From contig DAIDHL010000002.1 of NCBI GenBank assembly GCA_027459745.1, positions 9,113-73,112 of the forward strand: a DNA stretch of 64,000 bases, written 5' to 3'. Shown here piece by piece: positions 1 through 64,000 of the stretch. Origin of the DNA: Candidatus Levyibacteriota bacterium (GTDB lineage: Bacteria; Patescibacteriota; Microgenomatia; Levybacterales; UBA12049). How positions within the stretch are numbered: the first letter of the stretch is position 1; every line of letters begins with the position of its first letter. Below the pieces are notes generated by a model. That model was not told the DNA's origin, ran no database searches, and saw only the letters and a program-made list of their open reading frames with translations. A program made the translations under genes and the position numbers.

Positions 1-504
1 GATACAGAAAGTAAAAAGAAATAAAGCTAAAAATAATTGTCTGAGGTAAATATCCGTCTGTTACACCCGAGATAACCTCTAGACATAAGACAAAAAACAT
101 ATTGTTCCACCCAATCTTTTTATGAAAACGTAGCTTATGAAATGACTTTAACAACAAAAAAGCAATTAATGGACATATAACAAAGTCCACTAAAGAACCA
201 GGTATCATATTTAATGAATAAACACCTATTACTGACAATAACATACCGCATAATGAAGATAAGAAGAAAATTATCTGATAGAGCTCATATAAAAGTCCAT
301 CTGCAGGGAGCAAGGTACTAAATATAGTCATTAAAAATGCAAAGATTCCTAGCACATACATAATCCCTATAAATAAAGTTACCCATGGCATAAGAAAGAC
401 CAAAAATTTTTTAACAACTAATGGTAATGAAGGCATTAAATCTCTAGGTGTATATACTTTAGGCAACCTTTTCTGCTTCACTTCTATATTAAAGCACATC
501 TTTA

Positions 505-2001
505 CTAAAAGTTAATGCTTAATTGATCTGAATCCTTATCTTCATCATCAATATCAAGCCACACTTTGACCCTACCATATTCTCCGTCATAACCTGGTTG
601 AATACTAATTTCCCCTTGACGGACCTTCCCGACTGCTTTGGCCAAGTGATCTCCCCCGACTCTACTAATGTCTGACAAACTAGCATGCAATAAAACATGC
701 AATTCTGAGTGTAATTCTGAACAAAGCTTGTTATATAAATTTTGTGATTTTTGGCTATTTACTGTCGAATGCAAACTTTCCGCTGCGATTTCCAACAGAG
801 GGACTAATTTTACAAACGGTGGATGCTTCTGGCTAGGATCTGTTAACCAAACCAAACCAGCAGCATCGATTTTCTTCTCACCAACGGCCAAGTCGGTCGT
901 GCCAGCGATTTGCTGCACTCGAAACTGCACTCCTTCTGTCAATTTTCGATGACAAACCGGACAAATATTCCCTTTATCTTTAATCTCTTCCGGTCCATAA
1001 GAGACTTTACAATTTCTATGACCTGAAAAATGATATTTCCCCTCTTCTGGATAAAATTCCACCGTGTAAAGGATACGGGAGGTGTTTGAGGTACCGGATG
1101 CACCGGATGTATTTAATCCTTCCGTACCTTCGGGGCTTTTGACTCCTTTGGTACCTGTTCTCATTATTGCTTGTCTAATATTTTTATAGGTTAATTCCGC
1201 TACCTCAAACACCGTCAACTCTCTTCCCATCTTCGGTGCAGAATGTGCATCAGAAAAAGATAATATTGAACGATTTTGCAATTCAGGGATCACCCAGTTC
1301 ATTTCCGGATCACTGGAAATACCCGTTTCGATGCCATAGACATATTTTGCTAAATCGCCAAAGGCTTCTTCCAGACTGTCAAAGCCACTGGCCGAACCAT
1401 AAACGCCAAAATGCGGGGTCCAAATATGACAAGGAGTCAGAATACAACGTTCATCAATATTTAAAATCATGTCCAATAAATCATGACACGACATTCCGAT
1501 AATTGGACGGCCGTCGCTGGCAATATTGGCTCCCCTTTTAACCAACGCCTGGTTAACTTTTTCTGCTATTTCCAGGTTCGGTACAAAAACTAAATTATGA
1601 ATCCTTCTAACTTTCTCTCCTTGTTTATAAATCAAACTAATTTCTGTAGATAATAAAAAACCCACGTTCCTTCCCACGTCATTGCGAGCCTCGCCTTGGC
1701 GAGGCGTGGCAATCTCTCTCAAGATTGCTTCGTTGCTCGTTACACTCGCTCCTCGCAATGACAACTTTTCCCCAGTTTGTTTTTCGCTCTCTACCCTTTG
1801 CTTTAACTGATATATTCCTTCATTTACTTCTTCCAGTTCATTGTGTATTTCCTTAAACCACACCGGATGCGTCCAATCACCCGTGGTTAACAAATTAATG
1901 CCTTTTTGTCTGGCATAGGTAGCCATCGTTTGCAGATTCATATTGGGAGACACTGCTCGCGAAAACTTGGAGTGCAGATGCAGATCAGCAATTATTTCCA
2001 T
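505..2001 (-). CDS. PHP-domain metal-dependent phosphoesterase-like protein carrying an in-frame palindromic-element insertion
   Basis: N-terminus 'ADLHLHSKFSRA' matches PHP motif I (HxH). A CxxC...CPVCH zinc-ribbon-like segment is present. Residues ~77-106 (LSLRGASVTSNEAILREIATPRQGEARND) are encoded by the palindromic element at 1678-1762. Confidence 0.6.
   Translation of the reverse strand: MEIIADLHLHSKFSRAVSPNMNLQTMATYARQKGINLLTTGDWTHPVWFKEIHNELEEVNEGIYQLKQRVESEKQTGEKLSLRGASVTSNEAILREIATPRQGEARNDVGRNVGFLLSTEISLIYKQGEKVRRIHNLVFVPNLEIAEKVNQALVKRGANIASDGRPIIGMSCHDLLDMILNIDERCILTPCHIWTPHFGVYGSASGFDSLEEAFGDLAKYVYGIETGISSDPEMNWVIPELQNRSILSFSDAHSAPKMGRELTVFEVAELTYKNIRQAIMRTGTKGVKSPEGTEGLNTSGASGTSNTSRILYTVEFYPEEGKYHFSGHRNCKVSYGPEEIKDKGNICPVCHRKLTEGVQFRVQQIAGTTDLAVGEKKIDAAGLVWLTDPSQKHPPFVKLVPLLEIAAESLHSTVNSQKSQNLYNKLCSELHSELHVLLHASLSDISRVGGDHLAKAVGKVRQGEISIQPGYDGEYGRVKVWLDIDDEDKDSDQLSINF
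1678..1762. repeat. Nested palindromic MITE/RPE-like element, copy A, inside the PHP-domain CDS
   Basis: Terminal inverted repeat GTCATTGCGAG ... CTCGCAATGAC. Internal palindromes CCTCGCC-TT-GGCGAGG and GCAATC...GATTGC. Same architecture as copies at 11612-11688 and 23434-23526. Confidence 0.7.
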
Positions 2002-2057
2002 TCAACTATTTTAACACTTCAATTTAAGAAAATTTTGCATTACAATATTATCTCCCC

Positions 2058-2522
2058 ATGCATTCATTGGATAGCGAAAGAGGTCCCGTTTTTGGACCCC
2101 AAAAAGATAGAATAATTACTAAAGTTTTACCTTGGACTAAAGGAGTTATAACCAGTCCGTTTAGAGCTATTCAACGCAACCTCAGAGAACAAAGGATGAT
2201 TGAGACACTTGCACAAATAGGCGAAGCAAGTATGCAGACAGATAATCTGCCGTTACATCCTCTTCCCATTGAAACTTATCCCATACGTAACCCGGAAAGA
2301 AGATATCTTTTTAATCTTGCACGTCAATATATCAAGGGTTCTCAACACCCCATTCACGAAACAGTTTATAGAGCCATCCGGGCAAAGGGAATCTTAGATG
2401 CCCAAGACTTACCTGCAGGAATAGATAATCAAGGGGTAACTAAACTTTTAGGAGACGTGGTCAAAGATTCTGGGGAAACTTTGGTCTTTCAATCTTTAGT
2501 AAGATATAAAAAAACAGAATAA
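2058..2522 (+). CDS. Hypothetical protein
   Basis: 154-aa ORF with no recognisable motif. True start uncertain. Confidence 0.3.
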   Translation: MHSLDSERGPVFGPQKDRIITKVLPWTKGVITSPFRAIQRNLREQRMIETLAQIGEASMQTDNLPLHPLPIETYPIRNPERRYLFNLARQYIKGSQHPIHETVYRAIRAKGILDAQDLPAGIDNQGVTKLLGDVVKDSGETLVFQSLVRYKKTE

Positions 2523-2551
2523 TGCTATAACTACTAAGGCTAAATACTTGA

Positions 2552-3160
2552 GTGCTTATTGCAAATCTACCTGATCCATACTATAATCCATCCTATAATA
2601 TGTTCTTTTGGTATATCTTAATCATCATTATAGCCTTGTTCCTTCTAATCTACCTCTGGAGCACGTATAATGCCTTCATTCGCAGCCGTAACCAGGTCAA
2701 AACTGACTTTGCCAACGTCGATGTCCAGCTCAAGCGCCGAGCCTCACTCATAGATAATCTAGTAGAAGTCGTCAGAGAGTATTCTAAGCACGAAAAAGAC
2801 ACTTTCCAGAACGTCGCACTCGCACGTTCAGCCCTCAATCAGCCACATGGTCCCAAAGAAGCTGCTCATGTTGAAAATATGCTGGCAGATACCATGAAAA
2901 CGTTGTTTGCCGTCTCTGAAAGCTATCCCAAACTACGCGCCTCTGAAAACTATCAAAGATTACAGGGGGATTTAAAAGAAACCGAGGATAATATTGCCAA
3001 ATATCGTGAAACTTATAATCAAAGTGTTATGGCTTACAACACACTTATCCAGATCTTCCCTAACCTGCTGGTTTCAGGCTTATTTGGCTTCCCAGAAGAA
3101 GAACTTTTTCAAGCTATGGGTACTGACCGCGATAGTATAGTAATCAAACCAGGCAAATAA
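2552..3160 (+). CDS. lemA: LemA family membrane protein
   Basis: N-terminal TM helix, then the characteristic LemA C-terminal pattern (...YRETYNQSVMAYNTLIQIFPNLLVSGLFGFPEEELFQA). Confidence 0.8.
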   Translation: MLIANLPDPYYNPSYNMFFWYILIIIIALFLLIYLWSTYNAFIRSRNQVKTDFANVDVQLKRRASLIDNLVEVVREYSKHEKDTFQNVALARSALNQPHGPKEAAHVENMLADTMKTLFAVSESYPKLRASENYQRLQGDLKETEDNIAKYRETYNQSVMAYNTLIQIFPNLLVSGLFGFPEEELFQAMGTDRDSIVIKPGK

Positions 3161-3162
3161 CT

Positions 3163-3747
3163 ATGGATACACAACCAACCACACCTAGTTATCAAGTAGG
3201 CATGGGCGATGCTCTTCTTTTCCGTTCTCGGGTCATTTTTATTGTCTTTTTTCTCTTAATGCTGGGCATAATTGTGGGAGCAATATATGCCGCCAATGCG
3301 ACTGGCGATATTCAGCGTGCTCAAAAATCACTTGCTCAAGGCTGGACCGAATTTAGCAAAGCATTGAGTGACAATTCTACTAATCCCCAAGCGAATATTC
3401 CGTCCTTCACCCCTCTTAACTCCTCCACTTCGTCAGCGGAAACGACTACCACAACTACCAATTATAACTATGGTTCTTCCTCTAATGATAATATCGCCTA
3501 TCCCACCGCCGAACCAACTATCGACTATAACGCCAAATTACGTCAAGCTGGACAAGCCGCACAAGCTGAATACAACCAACAAGTACAACAAGATAATGCT
3601 GCTTTTCAACAAGGAGCACAACAAAATCAGCAACAATATAATGCTGCTAATACTCAGGCACAACAGCAAATGGATCAATTTAAGCAACAATCAGATCAAA
3701 AAACTTTGGAGTTCCAGCAGCAATACGGTATCACACCAATGCCTTAA
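3163..3747 (+). CDS. Membrane protein with Q/N-rich C-terminal tail
   Basis: One TM helix followed by S/T and Q-rich low-complexity sequence. C-terminal motif 'PTAEPTIDYNAKLRQ' is also present in the 24956..26152 protein. Confidence 0.4.
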   Translation: MDTQPTTPSYQVGMGDALLFRSRVIFIVFFLLMLGIIVGAIYAANATGDIQRAQKSLAQGWTEFSKALSDNSTNPQANIPSFTPLNSSTSSAETTTTTTNYNYGSSSNDNIAYPTAEPTIDYNAKLRQAGQAAQAEYNQQVQQDNAAFQQGAQQNQQQYNAANTQAQQQMDQFKQQSDQKTLEFQQQYGITPMP

Positions 3748-3753
3748 TTAAGA

Positions 3754-5538
3754 TTATTTCTTCTCTTGTTCATTGTACATTTCGATTAATTCTTTGACAC
3801 TAGTCGCATCTTCTGGCTTTTTATCTCTATCACGGAAAGACACTAAGCGTGGGAATCTCAAGGCATAGCCAGTTGGCCGCTCTTCTACTTTGTCTTCTTT
3901 TGCGGCTGTTTTTTCATTTTGGGACATGCCGGCTGTATGCAATGGACTACGCGTAATTTCATCCGCCAAAACTTCAATTACAATTTCAGGTCTGACCCAC
4001 ACACTGGGAATAATCAAAGAATTAACCCGCGCCGGCTTATGTTCTACTTTAATTTTATCGGCCCGTTTATGAATCTCTTGCCACTCAATATCCGTCAAGC
4101 CTGTACCAATCTTACTGACGGACACGAACTCATCATTCTTTTCATCATACACTCCCACCAATAAAGCACCCGCGCCAAAGGCCGTACGTTTGCCTTTGCC
4201 GATAATATACCCGAGAATCACACAATCTATGGTGTCATGCAATTCACCGGCTGCATGACGCTTTAATTTGACCCAGTTAAAGTTACGTCCGCCAGCTTGA
4301 TATGCTGAATCAGTTCGTTTGACTACCACCCCTTCCAAACCTTTGGAGATACTATCTTCCAACATGGTCTGCACTTCAGAGGCTTTATGCAAAACCTTGC
4401 CAGGAGCTGGAATAAGTACTTCATCTCCATGTATCGCCTTTTTTATATATTCCAAGCGCTCCAATAAAGGCGTGTCCAATAGTGATTTACCATCGTAATA
4501 CAAAATATCGAATACAAATGCACGCAAGGGCAAACTTTTGGACACTTCCTCGATATTATGTTTGCGACGACGTTTGGTAGTTTCCTGAAAAGGCAAAAAC
4601 TCTTCTGATTCAGGTTGATAGGCCAAGGCTTCTGAATCCAAAATTACTGATTTGACTTTGACTTGTTTTCTCACGCCTTCAATCAAATCAGGAAACATGT
4701 GAGTCATATCCTCCAAGTTACGCGAAAACATTTCCACTTTGTCGCCATTTTTGTGAATCTGCACGCGAAAACCATCGTATTTGGGCGTCACATGTACACC
4801 CGGATTTTTCTCGTCAACCATTTTCTCAATTACTTTGACAGGATTGGGCAAACGTTCACATAATTCAGAACGAATGGGACGGCCAACGTGCACTTGCAGT
4901 TTTTTAACCGCTTCCAAACCGCCTTCCCATAGAGTTTGCGCAATCAAACCCAAATCTGAAGTTTCGTTGTAGGCTTTCTCCAGTTGTTTTCTATTAGATT
5001 TATCTCCCAGTTTGGCCGTAGCCAACCCATCCAAAATAGTTGGATCACCTATACCAAGACGATTATTACCAAGAGGAATTCGCACTAAATGTTTGGCAGC
5101 TGTACTATCACATTGTTTTAATAATTCAGCTAAGAGTTTTTGCTTTTTATCTACTGATCCCTCTCCGCCCGTATGAGCAATCTCGGTTAAAGTATCAAAC
5201 ACTTCTTTGATCGACAACTTTGAACTCTTCACTTTAAACTTTTCACTTAGTTGCTTGGCAGCTAATCCCATATCGCCCAATTTGTTATACAGTTGCAAAA
5301 CTTTTTCTTTTTCTTCGCCACAGGCAAAGCCCAGGGCGGCCGCCACATTTTTATCAGCCATGCCAATCTCAATTGGTGCATAAAAAGGAGCTACCCTACC
5401 CTGGGAGAGATAAACTATTTTCTCGATTTCGTCTTTGTGTGCTTGTTTAAATAAATCAGATAAAATTTCGATCAAAGATAAACGAGAGGACGTTTCCTCC
5501 ATTTTCTCGAAATATGTAGTTAATTCTGCAAATGTCAT
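3754..5538 (-). CDS. lig: ATP-dependent DNA ligase
   Basis: Adenylation motif I 'KYDGFRVQIH' (KxDG.R) and motif 'EGVVVK'. Length is about 590 aa. Confidence 0.85.
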   Translation of the reverse strand: MTFAELTTYFEKMEETSSRLSLIEILSDLFKQAHKDEIEKIVYLSQGRVAPFYAPIEIGMADKNVAAALGFACGEEKEKVLQLYNKLGDMGLAAKQLSEKFKVKSSKLSIKEVFDTLTEIAHTGGEGSVDKKQKLLAELLKQCDSTAAKHLVRIPLGNNRLGIGDPTILDGLATAKLGDKSNRKQLEKAYNETSDLGLIAQTLWEGGLEAVKKLQVHVGRPIRSELCERLPNPVKVIEKMVDEKNPGVHVTPKYDGFRVQIHKNGDKVEMFSRNLEDMTHMFPDLIEGVRKQVKVKSVILDSEALAYQPESEEFLPFQETTKRRRKHNIEEVSKSLPLRAFVFDILYYDGKSLLDTPLLERLEYIKKAIHGDEVLIPAPGKVLHKASEVQTMLEDSISKGLEGVVVKRTDSAYQAGGRNFNWVKLKRHAAGELHDTIDCVILGYIIGKGKRTAFGAGALLVGVYDEKNDEFVSVSKIGTGLTDIEWQEIHKRADKIKVEHKPARVNSLIIPSVWVRPEIVIEVLADEITRSPLHTAGMSQNEKTAAKEDKVEERPTGYALRFPRLVSFRDRDKKPEDATSVKELIEMYNEQEKK

Positions 5539-5553
5539 AAAAATTATTATCCT

Positions 5554-6150
5554 TTAACTCCCTAATTTTATCCGCAAACGCTGACCTGCCATCTGTGCAC
5601 TCGATAGAGGTTTGATAACCTCTATTTTAATTCCCGTAGCTTTTTCAATTTTACCATATATATTCACTACTTCTTCTCTAGCCTCGGTAATATAGCTTTG
5701 TATACCCAGATTTCTAAGTACCTGTATCTCCTGGGTTAATAACTCGGTGCCAATCCCTTTTCTTCGCCAATCATGGCCGACACCTATTTTATCCTCTATT
5801 AGAGTAGAACCCACTTCATCTTTACGTGCAAAGGAAAAGAATGAATAACCTACAATCTGTCCTTTATCATTTTTAGCTAAAAGTAATCTAAAAGGGTTGT
5901 TAAGTTTCTTTTGTAAACTAAGATCTTTATGCGCCATAGCGTGTACACCCACATCTGACAAGCGCATACTAGCCTCATTAGACTCAGGTGGTTGTGATAA
6001 TGCAAACTTTTGAGCTGCTATCATTTCATTCGATATAAAATTGCGAAAATCTTGGACATCTTGTTCTGTAAGAGTGGTCTCATTTTTTTCAAGAAATTTT
6101 ATTTCCGGCGTAATATTTTCAGAGGTATTGGCTGGCAAAGATTCGCTCAT
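5554..6150 (-). CDS. GNAT family N-acetyltransferase
   Basis: Acetyl-CoA binding motif 'RRKGIGTELL' (R/Q-x-x-G-x-G/A). Confidence 0.6.
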   Translation of the reverse strand: MSESLPANTSENITPEIKFLEKNETTLTEQDVQDFRNFISNEMIAAQKFALSQPPESNEASMRLSDVGVHAMAHKDLSLQKKLNNPFRLLLAKNDKGQIVGYSFFSFARKDEVGSTLIEDKIGVGHDWRRKGIGTELLTQEIQVLRNLGIQSYITEAREEVVNIYGKIEKATGIKIEVIKPLSSAQMAGQRLRIKLGS

Positions 6151-6179
6151 AAAATTTTAGCTTACTTAACTTTTTAAGA

Positions 6180-7232
6180 TTAAGCCATTATATACTTTGC
6201 GGCCTTGGTTTTTCCAGTCTTTTTAACTAGTCCTGCATTTAATAACACCTTTAATTCATTTAAAACAGTGTCTTCCGAGACCATGGGAAACAAAGAACTG
6301 AAAGCGGCATTTTGCAAATACCCTGTTTCCTGAATGTACTCAATTATCTTAATTTGGCGCTCTGATAAAAGTAAAGGACGCCCACCTAATTTGGCTTTTA
6401 ATTTACTGTCCACAGAGATTTTTTCGACTTTGTCCTTAATCTTGGATAATTCACTCGCTAACCCTCGACAGAAGTATTCTAACCATTCAGTGAGATCACC
6501 GTCACGTTTTCCCACACTTTGCAAGGCCGCATAATACGCAGCTGAATCGCGATCAAAATATTCTTCCAAAGAAAAGAAACGACGGATGTCATAACCTTCT
6601 TGAAACAGAATCAATGTAGATAAAGCCCGAGCTACGCGGCCATTGCCATCAACAAAAGGATGCACCCGCACAAACTCATAATGCACAATCCCTGACTTCA
6701 AAACGGGATGTAAATCATCGGCTGAAGTAGTCTGAATAAACTCAATTAAATCTTTCATGCCTGGTTCCACCACCTCAGCCGCTGGCGGACGGAAAGACAC
6801 TTCTTTGGTCAGTGAATTACGAATGACGACTTGAGTTGTACGAAACTCCCCACTCTTTTCTTCACCTAAAATTTTATCTACCGTCATTTTATGCAGCAGC
6901 TTAATAAAATTCGCACTAATTTTGAAGCCTGAACTCTGATTAGTAGCTTCCCCGATATAATCCATCACTTTGCGGTAATTAATTACTTCCTGAATATCGC
7001 GTTCACGCGCAATAATATCCTCGCCTTCCAAGATCTTTTCTGCCTGGGTTTTATTCAGTTCATTTCCTTCAATATGTGTCCCATGATAAACCGCTCGCAC
7101 CAAAGCTTCCTGTTGAAATTTCTTTTCATAGTAGGGCAACAATGGAGCATTATCGATGATCTCTTTGCTACCTTCCACCGCCCCGATATATTTGAGAATT
7201 GAATTGGTAATAGAATATTTAGGTTGATACAT
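6180..7232 (-). CDS. Fic family protein (probable AMPylase) with C-terminal wHTH
   Basis: Canonical Fic motif 'HPFVDGNGRVARAL' (HPFx[DE]GNGR). Confidence 0.85.
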   Translation of the reverse strand: MYQPKYSITNSILKYIGAVEGSKEIIDNAPLLPYYEKKFQQEALVRAVYHGTHIEGNELNKTQAEKILEGEDIIARERDIQEVINYRKVMDYIGEATNQSSGFKISANFIKLLHKMTVDKILGEEKSGEFRTTQVVIRNSLTKEVSFRPPAAEVVEPGMKDLIEFIQTTSADDLHPVLKSGIVHYEFVRVHPFVDGNGRVARALSTLILFQEGYDIRRFFSLEEYFDRDSAAYYAALQSVGKRDGDLTEWLEYFCRGLASELSKIKDKVEKISVDSKLKAKLGGRPLLLSERQIKIIEYIQETGYLQNAAFSSLFPMVSEDTVLNELKVLLNAGLVKKTGKTKAAKYIMA

Positions 7233-7355
7233 ATCGAATCAAAAGGAGCGAGATACAAGATTTTAATAATTTTATCTTGCCACAATTCCCGAACAAAAAC
7301 AACCAGTTTGATGGCTATACTTTATACTTAATCGTGACTTTGCTATACTCCAGAT

Positions 7356-7652
7356 ATGGCTACTAAACATATAGATACTCCGGCAGAACAAAAAGCCAAA
7401 CTACATATTGAATTACTGCGACAAATGGTCACCTTGGCTACCAGTGGATTTGGCTTAGTAGCAGCACTGGCCTGGAATAGTTTAATTCAAACATTCGTAA
7501 CTACCTATATCAAGAAATGGCTGCCACAAGGGGGAGATCTAATATCACTATTAATCTATGCTCTAGTGGTCACCCTAATTGCAGTTATCGTGACTTATAA
7601 TCTTAGTGCTACGCTTAAAAGACTAGAAGCTTTACAAAATAAAGAATCATGA
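7356..7652 (+). CDS. Small two-TM membrane protein
   Basis: 98 aa with two hydrophobic helices. Its stop overlaps the next gene's start (ATGA). Confidence 0.4.
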   Translation: MATKHIDTPAEQKAKLHIELLRQMVTLATSGFGLVAALAWNSLIQTFVTTYIKKWLPQGGDLISLLIYALVVTLIAVIVTYNLSATLKRLEALQNKES

Positions 7653-8044
7653 GTTTTGTGGAAAGAACTGGAAGCTGTAAATATAAAGACCTTAGAAAAT
7701 CAACAATTAAACTCGTAGGAACATCCTTACTAGCTACCTTGGGCATATTTCTTACAAAGACAGCAATTGAACCTAATTCTACCACCCAAGTAATCTGTGC
7801 TTCTGATATTAATCCTTATTCGTGTGAAATGGTTGTTAGACCTATGAATGAATATTTAACGGCAATCGAACATCCTATATTTACTGCTTCCTCCCTGGTC
7901 TTGGCTGGAGTAGGAACTATTGCGGCAAATATTCAACTAGGTAGAACTATTAATTTGCTGGCAGAAAAAAAACCTCTTAAAACAGGAGTAACTATCAAAA
8001 ATTTATATCCCCAAATTACCCCTGAGAAATCAAAGATTGCTTAA
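7649..8044 (+). CDS. Hypothetical protein with N-terminal TM/signal
   Basis: 131-aa ORF translationally coupled to the upstream gene. Confidence 0.3.
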   Translation: MSFVERTGSCKYKDLRKSTIKLVGTSLLATLGIFLTKTAIEPNSTTQVICASDINPYSCEMVVRPMNEYLTAIEHPIFTASSLVLAGVGTIAANIQLGRTINLLAEKKPLKTGVTIKNLYPQITPEKSKIA

Positions 8045-8911
8045 CTTTTTCATAACCCCTGGTATCTCTCTAACTAAATCACTTGAATTGAAGTAGTAAC
8101 CTACCTTTTCAAATAAGCTTTCTGCAGCTTTTTTATTGATGTACGAACCCACAGCTGCACTCAAAAATAACTCGTTCTTAGTCGACAACGCAGCAATTAA
8201 CCCTGCTAAAACATCCCCGGTTCCACCCTTAGTCATGCCTGCATTACCACCTCCTATGCGCATACATTTTTCTCCTGAACAGACAAAATCCTCTTTGCCT
8301 TTCAAAACAATAATACAGTTATATTTTTGTGCCATCTTCTCTGCGTTTTCTGAATTAGCAGTTATCTCAAACACTCTCTCAAACTCCTGGTGATGTGGAG
8401 TTAAAATAACTTGGCCATTTAATTGAAACAAATCATTTAGATCCAACATCTGCAAAGCACCTGCATCAACTACCCATCTTTTCTTTGCCCACTTATGCAT
8501 TAAATATTTGGTAATAAAGTATGTTTTCTCACCTTCTGAATCGACCTTCTCTTTAATGGCTTGAATAGAATCTAAGTGTTCCAGTCCGCTAACTTTATAA
8601 TCCTCTCTCTCCATTCCAGGACCTATCAAAATAGTATCAGCTTCATAAGCATAATAATCAATATCTTCTTCCTGTACCACTATTCCGTTTTTGAATTGCT
8701 CCTTGGCTGCTTGGATAATTTGCAAATTTTCTGACACTGAAGCAAAAAATACCATATCAACAATTTTAGAAGCAATTTCTAAAGCCCAAATTGGTGATGC
8801 ATGAAATAATGGAGATCCTCCAACTAGTAATAGTTTTCCGTTTTGGCCTTTATGTGAACCTGCTGGAGGAATATAGAGATCTTTTAATAAGTCTGGATTG
8901 AATGTTTGCAT
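8030..8911 (-). CDS. nnrD: ADP/ATP-dependent NAD(P)H-hydrate dehydratase (YjeF C-terminal domain family)
   Basis: 'GGNAGMTKGGTGDVLAGLIAAL' motif and 'GPGMERED'. The ORF extends to 8971, but Met21 (MQTFNPDLL...) at 8911 is the likely start. The upstream 60 nt belong to an intergenic repeat. Confidence 0.75.
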   Translation of the reverse strand: MQTFNPDLLKDLYIPPAGSHKGQNGKLLLVGGSPLFHASPIWALEIASKIVDMVFFASVSENLQIIQAAKEQFKNGIVVQEEDIDYYAYEADTILIGPGMEREDYKVSGLEHLDSIQAIKEKVDSEGEKTYFITKYLMHKWAKKRWVVDAGALQMLDLNDLFQLNGQVILTPHHQEFERVFEITANSENAEKMAQKYNCIIVLKGKEDFVCSGEKCMRIGGGNAGMTKGGTGDVLAGLIAALSTKNELFLSAAVGSYINKKAAESLFEKVGYYFNSSDLVREIPGVMKKLSNL

Positions 8912-8934
8912 AATATTTAAATGTTCTACCTCTA

Positions 8935-9020
8935 CTCTTAGGAGAGGGTTGGGGTGAGGTTTGAAAAACAACCAAACACCTAATTTAACCTCATCCTATC
9001 CTTCTCCTTTTAGGAGAAGG
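8935..9020. repeat. Intergenic palindromic motif, copy 1 (GGAGAGGGTTGGGGTGAGGTT...AACCAAACA)
   Basis: Near-identical core to 14465-14530. Both copies lie 25-60 nt upstream of a minus-strand start codon. Confidence 0.5.
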
Positions 9021-9024
9021 CATA

Positions 9025-10113
9025 TTAGGTCATTTGTTTATTATCTCCCAATTCTATCACCTTAGCCTGTTTTAAAATATCTTTATTTACAAATTCTTCA
9101 TGTGTGGTGGTAATAATGGTTTGTTGTCCACTCACCATCTCTGAAACTAAATTAATATGTCCTTCATCTAATTCAGAAAAAATATCATCTAATAATAATA
9201 AAGGCGCTGTATCTAAGTGCTCTTTTAAATACTTAAGTTGTAATAATTTGAGTTGCAAAACCACTAAGCGCTGTTGTCCTCTACTGCCAAATGCTTTCGC
9301 CATTCTCAAGTCATTACCCGTAGTGCTTAATTCAATCGCTAGATCATCTCTCTGAGGTCCCACCAATGTCACTCCCGCACTAATCTCAGCTTCCTTATAT
9401 TTATCTAGCCGTTCTTGCGAAATAATGCTGTGATCATACAGGAGATGACAATCAATAATGACTTTTGTTTGCTGGTTAACATAATCGATAAATTGCTGTC
9501 TTATTTTATGTAAATACTGGCCGTGTTTAATTAGAATCTCATCCCAGTAACTAAATTCCCGCTCACTGCGCACTCCCGTATCACGGACTTTGTCGATCAG
9601 AGCATTGCGTTGTCTCAGTGCTTTGCCGTACTGAGTCAGGCTAAGCTTATAATCCATGTCTGTTTGTTCCAATACCTGATCAAGGAAACTGCGGCGGTAA
9701 CTAGGGCCATCACTGATAATTTCTAAATCGATGGGCGTAAAAAGCAAAATGGGCAAAAAACTACTAAATTCCACTCTGCGCTTAGCGGTATCATTCACCA
9801 AAAAACGCTTGCCTGCTCGATGTTGGGCAGATTCGGCTGTAATTAAGACCTCTAAAATATTTTTCTCTTCCTTACCCTCAGACAGATCTTTAACTAAACC
9901 TTTCACCCGAGCAAAATCTTCACCAAAACGTATTAATTCTTCTTCTTTGTCTGTAAGAAAACTTTTGCCAGTTGCCAACAGATGAATTCCATCTAAAAGA
10001 TTGGTTTTACCGGCTGTATTGCGCCCTACAATCACCGTGGTCTGATCATTAAATGAAAAATTATCTAAGTGGTAATTGCGAAATTGTTGTAGTGCAATGG
10101 AAGCTAAAATCAT
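9025..10113 (-). CDS. recF: DNA replication and repair protein RecF
   Basis: 'FRNY' N-terminus, Walker A 'GRNTAGKTNLLD', signature and 'LLLDDIFSELD' Walker B. The ORF extends to 10185. Met25 (MILASIALQQFRNY) matches canonical RecF N-termini. Confidence 0.8.
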   Translation of the reverse strand: MILASIALQQFRNYHLDNFSFNDQTTVIVGRNTAGKTNLLDGIHLLATGKSFLTDKEEELIRFGEDFARVKGLVKDLSEGKEEKNILEVLITAESAQHRAGKRFLVNDTAKRRVEFSSFLPILLFTPIDLEIISDGPSYRRSFLDQVLEQTDMDYKLSLTQYGKALRQRNALIDKVRDTGVRSEREFSYWDEILIKHGQYLHKIRQQFIDYVNQQTKVIIDCHLLYDHSIISQERLDKYKEAEISAGVTLVGPQRDDLAIELSTTGNDLRMAKAFGSRGQQRLVVLQLKLLQLKYLKEHLDTAPLLLLDDIFSELDEGHINLVSEMVSGQQTIITTTHEEFVNKDILKQAKVIELGDNKQMT

Positions 10114-10221
10114 GGAGATTAATGGGCGAGATATAAGAATTTTCCTTATTACGTACTTTCTCTGGAGAATATATTTCCAGATCAATGTTAAGAAAAAAAC
10201 TTCGTATCGAGCGATTACTGA

Positions 10222-10926
10222 TTATTCTATCACTGTTCCGACAAAATCTTTATTCTCAAAAAAATTATTCAGATTATCAAAATCCTTGCCCATAACTACC
10301 ACCTTAATACCAAATTCTTGAGCTCTTTTAGCGGCAATTGGATCAAACGGAGCATTCATACCTGGACTCCATTTATCCCCAATTAATTCTCGAAAATCAG
10401 CCCAGGAAATGCTATTAATTGGCTTGGCATCTGGAACCTTTTTGGGATCTTTATCATAGACCTGGCTAATATTACTCATATTGATAACCGTCTTGATATG
10501 ATAATCTTCACATAATAAAGTAGCACAGTAATCGGTTGACCAGCCTGGTTTCCATCCAGCAGCAACGACCACTTGTTCAGGAACTTTGCGTATGATTTCA
10601 TAATGTTTGATAAGGTTGGGATGAGCAATATCGCGGAAAATTGTGCGGACGAGCTGGGCATTTAAACGAGTGGCATGAATCCCTAGCCAATCCATATCAT
10701 CTTCAGTCAGGTCATGACCCACTACTTCTCTACCTGCATCACGATAATGTCTGGCCGTGGTTCCTCCTCCTATAACCAAAAAAAACTGGCGGTCTTGATG
10801 ATTCGCCAGTTGATTACGCACAAAAGTATTTAAACGTTTTAAAAATTCAGTATCAATGCCACCATTGGGAACTACTAAAGAGCCACCCACCGATATAATC
10901 ACCTTATCAGAATAATTACTACCCAT
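10222..10926 (-). CDS. pyrH: UMP kinase, archaeal type (amino-acid kinase fold)
   Basis: 'ISVGGSLV', 'VIGGGTTAR', 'AGWKPGWSTD' (GGT.PG.TTD-like), 'ISQVYDKDP' and 'FDPIAA...GTVIE' match the archaeal UMPK pattern. Confidence 0.7.
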   Translation of the reverse strand: MGSNYSDKVIISVGGSLVVPNGGIDTEFLKRLNTFVRNQLANHQDRQFFLVIGGGTTARHYRDAGREVVGHDLTEDDMDWLGIHATRLNAQLVRTIFRDIAHPNLIKHYEIIRKVPEQVVVAAGWKPGWSTDYCATLLCEDYHIKTVINMSNISQVYDKDPKKVPDAKPINSISWADFRELIGDKWSPGMNAPFDPIAAKRAQEFGIKVVVMGKDFDNLNNFFENKDFVGTVIE

Positions 10927-11089
10927 AAAAAAGGCACTTTTGATGTAGCGCCACCAAAGATAGTAGCATAACGCTTAAAAAAAGACAAATCTGTTGAGTA
11001 TTTATAACTTATTTTGAATTTAGAATCTAAAATTCATAATTCAGAGTTCTGTCTTTATTTCTATTTTTTAAACCATTCTGCATCCTAAA

Positions 11090-12070
11090 TTAGCTTTGGC
11101 AGGCGGGGCAATAGAAAGTTCCCCTACCTCCCACCACTTCCCTTAAAATCTTGGCACCACATCTTGGACAATTCTTACCAACCTGTCCATATACTAAAAA
11201 ATGTTTTTGGTATTGTCCTTCTTGGCCAAGTGCATTTACAAAATTAGTCTCGCTCGCCCCACCCAAAGAAATACTTTTTTGTAAAACTGATTCGATGGCC
11301 TCAAATAAACTTCTGCTTTCAGTTTCACTTAAACTATTAGCACTTCGCTTGGGATTAATACGAGCTAACCATAACGCATCATTGGCATAAATATTACCTA
11401 TCCCACCAATCTTTTTTTGTTCCATTAATAATGGTTTGATAGAGCCTTTGTTGGGTTTAATAATTTGCTTAAACGTAGCTAAATCTAAATCTTTTAATGG
11501 TTCTGGACCGAGATCGCGGAAAAAAGATAAAGTTTTGAGTTCAGAAGTCTTTATAACTTTCAGCCAGCCAAATTGTCTGATGTCATTATAGAACAAAGTG
11601 GCTTCAAAACTGTCATTGCCAGGATTCATAGAAGCCGTGGCAATCTTACCTTTACTACTAGATTGCTTCGCTTTCGCTCGCAATGACGCAACATATTTCT
11701 CCCCAACTTTTAACTTTTGATTTTTAACTTTTAACTTAAATATTACGTGTGTATATTTATTTGGCAACTTCCCCATTACTTTCTTTGAATGCTCCACCTT
11801 TGACCCTTCTGTCTCCTTTGTCACCTGTGACCCCTCAAAAATGAGCTGTCCCGTCATCTTCACATGAATCGCCAAAGAATACTCATTATTGAAATGAATT
11901 ACTAACCCTTTACCAAACCGCTCGACCTGGATTATCTCGGCATCTAAAATATCTGCTTTATCACCAAAAAATAAGCGCGGCAAACGCACGTCGATCTCCG
12001 TGATAGTTAAACCGACTAAATGTTTCTCCAACCCTCTTCTAATGGTTTCAACTTCTGGTAATTCAGGCAT
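11090..12070 (-). CDS. fpg: Formamidopyrimidine-DNA glycosylase (Fpg/MutM) with an internal in-frame insertion
   Basis: N-terminus MPELPEVE (catalytic Pro2). C-terminal zinc finger CPRCG...CPACQ. At 326 aa it is about 50 aa longer than typical Fpg, and the palindromic element (copy C) is embedded in-frame. Confidence 0.85.
   Translation of the reverse strand: MPELPEVETIRRGLEKHLVGLTITEIDVRLPRLFFGDKADILDAEIIQVERFGKGLVIHFNNEYSLAIHVKMTGQLIFEGSQVTKETEGSKVEHSKKVMGKLPNKYTHVIFKLKVKNQKLKVGEKYVASLRAKAKQSSSKGKIATASMNPGNDSFEATLFYNDIRQFGWLKVIKTSELKTLSFFRDLGPEPLKDLDLATFKQIIKPNKGSIKPLLMEQKKIGGIGNIYANDALWLARINPKRSANSLSETESRSLFEAIESVLQKSISLGGASETNFVNALGQEGQYQKHFLVYGQVGKNCPRCGAKILREVVGGRGTFYCPACQS
11612..11688. 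repeat. Nested palindromic MITE/RPE-like element, copy C, in-frame inside fpg
   Basis: GTCATTGCCAG ... CTCGCAATGACG termini. Internal GGCAATC...GATTGCTTCG palindrome. Encodes the '...VASLRAKAKQSS...' segment of Fpg. Confidence 0.65.
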
Positions 12071-12205
12071 AATTCTTTCCTTTCATCTTGTTCCTTGCCC
12101 CGTAAACACGCCCTTGCGAGGCGAGGATGTAAACCTCGCGAGCAAGTAAGTGCTCTATGGGGTCAACCTCTGGTAATTCTGGCACTATTTTCTCCTTTTT
12201 GTAGG

Positions 12206-13225
12206 CTAAGCAGCTCTTAAGGCATCTAAACTAGCTTTGTCTGTCACAGAGTATACATATATTACTTCTGGCACCTTCTTCCCATCTTTCACCATATGTT
12301 CATGCGTTTGTTTGACTGTACTCTCCAAAAATTTACTGGCTGCTAGCTCGACAAAAGTATCCTGACCTTTTTGCAGCATTCCGCCTACAAAATTAGACCA
12401 ACGTACAGGTTTACATAAAGCAGAAGAAAGTTCACGACGAATATCATCAGATGTTTTCAATCTCTTTAGTTGTGTATTAGCATAAACTGGTATCTCAGGT
12501 CCATCTATCACAATTGATTTTAAGTCTTCATATAGATTGCTAGCTGCTTGTTTAATCAAGCGTGTATGAGAAACACCCACTATTCCTTCCAGAGTCCGAG
12601 CTAATGATGCTCCTCTTGTCTTAGCTAAACGCAAGGCTTCTTTGACTATATCTTCATCAATGCCTGATAAAACAAATTGTATGGGCGAATTATCATTGGA
12701 AATTCCCAACATGTTTGATAAAGGCGGGAGCTTGTCGCTAATTCTTTGAGTATTAACTTTATCTTTCATGTCTTTAATAATTCCAACAATTGAATCTAAT
12801 TGTAATCCCATCACTATACCCATCTTACCTGGAAAAGATCTGGAGGCTTCTGCCATATGTTGTGCACGCTTGGTCACAATAGTATTCAAGGTTGGTAAAT
12901 CATACGCACCAGCTGCATATAGAGCAATTGGTAAACCTAAACTATGGCCTGAAAAAGCTACCGGTTTTTTATGACCCATATCTGTAGTTTGAGTAAAGGC
13001 ATCATACAAAGCAGCTTCATAATACATGATTCTTGATTGTCGGCGGACTGATTCGACTACGGGGTTTTCACTCGGAGCAGCTGCAGTTTCTAACATAGAG
13101 TTAACAATCTGTGGTACTCTTCCCACTTGAGGCAATGATACGACTTTAGACTCTAATCCTTCCCGGAATACTCCTTGTCCTCCCACACCGATAATATATG
13201 GTCTACGATCAACCGATATTGGCAT
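12206..13225 (-). CDS. FabD-like acyltransferase (malonyl-CoA:ACP transacylase family)
   Basis: 'IIGVGGQG' resembles FPGQGSQ. 'FSGHSLGL' is the GHSLG nucleophile elbow. 'NSPIQFVLSG' and 'PVRW...FVELA' resemble conserved FabD blocks. The Glu after GHSLG is replaced by Leu. Confidence 0.55.
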   Translation of the reverse strand: MPISVDRRPYIIGVGGQGVFREGLESKVVSLPQVGRVPQIVNSMLETAAAPSENPVVESVRRQSRIMYYEAALYDAFTQTTDMGHKKPVAFSGHSLGLPIALYAAGAYDLPTLNTIVTKRAQHMAEASRSFPGKMGIVMGLQLDSIVGIIKDMKDKVNTQRISDKLPPLSNMLGISNDNSPIQFVLSGIDEDIVKEALRLAKTRGASLARTLEGIVGVSHTRLIKQAASNLYEDLKSIVIDGPEIPVYANTQLKRLKTSDDIRRELSSALCKPVRWSNFVGGMLQKGQDTFVELAASKFLESTVKQTHEHMVKDGKKVPEVIYVYSVTDKASLDALRAA

Positions 13226-13243
13226 ATTTCATTAGCGTCCTTT

Positions 13244-14434
13244 CTACTTACTACCAACTACTATCTTTTTTATTTCCTTCATAAATCTTTCTTTACTAAA
13301 CTTCTCAGCACGTTTCTCACATTCTTTAGGATCAAACTTCATTTTTTCAAACTTCTCCATGGCCTCAATAAGACTCTGTACACTTAAACCATCAAAGAAA
13401 AGTCCGGTTTTGCCTTCCACTACTGTTTCTTGTACTCCACCACTTCTATGGGCAATTACGGGCGTTCCAGCCGCCATACTTTCGACTGGCATGATACCAA
13501 AATCTTCATCCTCAGACGCAAACAAGTAAGCTTTTGCACCCCGATACAACTCCCACTTCTCTTCTTCTGTTACTTCCCCTAAAAACTCTATTAAACTGTC
13601 ATTCCGGACTTGATCCGGAATCTTCTGAGATCCTGAAACAAGTTCAGGATGACTACGTGCTATATCCTCCAGCTCGCTTCCATACCCGGCAAATGATTTA
13701 CCAAAAATCTTAAGCGGTTTATGCAGATCAATACACGCACGAATAATTAAATCTATATGTTTAGCTCTCGCTAATCTACCGCCAGCCAAATAGTATCCAG
13801 TATCTGGTATTTTGTATTTAATATTTTTGTGTTCCTTAATACTTGATGCTTGATACTTAATACCAATATCAACGGGTGGATATATCACAACCGCCTCTTT
13901 ACGATAGAATTTTTTAATACGTTTGGCCACTTCTTCTGAATTCGCAATATATTGATCCACATTTTGCGCTGCCACAAAATCTTGCATTCTTAATAAGTGA
14001 TTTGCTACATGAGCAGTAGCATTTAACCAAGGGTTTTTCTTCCAATTCCGCGCCGTAGCATATCCATATAGGTACCTAGGTGGTGTATGGCAGTAACAAA
14101 ATAACTTACCACTTTTTTTGTTCAATGTGTTGGGAATATAAGCCCCTGTGGACGAGGAGATAATCACATCAAATCCGGAGAAATCAAAATTTTTGAATAC
14201 TGATGATGATAAAAGTCGAAAAGGGCTGATCAATTTATGTTTAAAGGGAATGTTCTGCAAATAGGATGTCCTGATATCCCAATTGGCAAATCTTTGACGA
14301 TGCGGTCCCAAAAATTGCGGCAAATAAACTGAAGTGAACACGGGTGCATCCGGAAAAACCTCATGCAAAGCTTCCAATACTTTTTCTGCACCTCCGTATT
14401 CTTTGATATAATCATGTACTAATGCAACCTTCAT
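13244..14434 (-). CDS. Glycosyltransferase family 4 (GT-B fold)
   Basis: 'EDFGIMPVESMAAGTPVIAHRSGGVQETVVEGKTGLFFD' is the classical GT4 E-x7-E region. Confidence 0.8.
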   Translation of the reverse strand: MKVALVHDYIKEYGGAEKVLEALHEVFPDAPVFTSVYLPQFLGPHRQRFANWDIRTSYLQNIPFKHKLISPFRLLSSSVFKNFDFSGFDVIISSSTGAYIPNTLNKKSGKLFCYCHTPPRYLYGYATARNWKKNPWLNATAHVANHLLRMQDFVAAQNVDQYIANSEEVAKRIKKFYRKEAVVIYPPVDIGIKYQASSIKEHKNIKYKIPDTGYYLAGGRLARAKHIDLIIRACIDLHKPLKIFGKSFAGYGSELEDIARSHPELVSGSQKIPDQVRNDSLIEFLGEVTEEEKWELYRGAKAYLFASEDEDFGIMPVESMAAGTPVIAHRSGGVQETVVEGKTGLFFDGLSVQSLIEAMEKFEKMKFDPKECEKRAEKFSKERFMKEIKKIVVGSK

Positions 14435-14464
14435 AGTTTAATATATTCAATTGCTATATCACTA

Positions 14465-14530
14465 TCCCCTCTCCTAAGAGGAGAGGGTTAGGGTGAGGTT
14501 AATAATATAACCAAACAACAATTTAATAAT
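14465..14530. repeat. Intergenic palindromic motif, copy 2 (GGAGAGGGTTAGGGTGAGGTT...AACCAAACA)
   Basis: Matches copy 1 at 8935-9020. Contains hairpin CCCTCTCC-TAAG-AGGAGAGGG. Located upstream of the GT4 gene start. Confidence 0.5.
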
Positions 14531-15472
14531 CTACAATAACTCCATCTGCCCATTACCCTTTTCTCTTTTAGATGGAATGCACTCAGGAAAGGTCAGGAGC
14601 AATCTCTTTTGCAGTGTCCGCGACCCTAATTTAACAAACTCCTTTTGCAGAGCCGCAATATCAAACTTGGCTACCGCACACTTGGCTAGGTCAAATTGTA
14701 GGGGTACATCTCGCATAATGGTAGCAAGTTTTTTCGCTAAGGCCGCTTGTTCGGCGTCAGTGGCAAGTTGTAAGCTTTGTTTTTGGGATAATTCACCTAA
14801 ATTCTGATATAGATTTTCGAAGGTTTTAAATTTTTGCAACAAACTAGCCGCAGTTTTAGGACCTATACCCGTAACGCCAGGATAACCGTCAGATTGATCT
14901 CCAATCAATGCTTTATAATCAATAAATTGCGCGGGTGTCACCCCATATTTTTCTTCCACTGCCCCTGCATCAAACAAAGCCGTCTTGGTCATACCCGTGA
15001 TTAACATTAAGACTTTGGTATGTTCATTCACTAACTGCAACAAATCTCTATCTCCCGTAACAATAATTGTTTCAATATTTTTTTTTGCATCAATATTGGA
15101 AATTGTACCGATCAAATCATCAGCCTCAAATCCATCCAAACCAAATATAGGTACACGCATTTGCTCTAAAATATGCTGCACCCTAGGAAATTGAGGCACA
15201 AAATCATTAGCCAACGGGGGCCTATGTTCATGGTAGCCAACATATAACTCTTGTCGAAACGTCGGCTTGCCTCGATCAAAACATACAGCCAAGTAATCAG
15301 GCTTTTGATCTGCCAGCATATTCAGTAACATCGAAAAGAAGCCATACACTGCATTAACTACCACACCCTCTGGATCAGTCAGCGGAGGCAATGCATGGTA
15401 AGCCCGATGCATAATCGCATTACCATCAATCACGACTAGTTTCTTTGTCCTGAGCTGCGCCGTAGGATTCAT
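14531..15472 (-). CDS. 5'-3' exonuclease / flap endonuclease (Pol I N-terminal domain-like)
   Basis: 'LVVIDGNAIMHRAYHA', 'GDRDLLQLV' and 'GIGPKTAASLL' H3TH motifs. Confidence 0.8.
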   Translation of the reverse strand: MNPTAQLRTKKLVVIDGNAIMHRAYHALPPLTDPEGVVVNAVYGFFSMLLNMLADQKPDYLAVCFDRGKPTFRQELYVGYHEHRPPLANDFVPQFPRVQHILEQMRVPIFGLDGFEADDLIGTISNIDAKKNIETIIVTGDRDLLQLVNEHTKVLMLITGMTKTALFDAGAVEEKYGVTPAQFIDYKALIGDQSDGYPGVTGIGPKTAASLLQKFKTFENLYQNLGELSQKQSLQLATDAEQAALAKKLATIMRDVPLQFDLAKCAVAKFDIAALQKEFVKLGSRTLQKRLLLTFPECIPSKREKGNGQMELL

Positions 15473-15516
15473 AGGCTAATTGTAGCAAATTTAAACCTTT
15501 TTAACTTCCTCATCCT

Positions 15517-16110
15517 CTATCTCAGTTTTGTTTTCAGAAAGTCTACTAACTCCTGCGATCTCAAGCCTTGTCTAATATTAGTCAGATGATTAAAGGGATT
15601 AAAAACTAAAGCTGGGTATTGAATATTGGTTGCCCCGTCTAAATTAGTAGTGCTAGGTGGAACCAACCTATCATGAGTTCCTCTCATAGTCATTATATGT
15701 TCTCTTCGCTGTGCCGTCAGATAAGGCAAAATCTGCGCTTCCACATGCACTACTGCATCATAAAAAGCAGAACTTTGACTGGCCGCCTGTTCTAAGGTCG
15801 GATAAACATTTTCCCCTCTTCTTAAACGTCCAGACACATTAACCATGGCCTCAATCTCAGCCAAATCAGCGGCTGCTGAAAAGACTAAACTAGCACCAGC
15901 ACTTACACCAATAACTGCTTTAATGTCACGAAAACGGAGTTCTTTTCTCACTCGTCTTATTTTCTGTGCCAGAGATTCCTCTTTACTACGCCAATTACCC
16001 GACATCACTCTTATCTCAAAACCAGCCTGTTCTAAGCCTTCGCTTGTTTTTTTCATGGTCTGCACATTGTCACTTAAGCCTGGAATTAATAATATTTTAG
16101 GTCTTTCCAT
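15517..16110 (-). CDS. Alpha/beta hydrolase fold protein
   Basis: 'KILLIPG' N-terminus and nucleophile-elbow-like 'GVSAGAS'. Confidence 0.5.
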   Translation of the reverse strand: MERPKILLIPGLSDNVQTMKKTSEGLEQAGFEIRVMSGNWRSKEESLAQKIRRVRKELRFRDIKAVIGVSAGASLVFSAAADLAEIEAMVNVSGRLRRGENVYPTLEQAASQSSAFYDAVVHVEAQILPYLTAQRREHIMTMRGTHDRLVPPSTTNLDGATNIQYPALVFNPFNHLTNIRQGLRSQELVDFLKTKLR

Positions 16111-16130
16111 CGATGCATTTTAGCAGATTG

Positions 16131-16961
16131 CTAGCCAAGGGCCACTTTATCTGTTTGTGCCAGCGTTACTGTAGGCAATAAATATTCTCCATAGCTGGCT
16201 TCTATTTCTGTTGCAAATCCATTCTCCACCAAACGCATCAACTCACCTCTTACCACTCCTCTAAACTCTACAGCTGCCTCTGGGGATAATAATCCCAGTA
16301 AAGGTGGCACATATGACATCATCTTATCCAAAGCGCCCATGTGTCTCTGTCTCAGCTCTGGAGTAATCAACTGACCATGTCTTTTTGAATTATAAACATA
16401 CTCCACCCCAGTTCGGCTAATCGAATGCACTTTATCTATAAAATTAGTTAAGAGAGCTTCTTTATCGGTAACTGGTTGGTCACTTTGCAAAACGTGCTTC
16501 ACATTTTCATAACGGTAGTATGCTTCTAAAACTGCTTGACGTTGTTCTTTTCGTACATACTTATTAACCATTAACCTAGTAATCAATGACTCTGCTCTTT
16601 TTTTTCTTCTTCCTTCCCTTGAGTCCCGATAAACTCCTACCGCTGGCACGTCTCCTGTGATTATTTCTGCTGCATCATGTACTATAATCATTCGTTGCAT
16701 TGCTGGAAAATTAATCTCAGCTGATAAGTGTGGATTGTAAGTCGCTATGTCTTGTGCAATCGAACCTAACGCAAAGATATGATCCATATCATACTCATGT
16801 AAACCTTCAACTAGATGTTTTATTGGTTCATCCTGCCACCTAAGAATGTGTCGCATAGATCTTTCATAAGCTCGACGATTTTTTCGATTTAAACTTGCTT
16901 TATAAAACTCTTTTGTTTTGAGAGAAAATACATTCGACTTAAGGATTGTTTCAACTGCCAT
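16131..16961 (-). CDS. HD-domain phosphohydrolase
   Basis: 'HDAAEIITGDVP' H-D...E...GD metal-binding signature. Confidence 0.55.
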   Translation of the reverse strand: MAVETILKSNVFSLKTKEFYKASLNRKNRRAYERSMRHILRWQDEPIKHLVEGLHEYDMDHIFALGSIAQDIATYNPHLSAEINFPAMQRMIIVHDAAEIITGDVPAVGVYRDSREGRRKKRAESLITRLMVNKYVRKEQRQAVLEAYYRYENVKHVLQSDQPVTDKEALLTNFIDKVHSISRTGVEYVYNSKRHGQLITPELRQRHMGALDKMMSYVPPLLGLLSPEAAVEFRGVVRGELMRLVENGFATEIEASYGEYLLPTVTLAQTDKVALG

Positions 16962-16979
16962 AAATTGTATGTGTAAAAC

Positions 16980-18872
16980 TTAGGCTTTAGCCATAGCAGG
17001 GGTAACTTTGGGGCCAATTAATTTTACAAATTCATCTGCATCCATCGTTTCTTTCTTAAGCAACTCTTCAGCTAACAAATCTAATTTGGAGCGCAGTTTT
17101 TTCAAAATATCCAGTGCTTGTTTGTAGGCTTTATCAGTCATTTTCTTAACTTCCTCATCTACCCTAGCTGCCATTTCTGGCGACAATTCTGATTGCTCAT
17201 AAATATTCTGCCTGTCACCTTCAAAATCAATTGGCCCCAAGCTACTCATACCAAATTTCATAACCATAGCCCGAGCTACGTGGGTAGCTTTTTCAATATC
17301 TGAACCAGCACCAGTAGTCATTTCGTCAAAGACAATTTGTTCCGCAGCCCGTCCTCCTAACATGGCGACAATTTGTTCTAATAAATGAGTCTTAGTTTCA
17401 TGAGTCCTTTCAATGGGTTCCATCATGGTATGTCCCAGAGCCATACCTCGGCGCACAATAGAGATACGATGTACGGGTTCCAAATGAGGCAATTCCCACA
17501 TTACTAGAGCATGTCCAGCTTCATGATAAGCAGTCATACGACGATCGTCTTCTGATTGTAATTGTTTTTTCTCTGGTCCCAACTTAACTTTAGTGGCAGC
17601 TTCTTCTAAATCAGTCATATCGATAGCTTTTTTATTTAAACGTGCCGCCAAAATTGCCGACTCATTTAACATATTCTCCAAATCAGCCCCAGAAAAACCA
17701 ACTGTACGGCGAGAAACCTTATCCCAATCGACTTCTGGTGTAAATGGTTTACCTTTGGCATGAATAGCCAAAATGGCTTTGCGCCCTTCTACATCCGGCA
17801 AGTCAAGTGTTACTCGACGATCAAAACGTCCTGGACGAACTAAAGCTGGATCAAGAACATCGGGCCTATTTGTTGCAGCCATAACCACAATCTGTTCATT
17901 GGGATTAAATCCATCCATCTCGACTAAAATTTGATTCAAAGTTTGCTCTCGTTCATCATGTCCGCCCATTAGACCCGCACCACGTTGTCGACCAATAGCA
18001 TCAATTTCATCGATAAAGATAATGGCAGGTTGGCTCTTTTTGGCGGTATTAAATAAATCACGTACGCGACTTGCACCTACTCCCACCAACATTTCCATAA
18101 ATTCAGATCCAGCCATTGAGAAAAATGCCACGTTAGCCTCACCAGCTGTTGCCCGAGCCAAAAGTGTTTTACCCGTACCTGCTGGTCCAACCATCAAAAC
18201 ACCTTTGGGTGTACGTGCACCCATCGATTTATATTTACCTGGGTTTTTCAAGAAATCGACGATTTCCGTCAATTCTTGCTTGGCTTCATCGACACCTGCC
18301 ACGTTTGCAAAAGTTGTACGTGGATTATCTTTGTTAAATAATTTGGCACGTGATTGTCCAAAAGAAAAAATATTTTCTTGTGTTCCCCTAGCTTGACGGA
18401 ACATGAAATACAAGAATCCGATTAACAAAACTACTGGGATTACTCCGCCTAAAAAGTTAAGCCAATTAGCCAAAGAATTATCCGTCACCACATTGACCTT
18501 CACTGAATCAGGGATAGAAGCACCTGCATTTTTGAAAAAAGTATAAACGTCAGTTCCGGGATCCCGATTTGCAGAAATAACTGCTCCATTTTTTTCAGTC
18601 GCAGTAAATTTATCCGTCGTAACTGTCATTGATTTCACTTTACCAGCCTTTATATCGTTTACAATTTGCGATACACTGACGCTTTTACTGTTATCTACTG
18701 GCACACTTAGCGCAGCGAAAATAAATAATAAGAAGATAAACAAAAATCCATAAATTATTGCTGATTTCCAGGAAAATTTTTTACTAAATTTTGCATTGAG
18801 TTGTTTAGGTAATTTACTTCCGTTTGTTTTTTTATTTGTAGAGTTATTAGAGGCTGCCATAAGTATGAGCAA
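16980..18872 (-). CDS. ftsH: ATP-dependent zinc metalloprotease FtsH
   Basis: Two N-terminal TM helices. AAA Walker A '[13 protein letters not shown]'. SRH, and zinc site 'HEAGHAL'. Confidence 0.9.
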
Positions 18873-18960
18873 TTATAGCAGAAAAGCAAAGTTTTTGCCA
18901 GTAAAAGATTTTCTCTCAATTGAAAAATTCGAGGCTAAAAAACTATTTCTTGCACTTCCC

Positions 18961-19806
18961 TTACATACTTTTAAGCTTAAAACTAACTACCAGGGGCAAA
19001 TGATCCGATCCAGTCACCTCTATCCTTCTTGCACTAGTAAAATCTAAATTTTTTTCCCAGATATAGTCTAATTTTTGCCGAAAATGCAGTCTTAGACCCT
19101 TCACTATTTTTTCTACCCACAATCCATCTCGTACAAAATTAGATTGATAAATATCATGACTCCAATCTATCTCCTTAGTTGTATCCTTAAAGCCATATTC
19201 TGAAAACATTCTTTGTAAGTGGCCTCGTTCTTTATTCTTATACACAATATTAATCGTATTAAAATCACCCGCAATTATTGTTTGCGCCACTGAAGACAAT
19301 TTTTGTAAGTTCTCAAGTAAAAATCTGACCTGCTGTCGGCGATGCTGCGCTCCACCCAATACGTCAGCATGCACACAACATACACGAAGTTTTTCTTGTT
19401 GGTAAGAGAAGTCGACTACTAACCCCCGACGCGTAATGGGTTTACCGCTAAACCCGATCATGCGAGAGAATATTTTTTCATGCGGCCTAGGTGCTCTTCT
19501 TTTAGGTAAAATTATATTGTAGGAGTCTACTTTTTTAAATTCTTTTTGCTTCCAAACAATCGCATTTCCAAAAGAAAAATTTCCGGAATTATTTTCAACT
19601 GCCCATTCTGCTTGCCAGTCTTTACCTAATTGCTTTAGTAACTTGTTCATAATGAATTGCTCCTTCTCCCTTAAAGTGACTTCCTGTAAACAAAATATAC
19701 TTACGCCATTGTTGGCCATATCACAGATATTTTTAATCAATTTTTCTGGTCGGCGCGAAACTTCTAGATTATAAGTGGCAATTTTGAAAACTGGTTGCTG
19801 TGTCAT
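18961..19806 (-). CDS. Endonuclease/exonuclease/phosphatase (EEP) family protein
   Basis: 'IATYNL...FCLQEV', 'GDFNT' and C-terminal 'VTGSDHLPLV' motifs. Confidence 0.6.
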   Translation of the reverse strand: MTQQPVFKIATYNLEVSRRPEKLIKNICDMANNGVSIFCLQEVTLREKEQFIMNKLLKQLGKDWQAEWAVENNSGNFSFGNAIVWKQKEFKKVDSYNIILPKRRAPRPHEKIFSRMIGFSGKPITRRGLVVDFSYQQEKLRVCCVHADVLGGAQHRRQQVRFLLENLQKLSSVAQTIIAGDFNTINIVYKNKERGHLQRMFSEYGFKDTTKEIDWSHDIYQSNFVRDGLWVEKIVKGLRLHFRQKLDYIWEKNLDFTSARRIEVTGSDHLPLVVSFKLKSM

Positions 19807-19837
19807 CTTTGTATTCTAACACAGCCACAAAAGAAGA

Positions 19838-20884
19838 TTAACTAAGACCCATTTTGCTTTTTACTTCCTGCATAGTAGTTCTGGCACGGGCCAAACATTT
19901 CTCTCGACTCTCCGCTATAATTGCATCTACTTCAGCTGGATGTTCTTCAAAGTATTTTCTTTTTTCTTGCAAGGGTTGTAATTCTTTAAAAATAGCCTCG
20001 GCTAATTCCTCTTTTAATTCTTTATATCTAAGTCCAGTTGTCAAATACTTACTTTCATACTCCTCTCTTTTCTCTTTTCCTTCAAATAATTCAACAAATT
20101 CCATTAAAGCAGCAACTCCAAGCTGAGAATTAGTATGTGATTTATTATATTTTTCAACATTTTCAATACTTATTGGATCATTCTGAAATTGATTAATACT
20201 TGCTCCGACACCTCCTCCATTATCAGTTGGTACTTTAGCAATTTTTTGTTTAATTGTTTCCAGGTCATCAGTCAAATTAATGTATGAACCCTCCACTGAT
20301 TTACTCATCTTCCCTTGTCCTAACAGAGATGGTACATACTCTCCACTTGTAGCAAATCGATGTGGCTCTGGGAATGTATCTCCAAACATACTGTTAAACT
20401 TGCGGACAATTTCGCGTGTAACTTCAATATGCGGTTCTTGATCGATGCCTACTGGAACCAATTCACCTTTATATAGCATGATATCAGCGGCCATTAATAC
20501 GGGATAAAACAATAATCCCATATTTACATATTTAGGATATTGCGCTTTCTTATCTTTGTAGGTTGGCAAATCCTCCAAACGTGACACTGGATAAACAGTT
20601 GATAACAAGTATGCTAATTCTGTATGTTCTGGGACTTGTGATTGGATTTCCAACAAACATTTTTTAGGGTTCAAGCCAGCCGCTAAATAATCGATAATAA
20701 TTTCCCTTACATTGGCTTGTAAAATTTTGAGATCATAAGGTGTGGTTATGGCATGTAAATCCACTACCGAAAAAATACAATCATAGTCATCTTGCAATGC
20801 TAACATCCCCTTTACTGCACCTAAATAATTGCCGATATGTAATCGGTTGGTAGCACGGATTCCTGAATAAACTTTCTTTTTCAT
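19838..20884 (-). CDS. trpS: Tryptophan--tRNA ligase
   Basis: 'HIGN' (HIGH-class) and 'KMSKSV' motifs. Size is about 348 aa. The ORF extends to 20929, but Met16 (MKKKVYSGIRATNRLHIGNY) matches the canonical TrpRS N-terminus. Confidence 0.8.
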   Translation of the reverse strand: MKKKVYSGIRATNRLHIGNYLGAVKGMLALQDDYDCIFSVVDLHAITTPYDLKILQANVREIIIDYLAAGLNPKKCLLEIQSQVPEHTELAYLLSTVYPVSRLEDLPTYKDKKAQYPKYVNMGLLFYPVLMAADIMLYKGELVPVGIDQEPHIEVTREIVRKFNSMFGDTFPEPHRFATSGEYVPSLLGQGKMSKSVEGSYINLTDDLETIKQKIAKVPTDNGGGVGASINQFQNDPISIENVEKYNKSHTNSQLGVAALMEFVELFEGKEKREEYESKYLTTGLRYKELKEELAEAIFKELQPLQEKRKYFEEHPAEVDAIIAESREKCLARARTTMQEVKSKMGLS

Positions 20885-20961
20885 ATCTTGTATTGTATGA
20901 CAATCACCCTGCTTGTGCAATAAACTCATACTTAATAGCGGCCGCTATATTCAGTTATATT

Positions 20962-21237
20962 TTAGTCAGTATATAAACCTGACTTAATTATTAACTGTTG
21001 TTGTTTTCTAACTCGTCTCTCAGTCATTTTATGCATTATACTTACGACTTCATTTAATTGTCTTTCTGTATAAGCTGAATTCCCTACGTAAGACTCATCT
21101 GGCTTTCTAGCTGATACCACAACTAGTTTTCCATTAACCCTTGTAATATCTTTATTCAACCCTACTCGAGGAGCAACCTCACCAGGTCGCAATTTAGGAG
21201 CAAAACCTTGCCTATTTTCTAATGTCATTATTGTCAC
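20962..21237 (-). CDS. Hypothetical protein
   Basis: 91-aa ORF overlapping the 3' end of the upstream ORF by 26 nt. Confidence 0.3.
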   Translation of the reverse strand: MTIMTLENRQGFAPKLRPGEVAPRVGLNKDITRVNGKLVVVSARKPDESYVGNSAYTERQLNEVVSIMHKMTERRVRKQQQLIIKSGLYTD

Positions 21238-21580
21238 CCCCTTTCAACAGTGGAACCACTGTTATTTCACTATGTTTAAATATTCTTTTTCTTATCCGAG
21301 TAATGCGAAAAATTGCCTTACAGTTAGGATCAGGACAAGCCACATCCGGATCAGTTGTCATGCAATCATTGGGATCAGTTATTCGCTGTTTAGCTGGCAA
21401 TAATGCCAACAAAGATCCCAAGGCATAAATCGTAAAAGTCTGACCTGACGGCATCGATAGATTTTCACCACTCAATTCAAAATAATCCCCGACTTTGTGA
21501 TTACAAACGAATTTGCTTTGCTCGCCAACAACTTCAATTTTTAAATCGTATAAAGTAAAATTTTCGTTTTGTTTTTTCAT
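21212..21580 (-). CDS. Hypothetical Cys-rich protein
   Basis: 122-aa ORF. A hairpin plus GGAGG lie upstream. Confidence 0.35.
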   Translation of the reverse strand: MKKQNENFTLYDLKIEVVGEQSKFVCNHKVGDYFELSGENLSMPSGQTFTIYALGSLLALLPAKQRITDPNDCMTTDPDVACPDPNCKAIFRITRIRKRIFKHSEITVVPLLKGGDNNDIRK

Positions 21581-21801
21581 ATTTCTTGCATTAAAAACCT
21601 CCTATTTAGGAGGTTCATTTATAGTGAAAAATGTGTTTTTCGCGACAAATCAGCCTCCACGTTGAGAGGTTCGCCAAGTAACTAAAGTGTCATGCTGAAC
21701 TTGATTCAGCATCTTAGAAGATTCTGAAATAAGTTCAAGACGACGAATTACCAAATGATTAAAATTATGATTCATATACTTATTTACCCCTTAGTTCTTT
21801 G

Positions 21802-22056
21802 CTAATTAATATTTTTAAAATTGCCTTTTTGAATTTCTTTGGAACCGCGAGTAACTGTTGCCACTCCTACTCCCAATTTTTCTGCAATTTCGTGTTGACT
21901 TACTCCTTCTTTGAGCATTTTTACTATTTCAATTCGACGAACAAATTCGTCGATTTCTGCGAATGTAAATAATCCAGCCAAGAAATTTTCCATCTCTTTC
22001 TTATCGCGAATTTCAGAAAAATGTTTAATAAGAATTTGCAAAGATTTAGCTTTCAT
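21802..22056 (-). CDS. TrpR-like YerC/YecD family DNA-binding protein
   Basis: About 84 aa. '...VSQHEIAEKLGVGVATVTRGSKEI' HTH typical of the YerC/YecD (TrpR-related) family. Confidence 0.6.
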   Translation of the reverse strand: MKAKSLQILIKHFSEIRDKKEMENFLAGLFTFAEIDEFVRRIEIVKMLKEGVSQHEIAEKLGVGVATVTRGSKEIQKGNFKNIN

Positions 22057-22158
22057 TTCATACTATTATACTAGTATATTAGTACGTTGTCAATAGGGAT
22101 AGTTACTTTATTATTTAAATCATTTTTGATCTTTGAACTTTGATTTTTGATCTTTATA

Positions 22159-23421
22159 CTACCCTAGCCATTCTTTCTTCATATCCTCAAACCTATCTTC
22201 TAAAATCGCTTCTCTAATCTGATCTACAAGATGAACTATGAAGTAAATATTATGAATTGAACCGAGTCGCTGAGACAATAATTCTTTGGCCATAAATAAA
22301 TGATGTAAATAAGCCCTGCTAAAATTCTGACAAGTAAAACACTCACAACCCGGATCCAGAGGGTTGGGATCTAATTGATATTGCGCATTGCTAATCTGCA
22401 TGGTGAAATTGCGTTCTTTTCTCCCACCATTCTGCGGATGTAAATATAAATTACCATGTCTACCCCTTCTAGTGGGCGCTACGCAATCAAAAAAGTCCAT
22501 GCCCCGACTGATGCCTTCAAATAAATCCTGCACTTCGCCAATACCGAGCATATGACGAGGTTTGTCTTCTTGAAAATAAGGCACACACCAATCCATCACT
22601 TGATATAAAACGTCTTTGGAAGTATATGATCCACCAATGGAAACAGCGGGAAAATATTTGTCCGTAAAACCAGCGGAAAACTTGCGCAGATCTTCATACA
22701 TTCCACCATGCACTACGCCATACATTAATTGGTCATTACGTTTTTGTGCTTGCAAACTAGCCACTCCCCAACGGCTCGTCCTTTCTAAGGATAATTTAGT
22801 TAATTCATAATCCCACAACGGCGATTCATGATCATCAAAAGCCACGATTAAATCTGCTCCCATTTGTTCCTGCAATTTGATAGAAACTTCTGAATCAAAC
22901 CACAATTTATTACCATCCAAATGCGAGTAAAACCAGACACCATCATCATGTACTCTGGCCGCTTTCAGCTTACTTAGTTCTTTATCAATTCTGGTCTTGG
23001 TAAATGATGGCAGTTGTAAACTTAAGTCAGCTGGTTCTATAAAAACCGACTTAGAGAACTTACTCATTTTTCGTCCATGTACATCTTTCAATACTACTTC
23101 TTTTTGCGCAATTCCTAATGAGAAAACTTGGAAACCGCCACTGTCGGTCATGGTAGGCTTATCCCATGACATGAACTTACCCAACCCCCCCATTTTGGCA
23201 ATAACTTCTGCTCCCGGACGGAGTCCAAGATGGTAAGTGTTAGAGAGTATAATTTGTGCTCCAATATCTTTTAAATCTTGTGCTGTCAATGTTTTAACAG
23301 TTGCCTGTGTTCCGACCGGATTGAAGTTTGGCGTCATAATTACACCATGTGGGGTAACCAGTCTTCCCACTCTAGCTTTTGAAGTTTTATCTCTTTTTTC
23401 GATGGTAAATTTAAAATTCAT
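22159..23421 (-). CDS. tgt: Queuine tRNA-ribosyltransferase
   Basis: 'DSGGFQV' and zinc site 'CECFTCQNFSRAYLHHL'. Met15 (MNFKFTIEK) is the likely start. The longer ORF to 23463 runs into palindromic element copy D. Confidence 0.85.
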   Translation of the reverse strand: MNFKFTIEKRDKTSKARVGRLVTPHGVIMTPNFNPVGTQATVKTLTAQDLKDIGAQIILSNTYHLGLRPGAEVIAKMGGLGKFMSWDKPTMTDSGGFQVFSLGIAQKEVVLKDVHGRKMSKFSKSVFIEPADLSLQLPSFTKTRIDKELSKLKAARVHDDGVWFYSHLDGNKLWFDSEVSIKLQEQMGADLIVAFDDHESPLWDYELTKLSLERTSRWGVASLQAQKRNDQLMYGVVHGGMYEDLRKFSAGFTDKYFPAVSIGGSYTSKDVLYQVMDWCVPYFQEDKPRHMLGIGEVQDLFEGISRGMDFFDCVAPTRRGRHGNLYLHPQNGGRKERNFTMQISNAQYQLDPNPLDPGCECFTCQNFSRAYLHHLFMAKELLSQRLGSIHNIYFIVHLVDQIREAILEDRFEDMKKEWLG

Positions 23422-23433
23422 ATAATAAAAAAC

Positions 23434-23526
23434 GTCATTGCGAGAACTGAAAGGACGAAGCAATCTATAAAAACCTACTAGATTGCTTCACTCACTCCGC
23501 CAGCTGGCGGATTTGTTCGCAATGAC
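23434..23526. repeat. Nested palindromic MITE/RPE-like element, copy D, intergenic between tgt and murD
   Basis: GTCATTGCGAG ... TTCGCAATGAC termini. Internal GAAGCAATC...GATTGCTTC and CCGCCAGCTGGCGG palindromes. Confidence 0.7.
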
Positions 23527-23530
23527 GAAA

Positions 23531-24910
23531 TTATAAGCCATTAACCTCTTGCGTAAACTGTTCTCCTCTCACCTTGTAGTTTTTAAACATCCCGAAACTT
23601 GCGCAAGCTGGGGATAACAGCACAACGTCTCCTGGTCTTGCAATCACATTGGCCGCTTTGATGATCTGCTCCATATTTTGTGCACCTTCAATTAAAAGTA
23701 TCTCTTCTCCATTTTCTCTTCTCAGATCTCCGATTTGCTCTTTTATTCTTTCCCACTCAATTCCGATACCAATAATTGCCTTAATATTTTTTGCCAAACG
23801 AATTGTCTTACCTAGCTCAGTAAAATCGCTATTTTTACTTGAACCACCCAGAATCAATATTTCAGGCTGATTGAATGCTTCAATGGCGGCAATCGCCGTT
23901 TCTGGTGTAGTAGAAAATGAATCATCATAATATCTAACTCCATTTAATTCTCTTATCAGTTGTAACCTATGTTCAAGACCTTTGAACCCTTTCAAAACAG
24001 TCGCAATATTATGCCTTTTCACTCCAGCCAGTGTCGCTGCCATCACTGCAGCACAAACATTTTCAAGATTATGTTTTCCCGGCAGTAAAATATGTTCTAT
24101 TTTAATTACCTCCTCATCTATGCCCATTCCTACCACATGTATTGTTTTGTTCTTTATAAAACAGCCGACTGTGCCATCACGTTCTGTGCTTACCGGAAAA
24201 ACTTGGGCTTCGGTGTAAATATCTGATTCATTTGAGGCAATATAATCACGATTTATGACTGCATAATCATCGGCTTGCTGATAACGCAAAATATTTCTTT
24301 TAGCAGCGATGTATTCATAGACATCTTGATGATAATCTAAGTGTTCACTGGTAATCATTAATAATACGGCAATTTGTGGGCTTTTAGTTAGATCAATCAA
24401 CTGAAAACTAGACAGTTCTAGTACTACTTTTGATCGAGCATTTAAACTATCCAAAAATTCCAACGGGGGCTTTCCAATATTGCCACCAATATACACATCA
24501 AAACCTTGTTTTTTACACATTTCATAGATCAAAGTCGAGGTAGTACCTTTACCTTTTGTACCGGTAACGCCAATCACCTGACAAGGACAATTGTCTAAAA
24601 AAAATTGTGTATGAGAAGTGATAATTACCCCCTGCTCTTTGGCATCTAATAACTTTTCTTTCAACGGAGAAATTCCCGGTGTGCGAAAAACAATTTCAAA
24701 ATCTTTTAATTTTTGGAGTACATCCTTACCAACATGAACTTCAACACCTTGTTGTTTTAAATTTTTAATTTCGTCACTATCCTCTAGAAGTTTCTCATCC
24801 AGCACCACAAACTTTATTTGATGTTGACTAAGGTAATCAATAGTAGCCATTCCTTCTACCCCTAGGCCCAGCACTGCAACTTTTTTATTTTTTAAATCAG
24901 TGATATTCAT
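23531..24910 (-). CDS. murD: UDP-N-acetylmuramoylalanine--D-glutamate ligase
   Basis: N-terminal 'VAVLGLGVEG' Rossmann segment. Mur ligase P-loop 'GVTGTKGKGTT'. Confidence 0.85.
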   Translation of the reverse strand: MNITDLKNKKVAVLGLGVEGMATIDYLSQHQIKFVVLDEKLLEDSDEIKNLKQQGVEVHVGKDVLQKLKDFEIVFRTPGISPLKEKLLDAKEQGVIITSHTQFFLDNCPCQVIGVTGTKGKGTTSTLIYEMCKKQGFDVYIGGNIGKPPLEFLDSLNARSKVVLELSSFQLIDLTKSPQIAVLLMITSEHLDYHQDVYEYIAAKRNILRYQQADDYAVINRDYIASNESDIYTEAQVFPVSTERDGTVGCFIKNKTIHVVGMGIDEEVIKIEHILLPGKHNLENVCAAVMAATLAGVKRHNIATVLKGFKGLEHRLQLIRELNGVRYYDDSFSTTPETAIAAIEAFNQPEILILGGSSKNSDFTELGKTIRLAKNIKAIIGIGIEWERIKEQIGDLRRENGEEILLIEGAQNMEQIIKAANVIARPGDVVLLSPACASFGMFKNYKVRGEQFTQEVNGL

Positions 24911-25006
24911 ATATTCTCCTTTCAGTTCAATCTTTCTACCTTTCAGGTAGCTAACTTGTTGCTCCTATTATACCTTTCCCCCTTGACAAAGGCAAAAAAA
25001 CATTTC

Positions 25007-26152
25007 ATGATACATTCAGCTGTAATTCAAAATATGCAAAATACCACGAATAAATTTCCTAGTATTGGTAGTTTATTTTCCGATAGCTGGAATTTGTTCG
25101 TTAGTCGTCTTGGTAGATTCTTTCTGCTAGCCATTACCTCCTTTTTTTTTAATGCCTTAATTATTGTAATAGGTTTAATTCTAGCCTTTGTGATTGTTTT
25201 TGTTACAAACCTCGGCTCTGCCTTAGCTACCGGACATACAGCAAATATTAATGCCTCAGCTGTTACTGGCGTAATAGGTCTGTTAATTTTAATTTTTCTG
25301 GTAGTAAGCATTATTGTTAATTCAGTTTATAGTGCCTGGCTCCTACTCGCACTCAATGAACCTAAAGAAACTGGCTTTGGAACTATATTTGGTAAAGGTT
25401 TTGGATTTATTCTCCCTCTTTTTTTAATCGGCTTAATTAGTTTCTTTTTCTCAATCGGAGGCTTATTCTTCTTTATCATTCCAGTATTCTTGTTCGCCTA
25501 TTTCTTTGCCTTTAGTGCCTATGAGGTAATCTGTGATTCTCAACGAGGAATTAATGCTTTCAAACGAAGTTATGCCATTACTACCAGCAATTTTGGAGAA
25601 ATTTTTGTTCGTGCGCTCTTAATTATCATTATAAATGTAGTTGCTTCTTCTTTGGCTGGACAGCTTATTCATTACTCTGCTGCTTTCGCATTTATATGGA
25701 TAATTGTTGCTATTCTCTTTAGCTGGTATCAAATCACCTATTTCTTTACTCTTTATCAGCAAGCTAAAGCACATACAGATTTTTCCAAACCAGTTTCACT
25801 TCTCTGGGTATGGATAATAAGTATTTTAGGCTGGTTAATCTTTATATTTGTTATGTTTAGTTTGATCACCGGATTAAGCAGCTTGATTAAGTCAGGAGAA
25901 TTACAAAAGATACTTAATTCCTACGCTCATTCTACCCCAACTCCTACTCCAGTAATAGAAAATAATGTAAATATTAATTATGTTTCTCCTGCAGCTGGAG
26001 CTAATAACACCTATACCTATCCTACTACTGCACCGACAATTGATTACAATGCCAAGCTACAACAAGAAGAGAAACAGGCGCAACAAATGCAGCAACAAAT
26101 GCTACAACAGTATAACCAAACTACTCAGCAACATACTCAACCAACTCCATAA
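25007..26152 (+). CDS. Polytopic membrane protein with Q-rich C-terminal tail (paralog 1)
   Basis: About 7 TM helices. Shares 'FPSIGSLFSDSW', 'ILFSWYQITYFFTLYQQAKAHTD' blocks with the downstream paralog. The ORF may start at 24956. Confidence 0.5.
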   Translation: MIHSAVIQNMQNTTNKFPSIGSLFSDSWNLFVSRLGRFFLLAITSFFFNALIIVIGLILAFVIVFVTNLGSALATGHTANINASAVTGVIGLLILIFLVVSIIVNSVYSAWLLLALNEPKETGFGTIFGKGFGFILPLFLIGLISFFFSIGGLFFFIIPVFLFAYFFAFSAYEVICDSQRGINAFKRSYAITTSNFGEIFVRALLIIIINVVASSLAGQLIHYSAAFAFIWIIVAILFSWYQITYFFTLYQQAKAHTDFSKPVSLLWVWIISILGWLIFIFVMFSLITGLSSLIKSGELQKILNSYAHSTPTPTPVIENNVNINYVSPAAGANNTYTYPTTAPTIDYNAKLQQEEKQAQQMQQQMLQQYNQTTQQHTQPTP

Positions 26153-26258
26153 TAGATAGTCTAGTCTCTATTGTTCTCTATTTGGTCTTTTCTTGTTATA
26201 ATTGCTTAGTAGCTTGACATTGAGCTATAGATTCCCAGTATATAGGGAGTTAAATAAC

Positions 26259-27293
26259 ATGCAATTAAACCATCATACACATAGTATAAAAAACGACAAG
26301 TCGGTTATGTTTCCCTCTATTAGTACTCTATTTAGTGATAGTTGGTATCTTTTCGCCAGTCGTTTGAATCGTTTTTTTCTTTTTACACTCATAAATTTCG
26401 CTATCTTGATAGTCTTTTATCTGGCCTTCTTTACCTTGGTAGCAGCCGTCATCAGACCAATTTTAAATCCACTCTTACAGTCTCACTCTACGATTTCCCC
26501 AATTCAGTTGTTGCCTACCTTAATCCCTGGTGCCATTATACTTTTTCTCGTCTTGATCATCGGCTTAATCGTTATAGGAGCAGTAAATATAACATGGCTG
26601 TTGCTCTCTATTAAAGAAGATGAAGGAATTCCTTTTAAAAAAATCCTTTATGAGAGTCCTGCCTATTTAAAATCAGCGATCCCCACAGCTCTATTACTTA
26701 CAATTTTGAATATGGGATTGTTTATTTTCTTCGTTTTACCATCAATAGCTTCGGGAATCGTTTTCTTCTTATCGGTTTTTTTCGTTTTTTCGTTTTCTGA
26801 GTTAATCTTTTTAGGCAAAAGGAACCTATCCGCTATCCAACGGAGCTATGTGGTAGTTATCAGTCATTTTAAAGCGGTAGCTTTACGTATGGGAAGCTTG
26901 CTATTTGCCTATGTTGTACTAATCTTGGTTCTTAATACCTTACAGATTATCCAATCTCCTGTGGTAAATTGGATATCTGCTATTTTTGAAATACTGTTCT
27001 CATGGTACGCTATTTGTTATATTTATTTACTTTATCAACAAGCAGCTCAACATACCGATGAAGAAAAAACAATTTCTAAATTGTGGTTGTGGAGTATTGC
27101 TATTGTAGGATGGATTTTGACAATATTATTGATTGTCTTAATCAGCTTTGGAGTCTCTTATTCAATTAAGACCGGCGCCTTCCAAAAAGCTATAGATCAA
27201 TTAGCTTTTCCAACTACACAGACCGACAAAACTAAAGCACCCAATATTAAACCATCTATGACTCCCCAAGTTAAAACGATGAATAAAAATTAG
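26259..27293 (+). CDS. Polytopic membrane protein (paralog 2)
   Basis: Tandem paralog of the preceding gene. The ORF may start at 26202. Confidence 0.5.
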   Translation: MQLNHHTHSIKNDKSVMFPSISTLFSDSWYLFASRLNRFFLFTLINFAILIVFYLAFFTLVAAVIRPILNPLLQSHSTISPIQLLPTLIPGAIILFLVLIIGLIVIGAVNITWLLLSIKEDEGIPFKKILYESPAYLKSAIPTALLLTILNMGLFIFFVLPSIASGIVFFLSVFFVFSFSELIFLGKRNLSAIQRSYVVVISHFKAVALRMGSLLFAYVVLILVLNTLQIIQSPVVNWISAIFEILFSWYAICYIYLLYQQAAQHTDEEKTISKLWLWSIAIVGWILTILLIVLISFGVSYSIKTGAFQKAIDQLAFPTTQTDKTKAPNIKPSMTPQVKTMNKN

Positions 27294-27345
27294 TTTAAAT
27301 AACTTACACAACTTCAAACTTCTTACTTTGACTTTTAAACCAATT

Positions 27346-27420
27346 AGTACCAGGGATGAGATTCGAACCCATGACCGCTGCGTTATGAATGCAGTGCTCT
27401 AACCACTGAGCTACCCTGGC
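27346..27420 (-). tRNA. tRNA-Met (anticodon CAT), elongator or Ile2-type
   Basis: Cloverleaf on the minus strand: GCCAGGG acceptor, GCTC/GAGC D-stem, anticodon loop TTCATAA, T-loop TTCGAAT. Confidence 0.8.
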
Positions 27421-27535
27421 AGGTTTTTCAGTATCAAGTATAAAGTATTATGCATTAAGTATAAAGAGATTCTTCTTGTAGCTTTACTTTTCTTATACAA
27501 TTTCGTGCTTCTTAATCGGAATAAAGTATATCAGG

Positions 27536-27565
27536 TTGACCACGATCAAAGCAAACTGTTATAAT
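27536..27565 (+). promoter_or_regulatory. Sigma70-like promoter (TTGACC-18 nt-TATAAT) upstream of the initiator-like tRNA
   Basis: Near-consensus -35/-10 hexamers about 30 nt upstream of the tRNA 5' end at 27594. Confidence 0.45.
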
Positions 27566-27593
27566 GGTTATCGCGCACAAGCGCCATTCAACA

Positions 27594-27661
27594 TGCGGGG
27601 TAATGTACGGTGCATAAAGGGCTCATAATCCTTTTGGTCAGGTTCAACTCCTGACCCCGCA
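27594..27661 (+). tRNA. Initiator-like tRNA-Met (CAT) with reduced D-arm
   Basis: Acceptor TGCGGGG/CCCCGCA plus A73 is the same as the E. coli tRNA-fMet acceptor/3' end. GGG-containing anticodon stem and loop CTCATAA. Perfect T-arm TCAGG-TTCAACT-CCTGA. Only 16 nt lie between the acceptor and anticodon stems (3-bp D stem). Confidence 0.5.
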
Positions 27662-27664
27662 ACA

Positions 27665-28018
27665 CTAGTTATTAAAGAAGTAGTTCCACCATTGTTTCCA
27701 GTTAGGTTGTTGTAATTGAATTTGATCTGGTTGACTTGCATCTACTGAATTCAAAGTTCCACTTGGAATTAACACCAAATTCTCTCCTGGTTTGACTAAT
27801 AACAGTTTATCCCGGGCTTGTTCCTGTACAAATTGTGATTGGGAAACTTGCTTTAATTGTTCCGTTAGTTGATCATGTTTCTTTTGTTCTTGCTTGAGAC
27901 TGGTTTGTGCTTCAATTAAATATCGTCTCTCTTCCCAGGTGGTAATAATAGAATGGGCTAAATTATTTATAATTATTAAACAAATAATTATTGTGGTAAA
28001 AATTATGATATTTTTCAT
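27665..28018 (-). CDS. Septum formation initiator family protein (FtsB/DivIC-like)
   Basis: N-terminal TM, coiled coil, then 'ARDKLLLVKPGENLVLI', typical of FtsB/DivIC. Confidence 0.6.
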   Translation of the reverse strand: MKNIIIFTTIIICLIIINNLAHSIITTWEERRYLIEAQTSLKQEQKKHDQLTEQLKQVSQSQFVQEQARDKLLLVKPGENLVLIPSGTLNSVDASQPDQIQLQQPNWKQWWNYFFNN

Positions 28019-28087
28019 GAGTTATTAATAATCATACTTTTCATGCTTGACTTACGCTCAGAATATTGATATTATGGGCTTCACAAT

Positions 28088-28948
28088 ATGAAGCAAGTTA
28101 GCGTACGTGACGCACATAAAGAATTTACGGACTTCCTGCGTGAAAAAAAACATTCCAGTGCTACCATTTTAGCATACGGCAAAGACATCGATCAGTTAGC
28201 TAGTTTTCTCGGAGAAATGCAAAAACATCAAGTACATGAGATCAATAAGGATGATCTTCAAGCATTTCTCGCCAAGATGACAGAAAAAGGCTATACTCCC
28301 AAATCTGTATCTAGAAAATTAAATTCTACACGTACTTTTTATCGTTTTCTGAAAGTCAATGAATATATTACCGATGATCCTTCCCTCTTAGTTTCTCATC
28401 CACACTATGAGTTAGCCGCTCCCCGCATTTTAAAGCCAACTGAATATCGAGCCTTAAGAGATGCTTCCAAAAATGATCCGCGCATGTATGCCGTAATTGA
28501 GTTATTGTTGCAAACAGGCATTCGCATTGGAGAGTTAGCTATGTTGAAGTTAGAGGATATGCGTGATGATGGATTATTAATTAGACCTTTTGAGAAGCAC
28601 GAAGAACGCGTAGTTCCACTTAACAAACCAGCTCGTGAAGCCTTAAATCGTTATTTAAAAGTCCGCCCACAAGTAGAGAATAATCATATTTTTATTACAA
28701 AATCGGGTAAGCCTTTCTTGGTTCGCAATATCCGCACGGCAATTGAGCGCTATTTCCGTTTGGCGGGAATTGAAGATGCCAAAGTAAATGATTTGCGTCA
28801 TACATTCGTAGTTCATCACTTAAAACATGGTGTTTCTTTGGTTTTATTGTCTAAAATTCTTGGTCACAAGAGACTCTCTACTACTGAAAGATATTTAGAA
28901 TATGTTACAGATCGCGGTAAGGATACTTCTGTGTTAAGTGAACTTTAA
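28088..28948 (+). CDS. Tyrosine recombinase, XerC/XerD-like
   Basis: N-terminal core-binding (SAM-like) domain. Catalytic 'R...GIRIGEL', 'RHTFVVHHL', 'LGHKRLSTTERYLEY' (R-H-R-Y). Confidence 0.8.
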   Translation: MKQVSVRDAHKEFTDFLREKKHSSATILAYGKDIDQLASFLGEMQKHQVHEINKDDLQAFLAKMTEKGYTPKSVSRKLNSTRTFYRFLKVNEYITDDPSLLVSHPHYELAAPRILKPTEYRALRDASKNDPRMYAVIELLLQTGIRIGELAMLKLEDMRDDGLLIRPFEKHEERVVPLNKPAREALNRYLKVRPQVENNHIFITKSGKPFLVRNIRTAIERYFRLAGIEDAKVNDLRHTFVVHHLKHGVSLVLLSKILGHKRLSTTERYLEYVTDRGKDTSVLSEL

Positions 28949-29140
28949 TCCATAATCGTTTATAACGTTAAAAGTCATAATGTTATAAAGCAATTCTATT
29001 TTATAACTTTAAAAACTTTATAGACTTTATAACGAACCTCTGTTGCACCCCAAGGCTATTTCATAGTACAATTCTTCATTAGTAGTAAGGTTTAAGCGAA
29101 TTTCCCTTATTCCTGTCTACTATTACCTTTAAACTAACTT

Positions 29141-29225
29141 GGAGAGGTCGCATAGTGGTCGAGTGCAGCGGTTTACTAAACCGCCGATCCGCAAGGGTTC
29201 GGGGGTTCGAATCCCCCCCTCTCCG
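29141..29225 (+). tRNA. tRNA-Ser (type II). Anticodon reads ACT as folded
   Basis: GGAGAGG acceptor, G73 discriminator, long variable arm, T-arm GGGGG-TTCGAAT-CCCCC. Anticodon stem GCGGT/ACCGC with loop TTACTAA. Confidence 0.7.
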
Positions 29226-29240
29226 CTTTCACCCGCCGAA

Positions 29241-29289
29241 GCTACGTTCATGTACCTGAACGTAGCGAAGGAGGGCGTCATCCTCCTTC
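29241..29289 (+). terminator. Two consecutive perfect hairpins downstream of tRNA-Ser
   Basis: GCTACGTTCA-TGTACC-TGAACGTAGC (10-bp stem) immediately followed by GAAGGAGG-GCGTCAT-CCTCCTTC (8-bp stem). Confidence 0.45.
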
Positions 29290-29428
29290 AGTTCGGATTG
29301 GTTTGAGCGGACATTGTCCGATGAAAATCACTAGTGTGACATTAAACGTCTCGCCTTCATTCTACAATCTACCTCCTAGATCCTACTTATTTGACAACTT
29401 TCCCCGCTTACTCTACGATAAATTTAAT

Positions 29429-29980
29429 ATGCCCAAGAACTGTCTGGTATCCATTTTCGTCCTTACACTATTTATATCTATCTTAATTTTGGCCAAACCT
29501 ACGATGGCACTAGCTGACAACTGTACTAACATTTCCCCCTCTAGCGCTCCAAATTTATTTCAGATCAAACGTGCCAGTGCTTCGGCTCAACTTTTTTTCT
29601 CACCTTTGCCTACGGATCAAACCATTAGTGGATATACTATTTCCTATGGCTTTACCCCCGGGGATGAACGATATGCCACCTCTTTTGCCTATGGAAGTTC
29701 AACCGGTGTAGTTGCCTACACCATAAATAGTTTAGACTATAAAGAAGGCTATGTTTTCAAGGTCAGAGCGGATAATGGCTGTGCCCCAGGTCCCTGGAGT
29801 AATTATCGATCAGATGGCATTCATCCAGCCACTACAACCACTAATACAAAGGCTGGTTTGCCCGTCACTGGCAGTACCGATAATACAATTTATGCTTTGT
29901 ACGTTCTGGTTAGTTTGGTACTAGCTGGAAGCTTTATTTTCTTTAATCCCCACAAAATTTTGTTTAAAGTGAACAAATAA
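29429..29980 (+). CDS. LPXTG-anchored surface protein with FN3-like domain
   Basis: Signal peptide (MPKNCLVSIFVLTLFISILILAKPTMALA), Ig/FN3-like middle region, then C-terminal 'LPVTG' plus hydrophobic helix plus short tail. The ORF could start upstream at 29303. Confidence 0.55.
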   Translation: MPKNCLVSIFVLTLFISILILAKPTMALADNCTNISPSSAPNLFQIKRASASAQLFFSPLPTDQTISGYTISYGFTPGDERYATSFAYGSSTGVVAYTINSLDYKEGYVFKVRADNGCAPGPWSNYRSDGIHPATTTTNTKAGLPVTGSTDNTIYALYVLVSLVLAGSFIFFNPHKILFKVNK

Positions 29981-29997
29981 AGTAAAATATAGTCGCT

Positions 29998-31791
29998 ATG
30001 CAACGGTATTTACCTATTTTTAAGGCTTTTAGAGAGCCGCTGATCGTTTTGGGCACTATCTTGCTCTACGGCCTACTCTTTTTTTTCCAGGCGTATTTAT
30101 GGGCGCTAGGCCTTATCTTAATCGGTATATTGGTAGGAAGCTATCGGCTGTTTGCTGATCTCTACGAATCTTTGCGCAAAGGCCAGTATGCTTTGGATTA
30201 TATTGCCGCTTTGGCTATTCTAGTGTCCTTTATTACGGGCCAATTTCTGGTTTGTGCAGTTATCGCGTTGATGATCTCTACTGGCAGGAATCTGGAAGAT
30301 TATGGAGTCTCACAGGCCAAAAAATCACTTTCATTATTAGCTAAGCGTATACCCCAGGATGTAACACTTTATGAAAAGAATAAACCTGGAGAAAAAATAA
30401 GATTAAACAAAGTTACGGTAGGACAAAAAATTATTATCCGCAAAGGTGAAGTTATACCTTTGGATGGCAACTTGGAGTCCAACAATGGGCAACTTGATGA
30501 GTCGTCTCTCACTGGTGAGCCGTATTTCATTGATAAAATAAAAGGCGATATTATTCGCTCCGGAACACTTAATGTCGGTGAACCCATCGTTATTAACGTC
30601 ACGAAAGTGGAGAAAGATTCTACCTATCGCAAGATTATTGAAATGGTACAGGCTGCGCAAAATGAAAAAGCACCTCTAGTACGTTTAGCAGATAAATATA
30701 GTACCTATTTTACGCTTATTACTCTCGTCATTGCTGCCATTGGTTTTAATCTTTCTGGTGGGCTAACTGGAGCATTGGCGGTGTTGGTCATCGCTACTCC
30801 TTGCCCGTTGATACTAGCTACTCCCATTGCCTTACTCGGCGGTATGAATGCCGCAGCCAAACAACGTATTATTATCAAAAAACTATCCAGCTTAGAGAGC
30901 TTATCACGAGCCACAGCTATGGTTTTTGATAAAACAGGTACAATTACCATTGGTAAACCTCAAGTTACGAAAATAACTCTCAAAAATTCTGCCTATAAAA
31001 TTCCTGATTTACTCTCCATTGCTGCCGCCATCGAAAGAAATTCACTTCACCCTATTGCTAAAGCCATTGTTAATTATGCCACTGAGCAAAAAGCCAAACA
31101 GCTTACGGCTAGTGACGTCAAAGAAATCATTGGTAAAGGCATCAGTGCGAAGGTCAACAATCGACAATACGTACTTAATCGAGCCAAGAACAATACAACT
31201 GTAGGCATTGCGATAGATCTATTGGAAAACAATAAATTAATTGCGGTCATTTTGTTAGAGGATGAGATTAAGGAGTCTTCCCGTGTCAGTATCAAACAAT
31301 TAGCGAAAAAACTAGATTTATATATTTTTACCGGTGATAAACAATCTGAAGCCCAAAGAATTGCCAACATCCTTGATTCGACGGTCAAAGTGCAAGCTGA
31401 AATGACACCCGCAGATAAACAACAAGGAATTGAAAAACTGCAAGCAGAAGGAAAAGTGGTAGCCATGCTGGGAGATGGGATTAATGATGCTCCGGCTTTA
31501 GCTAAAGCTGACATCGGGATGGTATTTAGTAACGAAGAACAAACAGCCGCCTCAGAAGCTGCCGACATTGTTTTATTAGGTGGGAATTTTCAGCTCGCCC
31601 AAACTACCATTAACATTTCTAAAAAAACCGTGGCGATTGCTTTGCAAAGTATTCGTTGGGGCATTGGTCTAAGTATCTTGGGCATGATTATTGCCGCCTT
31701 TGGTTTTATTCCCCCTATTTTGGGTGCTGGTTTACAAGAAGCTATTGACGTAGCAGTTATCCTCAATGCTCTCCGCGCCAGCCGCAGCTGA
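29998..31791 (+). CDS. P1B-type (heavy-metal) P-type ATPase lacking N-terminal metal-binding domain
   Basis: 'TGEP' actuator motif, 'CPL' in TM6 (ATPCPLILATP), 'DKTGTIT' phosphorylation site, 'GDGINDAPALAKADIG' hinge. Confidence 0.8.
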   Translation: MQRYLPIFKAFREPLIVLGTILLYGLLFFFQAYLWALGLILIGILVGSYRLFADLYESLRKGQYALDYIAALAILVSFITGQFLVCAVIALMISTGRNLEDYGVSQAKKSLSLLAKRIPQDVTLYEKNKPGEKIRLNKVTVGQKIIIRKGEVIPLDGNLESNNGQLDESSLTGEPYFIDKIKGDIIRSGTLNVGEPIVINVTKVEKDSTYRKIIEMVQAAQNEKAPLVRLADKYSTYFTLITLVIAAIGFNLSGGLTGALAVLVIATPCPLILATPIALLGGMNAAAKQRIIIKKLSSLESLSRATAMVFDKTGTITIGKPQVTKITLKNSAYKIPDLLSIAAAIERNSLHPIAKAIVNYATEQKAKQLTASDVKEIIGKGISAKVNNRQYVLNRAKNNTTVGIAIDLLENNKLIAVILLEDEIKESSRVSIKQLAKKLDLYIFTGDKQSEAQRIANILDSTVKVQAEMTPADKQQGIEKLQAEGKVVAMLGDGINDAPALAKADIGMVFSNEEQTAASEAADIVLLGGNFQLAQTTINISKKTVAIALQSIRWGIGLSILGMIIAAFGFIPPILGAGLQEAIDVAVILNALRASRS

Positions 31792-32039
31792 ATTAGTTGA
31801 AAGTCCATAGAGTTTATAAAGTAATTTTGCTTTATGAACCTTATAACTAATTTCCTATTGACAAACAATTGGCACTAATGATATAACTATTGCTAGCACT
31901 GGGTTGAGATTGATTGCTAAATATACTATTCACCTATTGCTTGCGAAGTTTGTTAATTATTTTAAAGATGTATAAGTAAAATTGAGGTATCTTTCATTCT
32001 ACTTATACTTAATTCTAAACGAAAGGAGGCGAGAAATAA

Positions 32040-32456
32040 ATGGCATTTGATATTACACCACGTTCATTTTGGACATTTCCAACGATGCGTTCACTCATGG
32101 ATGAGGTAGACGACTTAGTCGTTTCCCCTACTTCCACCAGTGGATTGTCCGTATCTGAAGATGACCACAACGTTTATGTTAAAGCTGCCGTGCCAGGTAT
32201 TGATCCTAAAGATGTCGAAATAACTTTCGACAAGGGTGTACTCTGGATTAAAGCTGAGAGTAAACAAGAAGAAAAAGACGCCAAACAGAAAGTCTATAAA
32301 CAAATGGCAAGTTCTTTTTCTTATCGTGTCGTAGTTCCAGGTGAGTTAGATCAGGCCAAAGAACCTGAAGCTACTTACAAACATGGAATCATGACGGTTG
32401 CATTTGCAAAATTACCGCAAAGCCAGCCGAAAAAAATTGCAGTTAAGTCTGCTTAA
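32040..32456 (+). CDS. Hsp20/alpha-crystallin family small heat-shock protein
   Basis: Alpha-crystallin domain ('VYVKAAVPGIDPKDVEITFDKGVLWIKAE...HGIMTVAFAK'). Confidence 0.85.
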   Translation: MAFDITPRSFWTFPTMRSLMDEVDDLVVSPTSTSGLSVSEDDHNVYVKAAVPGIDPKDVEITFDKGVLWIKAESKQEEKDAKQKVYKQMASSFSYRVVVPGELDQAKEPEATYKHGIMTVAFAKLPQSQPKKIAVKSA

Positions 32457-32480
32457 AAGAGCAATGCTCCTAGAAGGTAA

Positions 32481-32510
32481 AAGAGGGCTCCACTTATGTG
32501 GAGCCCTCTT
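32481..32510. terminator. Bidirectional rho-independent terminator hairpin
   Basis: Perfect 13-bp stem AAGAGGGCTCCAC-TTAT-GTGGAGCCCTCTT flanked by T-rich runs. Lies between the sHSP gene (+) and tRNA-Ser (-). Confidence 0.7.
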
Positions 32511-32514
32511 ATTG

Positions 32515-32601
32515 CGGAGGAGGGGGGATTCGAACCCCCGGTCATCTCGCGACGACAAACGCTTTCCAAGCGTTCGCACTAGACCACTATGCGACCCCTC
32601 C
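32515..32601 (-). tRNA. tRNA-Ser (GGA)
   Basis: GGAGGGG acceptor, anticodon stem AACGC/GCGTT with loop TTGGAAA, long variable arm, T-arm GGGGG-TTCGAAT-CCCCC, G73. Confidence 0.8.
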
Positions 32602-32623
32602 AGGATAGTTAAAAGGCACCTTT

Positions 32624-33064
32624 CTACTTATTTAAATACTTTCTTGCTTCTTCCCACACCTTTTTATCAGCGGGGAAAGTTAAACGATTTTCTACTTCCT
32701 CTACTGGCAGCCATTCGACATTTTCCATCTCAAAATCATGTTTAGTAATATCTCCACCCACAAATTCCATGATAAAATAATAAACTGTTTTTTTAATCTT
32801 CTGTCCCTCAAAGTGATACCAGTATGTTTCCGGCGTCAATGATTGTAAAATCTTTCCTTTAGCGCCAGTTTCTTCTTCAACTTCTCTTAAAGCTGTTTCT
32901 TCTTTACTCTCCCCCTTTTTATGATCTCCAATCAATCCTTTAGGAAAGACCCAACCATGATGTTGTGAATGCTGTGCGACCAAAATAAGTATCTTATTTT
33001 GTCCTGAGCTTGTCGAAGGATCTTTTTTATACACCACACCGCCGGCAGAAAATTCGAATTTCAT
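32624..33064 (-). CDS. NUDIX hydrolase
   Basis: Nudix box 'GESKEETALREVEEETG'. Confidence 0.8.
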   Translation of the reverse strand: MKFEFSAGGVVYKKDPSTSSGQNKILILVAQHSQHHGWVFPKGLIGDHKKGESKEETALREVEEETGAKGKILQSLTPETYWYHFEGQKIKKTVYYFIMEFVGGDITKHDFEMENVEWLPVEEVENRLTFPADKKVWEEARKYLNK

Positions 33065-33162
33065 TGGAGCTTATTATAGCGCATTTTGCACAAGATGAGA
33101 ATTATTTCACAACTTATTTCGTAAATTTTGATTTTTGAAGTTTAAATTTTAAACTTAGGTAG

Positions 33163-33234
33163 TACCCCCGGCGGGAGTTGAACCCACATATTAGGATCCG
33201 GAATCCTATGGTCTATCCATTAGCCTACGAGGGC
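33163..33234 (-). tRNA. tRNA-Arg (CCG)
   Basis: GCCCTCG acceptor (two G-U pairs), anticodon stem TAGGA/TCCTA with loop TTCCGGA, T-arm GTGGG-TTCAACT-CCCGC. The D-stem has one mismatch. Confidence 0.6.
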
Positions 33235-33251
33235 AAAATTATTTTTATGAG

Positions 33252-33343
33252 TGGCGGAGAGGGGGAGATTCGGACTCCCGGTCAGGAAAAATCCCAACAG
33301 CGGTTTTCGAAACCACCGCACTAGACCACTATGCGACCTCTCC
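33252..33343 (-). tRNA. tRNA-Ser (CGA) with encoded CCA
   Basis: GGAGAGG acceptor, anticodon loop TTCGAAA, long variable arm, T-arm GGGAG-TCCGAAT-CTCCC, G73 then CCA. Confidence 0.85.
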
Positions 33344-33359
33344 CTATTATCTAATTTAG

Positions 33360-33433
33360 TACACCCGGGTGGATTCGAACCACTGACCTCAACGTCCGCA
33401 ACGTTGCGCTCTATCCAGCTGAGCTACGGGTGC
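33360..33433 (-). tRNA. tRNA-Arg with apparent GCG anticodon
   Basis: GCACCCG acceptor. D-arm GCTCAGCTGGATAGAGC is characteristic of tRNA-Arg(ACG). Anticodon stem CAACG/CGTTG with loop TTGCGGA. Confidence 0.65.
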
Positions 33434-33500
33434 ATATGGAAGGACAACACATATTTTAGCCTATAAAGAGTTCAGAGGCAAATGATAAAGCTCTAAGAAT

Positions 33501-34262
33501 CTATTTTGTGGTCGAGGGAACCTTATCCAGAGGAAAAGTGCGCGTAAGCCAATTCCCTGATTTTTCCATAAATGATAAAGGCACCACTTCACGATATGGC
33601 AAATAATTTATCAATAACGACTTGATATATTCTTTGGGGATGTCTCCCAAAAGTACTGTTATATCGCTTGCATATTCATCCTTGGTACGAATATGCAAGA
33701 TATCTTCCCCATTAATATGTTTGAAATAAAAATCATATAACTCTTGCCAGAGATAAAAATAATCATCAATAGCAATTCCTTCAGTGCTTATTCGATAATT
33801 GACGGTGTGAGGAGGTACTACGGCCAAGGCGAAAACCACAAATAGCATAGAAATAATTACAAGCATCAGAACATATTGAGAAAACAAAAATAACAATACT
33901 TCAAAAATCAGCACGATTAGAGATGCATTGATGTAATATTCCTTACCATGATTTCTAAATGGTCTACCATTGCCTTTCCAAGAAAGAAGAGTTTTGATGG
34001 GATGTGAAGCATAATCTGGGTCATAATCATCAGCAAAATAAGGATCGGTAGCGAGGTCATCATTTACAAACTGCTGTTCCTGATTATTGGTGTACATCTG
34101 CTCTGGCTGTTCGTTGGATTCAGTTGGTAATGCTTCGGGCGGGGGTAAGTTAGCCGAAGGTTGTTCCACCGGATTATCATAACTAGATGTTAAATCTGTA
34201 GGTGGCATTGGGTTGATCGGTTGATTAGAGGTCGACGGTACGACAGGATTCTCGTCTGGCAT
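33501..34262 (-). CDS. Hypothetical membrane protein with Pro/Gln-rich N-terminal region
   Basis: Low-complexity N-terminus and two central TM helices. Confidence 0.4.
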   Translation of the reverse strand: MPDENPVVPSTSNQPINPMPPTDLTSSYDNPVEQPSANLPPPEALPTESNEQPEQMYTNNQEQQFVNDDLATDPYFADDYDPDYASHPIKTLLSWKGNGRPFRNHGKEYYINASLIVLIFEVLLFLFSQYVLMLVIISMLFVVFALAVVPPHTVNYRISTEGIAIDDYFYLWQELYDFYFKHINGEDILHIRTKDEYASDITVLLGDIPKEYIKSLLINYLPYREVVPLSFMEKSGNWLTRTFPLDKVPSTTK

Positions 34263-34428
34263 AGCTCTATGCTACTCTAAATTCGTCTATCCAGTCAAGT
34301 TGTGGAAGTTTGCATCGTAAGGTAGATTCATAGTAAAATCTGGGGACTAGAGTCTGGAAAATCTAAGGTGGCTTATAAAGTTAAGATTAGACATGAAAGT
34401 TAAAACAATAAAATGTAAGGTTCAATTT

Positions 34429-34518
34429 GGAGAGGTCGCATAGTGGTCTAGTGCGGTGGTCTTGAAAACCACTGTGGGAGCAATCTCACCGCGAGTTCGA
34501 ATCTCGCCCTCTCCGCCA
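34429..34518 (+). tRNA. tRNA-Ser (TGA) with encoded CCA
   Basis: GGAGAGG acceptor, anticodon stem GTGGT/ACCAC with loop CTTGAAA, long variable arm, T-arm GCGAG-TTCGAAT-CTCGC, G73 plus CCA. Confidence 0.85.
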
Positions 34519-34569
34519 GATCGATTATTGACAAAAAGCACCAGGGAGAGTTAAATAATATAATCATCT

Positions 34570-34917
34570 ATGACCTTTACAGTTGGAAAACAAGAAAAAC
34601 ATACAGTAGCATTCGCTTATAGTACTTTTACAGGCTCAGCTAAAATTTTAGTTGATGGGAAAGAATATAGCTCATCAAGGATCATGATTGTAGGTCATAC
34701 ACCATTTAATCTGCGCGTAGGTGATAAAGAGAAACATAGTGTGCGTATTGAATTAGATAATCCTGTTGGTTTTGCATTTCGAGGCTCTCATGTTAAAGTT
34801 TTTGTTGATGACGACCTTGTACAGGAATCACATGTTGGCAATAGTATGCCAACGTTTATTGCAATAGCAGTTGTTATAATTTTTCTGTTCGTATATTTCA
34901 TGTTGTTTCTTCGCTAG
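34570..34917 (+). CDS. Hypothetical protein with C-terminal TM anchor
   Basis: 115-aa ORF ending in a hydrophobic helix. Confidence 0.35.
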   Translation: MTFTVGKQEKHTVAFAYSTFTGSAKILVDGKEYSSSRIMIVGHTPFNLRVGDKEKHSVRIELDNPVGFAFRGSHVKVFVDDDLVQESHVGNSMPTFIAIAVVIIFLFVYFMLFLR

Positions 34918-35008
34918 GTATTCCTAGGTTTACATAGCCTGCGTAGAGAAAAGTTCCAGGAATCTCATCCTTCCCTCGTTCACGTATAAGCATATGCTGA
35001 GTTGTTCT

Positions 35009-35065
35009 GATTATTCATAAGCATCTCTTCGTAATACGTTCCAACGTAGTCAATCAGCCCCCGCA
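35009..35065. repeat. Direct repeat copy 1 (perfect 34-bp core TAATACGTTCCAACGTAGTCAATCAGCCCCCGCA)
   Basis: Identical 34-mer plus about 20 bp of imperfect upstream match with 37066-37122. Overlaps the 3' end (...TCGG*) of the small minus-strand ORF. Confidence 0.7.
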
Positions 35066-35251
35066 GGTCAGGAAGTATCCATCAAGCTCTGACTCAAGAC
35101 ATGCTGATTCATAGTGTCCTTCTCCAGATGAGCACTTCAAATAAGTGTAGGATTTTTGAGTAGATTTATTGATCTGTTTAATAATTTGCTTCTGCGTTAG
35201 GGTGAATTGAGGTCTTTTCTTTGTAACTCGTTTAATCATTGGCATTGTCAT
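35054..35251 (-). CDS. Small hypothetical protein
   Basis: 65-aa ORF whose C-terminus and stop lie within direct repeat copy 1. Confidence 0.3.
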   Translation of the reverse strand: MTMPMIKRVTKKRPQFTLTQKQIIKQINKSTQKSYTYLKCSSGEGHYESACLESELDGYFLTCGG

Positions 35252-35427
35252 ATCAGTCTAAATGTTATGTTTGATTAGGTTAATATAACCGTAGCAGGAA
35301 CACTACCTAACCAAAATTTGGTGTTTCTGTAAGGATTGATACGAACGCTTATACGGATTTTTTTTGTGAGTATAAATTAATTTATACTCCGCATTGCAAT
35401 CCCAAACTAAATTAGAAATAATGATAC

Positions 35428-37035
35428 TTGATGAGGTTATTTGTTACATCACTATTCACACTTGCTGTTTTATCTTCATTTGTATACGTCGTAGTAATAC
35501 TATTTTTACTTTCTGGCGGAGCGATTAATCTTAGTCTTGCGATTGCATTAACTATTGGTATTAATATACTACTTTGGCTCATCGGTCCAAAAATAACAGA
35601 GTTGATGACTAAATGGTTCTACCATTGTAAATACTTATCAAAATCAGAAGTTGAACAATCTTATCCAGAAGTTGCAGAAATCATAAATCAAGTAGCCTCT
35701 ACATATCACTTCCCATCTCCTAAGGTAGGTATTATTCCTGATAAGAATCCTACAGCTTTCTCGTATGGTTCTGGTAGATTTAATGCAAGAATCGTTTTAA
35801 CAGACGGGATCTTCCAGTTCCTTTCACCACAAGAAGTTAAATCCGTAGTTGCGCATGAACTTGGACATATTAAGAACAGAGATTTTATTGTAATGATGAT
35901 TGCGAGTACCCTCGTGCAAGTTCTCTACGAAATCTATGCAGTATTTATTCGTACGAGAGGAAGAGGGTCAGGTAATCTCAAACTAATTGCCTTGGTAGCA
36001 TACGCTCTTTATATTGTTGGAACATATATATTACTTTTTTTAAGCAGAACGAGAGAGTATTTGGCTGATGAGTTCTCGTCGCAAGTAACCTCCTCTGAAG
36101 ATCTTGCAACCAGTCTGATAAAGATTGCGTATGGAATCGTTACAACTGTTGAAGATAGTGCGGATAAACACTTACTTCATAGTACAAGACATCTCGGTAT
36201 TATAGATATAGAACACGCAAAACAGATAGGCGTCGTTTCGTATGTTACCAACCATGACCACAATGTTTTAGCAGAAGTAATGGTGTTTGATAAAGTAAGT
36301 CCATGGGCGAAATTAGCAGAGTTGAATTCTACTCATCCTCTTACTGGTAAGCGAATCGAAAGATTGAGTAGGCTCTCAAAGAATCAAAGCAAGCCATTTG
36401 TATTTGATATTGAAGCAGCCAAAAATCGTCTACAAGTCAATAATTCTAAACTGTATGAGAACTTTCTGCTTGGAATCATAATCTATTTACTTCCATACGT
36501 GCTCAGTGTTGTCTTGATTCTCTTAGGGTCTATCATGTGGGCAGCGTTTGCATTTGTGGCTGGATTAATTATTCAGATTCTTTATAGATTTCCATCCACG
36601 AATACTATTGAGAGTAATATACTTGACGAAATGCGCAATCCATACGCTTCACCAATGAGAGGCAAACCAGTATTATTCTCTGGTTCTGTGATTGGACGAG
36701 GAGTGCCAGGGTATGTATTTAGTGCTGACATGATGTATCAGGATAAAACAGGTTTGATATTTATGGCTTATCATTCCTTTTTTGGATTTATTGGCAATCT
36801 ATTTTTTGCGCTGGGAAAAATTAAAACAGTATTTGGAGTACCAAGCACTGCTGAAGGATGGTTTTTTAGAGGTATGGAGTCTGCGCTTACTCTCAAATAT
36901 ATCAAAACTGATGAAGGAACTGTTAGAAGTCATCCTCTTTTATGGGCGTTCTTCTCGCCAATTGTTATTATGTTTGTGGTTATAATTATTGCTCTATATC
37001 TTTCTCTTCTGCTTCATATTCTTATCAACCATTAA
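35428..37035 (+). CDS. M48 family zinc metallopeptidase (HtpX-like) with long C-terminal membrane extension
   Basis: Multiple TM helices. 'HELGHIKNRD' HExxH zinc motif in HtpX context. About 535 aa versus about 290 for HtpX. Confidence 0.7.
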   Translation: MMRLFVTSLFTLAVLSSFVYVVVILFLLSGGAINLSLAIALTIGINILLWLIGPKITELMTKWFYHCKYLSKSEVEQSYPEVAEIINQVASTYHFPSPKVGIIPDKNPTAFSYGSGRFNARIVLTDGIFQFLSPQEVKSVVAHELGHIKNRDFIVMMIASTLVQVLYEIYAVFIRTRGRGSGNLKLIALVAYALYIVGTYILLFLSRTREYLADEFSSQVTSSEDLATSLIKIAYGIVTTVEDSADKHLLHSTRHLGIIDIEHAKQIGVVSYVTNHDHNVLAEVMVFDKVSPWAKLAELNSTHPLTGKRIERLSRLSKNQSKPFVFDIEAAKNRLQVNNSKLYENFLLGIIIYLLPYVLSVVLILLGSIMWAAFAFVAGLIIQILYRFPSTNTIESNILDEMRNPYASPMRGKPVLFSGSVIGRGVPGYVFSADMMYQDKTGLIFMAYHSFFGFIGNLFFALGKIKTVFGVPSTAEGWFFRGMESALTLKYIKTDEGTVRSHPLLWAFFSPIVIMFVVIIIALYLSLLLHILINH

Positions 37036-37065
37036 TTATTAATTAAATATAAGCGAAATTAGATT

Positions 37066-37122
37066 GATTATTCATTAGTTGCTCGGCATAATACGTTCCA
37101 ACGTAGTCAATCAGCCCCCGCA
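37066..37122. repeat. Direct repeat copy 2
   Basis: See copy 1. Lies immediately upstream of the T4SS-like locus. Confidence 0.7.
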
Positions 37123-37190
37123 CAAAAAATTAGATTTCTTCCTGATTCTTAGCTTGACAGTGAATCAAAAATAAAGCAAACTAGAATTAT

Positions 37191-39431
37191 ATGTTCTCCT
37201 CTGTCCGGAAATTTTTTTTCCTAGTAATCTTGCTAGGACTACTTTTTTTAGCTCCAAAATTAGCTTTTGCTCAAACTGTAAATAATTCAACCTCTTATTC
37301 TAATCAATCTACACAATCCACTGCTATGGTACAACATGACAAAGTTCAACAGTTGATGATTGACGTCCTAAGTGCTTTTAGCTGCCAGTTAGCGGGATAT
37401 GATGCAGCTTTTCCTAATCAACCCTGCGTAACCACAAATACAAAAACTAACACATATGGAACAAGTAATGTTAAAAACTTTGGTTTAATAGGCCTAGAAG
37501 TGCAAGGAATGCTATTAACTTTCACCCCAGTTGCTCATACCGGAACATACATACAAGATATGACTAGTAACTTTGGCCTTGTTAAACACGCCGATGCAGC
37601 TACTGATCCTTGTGCAACTGGTGGGACTTTTGGACAAGGTGTAGGTTACTGTCAACTATACCCTCTCCTACAAATTTGGTCTGTGATGAGAAATCTGGCC
37701 TATCTGGGATTTGTTTTTGTTTTTATCTTAATTGGTTTTGCTATTATGCTTCGCTTGAAGCTAAATCCGAATACAGTTGTCAGCATACAGAATACTATTC
37801 CAAAAATTATAATTGCTTTGGTGTTAATTACCTTCTCTTACGCTATAGCTGGTTTTTTGGTAGATATGATGTATGTATCTATTGGTGTAGTTATTAAACT
37901 AGGAACTCAGGTTGATCCTTTAAGTACCAATAATGCTAATGTCACCATCCCATCTATAATGGGAGACTTGCAGGGAGATAATCCTATAAGCTACGCCAAC
38001 CAAATGATGGGACTTTATGGTACATCTAATACAGCAGCCCAAGCTTTAGGTAATGCAGCTGGCGATATAATAGCCTCTTTTGGAGATGCAGGAAGGATAA
38101 TGGCAGCATTAGTAGGAGGAATCGTGGGAGCTAAGGCAGGAGCAGCTGCAGGAGGATTTTTACAAATTGCAGGAAGTGTTATTGGAGGAGTAGCAGGAAC
38201 ATTTGTTGAGCCAGGAGGTGGATCCGCAGCAGGAGCTGCATTAGGAGGAGGATTAGCAACCGCGCTTGGAACTGCATTAGGATTTGTAGCTGGTGCAGTA
38301 GCTCCAGGTCAAACTATAGCGTTTATGGGTGAGATAATTGGTACCATAGTTCTCTTCATTGCTATATTTATCTCACTCGCTCAACTCTGGCTTGTGTTAC
38401 TTAAAGCATATATCACCATACTTATTGATGTGGTATTCGCACCATTTTGGATTTTGTTGGCCATTGTACCTAAATCAAAATTTACTTTTGGTTCCTGGGT
38501 AAAGGATATGCTGGCCAACCTAGCTGTCTTCCCTATGGTCATCGGCATTTTTGAAATTGGGAAAATCTTTATTGATGCATTTCGCCAACATTATGACTCA
38601 GGCAGATTATTTGCTCCTCCATTAGTAGGCTTAAATACAGGTGGAGAAGGAGCTACTGCACTACAAGCAGTCATAGGCTTAGGTTTTATTTTCCTTGCTC
38701 CTTCTGCTCTAGGCTTAGCCCGTTCCATCTTTGGGGCGCCAAAGTCAAGTCTAATTCAAAATTCTATTCAAGGCTTACAACTTGGAGCTAGCAGAGCAGG
38801 AGCACTATGGGGACAAACAGGTGGCCGCCTAGTAGGAGTAGATAAAAATGGCAATCCTAAACCTTTTACTTCTATACTAGCTGAGAGAAAACGCGAAGCC
38901 GCAGAAGTACGTAATGAGAGATATGCGCAACTACAACATCTTGCATCTAAGCCTGGTGAGAAACTTAGTCTAGGGCAGAAACTACAAATGGGTTACTATC
39001 AAAAGCGCCAGGGATTTGCTAGTAAATTTTCAGAGCCCTTTAAAACATCTCAGCGGATGCTTAAGTTTAATGATACAGTTTTATCTATCATTCACGACAT
39101 TGAACATGATCCAAAACTTGGCCGAGAAGCTTTAAATCGGGGAGATGCATTTGAGACACTTATAATTCCCAGAATCACTGCAAAATTACGTCATGAGACA
39201 AATAATTCACGCCTCGAGCTTGATGATCGAGCCATACTACAAGCGGCTAGAGTATCTATGACAGAAAAGGGTCAGCCTATGAGACAAGATCAAATTAATG
39301 TGCTAAAGAAGAGAATTGAAAGTAAAATTGAGGCAAGAGACCATAAGGGTGCCAATGTTGAAATTGACCTAACCCAGGCAGATAGTAATTTTACTCCACA
39401 GCCAGTCTCCCCAGGTCAGCCTAAGCCTTAA
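37191..39431 (+). CDS. VirB6/TrbL-like polytopic membrane protein with Gly/Ala-rich segment
   Basis: Signal peptide, at least 6 TM helices, G/A-rich linker (GAKAGAAAGG...GGGSAAGAALGGG), then a charged C-terminal domain. The context includes VirB4 and pilins. Confidence 0.45.
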   Translation: MFSSVRKFFFLVILLGLLFLAPKLAFAQTVNNSTSYSNQSTQSTAMVQHDKVQQLMIDVLSAFSCQLAGYDAAFPNQPCVTTNTKTNTYGTSNVKNFGLIGLEVQGMLLTFTPVAHTGTYIQDMTSNFGLVKHADAATDPCATGGTFGQGVGYCQLYPLLQIWSVMRNLAYLGFVFVFILIGFAIMLRLKLNPNTVVSIQNTIPKIIIALVLITFSYAIAGFLVDMMYVSIGVVIKLGTQVDPLSTNNANVTIPSIMGDLQGDNPISYANQMMGLYGTSNTAAQALGNAAGDIIASFGDAGRIMAALVGGIVGAKAGAAAGGFLQIAGSVIGGVAGTFVEPGGGSAAGAALGGGLATALGTALGFVAGAVAPGQTIAFMGEIIGTIVLFIAIFISLAQLWLVLLKAYITILIDVVFAPFWILLAIVPKSKFTFGSWVKDMLANLAVFPMVIGIFEIGKIFIDAFRQHYDSGRLFAPPLVGLNTGGEGATALQAVIGLGFIFLAPSALGLARSIFGAPKSSLIQNSIQGLQLGASRAGALWGQTGGRLVGVDKNGNPKPFTSILAERKREAAEVRNERYAQLQHLASKPGEKLSLGQKLQMGYYQKRQGFASKFSEPFKTSQRMLKFNDTVLSIIHDIEHDPKLGREALNRGDAFETLIIPRITAKLRHETNNSRLELDDRAILQAARVSMTEKGQPMRQDQINVLKKRIESKIEARDHKGANVEIDLTQADSNFTPQPVSPGQPKP

Positions 39432-39436
39432 TAAAC

Positions 39437-42430
39437 TCAAGCAGCCAGGTATCTTTGGGTAGACTTCACAATAGGATTAAACTCATTAATTACTTCTTTA
39501 GCCTTTCCTGGTCTTCTTAACTCTCTCATCAAATCTAGACTAAATAGATGCAATTCCGTGATACGTGCTTTGCGACGTAACCAACGTATATGTTCAGTAT
39601 TAAAGGCATTTCCTGAAGGTCTGTTGTTCTGCAAATTATCTGGATCTCTAAATTCCCCCTCTGGTATCGCTCGTAAAGCAGTAATTACAGAACGATAAAA
39701 TTTAGACCCATATCTATGATCAATTCCATATTTAATACGATGGTTAAAAACCTGCCCAGCCACAATATTGAGAAAGATACTCTTTACTAATTCCTTTCTT
39801 TCCTTCTGCACTTTTTTAACGTCGATTTCATGCTCACCAAACATATTATAGACAGGTACTTCCTTCATTTTTCCAGTCAACCTATCATATTTTTCTTCCA
39901 TTTTCCAAAAAGGTTTGACATCCAATACTTCTCGTCCAAACATTGCCACTGCTAAAGGAACCTCCACATAGTAGAAAAAAGTATCATATTCCACGTGCCC
40001 TTCTTCATTTTTTACTATATTTCCATCGGCATCACGCTTGGGATAGCTTATCTCTTGCTGCATCTTATACTTCTGGGTAAAATCAGTTTTACCCCACGTA
40101 CTGTACATATTGTAGATTTTCTTCAGAATGTCATTTTGTACCTGTTCACCAAATTCTTTTTCTTTCAAGGTGAACTGTTTATCTCTATCATCGAAATGAG
40201 TATAGTCATCCCATTTTATCTCTTTTCCAGAACTGACAATGTCAAACACAGCAGCGGCATTTTTCAAATGATCACGAATATACTGTGTTTGTTCATTACG
40301 ACCGAAACTAAGATTTTCTGTTTGTTTTTTATAGTCTCGCTGAGCTTTCTCCTCCATTTTTCTCTTATCCTCTTCAGTTAAATTTTTATTGTCCTTACTC
40401 TTTTTTAATTTCCTCGTTGTTACATCAGCCGCCTCACGCAGGTGAAAAAATTCTTCTGCGATACTCGTACCACCATCTGTCGAAGAGGCCCAGAAGAAAG
40501 GCGTTGCAGTTTCGTTGAAAACATTTAGTGTGGTAATTGCTCCGGAATAACGCATACGTCCTCGTAATTCTCGTAACCGATTGCGTAAGGTACGAAACAT
40601 TTTGGAGCCACTGAAATTTCTCGATTCCACATCTAACATAGCCACAATCCCGGTCGTATAGGCAAAATTTTCAGCCATTAAAAAAGCAAAGCTTAAGTTG
40701 TCAGAATCAACGATATTTTTCTTTTGACCATTTTCAACGACATCTACCGTCAAATCATATCTTTTAGCTACCATTTCATTGATAATGTTACGTACAGCGG
40801 TAAAGATAATGTTATTTTTCTGAGGCGTGTTATATAGATTTACTAGATCTATCATATAACGATCGGGATTTTTCTTTGCATTTTTCCATTGACCATCAGT
40901 CTTTTCTAAATTTGCCAAAACTTTTTGTGGATCCTGATGCCTGGAGTCTTTTCTGACTACATTTATCACTTCTTTTTCCAGTTCAGAAAAATTAAGCAGC
41001 CTGCATCCTTCAGGATAAAGTGCTTCAAGACTCTGCCTATCACCCAGTGACATAATTGTTTCTACCATCAACAAAAATGCATAACCCATCTTATTATCAG
41101 ATTTCCTACGCACGATTCCTGTCTCAGGATCTTTATCAACTGCTGTTGTATAATTTTGGGGAAGAGTAGCTAAAAACTGCATTAAGCTGGTATCCTCGTC
41201 ATAAAAAGGATCTGTCAAACGATTTTCTGCATAATGCTTAGCTAACAATTCTACATATTGAGCGGGATCTCCACCCCCATTTTGGCGTATATCTACACCG
41301 TAGGTACGTATCAAAGTAGCTGCAAATAACTCCTTGGCAATTGCATTTCCCAGGCGGAACAGGCGATCATCCTCCTTGCCATTAACTCTCTTTTTTCCAA
41401 ACAATTTACCTTGTTTGATAACAGTTTCCACATATAGATTAACCTGACGTGCCCCAACCTGGAAAGAAAGCTTGTCGGGGAAACTCACTTGCGCAGTATA
41501 TGGAGATTCACTTGCATAAAAGTTTATACGCTCACGTACAAAACGCATCACGTTCTCCTCATTCACAGTAACATCGACTTCTTTACTATTGCCCTTTTTT
41601 CTTCTCGGTCGTTTAGATCCATCTCTGGCTATTTCCCACGAATTGACAGTTACTAAAGGGAATGTACCTTCTATATTTTCGTCATTTAAACCTTTACCAT
41701 TAGACCCCTTAGTTCCATCCTTGGCTCCCCATTTATATACATCTACACCTGTAGATAAGTAGTAAAATAACTCCTCGGCACTATCAAATGATTGCATTTT
41801 TTCCTGAGCCTTTAATTGACCTTCTACAATATCTGACTCATTATGCTCTGCTAATGGTATAGTTCCCTGAGATTGATTTTGATCTTTTTGCTGTCTAGCC
41901 CTTCGTCGTTGGGTTAATTCATCCACAGGCTCTGAAGGAGTTGAGGTCTCATCTACTTCAGCTGCAGATCCACCTCGACTCGTTAACCGACGTAGCAAGC
42001 CTGCAAAAGCTGTCTTGGCTTTTTGCAACTTCTCAACATTCTTACGTCTTCCTGCCCGTTCTTCATCACTTAGTTTTTCCTCAACCTTGGCTAGTAGCGG
42101 TTCGATGTCTGAAATCTGTACTTTATCTCTGCTGAGTGCTTTGATACGAATTTTATCAGCCTTTTCTTGAAAATCAATTGGTACCAGATCGGAAAGATCA
42201 TCTACACCACCTATGCGAAAAAACTCGCTTAAATCAGAATAGCTGATATTTTCTTCTTCCCGCCGGCTACGACGTCTGCGTAAAGTATCAATATCTACTA
42301 CTTGTCCATTTTGATCATTATCATCCATAAGTTTTCTCTCATTTCCAGCATAACCTACTAGAGAAGAGGGTGTCAAACCGTTTATGATCTCACTTTGTTC
42401 TAAAATATACTTTTCTACCATACTAGCCAA
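39437..42430 (-). CDS. Large (997 aa) hydrophilic hypothetical protein
   Basis: No TM or recognisable catalytic motif. Highly charged. Confidence 0.5.
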   Translation of the reverse strand: MASMVEKYILEQSEIINGLTPSSLVGYAGNERKLMDDNDQNGQVVDIDTLRRRRSRREEENISYSDLSEFFRIGGVDDLSDLVPIDFQEKADKIRIKALSRDKVQISDIEPLLAKVEEKLSDEERAGRRKNVEKLQKAKTAFAGLLRRLTSRGGSAAEVDETSTPSEPVDELTQRRRARQQKDQNQSQGTIPLAEHNESDIVEGQLKAQEKMQSFDSAEELFYYLSTGVDVYKWGAKDGTKGSNGKGLNDENIEGTFPLVTVNSWEIARDGSKRPRRKKGNSKEVDVTVNEENVMRFVRERINFYASESPYTAQVSFPDKLSFQVGARQVNLYVETVIKQGKLFGKKRVNGKEDDRLFRLGNAIAKELFAATLIRTYGVDIRQNGGGDPAQYVELLAKHYAENRLTDPFYDEDTSLMQFLATLPQNYTTAVDKDPETGIVRRKSDNKMGYAFLLMVETIMSLGDRQSLEALYPEGCRLLNFSELEKEVINVVRKDSRHQDPQKVLANLEKTDGQWKNAKKNPDRYMIDLVNLYNTPQKNNIIFTAVRNIINEMVAKRYDLTVDVVENGQKKNIVDSDNLSFAFLMAENFAYTTGIVAMLDVESRNFSGSKMFRTLRNRLRELRGRMRYSGAITTLNVFNETATPFFWASSTDGGTSIAEEFFHLREAADVTTRKLKKSKDNKNLTEEDKRKMEEKAQRDYKKQTENLSFGRNEQTQYIRDHLKNAAAVFDIVSSGKEIKWDDYTHFDDRDKQFTLKEKEFGEQVQNDILKKIYNMYSTWGKTDFTQKYKMQQEISYPKRDADGNIVKNEEGHVEYDTFFYYVEVPLAVAMFGREVLDVKPFWKMEEKYDRLTGKMKEVPVYNMFGEHEIDVKKVQKERKELVKSIFLNIVAGQVFNHRIKYGIDHRYGSKFYRSVITALRAIPEGEFRDPDNLQNNRPSGNAFNTEHIRWLRRKARITELHLFSLDLMRELRRPGKAKEVINEFNPIVKSTQRYLAA

Positions 42431-42572
42431 ATTTTAGGTTTGAAAAATAAGTGAAACTTGATATTCAAGTAACAAGAAGTTATCAGTAGGCTAACAATTG
42501 TGTAAATTGCCCAATTAAAAAAGATGTTAATCTATAACAAGTTTGAAGTTTAGTTTTCTAATCTATATCTAT

Positions 42573-43913
42573 TCAAGGAGTAAACTTAAAGCCCCTACCT
42601 TTCATGGTCATAATGTGAGTAGGCTGACTGGGATTATCTTCAATTTTTTTACGCAACCTGAGTATTAATTGATCCAAAGCTTGCTCTGTAACTCCTGATA
42701 TAGATTTGTTTTCTCCCCATACCACCTCAATAATTTTTTCTCTATCCACAATTTGTTCGGGATTTAACAAGAAGTATTTAAGTAATCGCAATTCGGATGC
42801 CGTTAAATCATCAGATAGAATTAAACTCCCCTTATGAATTATATTCTTATCAATATCCAATTCTATTTGATCTTTGCTGGCAATTAAAATATTAGAATTT
42901 TTACTTAAAAACTCACTAAAAAGCGGTATGGTTAATTTATTTTCTCTAACTAAGCCTATTTTCTCCAAGTACCGTTCAATATTTTGATTTTCCTCATTTC
43001 TATTTTTACCCAGTATCCACATTTGTTCCGATGGGCTAAAAACATTCCACAGTTCTTTCAACCCCCCTCTTATAGATGTCTGCTCAAGTAAAAAACTTAG
43101 CATTTGGGATTCTTTAAATTGCTCTTCCTTCACTAAATATGCTTCTGCCGCTAAACGGGTCAGCTTGCCATGCCCACTAGTTAAGCCAATAATTTCTTGG
43201 CGTACTTTGGAGGGGATGGTTTTCCCGGTAGCTCGTTCGATATAATCTAGGCGGAATTGTAATCCTGAAATATCTTTTAGATTTAAATATACTAGATGAC
43301 CAGCCAGAAACTCGTGGAAGTCGGAAAAAGTAACTGGCTCTATAAGCTCTTCCAGCGATTTGTTTAAGGAAAAAACTACGGAGAAACGATATTTAGCTCT
43401 ATTACGTAAAATACGCAGATTGGCAAAAAAAGCTGAAGTTAAATTAGGAATATAATCTTCAAAACGATCGAATAGGAACACAATTGTCATCTCTTCATCA
43501 ATAGCTAGATAATCAATTGCATGTTTTAAACCCTGAAAGAGTACCATTTCATCATTAAATGACAAACTTTCTTTGAATAGATTATTCACTTCCTCATAAA
43601 CATCCTCCATTTTACGCTGACGCAAAGATTCAAGTAGACTGAGAAACAAAAGTTTGGTAACTGAGAAAAGATTTTTTCCACGTAATTCAGAAAAATCAAC
43701 TAATACAAAATTAAACCATTTTTGGTTATCACCTAAATGACGTAGACGAACAAAGCGATTATACACTAATAAATGCAAGACTGTGCTCCTGCCTGCGCCT
43801 GGCAAACCTATAAGCTGACAGGAATTACCTTCTTTAATAAAAGAAAGGATTTTCTTGATTTCTTCAAATCTAGTTTCTTCCGGATAAAGCGATTCGAAGT
43901 GGGCAAGTTCCAT
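42573..43913 (-). CDS. Putative regulator: degenerate P-loop NTPase domain plus C-terminal OmpR/PhoB-type winged helix
   Basis: N-terminal 'IGLPGAGRST' (Walker-A-like with Arg in place of Lys) and 'IVFLFDRFEDY' (Walker-B-like). C-terminal 'LTASELRLLKYFLLNPEQIVDREKIIEVVWG...LRLRKKI...TMKGRGFKF' matches the Trans_reg_C wHTH. Confidence 0.6.
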   Translation of the reverse strand: MELAHFESLYPEETRFEEIKKILSFIKEGNSCQLIGLPGAGRSTVLHLLVYNRFVRLRHLGDNQKWFNFVLVDFSELRGKNLFSVTKLLFLSLLESLRQRKMEDVYEEVNNLFKESLSFNDEMVLFQGLKHAIDYLAIDEEMTIVFLFDRFEDYIPNLTSAFFANLRILRNRAKYRFSVVFSLNKSLEELIEPVTFSDFHEFLAGHLVYLNLKDISGLQFRLDYIERATGKTIPSKVRQEIIGLTSGHGKLTRLAAEAYLVKEEQFKESQMLSFLLEQTSIRGGLKELWNVFSPSEQMWILGKNRNEENQNIERYLEKIGLVRENKLTIPLFSEFLSKNSNILIASKDQIELDIDKNIIHKGSLILSDDLTASELRLLKYFLLNPEQIVDREKIIEVVWGENKSISGVTEQALDQLILRLRKKIEDNPSQPTHIMTMKGRGFKFTP

Positions 43914-44003
43914 ACTAAGATAAGTATATATGATCTCATAATTGGAAGCTAGTAGTTACATATGGACTTGCAATATTAAAAGCGTTTAGTCTACGATGAA
44001 TAT

Positions 44004-46478
44004 ATGAGAAAGTCCCTTTTAAATATTCCTTCTATACTTATTTTCTTTAGCTTGTTAGTTTTAATTCTTATATTGCAAATTCTGCCTATAAAAACCGCGC
44101 AGGCTGCAAGCGGCTCTTATGACTATATACCTGCAGGATGCCCTCAAGATCAATGGCATTATGATTCAAGTAAGAAAACCTGGACTAACGACAAAAGTAA
44201 TAATACAAATATGCCTGATACTTGTTATAGCTATGGATTACAGACACCAGATGAAGGCGGACAGATATGGCCACAAGATGGGAGCAAGCTACCAGATAAT
44301 ACAAGCCTGAATAGAGTAAATGGCACAGTCAATGCTAATGACAGGTATGTGAAAATTATAATTCACGGAAATTTTGTTTTAGGAGATCCCAAAAATGGTC
44401 AGTACGAAAGCTCTCTGAACGGTGCTTTCCATAACTTAAATAATGATTATTACTATTCCTTTGCTGTTGAAGATTCTAATGGAGGCATCCAACAAAATAT
44501 AATCTCCTTATTAAAATTCTGTGCTCCTAACTCTAACTCGGAAACTCTGGTAGATCTCTGTCTATATCACAATCATGGCGTTTCATATAGTGAAGATGGT
44601 ACCTATCCAGCTGATAATTCCTTTGGACAGCCAATATCAATTGACAAACAAATCCCAGATATCGGTACTGTAGTAAATCTAGTATCAAGTGCAGGCTATA
44701 AAACTAATGAACTTGTCTTTTACATACCAATTAAGAGCTCTAATTCCGATCTTACACTGAAAACTGTTCAATTTGCTGTTTGGCAAGGTAGTGACCCCTT
44801 AAAAAATATAGATGTATGGTGGAATAATATAATTGCACAAGGAAGTTTTGTAGTTGGAGCACAAGGTAGCGCAAGATTAGGTAGCCCAGGTATAGTTATA
44901 CAACCACGCGGAGGTGCGGCAACAGGTACTGAATATACTTATCAAACAGGTCAACCTATTACAGTTAATTTAACCAATGTAGATAATTCAGTAGGGTACA
45001 CACTTGGACTATACGATATTAGTGATCCCAATAATACTCAACATCTAGAAGACTTATGGAGTAATCAAAAATTAGACCAGAATATTAATATATCTAATAA
45101 TGATAGTACTCTTAGTAGTGGCGGTAAGAGCACGTATAACTCAACTAATCATACTGAAACATTTACTCTTACAGCAAATAACAATTTTACCCAAAACCCT
45201 GTAATGTTATGTCTCTTTCAACCAATAAATGGGAGTAGTGATGTGGGTTGTACTACCACTACAAATTTTAATAGTGCTAACGGCACATCTGGTGAAGGTT
45301 TTGCAACAAGCCATGGTTTTATTGTAACTACATTATCGCCCGATAAGGTCCAGTCTCCCACCCGAGCTGCCGGTGCGTCCGGAGATGTAAAATGGACTCC
45401 CCTGACTACTGCTGTTGGTATGTTCTTACCTTGCAACAATGACCCCAGTCTTTCTGCCGCAAATGCTCCTTCTGTTAAAAACCTCGGCACTAAAGGCGTT
45501 GACTCAAATCAATTTCTCTTTTCCGATGCCTGGAGTAATTTCCTTGCGGCAGCAAATTTCTTCTTTACCGGCCAATCGACCACACCACCTAACACAAATA
45601 GTAATCAACAGCTAGCTTATAACTCAACATCTTCACCTGAGTTTGCTTTGCAACCAGGCTCGGGAGTCAGTGGAAATGGAGGATTACAAGTCTATCCTAA
45701 TTCAGTTAAATATATGCAAGATTCATTGACTTTATATTTCACGACACCAACAAATGGAGTCAACGGAACATATAATATAAAAATAGAAAGAAATTCCGAT
45801 GCTGCATCAGTAGTAGACACCACAGTTAAGGCTTGTTCTAATCTAAAAGTTGGAGATACCTGCAGTATCCAAATACCAGTTAGTGATTTCCACAACATTG
45901 TAATTCCATACAATCAAAATGTTCCTTTTATAGTCAACATATTAGATAGTCAAATTGGTTTTGCTCAGTCTTTTCCAATTACAATGACCGGATATATTGC
46001 TTGTAATTACCCAGCAAGTACTTCTGACACACAAAATTTAAAATGTTATAACGGACAAACATGTGTAGATAATGTCTCCGGAAGTAGTCAAGGACATACC
46101 ACCGCAACATCAAGTTGTTCAAGCCCTGCTGCACCTAAATCCCCAGTAGGGACAAATCCTACAATCACTCCCACTATTGGTCCATTAGCTCCTTGTGTTG
46201 CTGTAGATACAGCTATGGGGAATATCAACACAGACCCAGTTGGGTTTATTCAGAGTTTATTTGGTATTTTGCTTAGCTTGAGTGGTGGAATAGCACTGTT
46301 GATTATCATCTACAATGGTTATCGTCTCATGATTTCCCGCGGCAACCCAGACGCCATCAAAAAAGCGCGTGAAGGTATTACCTCTGGTATCATAGGTATT
46401 ATCTTTGCTATCCTATCTATAGCCATATTACAAACCATTGGAGTCGATATTTTACATTTACCAGGATTTGGAAACTAA
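44004..46478 (+). CDS. Large secreted surface protein fused to a C-terminal VirB2/TrbC-like pilin module
   Basis: Signal peptide. About 720 aa S/T/N-rich extracellular region with Cys pairs. C-terminal '...LSLSGGIALLIIIYNGYRLMISRGNPDAIKKAREGITSGIIGIIFAILSIAIL' matches the two-helix pilin module of the three small pilin-like genes. Confidence 0.6.
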   Translation: MRKSLLNIPSILIFFSLLVLILILQILPIKTAQAASGSYDYIPAGCPQDQWHYDSSKKTWTNDKSNNTNMPDTCYSYGLQTPDEGGQIWPQDGSKLPDNTSLNRVNGTVNANDRYVKIIIHGNFVLGDPKNGQYESSLNGAFHNLNNDYYYSFAVEDSNGGIQQNIISLLKFCAPNSNSETLVDLCLYHNHGVSYSEDGTYPADNSFGQPISIDKQIPDIGTVVNLVSSAGYKTNELVFYIPIKSSNSDLTLKTVQFAVWQGSDPLKNIDVWWNNIIAQGSFVVGAQGSARLGSPGIVIQPRGGAATGTEYTYQTGQPITVNLTNVDNSVGYTLGLYDISDPNNTQHLEDLWSNQKLDQNINISNNDSTLSSGGKSTYNSTNHTETFTLTANNNFTQNPVMLCLFQPINGSSDVGCTTTTNFNSANGTSGEGFATSHGFIVTTLSPDKVQSPTRAAGASGDVKWTPLTTAVGMFLPCNNDPSLSAANAPSVKNLGTKGVDSNQFLFSDAWSNFLAAANFFFTGQSTTPPNTNSNQQLAYNSTSSPEFALQPGSGVSGNGGLQVYPNSVKYMQDSLTLYFTTPTNGVNGTYNIKIERNSDAASVVDTTVKACSNLKVGDTCSIQIPVSDFHNIVIPYNQNVPFIVNILDSQIGFAQSFPITMTGYIACNYPASTSDTQNLKCYNGQTCVDNVSGSSQGHTTATSSCSSPAAPKSPVGTNPTITPTIGPLAPCVAVDTAMGNINTDPVGFIQSLFGILLSLSGGIALLIIIYNGYRLMISRGNPDAIKKAREGITSGIIGIIFAILSIAILQTIGVDILHLPGFGN

Positions 46479-46481
46479 CAT

Positions 46482-46847
46482 ATGTTAAAAGATACCTTGC
46501 TAGCCCTTACTATTCCCGGCCCCAATAGCGGCACTACTAATATTACCCTACCCAATGCTGTAAGTTGCGGCAGCAATGGCTGTTTTAACACCATCATGCA
46601 AGGTATTGTTCAATGGCTGTTTGTCTTTGCAATTATACTTTGCCTAGCTTATTTAATCTGGGGAGGTATAGATTGGACCATGTCCTATGGGGATAAAACT
46701 AAAATACAGAAAGCTCGATTAAAACTTGTGTATGCCATCATAGGTTTATTTATTGTTTTCTTGTCATTCTTCATTATCAACCTAAGTGGTAAATTATTGG
46801 GGCTACCTCTCACCAATGTCAGCACACAAATAAATACTGCCCCATAA
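46482..46847 (+). CDS. VirB2/TrbC-like T4SS pilin-module protein
   Basis: Hydrophobic helix - 'LIWGGIDWTMSYGDKTKIQKARLKLVYAIIGLFIVFLSF' - second helix. Start is 4 nt after the preceding stop. Confidence 0.55.
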   Translation: MLKDTLLALTIPGPNSGTTNITLPNAVSCGSNGCFNTIMQGIVQWLFVFAIILCLAYLIWGGIDWTMSYGDKTKIQKARLKLVYAIIGLFIVFLSFFIINLSGKLLGLPLTNVSTQINTAP

Positions 46848-46868
46848 TTTCCTATATAATATGCCTGT

Positions 46869-48098
46869 ATGAGCAAATCATTATTTTACTGGTTAAGCGG
46901 GTCTATCTTGTTTATTTTGGCTGTAATTGCAATTATCGGACCCCGTACTCTCTTTGTCGATGTCAGTGAATATCACTGTTATGCGAGTTTATTTTGGACA
47001 GGGCATCTACAAAACAACCACCTCGAACAACAATACTGCAGACTTGACATCACCCACCTTCAACTGCACAAATACTCATTACCCCAAGAATATCCTTTCT
47101 TGAGTTTGGTGATTTTCTCGCTTCCTTTGCTTTCACCATTGGGTTACAGTCTTAGTTTTAGATTGCTGATGTTATTCTTTTTATTAACCATTTGGTGGTA
47201 TTTTTACAAAACCAAACAGTTTACTTCCGGTATAATTTTACTGCTATTTATTACGCTTGGTTTGAGCTCTGTGGCATTCAATCGTTATGACTTAGTTGCT
47301 TCGAGTCTAACATTTTTTGCCTTAATCCTGGCGAGTAAGAAAAAGTTTTGGTTAAGCTACATATTACTAGCATTGTCTACTTTCCTGAAAATTTATCCTT
47401 TATTTTTTATCCCTTTGGTTTTCATTTTGGAATGGCATAGCTTTAAGTCAAGCAGATTGCAATTAAAAAAATATTATCCTCTCTTATCAGGTCTTGTCGT
47501 TTTAACTATCCTTTTTCTGATATCTTTCAACATTAACGGTCCTCAAACTCTATCACCGTTAGCTTATCAGGTAGTACGGCCATTACAAATCGAGTCCACT
47601 CCTGCTTCAATATTCTTGTTATTTAGCGCAGGTAAAGTCTGTCTTAATCAATCTTTTGGCTCAATAAACCTAATGTCAGTTACTAACGGCCAGTGTCTGC
47701 CTAATTTGCTTAGCAAAAATCTAGAATTTTTTTTTAGTGGGTTAATGTTTATAAGTATCATCACTGTTTATATATCATGGTTTAAACGAAAAGTTATTTT
47801 TTGGCAAGCATGTATTCTACTACTCATAAGCTTAATTGTATTCAACAAAGTCTTAAGCCCACAATACTTTCTCTGGCTCGTACCATTCTTGGCCTTAAAC
47901 CGCAAAGGTTTTTCGTTAAACATATTTGTCTGGCTATTATTGCTTGGTTTGAGTTATATAATTTATCCTGTACTTTATTCTAGTCCACAGTTCCCACTTA
48001 GTTATATATTCTCTGTAATATTAATACGGAATATTTTATTATTTTCTCTCTATGTGTATACTTGGAAAGAAGCGGTTAGCACGCATAATAGTAAATAG
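46869..48098 (+). CDS. Polytopic membrane protein, possible GT-C / O-antigen-ligase-like glycosyltransferase
   Basis: 10-12 predicted TM helices with no soluble domain. Embedded between pilin genes. Confidence 0.4.
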   Translation: MSKSLFYWLSGSILFILAVIAIIGPRTLFVDVSEYHCYASLFWTGHLQNNHLEQQYCRLDITHLQLHKYSLPQEYPFLSLVIFSLPLLSPLGYSLSFRLLMLFFLLTIWWYFYKTKQFTSGIILLLFITLGLSSVAFNRYDLVASSLTFFALILASKKKFWLSYILLALSTFLKIYPLFFIPLVFILEWHSFKSSRLQLKKYYPLLSGLVVLTILFLISFNINGPQTLSPLAYQVVRPLQIESTPASIFLLFSAGKVCLNQSFGSINLMSVTNGQCLPNLLSKNLEFFFSGLMFISIITVYISWFKRKVIFWQACILLLISLIVFNKVLSPQYFLWLVPFLALNRKGFSLNIFVWLLLLGLSYIIYPVLYSSPQFPLSYIFSVILIRNILLFSLYVYTWKEAVSTHNSK

Positions 48099-48146
48099 AT
48101 AAATAAAATATAATTTACACTTAAATCTTATTCATAATTAGACTCT

Positions 48147-49670
48147 ATGCCAATTATTTTATTCTTTAAAAAGCATTTATATTTTTTATTACTTTTCATT
48201 TTTTTTCTTTTATATACCTGCGAAGGAATTTATCTGCTCGATCCTGATTTTGGTTGGCATTTGCGTTTTGGTGAGATAGTACTACAGGCTCACCGCATAC
48301 CATTCAAAGATATTTTTTCCTATACGATGCCTACTTATAATTTTATCAATCATGAGTGGCTTTCTGATGTCATTATTGCCTCGATTTACTCTTTAGCTGG
48401 CTTAGTCGGAGTAGCTATCCTTTTTGCTTTATTTGTCACAGCTGGTTTGGTATTTGCAGTTAAAATTGCCCGTGCTAAAGATCAACTGGGATTTTGGTTG
48501 TCACTGTTAACTATGTTGGCCATAACCACGGTGCAGTTTGCCGGTATTCGCCCCCAGGCCTTGAGCTGGACTTTTTTTATCGTCGTCTGGTATTTGCTTG
48601 ATGTAGTAAAAAACAGATCGCGTTTTATAATCTTGCCCTTAATCTTTCTATTCTGGGCTAATATGCACGCTGCTTTTGCCCTGGGACTATTTCTCTTTTT
48701 TGTCAGTGTCGTCAATGCATTAATTAAGCGTGATAAAGATAGCTGGTACTTTTTTCTATCGTTTCTGGTTGCTACAGGAGTTACTTTAATAAATCCCTAC
48801 GGAATTAAATTATGGCAGGAAGTTATTCTGACTTCCGCATCACCACAAATTTCCCAGGTAGAAGAGTGGACGCCTAGTTTTACGCACATAATATTCCCCA
48901 TGTGGCTATTTGTTGATTTTTCTTTAATCTTACTTTGGTTTAATCGTGCAGATATATCAAAAAAAAACATTTTCTTAATGGCAGTACTAGGTATACTTTT
49001 TGTTACCGGTATTCGCCAAGCTCCCCTATTCATGCTGTTTTTGTTACCTCTTACTATTGAAGCGGTAAAAACATTTATCGATCAGGCAAGAAAGTACCAG
49101 TTTGCTCTTAAGCGCTTGCGAATAGCTTCGGTGGTGATAGCCATCATTACTGTTATTTTTTGCATAGTTAGCCTATGGCCTTTGGAGTCCAGTATTTGGC
49201 AAAGTCGCTTAAACATCTCAAGAAGCATCAGCTTAATATATCCTTCTGGAGCTGTGGCATATCTCCGATCCCATCCTTTTTTAGGAAATTACTACTCTAT
49301 TTATAACTGGGGAGGTTACTTAATTTGGCAATTACCAAACAAAAAGGACTTCATCGACGGACGAATGCCTACCTGGATTAATCCTAATGCACCAAAAAAT
49401 GAGAGTCAGAATGCGTTAAAAGATTTTCTTAAAATTAATAATCCTTCTTCTCTGAATGCAATAATACATAAATATGATATAACCACCTTAATAATATCTC
49501 CTTTAAAATTAACTCCTCCTTCATGTTGGTTATTACAAAAGTGGTGCAACCAAGTTGTTGCACAAAAAAATAAACAAAATCTGCCCTTAATCCATTATCT
49601 GCGGGTCAATGGCTGGCATCAAGTGACCCATGATAAGGTTTCAATAGTTTTTCAGAAAAAGGACATATAG
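48147..49670 (+). CDS. Polytopic membrane protein, GT-C-like glycosyltransferase candidate
   Basis: Over 10 TM helices. First loop 'DPDFGWHLRFGE' resembles acidic loop motifs of GT-C enzymes. C-terminal soluble domain. Confidence 0.4.
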   Translation: MPIILFFKKHLYFLLLFIFFLLYTCEGIYLLDPDFGWHLRFGEIVLQAHRIPFKDIFSYTMPTYNFINHEWLSDVIIASIYSLAGLVGVAILFALFVTAGLVFAVKIARAKDQLGFWLSLLTMLAITTVQFAGIRPQALSWTFFIVVWYLLDVVKNRSRFIILPLIFLFWANMHAAFALGLFLFFVSVVNALIKRDKDSWYFFLSFLVATGVTLINPYGIKLWQEVILTSASPQISQVEEWTPSFTHIIFPMWLFVDFSLILLWFNRADISKKNIFLMAVLGILFVTGIRQAPLFMLFLLPLTIEAVKTFIDQARKYQFALKRLRIASVVIAIITVIFCIVSLWPLESSIWQSRLNISRSISLIYPSGAVAYLRSHPFLGNYYSIYNWGGYLIWQLPNKKDFIDGRMPTWINPNAPKNESQNALKDFLKINNPSSLNAIIHKYDITTLIISPLKLTPPSCWLLQKWCNQVVAQKNKQNLPLIHYLRVNGWHQVTHDKVSIVFQKKDI

Positions 49671-49725
49671 TCATAGATTTACCCCTTGACAAGTAAGTAT
49701 AATTTTAACTAGAGTATAAATAGAT

Positions 49726-50151
49726 ATGAAATTTGATTTAAGAAAACCGTTTATTTTCGCATCTACCACTGCCGTTATGGGCGCAGCTGCTACATTACCA
49801 GCTTTTGCAGGTAATAGTAATTATGTTGGAATCTGTCCAACAGGATCATTTGCAGGAGTATGTAATCCGAATATAAGCACTCTATTGGGCAGTGTTATCA
49901 ATGTAGTCTTCGTTATAGCTATTCTTATTGCCTTGTTCTTCCTTATCTATGGTGGTATTCGTTGGATCATTTCTCAGGGTAATAAAGAAAAGGTCAATGG
50001 AGCTCGAGATATGTTAATAGCTGCTTTGATTGGATTAATTGTCGTCTTCTTATCATATTTTTTGCTTGGTTTGGTTATACAATTATTATTCGGACAATCG
50101 ACACAGAATTTGATTAATTCAGTAACTTCTAATGGTATTTTTAATCATTAA
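49726..50151 (+). CDS. VirB2/TrbC-like T4SS pilin-module protein
   Basis: Signal peptide (cleavage near AFA-GNS). '...LIYGGIRWIISQGNKEKVNGARDMLIAALIGLIVVFLSYF' two-helix module. Confidence 0.6.
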   Translation: MKFDLRKPFIFASTTAVMGAAATLPAFAGNSNYVGICPTGSFAGVCNPNISTLLGSVINVVFVIAILIALFFLIYGGIRWIISQGNKEKVNGARDMLIAALIGLIVVFLSYFLLGLVIQLLFGQSTQNLINSVTSNGIFNH

Positions 50152-50300
50152 TCTCTAGAAATTTATCCAAATTTCAACAGATAAACGCCAATTTTGTTTA
50201 TATGTCCCTAACTCTAATTGGTTTGTAAATAAAATCTTGTGTTTTCCCTCAAATAAACCCTTCAATTGCATTTGTAGACAAAATCAGCTAGATTATTGCT

Positions 50301-50654
50301 ATGGATTGGAATAATTGTTTGCAAAATATCACCAATAATGGCAATACGGTCGGACAAGCGGCTACATTAGGCTGTATTCCGGTACTTTTTTCTAACTTAG
50401 TAAACTCTGCCTTTATTTTTGCGGGTAGTATTGCTGTTATCTTTATCATCTGGTCAGGCATCCAATATATTATGTCCGGTGGAGACCCAAAAAAGGCCGA
50501 GACAGCACGTAAAACCATGACTTGGGCTATCATCGGGCTTTTACTTATTATCTTCTCTGTGGCGATTATAACCATCCTGGGATATATTACAGGAGCTCAT
50601 TGCATAACTTCTTTCGGTTTTACCAACTGTCAGACAAATATCACAGGTAATTAA
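50301..50654 (+). CDS. VirB2/TrbC-like T4SS pilin-module protein
   Basis: 'IIWSGIQYIMSGGDPKKAETARKTMTWAIIGLLLIIFSVAI' module. Confidence 0.55.
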   Translation: MDWNNCLQNITNNGNTVGQAATLGCIPVLFSNLVNSAFIFAGSIAVIFIIWSGIQYIMSGGDPKKAETARKTMTWAIIGLLLIIFSVAIITILGYITGAHCITSFGFTNCQTNITGN

Positions 50655-50691
50655 AAACTCAACGTTCTTGGTAGAAAACCATCATTAGATC

Positions 50692-51063
50692 TTAATTCTG
50701 GTTGGTGGAGTCAGCTTTTTCATTCTGCAGTACTTCTTCTAACTTCTGCCGGGTTTCTTTCAACTCCTCCTGATCCAAATCCGCGGGTTTCAATTGTTGC
50801 ATTTCTGCTTCTGTCTTATTTTTTATTCTGATGTAGAAATCTTGATCAATCTTCTCGCCGTTTTCGCTTTCGTCGTCCAAAGCTTTTTGGATATTTCTGT
50901 CCAGTCTCAACTTGTACAAAGCATAATAAGCATCCCAAATCAATTCATCCAACTCTGATTTTTTATCCGAAGATATGATATCAATTTGTTCAAGTAATAG
51001 CTTCTTGAAATCCTCCGCTATGGGTAATAGTCTAATTAGGTTTTTAGTTGAGAAATCTTTCAT
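50692..51063 (-). CDS. Acidic coiled-coil hypothetical protein
   Basis: 123 aa, E/D/K-rich. Downstream of the 981-aa gene on the same strand. Confidence 0.35.
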   Translation of the reverse strand: MKDFSTKNLIRLLPIAEDFKKLLLEQIDIISSDKKSELDELIWDAYYALYKLRLDRNIQKALDDESENGEKIDQDFYIRIKNKTEAEMQQLKPADLDQEELKETRQKLEEVLQNEKADSTNQN

Positions 51064-51069
51064 TATTTT

Positions 51070-54015
51070 CTATAAAGGATCTGCCAATTCTCTAATCTCT
51101 TTAATAATACTAGCACTCGCTTGGGCAAAATCATATGAAGAAATTACGTGGTTGTTTAACGCAGTGTAAACTTCAGTTAAAGTAGCGGTTAAATTAGGCG
51201 GAGTTCTGAAACCTCTAGGATGAGATAAAACAAAGTTATCTAACAAGTCGCAAAGCACATCAGGTGTTAAAGTTCTTGAAAGTAATCTAAAGCTTTCATT
51301 GGTATTTTCTCCTCGATATTGAAATAGCATATTCATAACTTCCAAGTAACCATAGGTATAAGCGGGATTGGCTTTTTCACTCGCCGATAATCTGGGATCA
51401 TCAGCATTTATAACCCCATTATTATCAAAATACTTTTCAGGGTGGATTTCTGAATCCTGACAAGCAATTCTCGCTTTTTCGAATTTACCTCCCAGGTTAA
51501 GAGATAACTTAAGAACATCTAATTCATCTTTACTAATTTGAGGCTCTTCAGACATATTAGCGGCTAATTCCTTTACCTCATTAACTTCATCCTGCACCAA
51601 CTCTCGTCTATTCCTCAGCCGAGCTTGATGCCGAGATCTAGCTTCATCTATAGCAAGAGCCAACCTTGGATCAGGCCCAGGAGCCGGCCATCGACCCTCT
51701 GCGACCATCATATCGTTTAATTCTGTCGCATCACGGGTTCTCAACATACGCTGACTTACTCCGAATCCCGTTAGATCTCGCAAAGCATCTTCGCGTGCTG
51801 TTCTGACAGCAGCTGGTCTTGTTGCTTCTTCTCTTCTGGCCTTGGCTTCGTTCATTAAATTTATTACCAGCAAACGGTGAGCAGCTGTATTGTTATCACC
51901 CTGAGACCACCCCACATTGGGATCCAAATTATGAGCCTCATTTATTCTCGCCAAAATCTGATTAACATTTTCCGATGCTAAGTGAGCCAAGTCTAACTGC
52001 ACTGCCGGATTTGCGGCTACTGCCCAACCTGTTATTTCCGTAAATTGTCTGCCCATATTATTCATCTGTCTGTCCCCATTCACATTAGCTCCGACTTTAT
52101 GCATTTCTCTCTCTTTTTCCTCGATTTCCAATTGAATTTGCTGAATATCAGTTATTTCTTTAGCTCGGTCTTTAGCTAATTGATTAATTTCAGCTAATCT
52201 ATCATTTAGCAACCCTTTATACATATCAATTATGCTCTTCGTTGTTTCGGCCCGAGCAGTAATAACTGAATCTGGTGTCCCAAGAGGAGGAGCAACATCC
52301 AATCCCAAATTATGTAAGGTAGTATCCCTTCTGGTATCATTATCTGTCCGAGCAGCTGCACGTTCAGCATCAAGAGCAGCCGGCTGATTTAAGGCCTCTC
52401 TCGTGGCAATAGCGGCAGCAATACCAGCTCTGCCTCCAGCTACCATATATGGATGAGCTGATAATTTTCTTATTGCTGCATCGACAGCGGCTTGAGCTTT
52501 ATCATATTCATCAAACTGTTTCTCTTCATCAGCTAAAATCCCTCCTTCTTTCATTAAATCCTCTTTTTGTGTTTGCAATTTTTTCTTTTCCGCCTCATAC
52601 ACCTTACCGCCTGCTTCTCTATCAGCTATTTTTTGCTTAATAACATCATCTCGTGAAATCTCTTCCTTATTTAAGACATCTATTGCCATCTCCGTTAAAT
52701 CATCCACCATACTTCGTTCTCTAGCTTGCTCCCATCGTTCTTTATTAACTATAAGATCTCCAGCATCTCCTCCTAAACGGTTAAACCAAGTCAAAACCTC
52801 TTCATCCATTTTTGTAGAAAGTTGTTGAATGGACGTTTCTGATCTACCAAAAAGTCCACCTCTTCTACGTCTAGTGTAAGCAGTTCCTCCTTGCAAATAT
52901 TGTTCTGGTAAGGCTGCAATATCTTTCGGTGGAATCCCTAATTTTTGTAAGGTTTGGAAGCGGGTCAATAAATATTCTACCGTTTGATTTTTTAGATTCT
53001 CAGGACTTACTACACTTTCGGCATCTCTGCCTCGTACACGTCTTAACGTTCCCCCTGCTATTCCAAAGTCATCCATGTCCAACCCAGTCATTTGTTTTAT
53101 AAACTGTCTTTCTATGGCCTTATGTTGCTGAACATCTACTGGATCCGTATCACGGTGCGCAAGACTTTCAAATCCGTTCACACAACTTTCCAAACTGATA
53201 GTCAAACCTTTTTTGCGTAAAGAATTAATAGCAGCTCCTAATCCAACCACACCGACACCGGCCGCACCACCCGCCGCGGCCGACCATGGAAAAGCAAGTG
53301 GCAAAACTTTACTTCCAATTAGAGCTCCGATGCCTCCTCCTGCACCCGTGATACCTGCTCTACCAATAACTTTGCCAATAGAACCAAGATTTGGCTCTAT
53401 TTTGTCATGCCAAACTTTATTTAGGACACCTTGATCAACCCCTAAATGAATGTTTTCATTTTGAACCACCTCGTTGCGCCTGAGTTCAGGATTACTTACA
53501 ACTTGCATACCCAAGGCAAAAAGCCTACGGGCAATATCCTGTTCCATTAACTTCATAGTTAATTTCCAACCTTTAGGATCCTTTAAAAACTCTCTTATCT
53601 TATTTTGGTCCGGCTTATACCCTATAATTTGATTGCTATTGCTGCTATCAATAATTGGAGAGCCTAATAGCTCAAATAGCTTTCTATCCGTGGTATGATA
53701 ATCACTGCGAAGCAGATCGTAATAGGTTCTGCCAGAACCTCTAGTTGGATCGAGTGAATTGGGAATTTCTGTCTTAGCTAAATCACTTAGTCTGGTAAGG
53801 TAATTTTCTAAAAAGGCGGCATGCTCATTAGTTAACTCCGTGCCAAAGTCCACTTCTCTACTACCTTTTATTGAAGGATTTATAAGGAATTCTGTTAATT
53901 GAAATGTCTGACCGCTTTTTACTTCACCTTTTGATTCCGCAGAACTATTTTTTTTCTCACCCTTTTTGGCTTCTTTCCCTTCTTCTCCTGTGTGAACTTC
54001 AGCTAAATCCGGCAT
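51070..54015 (-). CDS. Large (981 aa) hypothetical protein with one Gly/Ala-rich hydrophobic segment and long coiled-coil/Ala-rich region
   Basis: Segment 'GRAGITGAGGGIGALIGSKVLPLAFPWSAAAGGAAGVGVVGLGAAI' is membrane-like. The remainder is charged and helical. Confidence 0.5.
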   Translation of the reverse strand: MPDLAEVHTGEEGKEAKKGEKKNSSAESKGEVKSGQTFQLTEFLINPSIKGSREVDFGTELTNEHAAFLENYLTRLSDLAKTEIPNSLDPTRGSGRTYYDLLRSDYHTTDRKLFELLGSPIIDSSNSNQIIGYKPDQNKIREFLKDPKGWKLTMKLMEQDIARRLFALGMQVVSNPELRRNEVVQNENIHLGVDQGVLNKVWHDKIEPNLGSIGKVIGRAGITGAGGGIGALIGSKVLPLAFPWSAAAGGAAGVGVVGLGAAINSLRKKGLTISLESCVNGFESLAHRDTDPVDVQQHKAIERQFIKQMTGLDMDDFGIAGGTLRRVRGRDAESVVSPENLKNQTVEYLLTRFQTLQKLGIPPKDIAALPEQYLQGGTAYTRRRRGGLFGRSETSIQQLSTKMDEEVLTWFNRLGGDAGDLIVNKERWEQARERSMVDDLTEMAIDVLNKEEISRDDVIKQKIADREAGGKVYEAEKKKLQTQKEDLMKEGGILADEEKQFDEYDKAQAAVDAAIRKLSAHPYMVAGGRAGIAAAIATREALNQPAALDAERAAARTDNDTRRDTTLHNLGLDVAPPLGTPDSVITARAETTKSIIDMYKGLLNDRLAEINQLAKDRAKEITDIQQIQLEIEEKEREMHKVGANVNGDRQMNNMGRQFTEITGWAVAANPAVQLDLAHLASENVNQILARINEAHNLDPNVGWSQGDNNTAAHRLLVINLMNEAKARREEATRPAAVRTAREDALRDLTGFGVSQRMLRTRDATELNDMMVAEGRWPAPGPDPRLALAIDEARSRHQARLRNRRELVQDEVNEVKELAANMSEEPQISKDELDVLKLSLNLGGKFEKARIACQDSEIHPEKYFDNNGVINADDPRLSASEKANPAYTYGYLEVMNMLFQYRGENTNESFRLLSRTLTPDVLCDLLDNFVLSHPRGFRTPPNLTATLTEVYTALNNHVISSYDFAQASASIIKEIRELADPL

Positions 54016-54070
54016 ACACTTAATTATTACTTGATTATCTTCTAATAATCAAGTAAGCTTTAGCTATAAT

Positions 54071-55405
54071 ATGCCTGAAGCAGTAGATACACCACTAACC
54101 TCCCTGACTCCAGATACTGTCTTAACCCCAACAGAGCAAACTGTGATACCTTCGTTAGAGCCAGAAGACAGTGATACGGGCTCTTTAGTAAAACCTGCTA
54201 CAGAAGCCAGCAACATATCTGCCATAGACATCGCAAAAGAGATTGTCCATACTCCAACTAAAGAAAGTATAGGAGCTGATTTAAACACTGTGGCTAATGC
54301 CTTAATCAATCGAGCAGCAAGAAAAGCTCAAAAAGATTATCTGAGTACTGAAGACAAAATGGACTTGCCGGAAGGAGAAAGACTCTTGTATTTAATAAAT
54401 AAGACGTCTGAATTATGTGCTAATGCTAAGGATAAAATTTCTTATGCTGATGATCCAATAACTGACGTCACTTTAAGCACTATTGAACTAATTGACCCAG
54501 CAACTAAAGAAAAGGGTCATATTGTTGGAATAATAGAAGTTTCTCCCAAGACGGAGGATTCTCCTCAAAACCTACAACTAGAAATTAAAACAGCAAAGGG
54601 AACAACTATTACCATTACATTAACACCTGATGAATTACGTCAACAAATTTTTAAAGAACATGCAGCGAGTATTATAGAATACATGTCTGATTCTGATGAC
54701 TCAAAATCAATACTAGAAATCTATGGTCAACAATTGCATGATGGGAAAATGCCCGACAAGTTACCAGATAAATTAGCTGATACATTGGAAAATAAAGCAG
54801 GGGAAATGGGTTTAGTCATGGCTTCGAGGGCAAGAGAGATTCTGGAACCTATTTTACACAATAAAGATATTCCTATAACCGAGAAGGATTCTATTATTAG
54901 AGTTTTGAATGACATTGGTGGAAGAAAAGTAATTGATAAAGATACTATGACTGCAATAGCTGATGTTTTATTTAATCAACGCCTCAAACTCCTGTCCTCA
55001 AATCACAATGCACTTCTTGATAGTGGTGAATATGAGAAGGCTGAAAGACTGAATAGAGAAATGGAGGTATGTCGTCAAGTATTAGACAAGGGCGAAAATA
55101 GCCTGATTTCTCGTTTTTTCACTAAAGTAGAACAAGGAGACGTACCCGAGGAAGCGTTAGCGGTTATGAACCAGATGCTGGAAACAAATAATCCCCGGGG
55201 GTTTATTCAAAACTTAATTTCACAAATCCAACATGATCCTGATTTGAGCCCAGAAGAAAAAGAGGAAAAAATAGCTGCACTTAAGAGTATTCCTTTCTCT
55301 GTGGGACCTGGAATATTTGATACACTTTTTGCGGTGGTACTGGGGATAGGCTCAGAAGTTATCCTCAATGGAGTATTGGCGAAAGGCTCACATATTGCTG
55401 ATTAA
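54071..55405 (+). CDS. Hypothetical protein (444 aa)
   Basis: Hydrophilic with a C-terminal hydrophobic stretch. No motif recognised. Confidence 0.4.
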   Translation: MPEAVDTPLTSLTPDTVLTPTEQTVIPSLEPEDSDTGSLVKPATEASNISAIDIAKEIVHTPTKESIGADLNTVANALINRAARKAQKDYLSTEDKMDLPEGERLLYLINKTSELCANAKDKISYADDPITDVTLSTIELIDPATKEKGHIVGIIEVSPKTEDSPQNLQLEIKTAKGTTITITLTPDELRQQIFKEHAASIIEYMSDSDDSKSILEIYGQQLHDGKMPDKLPDKLADTLENKAGEMGLVMASRAREILEPILHNKDIPITEKDSIIRVLNDIGGRKVIDKDTMTAIADVLFNQRLKLLSSNHNALLDSGEYEKAERLNREMEVCRQVLDKGENSLISRFFTKVEQGDVPEEALAVMNQMLETNNPRGFIQNLISQIQHDPDLSPEEKEEKIAALKSIPFSVGPGIFDTLFAVVLGIGSEVILNGVLAKGSHIAD

Positions 55406-55509
55406 AACTTTTCACAAAATCGGCACCACTTAGGCCTATATTTGACCCACTTTGATAATCTTGAACACAGATTTTTCACGTTATACACTTTTTGTAGGAG
55501 TGAGATACT

Positions 55510-57051
55510 ATGGAAAGCAATCATCCCATACCACAAGACGTCACAGGATTTCAGTTTAAATTAATCGGCGCTATGACCGTCAAGCAGTTTTTGTATTTGG
55601 CTGTGCCCTCAGTTGTGGCCTGGGTACTCTATTCCGCACCGTTCTTGCCCTGGTTTATCAAATTCCCCTTGATTATTATTTTGGCAGTATCAGCTGTAGT
55701 CATGGCTTTTTTACCCATTGAAGGAAGACCGGCCGATGTAATGTTAAAGCATTTTTTTGAAGCGTTATTCGCTCCCAATCAGTTTATATATCAAAAAACA
55801 GGACAAAAGTTGGCATTTACAACCATTTCACCCCCCCCAATCTCTCAAAAACCAATGGTTAATCCAATTCTGCAGGCAGAACAAATAAAAACTCGGCAGT
55901 TGCAGGCTTTGTTGCAATCTTCTCAACATGAAAATATGATGGATGATCGTGAATCGTCTTTTATGCAAAAAGTTTCTTCTCTTATGCCTACACCTACAGT
56001 GGTTAACCAAACTGCTACTAGCCCTAGTAGTAAAGGTATTCTGTCCTTTCATCTTCCACAAATTTTTTCTAAACCGTTAGCCTCCAAACCAGTGCTTTCT
56101 AACTTCAAAATGGTTGATTTGGGAGACCAATCAGAGCCAGACATGAAACCTGAGGTAAAAGACCAACCTAAAGAGGCAGATTTAGTAACCCCGGTTACAA
56201 CCCTTCCTCCCGCCCCCGTTATGACCTCTCCAGTGCAGACAACCTCAACTACGAGCATTCCTGCTGTACCTCAAACTATCAACAATCCAATTGCTTCAGT
56301 AGGAGAATCTATTTCTGTGCCTATTACTACACCTGTCACACCTCCTTACCCCAAACCGATGACCTCGTCGCCATCTATTCCTCAGCCTACCCCAAATTAC
56401 GATGCGCAGTTACAACAACTGCAGGCTGAGAAAGAACGTATGGAAAAAGAATTAGCGGAGTTGAAAAAACAAAAAATACAATCTGTTGCGTCTGAACCGC
56501 AAATAATAACCCAAGCAGTAAATACCCCTGTAACAAGCAAGCAGCCTGTGATAAGTTCTCCGGCTACTACAGTTGATCCATTGCCAACACCATCAACCAC
56601 GCCACCAATTAACCAATCCACCCAACAAAGCTCCTCGTCGAATAATTCAACCTCTATCCTTCCTCAAACCTCAGATGGTGTTCAATCACCACATGTGGCA
56701 AAGATTCCAGCGGCTATGGCTAAAAATATGGGGCTACCATCAATTCCTGATTCTCCTAACTTAATTACAGGGATTGTGCGTGATCCACGGGGAAATATTC
56801 TTCCCAACATTCTGGTTGAAGTTAAAGATAAAGAAGGCAATCCAGTCCGTGCTTTTAAGACCAATCAGCTGGGTCAATTTGCCTCAGCCACTCCGCTACT
56901 CAATGGCACGTATACTATAAATTTTGAAGATCTTACAGGTCAGCATAAATTTGATGTTATTGAAATTGTAGCCAAGGGCACAGTCTTATTGCCGATTGGC
57001 ATAGTCTCTCATGATGCTCGAGAAGAATTACGCAAAGCATTGTTTACTTAA
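55510..57051 (+). CDS. PrgI-family (VirB3-like) membrane domain fused to S/T/P-rich linker and transthyretin/carboxypeptidase-regulatory-like domain
   Basis: N-terminal 'FQFKLIGAMTVKQFLYLAVPSVVAWVLY...IILAVSAVVMAFLPIEGRPADVMLKHFFEALFAPNQFIY' resembles PrgI family proteins found upstream of VirB4 in Gram-positive T4SS. C-terminal 'ITGIVRDPRGNILPNILVEVKDKEGNPV...NGTYTINFE' is beta-sandwich-like. Confidence 0.45.
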   Translation: MESNHPIPQDVTGFQFKLIGAMTVKQFLYLAVPSVVAWVLYSAPFLPWFIKFPLIIILAVSAVVMAFLPIEGRPADVMLKHFFEALFAPNQFIYQKTGQKLAFTTISPPPISQKPMVNPILQAEQIKTRQLQALLQSSQHENMMDDRESSFMQKVSSLMPTPTVVNQTATSPSSKGILSFHLPQIFSKPLASKPVLSNFKMVDLGDQSEPDMKPEVKDQPKEADLVTPVTTLPPAPVMTSPVQTTSTTSIPAVPQTINNPIASVGESISVPITTPVTPPYPKPMTSSPSIPQPTPNYDAQLQQLQAEKERMEKELAELKKQKIQSVASEPQIITQAVNTPVTSKQPVISSPATTVDPLPTPSTTPPINQSTQQSSSSNNSTSILPQTSDGVQSPHVAKIPAAMAKNMGLPSIPDSPNLITGIVRDPRGNILPNILVEVKDKEGNPVRAFKTNQLGQFASATPLLNGTYTINFEDLTGQHKFDVIEIVAKGTVLLPIGIVSHDAREELRKALFT

Positions 57052-57056
57052 AAACC

Positions 57057-57707
57057 ATGGCTGCCCAAAAAATTCATTCATCAACACAAAAATTTACCGA
57101 AATTGTCGATATAGTCGATAACATTGTGGTACTGGAGGGCGGCTATGCTTGTGTGGTTATTGAACTCACAGCTACTAATTTTGCCTTATTGTCTCGACAG
57201 GAACAGGATGCCAAGATCTATGCCTATGCGGGTTTACTTAACTCGTTAAATTTCCCTATACAAATTTTAGTACGTAACAAAAGGGTAGATATTACTTCTT
57301 ATATTAATCAACTTGAAGATGCAGAAAAACGCACAACCAACAATCAGTTAAAAGATCAAATCGAGCAATACAAGAGTTTTGTTAATGAAATGGTGACAGT
57401 AAACGTAGTCTTAAATAAGCAGTTTTACATCGTTATTTCATACTCGTCACTTGAAGGCGGTATTGGAGCTATTGCACCAGGTAAAGGCAGTCAGAAAGAT
57501 GCTTTTGTAGCTGCGGCCAGCAAAACCTTATTAACTAAAGCGGAATCTATTCATGGTCAGCTTAATCAGCTGGCGAGCACGGCAAAACTTCTGGAACGAG
57601 AAGAATTAATTAAATTATTTTATGATATTTATAACAACGATATTGTGGAACCAAACCAAATAGTTACAGATATTACAACGCCGATAATTCAGTCGGCAAG
57701 TAAGTAG
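57057..57707 (+). CDS. Hypothetical protein immediately upstream of virB4
   Basis: 216 aa with no TM helix. Confidence 0.4.
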   Translation: MAAQKIHSSTQKFTEIVDIVDNIVVLEGGYACVVIELTATNFALLSRQEQDAKIYAYAGLLNSLNFPIQILVRNKRVDITSYINQLEDAEKRTTNNQLKDQIEQYKSFVNEMVTVNVVLNKQFYIVISYSSLEGGIGAIAPGKGSQKDAFVAAASKTLLTKAESIHGQLNQLASTAKLLEREELIKLFYDIYNNDIVEPNQIVTDITTPIIQSASK

Positions 57708-57759
57708 TAGTAAGGTTATTTACTTTTACCCAACTAGGGAAGTCTGAATTAATTTAAAT

Positions 57760-59889
57760 ATGGCTTTATTTAACAAAAAAAGAAATCAAAAGACGGAGAA
57801 CTCTCCGATGGCGGCTGCTCAAGCAGCCGGAGACAAAGCAGTGCAGCAATTGCAAAAAGGCATGGTCTCACTGGTTGATATTATCGCCCCTTCATCGATT
57901 GAAGTAGATTTTAAATATATTCGTATCGGCGAGACCTACTATACGACACTATTTGTAGTTGGCTATCCACGCTTTGTTTCCACCAACTGGCTACAACCTC
58001 TGGTCGATTTTGATCATACTTTGGATATTTCTATGTTTGCCTATCCAACCTCGGGCGCGGACGTATTGGGAGATTTGAAACGTAAAATTGCGGAGATGGA
58101 AGCCACTATTTCTTCGGATATAGAACGTGGCAAACCGGCTGACCCAACCGTTCAGGCAGCCTTGGAAGATGCTCTAGCTTTACAGGAAGAATTGGCCAAG
58201 GGTATTGAAAGATTTTTCCAATTTAGCTTTTATATCACTATTTCTGCTGAGAGTTTACCTGATCTAGTTGATACAGAAAAAAGACTGAAAACCACGCTGG
58301 CCTCAGTCTTGTTAAGCGCCAAGTCCGCGACATTGCAAATGGAAGATGGCTTTAAAACCACCTTACCGATCGCTCAAGACCGCTTGGCTATCACTCGCAA
58401 TATGGACACCACCTCTTTGGCTTCCACCTTTCCTTTTACATCGGCTGTATTAACGCAAAACAAAGGAGTATTGTATGGATTAAATCGACAAAATGGCTCA
58501 TTAATTATCTTTGATCGCTTCTCCTTAGAAAATGCCAATGAAGTCGTATTGGGTAAATCCGGCTCTGGAAAATCTTATACTATCAAACTGGAAATTATGC
58601 GCCAGTTTATGTTAGGCGCCGAAGTAATTGTCATTGATCCAGAAGGAGAATATGAGACCCTTACCCAGGCTATGGGAGGAGAAGTTGTCAGTTTCTCTGC
58701 CAATGATCCCATTAAGATTAATCCTTTTGACTTATCTGAATTATATGAAGAAGGTGAAAACGAGCTAGGACTAAAAATATTATCTTTGCATGGTCTGTTA
58801 AAAATCATCATGGGAAATATTGACGCCGAACATGAGGCTATATTAGATAAGGCCCTGGTTGAGACCTACCGCCAAAAGGGCATTACCCCTGACCCTGCTA
58901 CACAAAAGAAAGATCCTCCCCTAATGGAAGATTTGTATAAAGTTTTATTGGGTTATGAAAATGCAGCTGCACGAGAATTGGCTTATCGTTTGGAAAAGTT
59001 TATCAAGGGCTCAGCTGCTGGGATTTTCAACCAGAAATCAAACTTTGATTTAAAGAACCCTTTAACCGTTTTTAATATCAAACAACTAGAAGAAGACTTA
59101 CGTCCGATTGCCATGCATATCATTCTGGATTTTGTCTGGACGAAAGTTAAAAAGAGCTTAAAGAAACGTGTTTTAGTATTAGATGAAGCCTGGTACATGA
59201 TGAAGTACCAAGATTCAGCCTCATTTGTTTACTCAATCGCCAAACGTGCAAGAAAGTATTACTTAGGCATGACGACTGCCACTCAGGATGTAGAAGATTT
59301 TCTTTCCACTGACTACGGAAAAGCCGTTTTGACCAATTCTTCTATTCAAGTTTTACTCAAGCAGGGCACGGCAGAAGTTGATATGGTTTCGGAAACTTTT
59401 TACCTTACAGAAGGTGAAAAAGAACTACTAGTGTCTGCTGATATCGGGGAAGGATTATTTTTTGCCGGACAGAACCATGTTGCAATCAAAATTATTGCAG
59501 CGCCTTACGAGAATGATATGATTACTTCCAACCCAGCCGAATTACTTAAACAACAACAAGACATGCAAGAACAAGCCGCAGTAGAAGATGCAATCGCACA
59601 ACCTCCTGTAGAGACGACGAATAGTTATGCTAAAAAGACTGATGATTTAATTGGATCTTTAGATGAAAGGGCAAAACAAATTGCAAATCAATTTGCACAA
59701 CCAACTTCTGCTGCTGTTCCCAATATTTCTCCTATAATAAATACTGAAAATATAACGTCTACACCTATATCTGTTAGCGCTCAGCCGGCACAAACCAACC
59801 TTACTGCTCCAGTCCAATCTTTTCAGCCTCCAATACCAACAGCCATACCTACTCAACCAACACCCGCGGATCCCGCCAAACCGTTTTAG
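57760..59889 (+). CDS. virB4: VirB4/TrbE/CagE-family T4SS ATPase
   Basis: Walker A 'GKSGSGKSYT', Walker B 'VLVLDEAWYMM'. Size about 700 aa. Typical VirB4 C-terminal blocks. Confidence 0.85.
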   Translation: MALFNKKRNQKTENSPMAAAQAAGDKAVQQLQKGMVSLVDIIAPSSIEVDFKYIRIGETYYTTLFVVGYPRFVSTNWLQPLVDFDHTLDISMFAYPTSGADVLGDLKRKIAEMEATISSDIERGKPADPTVQAALEDALALQEELAKGIERFFQFSFYITISAESLPDLVDTEKRLKTTLASVLLSAKSATLQMEDGFKTTLPIAQDRLAITRNMDTTSLASTFPFTSAVLTQNKGVLYGLNRQNGSLIIFDRFSLENANEVVLGKSGSGKSYTIKLEIMRQFMLGAEVIVIDPEGEYETLTQAMGGEVVSFSANDPIKINPFDLSELYEEGENELGLKILSLHGLLKIIMGNIDAEHEAILDKALVETYRQKGITPDPATQKKDPPLMEDLYKVLLGYENAAARELAYRLEKFIKGSAAGIFNQKSNFDLKNPLTVFNIKQLEEDLRPIAMHIILDFVWTKVKKSLKKRVLVLDEAWYMMKYQDSASFVYSIAKRARKYYLGMTTATQDVEDFLSTDYGKAVLTNSSIQVLLKQGTAEVDMVSETFYLTEGEKELLVSADIGEGLFFAGQNHVAIKIIAAPYENDMITSNPAELLKQQQDMQEQAAVEDAIAQPPVETTNSYAKKTDDLIGSLDERAKQIANQFAQPTSAAVPNISPIINTENITSTPISVSAQPAQTNLTAPVQSFQPPIPTAIPTQPTPADPAKPF

Positions 59890-59928
59890 ACGATTAACAC
59901 TCTTCAGACTGTATAGTATACTGAGAAT

Positions 59929-62900
59929 ATGGCTGCCCTTAATTCGCCCCCCGCATCTAAATTTAGCCTGCTAAGATCTCGTGTAATCTCTGGGATTAGG
60001 CATCCTTTTGGACGCCACAATATTGGCAACCCATATCGCAATAATGATTCAAACAACTCCCGCTCCAAAACAACATCTTTGTTTTTAAGTCGAGAAGAGT
60101 CAGAGCAACGTAGATTCCAAACCGAAAGAGCTATATCTGATTTACAAAACTTCTTTAGAGAGAACATACCCACGAAAAGAGACTTACAAAATTCTAAGGC
60201 ATTTTCTTTATGGTTAAGCTCTAATGGTTTGCTTCCGCAATTTAAAAAATTATGGCACGAGAAGATTATTTTTGAAAAAACTTATCATACCTCCTCTTCT
60301 CGGTTGTTATCAAATTATTCAAGTGATGACTCCAGGAATATTTTTTCTAGATTCGCTCCGAGATATTTTCAATTGAGATCTAAATACATACAAAAAACTG
60401 TTGAATCATTAGCCAATGTTGACATGTTGCTTCCATTACTTAGACAACAATTAAATGCTGTAAATCCAAGTAATAATTCAATTAGTACTAAAACGCCTTC
60501 CTCCTCGTTTAGTCTGGATCCAGCGAGTTTAAGATCGACCTTAATGTCTATTGCTACAGCTACAGATCAGATGAGGCCCAACCCAGGCGCCTCATCGCCC
60601 ACATTAGAGAAGCACCAAGAGACAGCCTCATTAGGAAATGACAGTAAAAAAGCAGAGGTTGTTATGCACCAGGAAGCAGTTAAGAAAGTAGACGAACAAG
60701 AGTCAGATAAAAAAAATGATGCGGATAAAACAGACAACCACAAAAAGGATCTTCAGATTCAAGATTTAATAACTCCCGCTCCTTCCGCCAACAATACCAG
60801 TGGCTCTCTGACTCACTCAATCAATCCTAAACCATCTATGGGGTTTGAAAAACAATCATTTACCTTTATAGTTCCGCCCCAACCGTCTCTTAAAGAAGAG
60901 ACTAAGGAAACTCTTCCTACTAAAAAATATTGGTCAAGAGTTTCGAAAAAGTTTTCTGAATTCCCTTTTTTAAGAAGAACTGCTGCCCCAAATCCACTAC
61001 GACAGCAAGTTGATGCAGTCAGGTGGATTAAATACGCCAACACTTCCTTAAATAACTTACCCGATGCACAATTAGCCCAACATGATCCTAATTTCCCCCG
61101 CTATAGAGCGGCTTACAAACAACAAGAAGCTTTTCTGAAGCAAAGAGGATTAAGTAGGTGGAGATCGCCCTCCATGTCAAGCAATCCTAGTATTTCCCAA
61201 CAGAGAGAAATCAGTTTGCCACCAGAAACTTTACCATTCGCAAAAGAAGCAACCACTGGAAGCGCAATATCTGTAAATCTTCAAGATCGGATTACAAATC
61301 CAACTATTATTCCAACCACAGAACCTCTCCACATGCAAGCAAAAAGAGACGCAGCTACTTTGTATAGACAAGCTGGCGAAGTGCCAAATGAATTGTCTTC
61401 TAGTGTAAGACAGGCTCTTGTTGCACGAAATTTATCACAACTTAAACAACCATTTTCAAGTTTACAAGGCCAATTACCAAACATCACTTTTGCACAGATT
61501 CACCAGGGAGAAATAGAAATTGCCAGATTGCAAGCTAAAATTCAATCCCAAAGGCCAGTTACTAAATTATCGACATTAATTACTCCCACACCTCCATTAA
61601 GTTCTGGCCCACAAGATCCCATCAGGCTCACAGTTACACCAACATCTATCACCCCATCTCCTGTTCAGGATGGAAGTAGAATTGACAACACTAATATAAC
61701 TAAAAAAACAAATGTTCCAACTACAATAACGCAGCCAGGTTTTAATGCAACTTTTAACCTTAATATCCCTAGCAGACAGATTCCAGAAAGTGCTTCATTC
61801 AATATTACACATCAGACTAAACCATCCACAATCAAATTTTCCTTTAAGTCTGGGATCCCCGCTTCTAGCAGAAGATCGTTGAGACGGGAAGAAGAAGGTG
61901 AAGATTATTCTTATTTGCCAGAAAGAGATAATCCGTCTTTTACTGACAACTATTCTACTCCCAACGATGAACAAGATACTCTAAATTCAACAACCACAGC
62001 CACTGAGGAGGATCAGTCTGATCCGCAGAAAAAAAATCGTGGCTTGCTCGATACAAGAAGTTTTATTTCAAAGTATAGACTCGCTATCGGAGTTTCAGGT
62101 GGAGCTGTAATGATTTTTTTGCTGGTGTTTGTATTAGGATTGAATGGGGTAGATGCTGGTCCAAGTACTGATAACGGAAGTGGAACAAACGGTGGAGGAT
62201 CTACTTATAATCAGCAAAATGTAGTCTTACAAAAAACAGTTGACAATACAACTGGAAACTCTATTAAGTCGGGTTCTAAATTAACGTACACGATCACTGT
62301 CAATGTGGAAAACGATCCAGTCCAAGAGATTGATGTGACGGACCCAATAACATTTAGCATTAAAGGAGCACCCACCCAGGTAACGGCTCCCTATAGTTAT
62401 GAAGCTTCAAGTAAGACTTTATCATGGAAGTTGACCAATCCTCCTCAGCCAGGTGGATCCACCACGTTAAGCTTTACAGTAAGTCCAACAGATAATAATA
62501 CTTCAATTTATAACATAGCTTACGCCAATGTGATAGGTAGTCAATCCGGAACTGGTAGTTTAGTGGGTAGCACTATTCCTTCCAACACCTCCAACTGCAA
62601 TAATAGGTGGAATATCACCTCAGGGTACCATGATGGAGTAAATTTTGGTGACCCAGCCTGCGTCTTGGCAAAATCGGCTCTAGTACAAAACTATCCAGGT
62701 GCACAAAACTACCCCACATGGGAGAACAACCCAGCATGGCCGAAATCGCCAGAACAGGCGTTAGTTGATTTAGTAAATCAAGACGATCCAGCTAATGCAG
62801 ATTATTGGCTAGGCATATCTGCTTGTGAATCTCAATATGATCCAAATACAGTAGCATCTAACGGTCCGGTCGGTCTTTTCCAAATGGGTCACCCTGGTGT

Positions 62901-63048
62901 GACAGTAACCAATGGTCAGTATGATAATGGCTACGTACAGTGGCAACAACAAGTAGCAAATGCAGTCATTTATGAAAAAAACCTAAAAACGCTCGGAGCT
63001 GCTTGGAAATATTGGGCTTGCGCAAGAGATGTTTTTGGCTTATGGTAA
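59929..63048 (+). CDS. Large membrane-anchored protein with C-terminal lytic transglycosylase (SLT, VirB1-like) domain
   Basis: About 700-aa hydrophilic N-terminal part, single TM (LAIGVSGGAVMIFLLVFVLGL), Ig-like surface repeat, then 'ISACESQYDPNTVASNGPVGLFQMG' SLT catalytic-Glu/GLxQ motif. Confidence 0.6.
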   Translation: MAALNSPPASKFSLLRSRVISGIRHPFGRHNIGNPYRNNDSNNSRSKTTSLFLSREESEQRRFQTERAISDLQNFFRENIPTKRDLQNSKAFSLWLSSNGLLPQFKKLWHEKIIFEKTYHTSSSRLLSNYSSDDSRNIFSRFAPRYFQLRSKYIQKTVESLANVDMLLPLLRQQLNAVNPSNNSISTKTPSSSFSLDPASLRSTLMSIATATDQMRPNPGASSPTLEKHQETASLGNDSKKAEVVMHQEAVKKVDEQESDKKNDADKTDNHKKDLQIQDLITPAPSANNTSGSLTHSINPKPSMGFEKQSFTFIVPPQPSLKEETKETLPTKKYWSRVSKKFSEFPFLRRTAAPNPLRQQVDAVRWIKYANTSLNNLPDAQLAQHDPNFPRYRAAYKQQEAFLKQRGLSRWRSPSMSSNPSISQQREISLPPETLPFAKEATTGSAISVNLQDRITNPTIIPTTEPLHMQAKRDAATLYRQAGEVPNELSSSVRQALVARNLSQLKQPFSSLQGQLPNITFAQIHQGEIEIARLQAKIQSQRPVTKLSTLITPTPPLSSGPQDPIRLTVTPTSITPSPVQDGSRIDNTNITKKTNVPTTITQPGFNATFNLNIPSRQIPESASFNITHQTKPSTIKFSFKSGIPASSRRSLRREEEGEDYSYLPERDNPSFTDNYSTPNDEQDTLNSTTTATEEDQSDPQKKNRGLLDTRSFISKYRLAIGVSGGAVMIFLLVFVLGLNGVDAGPSTDNGSGTNGGGSTYNQQNVVLQKTVDNTTGNSIKSGSKLTYTITVNVENDPVQEIDVTDPITFSIKGAPTQVTAPYSYEASSKTLSWKLTNPPQPGGSTTLSFTVSPTDNNTSIYNIAYANVIGSQSGTGSLVGSTIPSNTSNCNNRWNITSGYHDGVNFGDPACVLAKSALVQNYPGAQNYPTWENNPAWPKSPEQALVDLVNQDDPANADYWLGISACESQYDPNTVASNGPVGLFQMGHPGVTVTNGQYDNGYVQWQQQVANAVIYEKNLKTLGAAWKYWACARDVFGLW

Positions 63049-63577
63049 ACTTATGAGTACAAAGTTAAAAGTATTATATACTCTAATATTCTTATCGGTA
63101 TTAATAATGATTGCTATAATTGTTGGCATGTTAGCCTCATATAACAATAAAGACTTATCTAATATTACCCCCCCACCTCTTCCTTCGCCGGTTATATCTA
63201 TGACTACACCAACACTCCCTCCTCAACAATCAATAGAATCATTGGTTAATAGAGTAAACAATAAAAAGCCACTCGACACGTCTGATGACACGATTAGGAA
63301 AAGTTTAATTACTAAAGCCAATCAAAATGGGCTTGTTATACATACTAACGATTACAATATTAATTACTCCAAAGACGCAAATGTTTTTCAAATAGAACTA
63401 TTAACACAAGATATTACTCCTGCCATAACTAAGGCTATCTCCTGGTTTAGAGACTTAGGTATGAGTAATCAAGGAATGTGCAATCTGCCACTCATAATAT
63501 ATAGAGATCCAAAGGCATTTAATCCAAATCTTAAGGCAGGAATGGAATTCTATTCATTACCCTTTACGTGTCAATAA
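63029..63577 (+). CDS. Hypothetical single-TM protein
   Basis: 182 aa with an N-terminal TM helix. Overlaps the upstream stop. Confidence 0.35.
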   Translation: MFLAYGKLMSTKLKVLYTLIFLSVLIMIAIIVGMLASYNNKDLSNITPPPLPSPVISMTTPTLPPQQSIESLVNRVNNKKPLDTSDDTIRKSLITKANQNGLVIHTNDYNINYSKDANVFQIELLTQDITPAITKAISWFRDLGMSNQGMCNLPLIIYRDPKAFNPNLKAGMEFYSLPFTCQ

Positions 63578-63582
63578 ATCTT

Positions 63583-64000
63583 ATGAAAAGAATACTTTTA
63601 TTTTTATTATCTTTTACATTTATTTTTATTTCATCAGGATTAGTTTTCGCGCAAGACTCTAACAGCAATTGTGTTATTACCAATATTGGCACTGGTAATC
63701 CAAATGCTATACCTCCAAATTGTTCACAGAACTCTAGTAGTGGTACATCAAATATGGCTAGTACGGCCATGGCATTATTCGACGCAGGCAGCCCATGTGG
63801 TGACATAAATAAAAGCACGTATAATTGTATGATAAGAAATATTAAATACTCTTCAATGCCATACCCTGAAGCAGCCGCAAGCAACATATCAAATGGGGTA
63901 AACAATGTGGTAGATCCTTATCAGTGCATCAACTTTGTAGAATCAACAGTTGCAGGAACTTACGGAAATATCTGGGACTCATGGAACAACGCCAACTGGT
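63583..64000 (+). CDS. Secreted CHAP-domain-like peptidoglycan hydrolase (partial, continues past window end)
   Basis: Clear signal peptide (MKRILLFLLSFTFIFISSGLVFAQD). '...DPYQCINFVESTVAG' resembles the CHAP catalytic Cys block. Open to the window edge. Confidence 0.45.
   Translation, partial: MKRILLFLLSFTFIFISSGLVFAQDSNSNCVITNIGTGNPNAIPPNCSQNSSSGTSNMASTAMALFDAGSPCGDINKSTYNCMIRNIKYSSMPYPEAAASNISNGVNNVVDPYQCINFVESTVAGTYGNIWDSWNNANW

What the first reader, a model, noticed from the sequence alone, without database searches (positions are those of the whole stretch)
42573..43913. Unusual regulator with degenerate P-loop NTPase domain and C-terminal OmpR-type winged helix, transcribed divergently from the adhesin-pilin gene
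The N-terminal domain has a Walker-A-like GLPGAGRST in which the invariant Lys is Arg, and a Walker-B-like hhhhDRFED. The C-terminus is an unmistakable OmpR/PhoB DNA-binding domain (VVWG...LRLRKKI...KGRGFKF). ATPase-then-wHTH order is the reverse of SARP/AfsR-type STAND regulators. The gene is transcribed divergently from the adhesin-pilin gene and sits inside the T4SS-like locus. It is a candidate locus-specific, possibly ATP-independent, switch.
Basis: seen in the sequence. Interest (0 to 1): 0.6.

Follow-up and report, generated by a model that had tools for sequence, protein, structure and literature searches.

The report
Pilus-locus regulator with disabled ATPase domain
This gene encodes a DNA-binding regulator, found in ultra-small Levybacteria (candidate phyla radiation), that joins an Orc/Cdc6-like ATPase-type domain with altered catalytic residues to an OmpR-type DNA-binding domain; it almost always sits beside the type IV secretion pilin genes, making it the first candidate switch for that poorly understood machinery.

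Summary
The ORF at 42573-43913 (-) encodes 446 aa with GLPGAGRST (residues 36-44), VFLFDRFED (145-153) and a C-terminal Trans_reg_C domain (E 2e-19). Confident AlphaFold models (pLDDT 90-94) show an AAA+ core, a helical lid and a winged-helix-like domain. The closest folds are P. abyssi PABY2304, Orc1/Cdc6, ORC4, RFC, MuB and DnaA. This module is followed by an OmpR/PhoB winged helix.

The protein belongs to a large unnamed Patescibacteria family, mainly Levybacteria, with members 45-70% identical over the full length. In 70 of 80 species-level loci it lies within 3 kb of T4SS pilin genes. It is co-directional and just upstream of them in 52 loci and divergent, as here, in 18. The orientation flipped at least 6 times while adjacency was kept.

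The Walker-A position is Arg in 70/80 species, Lys in 8 and Gln in 2. The catalytic-Glu position is always Arg or Lys. Distant paralogues keep GKS with DE, so the degeneracy is derived and fixed.

Most likely this is a one-component transcription factor for the pilin/T4SS locus whose pocket binds a ligand but does not hydrolyse it. No operator was found. Ligand binding and the regulatory targets are untested. I found no published description. Verdict: a new variant of a known kind, of moderate interest.

The parts
42573..43913 (-). Regulator gene (446 aa plus stop codon)
   Evidence: ORF list. 100% identical protein P0001 in the public collection, with more than 1000 homologues.
43284..43913 (-). 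AAA+-type alpha/beta core (about residues 1-210), with a three-helix insertion between strands at 67-73 and 143-149
   Evidence: AF2 secondary structure. Foldseek matches to PABY2304, Orc1/Cdc6, ORC4, RFC, MuB and DnaA. Weak Pfam hits to AAA_22, AAA_16, AAA_35 and ORC-CDC6-like.
43782..43808 (-). Walker-A-like loop GLPGAGRST (residues 36-44); Arg42 replaces the canonical Lys
   Evidence: P38, G39 and R42 are invariant in 33 sequences. Position 42 is R in 70, K in 8 and Q in 2 of 80 species.
43455..43481 (-). Walker-B-like strand VFLFDRFED (residues 145-153); Arg150 sits at the catalytic-Glu position
   Evidence: R150 is invariant in 33 sequences. Position 150 is R or K in 80 of 80 species and never Glu. 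Distant paralogues have DE or DQ.
43128..43283 (-). Helical lid domain (about residues 211-262) with the conserved motif T-x-G-H-G-K-L-T-R (245-253)
   Evidence: AF2 helices 215-229, 235-245 and 249-261. T245, G247, H248 and G249 are nearly invariant. Paralogues have GGHPGLL at this site.
42879..43127 (-). Winged-helix-like linker domain (about residues 263-345)
   Evidence: AF2 shows helices 268-276, 279-290, 294-300 and 307-318, a short hairpin and helix 330-343. Foldseek alignments to PABY2304 and Orc1/Cdc6 span it. The winged-helix assignment is inferred from secondary structure.
42576..42878 (-). OmpR/PhoB-type winged helix-turn-helix DNA-binding domain (residues 346-446)
   Evidence: Pfam Trans_reg_C E 2.2e-19. 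PDB sequence hits to YycF, RegX3, PhoB and OmpR. Foldseek TM 0.77-0.82.
43914..44003 (.). 90-bp divergent intergenic region. It holds the pilin promoter: TTGCAA (43968-43973), an 18-nt spacer, TACGAT (43992-43997), then 6 nt before the ATG at 44004. The regulator's own promoter must also lie here.
   Evidence: Sequence. The same promoter type sits before the first pilin gene in 36 of 80 loci under a strict pattern, against 3 matches expected by chance. No operator-like repeats were found.
44004..46478 (+). Putative target: 824-aa secreted protein with a C-terminal T4SS_pilin domain (adhesin-pilin fusion), the first gene of the pilin array
   Evidence: Pfam PF18895 at residues 746-810. A pilin-fusion gene is the immediate neighbour of the regulator in most related loci.
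39437..42430 (-). 997-aa protein with no Pfam match, directly downstream of the regulator on the same strand. A counterpart of 830-1640 aa flanks the regulator in related loci.
   Evidence: Its function is unknown, and co-transcription with the regulator in this window is possible (142-bp gap).
46482..59889 (+). Rest of the T4SS-like locus: pilins (46482-46847, 49726-50151), PrgI/VirB3-like (55510-57051), TraC/TrsD-like (57057-57707) and VirB4 (57760-59889)
   Evidence: Pfam. The same gene order occurs in related loci.

Best explanation
The gene encodes a one-component transcription factor specific to Levybacteria and related Microgenomatia (Patescibacteria). Its N-terminal 345 residues form an Orc/Cdc6-like AAA+ module made of a core, a lid and a winged-helix-like domain. 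Its last 100 residues form an OmpR/PhoB-type winged helix that binds DNA. The AAA+ pocket has lost the residues needed for hydrolysis: the Walker-A Lys is Arg, and the Walker-B catalytic Glu is Arg or Lys. It keeps a conserved glycine-rich loop and a positive charge.

The module most likely works as a non-hydrolysing ligand-binding or oligomerisation switch. It would set how many OmpR-type domains are presented to DNA, in the way the receiver domain does in response regulators and the NTPase module does in MalT. The targets are most likely the adjacent T4SS pilin array (starting at 44004) and the regulator's own promoter.

Shown: the domain identities, the fixed degeneracy of the motifs and the conserved adjacency to the pilin locus. 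Inferred: DNA binding at this locus, ligand binding without hydrolysis, and the direction of regulation.
For: Domain identities: Trans_reg_C at E 2e-19. Full-length AF2 model pLDDT 90.2 and N-domain model pLDDT 93.9. Foldseek places the N-module with PABY2304 (TM 0.58), Orc1/Cdc6, ORC4, RFC, MuB and DnaA, and the C-domain with YycF, VicR, KdpE and PhoB DNA-binding domains.

Locus link: in 80 species-representative genomes the gene lies within 3 kb of T4SS pilin genes in 70. Seven of the remaining 10 lack enough flanking sequence and 3 show no pilin nearby. Orthologues at only 36-40% identity keep the same synteny. More distant paralogues do not. The orientation relative to the pilins changed at least 6 times on a neighbour-joining tree while adjacency persisted, as expected for a regulator kept next to its target.

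Pocket: position 42 is R in 70, K in 8 and Q in 2 of 80 species. Position 150 is R or K in 80 of 80 and never Glu. P38, G39 and G41 and the lid motif are nearly invariant. Paralogues with GKS plus DE show that the ancestor was a canonical ATPase.

The pilin gene has its own conserved promoter directly next to the regulator gene in both arrangements.
Against: No operator was identified. There are no direct repeats of OmpR-box type in the 90-bp divergent region or elsewhere in the window. The divergent intergenic regions of related species share no common motif. The 11-bp-spaced TTAYAA/TTACAA hexamers in the regulator promoters of co-directional loci also occur before unrelated genes, so they may be ordinary promoter elements.

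The pilin promoter looks like a reasonable sigma-70 promoter and may not need an activator. By sequence the N-domain is below every Pfam AAA gathering threshold and has no significant PDB sequence match, so the NTPase assignment rests on predicted structure. The cultured Saccharibacterium Southlakia runs an essential T4SS without this regulator. There is no expression or binding data.
Confidence: 0.55

Rival explanations
1. It is a transcription factor, but the N-terminal module is a pure pseudo-ATPase scaffold. It binds no ligand and only provides constitutive oligomerisation, so regulation, if any, comes from the protein's abundance or from a partner protein such as the adjacent 997-aa protein.
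For: Both catalytic residues are replaced. Two species have Gln at position 42. A paralogous subfamily has lost the basic residue altogether, with GMKRVGIS. The large neighbouring protein always accompanies the gene.
Against: P38, G39, G41, a positive residue at 42 (78 of 80) and the lid motif are under strong purifying selection. This is hard to explain if the pocket is empty. Lys and Arg interchange at position 42, which preserves the charge.
Confidence: 0.2
2. It is a general or differently targeted regulator. It might control the 997-aa neighbour, the 746-aa membrane protein or distant genes, and its position next to the pilins is inherited gene order rather than a functional link.
For: No operator was found at the pilin promoter. 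In the window the gene is co-directional with the 997-aa gene and could be co-transcribed with it. In co-directional loci it is divergent from that same neighbour.
Against: Adjacency to the pilin array survives at least 6 inversions of the gene and divergence down to 36% identity. Paralogues outside T4SS loci form separate, more distant subfamilies.
Confidence: 0.15
3. It is not a transcription factor but a DNA-handling protein related to Orc/Cdc6, MuB, TnsC or IstB. It would mark or load DNA for the T4SS, as a substitute for the missing relaxase and coupling proteins, or act at the nearby replication origin.
For: The closest folds are replication initiators and the transposition target selectors MuB and TnsC. 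Patescibacterial T4SS loci lack a relaxase and often lie near dnaA (PMC12102498). dnaN and dnaA lie within 10 kb in L001.
Against: The catalytic residues that such motors need are missing. The DNA-binding domain is the OmpR/PhoB type typical of transcription factors. There is no dnaA or dnaN in this 64-kb window. The conserved neighbour is the pilin gene, not dnaA.
Confidence: 0.07
4. It is a STAND-like sensor of an anti-phage or conflict system carried on a mobile element.
For: Weak hits to nSTAND1, nSTAND3 and AAA_16 in some members and a weak PADLOC hit to mad8 (E 3e-4, 18 bits). CED-4 appears among lower-ranked fold matches.
Against: There is no sensor repeat domain and no effector domain. 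The gene is single-copy in the window with stable chromosomal synteny in about 70 species. No significant PADLOC match was found.
Confidence: 0.02

Closest known systems
Orc1/Cdc6 initiators and the archaeal Walker-type ATPase PABY2304 (PDB 2qen)
   Same: They have the same order of modules: AAA+ core, helical lid, then a winged-helix domain. They are the best structural matches (2qen TM 0.58; Orc1/Cdc6 probability 1.0). There is a helical insertion between the second and third core strands, as in initiator-clade AAA+ proteins (inferred).
   Different: The Walker A Lys and the Walker B Glu are replaced. An extra OmpR/PhoB-type DNA-binding domain is appended. Sequence similarity is not significant. 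The genomic role is tied to a secretion locus, not to an origin.
MalT / LAL-type regulators (N-terminal NTPase module, C-terminal HTH)
   Same: The logic is the same: an N-terminal NTPase-fold oligomerisation switch drives a C-terminal DNA-binding domain in a single polypeptide (from general knowledge of the family). Some members give weak AAA_16 hits.
   Different: The DNA-binding domain is OmpR/PhoB-type, not LuxR/GerE. There is no sensor repeat domain and the protein is half the size. MalT has canonical Walker motifs and binds ATP.
SARP/AfsR-type large regulators
   Same: They combine an OmpR-type DNA-binding domain with a P-loop NTPase module.
   Different: The domain order is reversed, with the DNA-binding domain at the N-terminus. 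BTAD and TPR domains are present there and absent here. The NTPase there is of NB-ARC/AAA_16 type with canonical motifs. They occur in Actinobacteria next to biosynthetic clusters.
OmpR/PhoB-family response regulators
   Same: The C-terminal DNA-binding domain is the same by profile and by fold.
   Different: There is no receiver domain and no phospho-acceptor Asp. The input module is AAA+-like instead. No cognate histidine kinase is seen in the locus.
Patescibacteria T4SS loci as described by Quinonero-Coronel et al. 2025 (PMC12102498) and Wang et al. 2023 (PMC10633639)
   Same: The locus content is the same: VirB2-like pilin arrays, PrgI/VirB3, TrsD, VirB4, no relaxase.
   Different: Neither paper mentions a regulator. 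The Southlakia locus has none, and that genome has only two classical PF00486 response regulators.

Membership tests
OmpR/PhoB winged-helix DNA-binding domain (Pfam PF00486 Trans_reg_C) | Profile match above the curated threshold | tested here: met
   69.7 bits against a cutoff of 26.2, E 2.2e-19, residues 369-444. All 33 sampled family members match.
OmpR/PhoB winged-helix DNA-binding domain (Pfam PF00486 Trans_reg_C) | Fold: N-terminal beta-sheet, three helices, C-terminal hairpin wing | tested here: met
   The AF2 model has strands 350-353 and 358-361, helices 372-383, 391-399 and 410-424, and strands 434-437 and 441-444. Foldseek TM 0.77-0.82 to YycF, VicR, KdpE and WalR domains.
OmpR/PhoB winged-helix DNA-binding domain (Pfam PF00486 Trans_reg_C) | Binding to direct-repeat DNA sites near regulated promoters | tested here: inconclusive
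   No repeats found in the window's intergenic regions. 11-bp-spaced hexamers occur in the regulator promoters of 16-17 related loci, but they are not specific to them.
Two-component response regulators (OmpR subfamily) | N-terminal receiver domain (PF00072) with a phospho-acceptor Asp | tested here: not met
   No Response_reg match. NCBIfam response-regulator models align only to residues 343-446 and score far below their cutoffs. The N-terminus has an AAA+ fold.
AAA+ / P-loop NTPases (initiator and clamp-loader-like) | Alpha/beta core followed by a helical lid | tested here: met
   Met at the level of predicted structure: pLDDT 93.9, with Foldseek probability 1.0 to PABY2304, Orc1/Cdc6, ORC4, RFC, MuB, DnaA domain III and RuvB.
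AAA+ / P-loop NTPases (initiator and clamp-loader-like) | Walker A GxxxxGK[ST] | tested here: not met
   The sequence is G36-L-P-G-A-G-R42-S43. Position 42 is Arg in 70, Lys in 8 and Gln in 2 of 80 species.
AAA+ / P-loop NTPases (initiator and clamp-loader-like) | Walker B hhhhDE with a catalytic Glu | tested here: not met
   The sequence is VFLF-D149-R150. Position 150 is Arg or Lys in 80 of 80 species and never Glu.
AAA+ / P-loop NTPases (initiator and clamp-loader-like) | Sequence-profile membership in a curated AAA family | tested here: not met
   AAA_22 scores 20.4 bits against a cutoff of 27. AAA_16 is best at E 9e-6 in 7 of 33 members. ORC-CDC6-like matches 2 of 33. The N-domain profile has no significant PDB hit.
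AAA+ / P-loop NTPases (initiator and clamp-loader-like) | Nucleotide binding and hydrolysis | not testable with these tools
   This needs biochemistry. Conservation of the loop suggests binding, and loss of the catalytic residues suggests no hydrolysis (inference).
STAND NTPases, including SARP/AfsR and MalT-like regulators | NTPase module followed by a C-terminal repeat sensor domain (TPR, WD40, LRR or similar) | tested here: not met
   The protein ends in the wHTH at residue 446. No repeat domains appear in Pfam or in the model.
STAND NTPases, including SARP/AfsR and MalT-like regulators | For SARPs: N-terminal OmpR-type domain plus a BTAD domain | tested here: not met
   The OmpR-type domain is C-terminal and there is no BTAD hit.
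Orc1/Cdc6 proteins | C-terminal Cdc6-type winged helix and an origin-proximal role | tested here: inconclusive
   A winged-helix-like domain at residues 263-345 is aligned by Foldseek, but there is no Cdc6_C profile hit. No dnaA or dnaN lies in the window.

The most novel reading that the evidence does not exclude
The family is the master switch of the Patescibacterial T4SS pilus in Levybacteria. Its AAA+ pocket, rebuilt with two basic residues, no longer burns ATP. Instead it senses a phosphate-bearing metabolite, for example the nucleotide supply obtained from the host cell, and in response it polymerises its OmpR-type domains on DNA to turn the pilin array on or off. It would thereby couple host attachment or exploitation to the nutritional state of an organism that cannot make its own nucleotides.
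Probability: 0.15. Interest if true: 0.75.

Novelty: new variant of a known kind. Interest (0 to 1): 0.52.

Why it matters
The T4SS-like machinery with its pilin arrays is widespread in Patescibacteria. It is essential in the one genetically tractable species, yet its function and control are unknown (PMC10633639, PMC11665869, PMC12102498).

A conserved regulator beside the pilin genes in a whole order of these uncultured bacteria gives a concrete, testable entry point. Its binding sites would define the regulon, and its ligand, if any, would say what signal triggers pilus production.

[quoted passage not shown] Finally, it is a natural example of an AAA+ module evolving from an ATPase (paralogues with GKS and DE) into a non-catalytic form with two fixed basic substitutions.

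Tried and rejected
1. Operator search. I looked for OmpR-box-like direct repeats in the window (TTAYAA-N5-TTACAA with up to 1 mismatch: 0 hits). I ran a general direct and inverted repeat search of 42400-44100. I compared by eye the divergent intergenic regions of 11 related loci. Nothing was shared, and each lineage has its own short inverted repeats.

2. Regulator-promoter motif. The conserved CTTGATA...TTAYAA-N5-TTACAAT element was considered as an autoregulatory operator. I set it aside as unproven because the same element precedes unrelated genes in L064 and L079, and precedes inserted IVP genes in L009 and L052. It is also absent from the window.

3. Sequence-level assignment of the N-domain. 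The family profile against PDB gave only a local P-loop match to an ABC transporter (E 0.015). Pfam hits are all below threshold.

4. Defence-system membership. PADLOC gave only an 18-bit hit.

5. Origin-binding idea. There is no dnaA or dnaN in the window.

6. Experimental data from a cultured relative. Southlakia lacks the family.

8. Co-variation between positions 42 and 150 was checked and not found.
Full report
The minus-strand ORF 42573-43913 encodes 446 aa. Residues 36-44 read GLPGAGRST and residues 145-153 read VFLFDRFED. The C-terminal 100 residues contain VVWG...LRLRKKIED...KGRGFKF. Pfam places Trans_reg_C at residues 369-444 (E 2.2e-19, 69.7 bits against a cutoff of 26.2). NCBIfam response-regulator models align only to this C-terminal part and score far below their cutoffs. 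PDB sequence searches return only OmpR, PhoB, YycF and RegX3 DNA-binding domains, plus a faint local P-loop match. The gene on the opposite strand starting at 44004 encodes an 824-aa protein with a C-terminal T4SS_pilin domain. Two small pilins, a PrgI-family protein, a TraC/TrsD-like protein and VirB4 follow.

**2. What the protein is.** An alignment-based AlphaFold model is confident for the full length (pLDDT 90.2, pTM 0.87) and for residues 1-345 alone (pLDDT 93.9, pTM 0.91). Foldseek against the PDB gives the following ranking for both models: the Walker-type ATPase PABY2304 of Pyrococcus abyssi (2qen; TM 0.58 for the N-module), archaeal Orc1/Cdc6, eukaryotic ORC4 and ORC1, RFC, MuB, DnaA domain III and RuvB, with CED-4 lower down. 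The C-terminal domain superposes on YycF, VicR, KdpE and WalR effector domains at TM 0.77-0.82.

The secondary structure shows five core strands (32-35, 67-73, 143-149, 177-183, 207-209). The P-loop follows the first strand and the Walker-B-like motif ends the third. Three helices are inserted between the second and third strands, which I read as reminiscent of the initiator-clade insertion. A helical lid covers 215-261, and a small winged-helix-like domain covers 268-343.

The refutation criterion 'does not fold as a P-loop NTPase' is therefore not met, though the assignment rests on predicted structure. By sequence the N-domain stays below every Pfam AAA threshold. AAA_22 scores 20.4 bits. 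Among 33 members, AAA_16 matches 7, AAA_35 matches 3, nSTAND1 matches 3 and ORC-CDC6-like matches 2. A family profile finds no significant PDB relative.

**3. The family.** The protein has more than 1000 homologues. [quoted passage not shown] In species-representative genomes the matches are mostly Candidatus Levy(i)bacteriota, and the closest (70%) is a Levyibacteriota MAG.

A profile of the N-module alone, searched against 1.84 billion cluster representatives, finds 1110 proteins at E <= 1e-3. About 30 clusters form the close family. Several hundred more distant proteins are also about 420-480 aa, and an alignment shows they share the whole architecture, including the OmpR-type domain.

**4. 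The Walker motifs in evolutionary context.** The census across the superfamily is:

| Group | Walker-A position 42 | Positions 149-150 |
|---|---|---|
| 33 close homologues | R42, P38 and G39 invariant | R150 invariant; D149 nearly so |
| 80 species-level orthologues | R 70, K 8, Q 2 | position 150 always basic (R or K), never Glu |
| Distant paralogues, majority | canonical GxxGxGKS | hhhhDE or DQ |
| Distant paralogues, Roizmanbacteria type | GMKRVGIS | the Asp is lost as well |

The degenerate pocket is therefore a derived state, fixed in the T4SS-linked clade, in a family whose ancestor looked like a working ATPase. Three features argue that the pocket is still used to bind something anionic even though hydrolysis is very unlikely: the loop glycines are kept, Lys and Arg interchange at position 42, and the lid motif T-x-G-H-G-K-L-T-R is conserved (GGHPGLL in paralogues). 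This is inference and no tool here can test binding. No co-variation between positions 42 and 150 was seen.

**5. Genomic context.** I scanned the 80 species-level loci with an iterated pilin-domain HMM and with the window's own T4SS proteins.
- 70 loci have pilin genes within 3 kb of the regulator.
- 52 of those are co-directional, and in 48 of these the first pilin gene starts less than 600 bp after the regulator's stop codon.
- 18 are divergent, as in the window.
- Of the other 10, 7 lack enough flanking sequence and 3 show no pilin nearby.

The usual gene order is a roughly 550-750-aa membrane protein, a large 830-1640-aa protein on the opposite strand, the regulator, a pilin fusion, three small pilins, PrgI, TrsD and VirB4. 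Only the regulator gene is flipped between the two arrangements. On a neighbour-joining tree of the regulators the arrangement changes at least 6 times (a rough tree without support values).

Orthologues at 36-40% identity, one with Lys and one with Arg at position 42, keep the synteny. Paralogues at about 25% identity lie elsewhere. Persistent adjacency through repeated inversions and deep divergence is the main argument that the regulator acts on this locus.

**6. Promoters and the search for an operator.** The first pilin gene carries a conserved promoter, TTGCA[AT]-N17/18-TA[CGT][GT]AT, only about 6 nt before its start codon. This suggests leaderless or nearly leaderless mRNA. A strict pattern finds it before pilin genes in 36 of 80 loci (39 of its 46 matches, against 3 expected by chance) and in the window at 43968-44003. 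In co-directional loci this promoter begins within a few bases of the regulator's stop codon, so any upstream activator site would lie inside the regulator's coding sequence.

The regulator's own promoter in co-directional loci is CTTGATA...TTAYAA-N5-TTACAAT, with hexamers 11 bp apart. Exact matches occur in 16-17 loci against 0-1 expected. The same element also precedes unrelated genes and is absent from the window, so I do not claim it as an operator. The window's 90-bp divergent region contains no convincing repeats, and the divergent regions of related species share no motif.

**7. Mechanism.** The best-supported reading is a one-component transcription factor. In it, an Orc/Cdc6-like AAA+ module that can no longer hydrolyse nucleotide controls the oligomeric state, and through that the DNA binding of OmpR-type domains at the pilin/T4SS locus and probably at its own promoter. 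The rivals are:
- the same factor with an empty, purely structural pseudo-ATPase module;
- a regulator of other genes whose location is historical;
- a DNA-handling protein for the T4SS or the replication origin, suggested by the fold relatives but disfavoured by the missing catalytic residues, the OmpR-type domain and the absence of dnaA/dnaN from the window;
- a defence-type STAND sensor, which has no support.

**8. Comparison with what is known.** It works like MalT/LAL regulators and, in its domain logic, like response regulators with the receiver domain swapped for an AAA+ module. Structurally it is closest to Orc1/Cdc6 and PABY2304. It is not a response regulator, because it has no receiver domain. 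It is not a SARP, because the domain order is reversed and BTAD and TPR domains are absent. It is not a canonical AAA+ ATPase, because the Walker A Lys and Walker B Glu tests fail.

The two main papers on the Patescibacterial T4SS do not mention any regulator. The Southlakia T4SS locus has none, and that genome has only two classical OmpR-type response regulators. Further literature searches found only SARP-type combinations of these domains. The library searched is incomplete, so 'not described' means not found there.

**9. Verdict.** This is a real and well-conserved feature. It is a new variant of a known kind of regulator. Its value lies mainly in being the first candidate regulator of an important but obscure secretion system in uncultured bacteria, and in being a natural case of an ATPase module turned into a non-catalytic one. 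Interest is moderate (0.52). The missing pieces are the ligand, the binding site and the direction of regulation.

Noticed in passing
window 43968-44006; also 29391-29431: Sigma-70-like promoters sit with the -10 box only about 6 nt before the start codon (TTGCAA-N18-TACGAT-N6-ATG before the pilin-fusion gene; TTGACA-N17-TACGAT before an fn3-domain ORF). This suggests leaderless or near-leaderless mRNAs. The pilin version recurs in 36 of 80 related loci.
   Followed up: partly
L001 9599-9970 and 15315-15692; L006 9580-9960, 12790-13146 and 15247-15636; upstream regions in L009, L015, L018, L021: Small genes of about 125 aa from the 23S_rRNA_IVP / bAvd-like family (PF05635) are inserted at several intergenic positions of the T4SS loci in related species. 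They are often flanked by short tandem repeats of 7-11 nt (for example CTAGTNG repeated about five times just before the regulator). They look like small mobile insertions.
   Followed up: no
window 39437-42430 (-): This 997-aa, highly charged protein has no Pfam or PADLOC match. A counterpart of 830-1640 aa flanks the regulator in related loci, always antiparallel to the pilins. It evolves fast: only 14 of 80 counterparts were recognisable by phmmer at 1e-5.
   Followed up: partly
window 37191-39431 (+): This 746-aa protein, conserved on the far side of the regulator in 73 loci, matched my iterated pilin-domain HMM at residues 150-231 (E 2e-21). Pfam gave no hit and the HMM had absorbed its relatives, so the match is circular and unverified.
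   Followed up: partly
window 46869-49670 (+): A weak GT87-like glycosyltransferase (409 aa) and a 507-aa protein of unknown function are inserted inside the pilin array. The same pair occurs in the closest relative (L004/L007), and the 507-aa protein occurs in a few other loci.
   Followed up: no
window 27347-34518: This is a cluster of eight tRNA genes, including a tRNA-Ser called with the unusual anticodon ACT (29141-29226) and two tRNA-Met about 170 bp apart on opposite strands. They lie around a tyrosine recombinase/integrase gene (28088-28948).
   Followed up: no
P0190, P0203, P0277 and similar; locus L087: A paralogous subfamily with the same architecture has a P-loop reading GMKRVGIS (no basic residue at the Lys position) and has lost the Walker-B Asp. 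It is found in Roizmanbacteria-type genomes and is not next to T4SS genes.
   Followed up: partly
record titles of L009, L010, L016 and many others: Many of the MAGs that carry this Patescibacteria-specific locus are titled 'uncultured Gammaproteobacteria bacterium' in the public records, which looks like a bulk mislabel.
   Followed up: no

Follow-up and report, generated by a model that had tools for sequence, protein, structure and literature searches.

A pilin array of a Patescibacteria-type T4SS with two embedded GT-C-type membrane proteins and a long pilin-module protein

A 64,000-nucleotide stretch of DNA from Candidatus Levyibacteriota, an ultra-small bacterium of the Patescibacteria (CPR) (contig DAIDHL010000002.1 of assembly GCA_027459745.1; hereafter the window) carries pilin-like genes interrupted by two polytopic membrane proteins, which raises the question of what surface structure this locus encodes and what the two interrupting proteins do there. 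Six ORFs were present, all on the plus strand and separated by intergenic gaps of 3, 21, 48, 55 and 149 nt, and this same-strand arrangement with short gaps was taken as an operon-like layout. Promoter and terminator scans gave signals at or under shuffle expectation. The six features are:

44004..46478, + strand: long pilin-module protein, 824 aa, with signal peptide, ectodomain, P/T-rich linker and C-terminal PF18895 module (746-810)
46482..46847, + strand: small pilin-module protein B, 121 aa, no signal peptide, short N-terminal tail with a Cys pair
46869..48098, + strand: divergent GT87/PIG-M-like GT-C glycosyltransferase (marginal assignment), 409 aa, with GT87/PIG-M signals
48147..49670, + strand: predicted GT-C-fold glycosyltransferase, 507 aa, STT3/AglB-like, of an unannotated CPR-wide family, 11 TM helices and a C-terminal domain
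49726..50151, + strand: small pilin-module protein C, 141 aa, Sec signal peptide (..AFA-G)
50301..50654, + strand: small pilin-module protein D, 117 aa, positional ortholog group in 9 genomes

The four ORFs to which the first-pass annotation had assigned a pilin module (44004-46478, 46482-46847, 49726-50151 and 50301-50654) proved to be real, with the T4SS_pilin profile PF18895 matched in 4/4 at 33.6, 36.6, 36.4 and 43.0 bits, respectively, all above the gathering score of 26.6 bits and, with E-values between 4e-8 and 5e-11, far beyond chance. The VirB2/TrbC type claimed for them stood as far as this T4SS pilin profile is concerned, but not for PF04956 (TrbC/VirB2), where the proteins scored 10.1–17.7 bits (E 0.004–0.97) under a gathering score of 27.9 bits; kinship with the latter family may hold at superfamily level at best. 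The shared C-terminal pattern was reproduced upon alignment (TM helix, G-G, short K/R-rich loop G[DN]xxK...AR, TM helix), each module being made of two TM segments joined by this loop, at pairwise identities of 24–38%. When an HMM of the four modules was run against the six-frame translation of the window, these four and nothing else were matched. Based on the positive-inside rule and the signal peptides, the module termini are predicted to lie outside.

PrgI/VirB3-like and VirB4-like genes were located about 5–7 kb downstream of the pilin ORFs, the locus is a chromosomal T4SS of the Patescibacteria type, and the PF18895 proteins share this cluster with the VirB4-like ATPase, PrgI and TraC-like genes. 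The surrounding features are:

37191..39431, + strand: polytopic membrane protein, 746 aa, homologs in 10 related loci, several of which include pilin arrays
42573..43913, - strand: regulator, 446 aa, P-loop/AAA-like N-terminal part and winged-helix Trans_reg_C (PF00486, E 2e-19)
55510..57051, + strand: PrgI/VirB3-like T4SS membrane protein with C-terminal extension (PF12666 PrgI, 31.1 bits, cut-off 27)
57057..57707, + strand: TraC-like/TrsD-like T4SS protein, 216 aa; ortholog in the sister genome L085 (96% identity) with a precomputed PF26593 TraC-like match
57760..59889, + strand: VirB4-like T4SS ATPase (PF19044 TraG P-loop, E 1e-29; PF12846 AAA_10)

The regulator gene is transcribed divergently from the long pilin gene, and the regulator was also located beside a long pilin-module gene in L085, L007, L010, L054, L070 and L082 (44–70% identity). 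For the 746-aa protein, a candidate divergent VirB6, Pfam and NCBIfam scans gave no family match, and a direct Pfam scan of the 57057..57707 protein itself gave none either. VirB2-like pilin arrays of Patescibacteria T4SS have been published before (Quinonero-Coronel et al. 2025, PMC12102498; Wang et al. 2023, PMC10633639), the window fits their description exactly, and the pilin array as such is a known feature of Patescibacteria, not a new one.

For each of the small pilins B, C and D, the positional ortholog in L085 showed 81% identity, and across 8–9 genomes the modules grouped by gene position, not by genome. Small members consisting of the module alone (103–190 aa) occurred in every array and were kept as separate ortholog groups. 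With 1:1 positional orthologs at 81% and types traceable over 8–9 diverged genomes, each copy is old and conserved in its own right, without rapid turnover. Judged from sequence, each of the four PF18895 proteins represents an old paralog type of its own, with no redundancy among them, which favours a heteromeric assembly over antigenic variation. By analogy with Bartonella and Anaplasma, the copies could be read as antigenic or host-range variants of a single pilin that are mutually interchangeable, as has been proposed for Patescibacteria (PMC12102498), and the low identity between the paralogs (just 24–38%) as well as an additional recent duplicate of the type C pilin in L085 would agree with it; against the traceable 1:1 orthologs, and with fast evolution confined to the ectodomain of the long protein, we consider such a variant set improbable.

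For the long protein, the first-pass annotation had described an 824-aa surface domain fused to a pilin module. The fusion was recovered, but 824 aa is the length of the entire protein, while the extracellular part comprises about 700 aa (residues ~34–735, 14 Cys, ~31% S+T+N), preceded by a Sec-type signal peptide (~1–33, ..TAQA-AS). The ectodomain had no match in Pfam or PDB sequence searches, and a word-index search for homologs of the protein gave no match, probably because low-complexity words dominated it. Using phmmer against 1.84e9 representatives, 7454 matches were obtained, all to residues ~650–824, in proteins of 115–878 aa; among the best 150 matches, 129 had a length of 250 aa or more and carried the module C-terminally. 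The protein belongs to a large class, apparently undescribed, with a variable ectodomain plus a C-terminal pilin module.

Compared with the ortholog P0125 of L085, only two differences were found in the last 83 residues, with ~25–31% identity in the ectodomain (partial alignments) and 61–96% for flanking genes. The same contrast was seen in four other genomes (module 68–73%, GT-C enzyme 41–50%, ectodomain 29–39% identity). Diversification of the DGR type was rejected, as no template/variable repeat was present within 36–58 kb of the window; in L001, a bAvd-like gene was located inside a pilin array, where the sole repeat was that between two pilin modules. With its conserved anchor and divergent ectodomain, the 824-aa protein would be the best candidate for a host-binding adhesin of this T4SS.

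The PF18895 modules might instead act as two-helix anchors or channel-proximal T4SS subunits that build no extended pilus, with the 824-aa protein being a membrane-anchored surface protein and not a tip adhesin. Most of the 150 best module matches are long proteins that carry the module at their very C-terminal end, as an anchor would be placed, PF04956 stays under threshold, and a ~700-aa domain on every subunit would be sterically incompatible with a VirB2-type homopolymer; a Patescibacterial T4SS pilus, in this lineage as in others, has never been imaged and is treated in reviews as a possibility (PMC12857230). However, the module-only small members, present in every array as distinct and conserved ortholog groups, fit structural subunits better than anchors, and the pilin array of S. 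epibionticum, located within the T4SS cluster, is essential (PMC10633639), so that the anchor function, while a serious alternative, seems to us the somewhat less probable one.

The two polytopic proteins had initially been credited with more than ten TM segments and a GT-C or O-antigen-ligase-like topology. Roughly 10–11 TM segments were obtained (11 helices for the 507-aa protein), and the GT-C part of the assignment was retained while the ligase part was dropped: O-antigen ligase, PglL or WaaL (Wzy_C) was absent from Pfam, NCBIfam and the listed structural matches. Transporters appeared in Foldseek only at a probability of ≤0.12, and a transporter reading of the two proteins was rejected. 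Neither of the two checks that the first-pass annotation had named as able to refute it, one on similarity of the module to T4SS pilin profiles and one on transporter matches, did so. The best structural matches of the 507-aa protein were STT3/AglB/PglB, over 413–451 residues and with the C-terminal globular unit included; it combines a multi-spanning GT-C fold with a globular (central core) domain past the last TM helix, an AglB-type extracytoplasmic domain of ~150 aa. Within its family, D34 was invariant and D32 was present in 48/50 members, 3–5 residues past TM1 in the first extracytoplasmic loop. At the sequence level, PF02516 (STT3) was matched at E≤1 in 0/50 members, searches of Pfam (50 members), NCBIfam and PDB sequences and profiles led to no known family, and hhalign with C. 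lari PglB gave a non-significant probability of 1.8%. A targeted motif HMM test against verified STT3 segments was marginal, with 4–13/500 shuffles reaching the observed score. The 507-aa protein is assigned to the GT-C-fold glycosyltransferases and may use a lipid-phosphate-linked sugar donor.

No sequence-level relation was found between the 507-aa and 409-aa families. The 409-aa protein is very divergent, with 3 close homologs known, and its features comprise an invariant Asp31 in the first outer loop (past TM1), a K-I-Y-P helix and an NKVLSPQYFLW motif. Against GT87 (PF09594) it scored 24.6 bits (E 2.5e-5), 0.4 bits short of the gathering score of 25, and its distant homolog P0124 passed GT87 at 5e-13. 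Searches of PDB sequences gave PIG-M at E 1.3e-3, with the NKV-x-S/T-x-QY-x-x-W motif aligned, and hhalign against CPR GT87 gave E 2.3e-4 at a probability of 45%. The AF2 model (4 sequences) was unreliable (pLDDT 47.6), its low-confidence matches being PIG-U and PIG-M. With marginal scores and a poor model, the assignment as GT87/PIG-M-like is itself marginal.

Whether these enzymes belong to the array was assessed from the gene neighbourhoods of the 507-aa family. In 11/79 species-level loci, the family gene was embedded in a pilin array, with gene order kept despite strand flips, and pilin genes were present in 12.9% of the 0–1.5 kb flanks against 2.1% at 4.5–9 kb (Fisher p 5e-6), counts that are not phylogenetically independent across loci. 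Pilin-adjacent members were dispersed across the family tree, and in 10 loci a GT87 gene was located no more than ~4 kb from that of the 507-aa family, directly adjacent in L010 (a pilin array) and L027. The recurrence of the family in orthologous pilin arrays of diverged genomes appears undescribed. At 57/79 family loci there was no pilin gene within 10 kb, and most family genes adjoin housekeeping genes (smpB, dnaG, rpoD, comF-like, NUDIX); given such neighbourhoods, the enzyme is not reserved for the array, and its role could lie in glycosylation of the envelope at large. Both GT-C proteins may accordingly be general envelope enzymes, acting on a wall polymer, a lipoglycan or many surface proteins, with their array position incidental and the pilins and adhesin not specific substrates. 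This would have to be reconciled with the ~6-fold enrichment of pilin genes directly beside the family gene, with the same slot between orthologous pilin genes being occupied over a divergence of 30–50% identity and strand inversions, and with top structural matches that are protein-modifying enzymes, including a C-terminal domain like the AglB peptide-binding unit, and we regard it as less likely than the joint reading of array and enzymes given next.

Our preferred explanation, to which we give an even chance, is that the locus is the pilin-array part of a monoderm-kind chromosomal CPR T4SS in which two embedded GT-C enzymes glycosylate exported proteins, the pilins or the long protein among the substrates. 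The three small two-helix proteins would be pilins, and in the long protein the module would either anchor the ~700-aa disulfide-containing, fast-diversifying ectodomain or build it into the pilin assembly. The conserved catalytic-type residues of both enzymes are predicted to face the outside of the membrane, where the enzymes would draw on polyprenyl-phosphate-linked sugars and modify exported proteins, the OST/PMT-like 507-aa enzyme initiating and the GT87-like 409-aa enzyme elongating. Substrates would include the S/T/N-rich pilin tails and, in the long protein, the ectodomain or the P/T-rich linker; conservation of N-x-S/T sequons in the pilin tails was not found among orthologs. In a scan of the ORFs from 505 to 28948 other than those at 2058-3751, 5554-6150, 7649-8044, 21212-21580 and 27665-28018, no polyprenyl-phosphate sugar synthase was found. 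The family and fold assignments, the topology, the synteny and the evolutionary-rate contrast are observations; pilus formation, the adhesin role, sugar donor, acceptor and order of action are inferences. Glycosylation of the pilins or adhesin, together with pilus display, is suggested solely by a membrane topology on the same side, by synteny that recurs and by patterns of evolutionary rate. The more specific version, in which the 507-aa family is a hitherto unrecognised, CPR-wide branch of STT3-fold protein glycosyltransferases, a 'mini-OST' with an altered acceptor-recognition motif, and together with a GT87-like partner glycosylates the VirB2-type T4SS pilins and a hypervariable adhesin, is speculative and less likely than not.

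In the only genetically tractable Patescibacterium, the T4SS and its pilin array are essential for epibiotic life (PMC10633639); what they do has been called entirely unknown, and recognition of an adhesin is still lacking, with none detected in the work on the published arrays (PMC12102498, PMC10633639). Long pilin-module proteins, whose anchors are invariant while the ectodomains diverge fast, are candidate host-specificity determinants. The array holds two putative extracytoplasmic GT-C enzymes, one of which defines a large unannotated family with a predicted OST-like fold. If the 'mini-OST' version were true, this would be the first glycosylated pilus system of the conjugative type (VirB2 class), and the class of adhesin still missing for these essential T4SSs would be identified; upon confirmation, a bacterial lineage would be added to those with protein-glycosylating GT-C enzymes and the view of CPR T4SS pilus surfaces would change. 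A literature search returned no report of a glycosylated VirB2-type pilin.

In the published Patescibacteria arrays, the interrupting genes were not identified and glycosylation was not mentioned (PMC12102498, PMC10633639), whereas here the interrupters are assigned to GT-C enzymes; the present array further differs in having one long ectodomain-bearing member and in its paralogs being resolved as conserved ortholog groups. The 507-aa family resembles STT3/AglB/PglB in motifs whose equivalence is putative: acidic residues past TM1 (LDPDFGWH), a Glu (I-x-E-W-x-P) that is invariant and located on a long outer loop, and, within the C-terminal domain, an aromatic-Gly motif that is collinear and precedes a conserved Asp. 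It has 11 TM helices and ~500 aa, compared with 13 TM helices and 590–970 aa, and the OST signature WWDYG is not kept, the C-terminal consensus being Y-N-W-G-G-Y-L-I-W without Asp. The WWDYG Asp, which reads the +2 Ser/Thr in STT3/AglB/PglB, is replaced in the family (NWGGY), so that the family does not qualify as GT66. The 409-aa protein shares motifs with GT87 (PimE-type polyprenyl-phosphate-mannose mannosyltransferases, PF09594) and with GT50 PIG-M, but is very divergent. In actinobacterial protein O-mannosylation, Sec-exported proteins are first modified by a GT39 PMT, and elongation is the task of GT-C mannosyltransferases; unlike there, no PMT, PMT_2 or MIR domain match was found here. 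Type IV pilins, which to our knowledge are unrelated to VirB2-type modules, are glycosylated by PglL/TfpO, Wzy_C-type enzymes and not GT-C, and unlike in those systems no Wzy_C-type match was found. What the locus has in common with PglL/TfpO systems is the concept of a glycosyltransferase gene adjoining the pilin gene that the enzyme modifies, and with the minor or tip pilins CofB/TcpB with their large extra domains, as with VirB5 and the PrgB adhesin, that of a pilin-like module bearing a large adhesion domain.

The six ORFs at 44004-50654, which form the pilin array with its two interrupting genes, are all co-directional and separated by spacers of 3, 21, 48, 55 and 149 nt. They belong to a Patescibacteria T4SS locus with the following features:

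37191-39431, +, 746-aa polytopic, Gly/Ala-rich protein without family hit, upstream of the array
42573-43913, -, 446-aa regulator, P-loop/AAA-like at the N-terminus, with a winged-helix domain (Trans_reg_C)
44004-46478, long 824-aa protein with C-terminal pilin module
46482-46847, small pilin B
46869-48098, 409-aa polytopic protein
48147-49670, 507-aa polytopic protein
49726-50151, small pilin C
50301-50654, small pilin D
downstream of the array, PrgI/VirB3-like protein
downstream of the array, TraC-like 216-aa protein, named after a 96%-identical ortholog annotated as TraC-like
after the TraC-like gene, VirB4-like ATPase

GC content is ~38% from end to end of the window, which also carries ordinary chromosomal genes (among them FtsH, TGT, MurD, RecF, Fpg, an XerC-like integrase and a Trp/Tyr-type class I aminoacyl-tRNA synthetase). 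The nearest relatives of the window proteins all come from metagenome-assembled genomes of Patescibacteria/CPR (Levy-, Davies-, Woese-, Ames-, Roizmanbacteria, Saccharimonadia).

The first-pass annotation had read a shared C-terminal pattern in four of these proteins as VirB2/TrbC-type pilin modules. The modules are real, scoring 33.6, 36.6, 36.4 and 43.0 bits with PF18895 (T4SS_pilin; curated cut-off 26.6); the assignment stands for this profile in all four, but not for PF04956 (TrbC/VirB2), which reached 10-18 bits only, and NCBIfam NF045849 (Mbov_0395 pilin-like conjugal transfer protein) stayed sub-threshold. In the alignment, a basic loop lies between two hydrophobic helices (pairwise identity 24-38%), and an HMM made from the four modules detected no fifth copy in the window. 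The observation was confirmed, and the identities proposed with it are supported.

Gene order was the same in the sister genome GCA_027459725.1, where each of the three small pilins had a positional ortholog of 81% identity, with 61% for the 409-aa protein, 70% for the regulator, 74% for the 507-aa protein and 96% for the TraC-like protein; modules from eight to nine more distant genomes grouped by array position, not by genome. The published suggestion that such arrays are antigenic-variation cassettes is argued against by both the positional orthologs and the clustering by position, which favour distinct structural roles for paralogs that are, by these comparisons, old and individually conserved. 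The sister locus additionally holds a duplicate of the type-C pilin (12138-12707 of that locus; 189 aa, 77% identical to pilin C of the window) with a Cys-rich C-terminal extension.

In the 824-aa protein, previously proposed as a tip adhesin, a Sec-type signal peptide is followed by a ~700-aa ectodomain (14 Cys, S+T+N ~31%), a P/T-rich linker and the module at the extreme C-terminus. An exhaustive phmmer search against 1.84 billion representatives gave 7454 hits, every one within residues ~650-824. Since 129 of the best 150 hits (median length 369 aa) were at least 250 aa long with a C-terminal module, the ectodomain-module "fusion" is a common architecture, with the 824-aa protein at its long end. 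No relatives of the ectodomain were detectable apart from the sister-genome ortholog; the last 83 residues of the two proteins differ at two positions, whereas the ectodomains align in part only (25-31%). The same contrast was found in four other genomes (module 68-73%, GT-C membrane glycosyltransferase 41-50%, ectodomain 29-39%), and between distant genomes the ectodomains, of 227-816 aa, are unrelated. According to the literature, no adhesin has been detected in these T4SSs, for which the long pilin-module class would be the obvious candidate. In a Daviesbacteria MAG (JGI 3300025323), a bAvd/23S_rRNA_IVP-type gene (1867-2253 of locus L001) lies between pilin-module genes beside a 477-aa pilin fusion, a hint of a diversity-generating retroelement, although a search over 9 kb gave no template/variable repeat.

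The 507-aa protein matched nothing in Pfam, NCBIfam or the PDB sequences, either by itself or as a 50-member profile. A word-indexed search gave 306 homologs, and in species-representative genomes tblastn confirmed at least 571 stretches of the family. The AlphaFold2 model (50-sequence alignment; pLDDT 92.7, pTM 0.91) has 11 membrane helices, with basic loops cytoplasmic, and Foldseek ranked STT3 and AglB chains of oligosaccharyltransferases (OSTs) at the top (E 5e-7 to 1e-5, TM 0.45-0.65). All invariant polar residues of the family (D32, D34, H38, D55, R135, N172/H174, N216, E240, R290) are extracytoplasmic, as is the invariant W388-G-G-Y...D404-G-R-M-P of the C-terminal domain. By eye, LDPDFGWH would correspond to the OST EL1 acidic motif, I-x-E-W-x-P to the EL5 Glu motif and NWGGY...DGRMP to WWDYG...D. 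In sequence comparison, hhalign against a PglB segment recovered from PDB was not significant, and a targeted HMM test of the motifs against STT3 segments from PDB gave 3-4 bits only, a score reached by 4-13 of 500 shuffles. On the model, the protein resembles an OST/PMT-type enzyme in fold and, by prediction, in working mode. Membership of GT66 was rejected, as the sequence falls outside the family definition and lacks the Asp of WWDYG.

The 409-aa protein, whose homologs are just three close ones and one GT87 protein, scored 24.6 bits with PF09594 GT87 (cut-off 25), which a distant homolog clears at 5e-13. Its four-sequence profile matched GPI mannosyltransferase 1 (PIG-M) in PDB (E 1.3e-3) over the K-I-Y-P helix and the NKV-x-S-x-QY-x-x-W motif, and hhalign with CPR GT87 proteins gave E 2.3e-4. 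A GT87/PIG-M-like GT-C is likely, though not proven.

Among 79 species-level loci around 507-aa family members, a pilin module lay within 10 kb in 22 and immediately flanking in 11; pilin genes made up 12.9% of the 0-1.5 kb flanks vs 2.1% at 4.5-9 kb (odds ratio 7, p 5e-6). Four loci (L028, L054, L070, L082) keep the window order of regulator, long pilin protein, pilin, GT-C, pilin, pilin, even with the GT-C gene on the opposite strand, and pilin-adjacent members are spread over the poorly resolved family tree. Two findings speak against an array-dedicated role: most family members adjoin smpB, dnaG, rpoD, comF-like and NUDIX genes, and the pilin tails have no conserved sequons. Since a bona fide GT87 gene lay within ~4 kb of the 507-aa family gene in 10 loci and directly adjoined it in two (L027 and, inside a pilin array, L010), the OST-like and GT87 GT-C types form a recurrent pair. 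In five loci (L017, L036, L052, L063, L080) GT87 follows ~3.1-3.3 kb downstream on the same strand, a near-constant spacing that would fit a conserved glycosylation operon of several genes away from pilin arrays.

The favoured mechanism, given about an even chance, is that pilins and adhesin would be glycosylated extracytoplasmically and that the pilin assembly would present the adhesin. No lipid-sugar synthase was found among ORFs scanned at 505-28948 (without 2058-3751, 5554-6150, 7649-8044, 21212-21580 and 27665-28018), and no polyprenyl-phosphate sugar synthase or flippase among window ORFs scanned, where the only other glycosyltransferase was a GT4 (Glycos_transf_1) at 13244-14434 (-), ~30 kb upstream.

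The 446-aa regulator (44-70% identity) is conserved as immediate neighbour of the long pilin-module gene in at least 6 genomes and may be dedicated to the array. Homologs of the 746-aa protein occur in 10 related T4SS loci, several of which contain pilin arrays; this protein is possibly the divergent VirB6 noted as "missing" in Microgenomatia (PMC12102498). Four proteins inside the locus, of 997 aa (39437-42430, -), 123 aa (50692-51063, -), 981 aa (51070-54015, -) and 444 aa (54071-55405, +), have no family hits and, judged informally, no TM segments; they diverge fast, sharing 49%, 25%, 27% and 30% identity with the sister genome against 70-96% for their neighbours, and may serve as substrates, effectors or accessory factors.

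The VirB2-like pilin array of Patescibacteria T4SSs was described by Quinonero-Coronel et al. 2025 (PMC12102498) and is essential in S. epibionticum (Wang et al. 2023, PMC10633639); the array per se is therefore known. Literature searches gave no report that VirB2-type pilins are glycosylated or that Patescibacteria T4SS loci contain GT-C enzymes. New are the assignment of the two interrupting genes to a GT-C pair, one OST-like and one GT87-like, a large family of predicted OST fold that had no annotation, and the long pilin-module protein as an invariant anchor with a hypervariable ectodomain. Directly downstream of VirB4, where S. epibionticum has cell-wall hydrolases, the window has a 1039-aa ORF (59929-63048, +) with a weak DUF7927 hit only and a 182-aa ORF (63029-63577, +).
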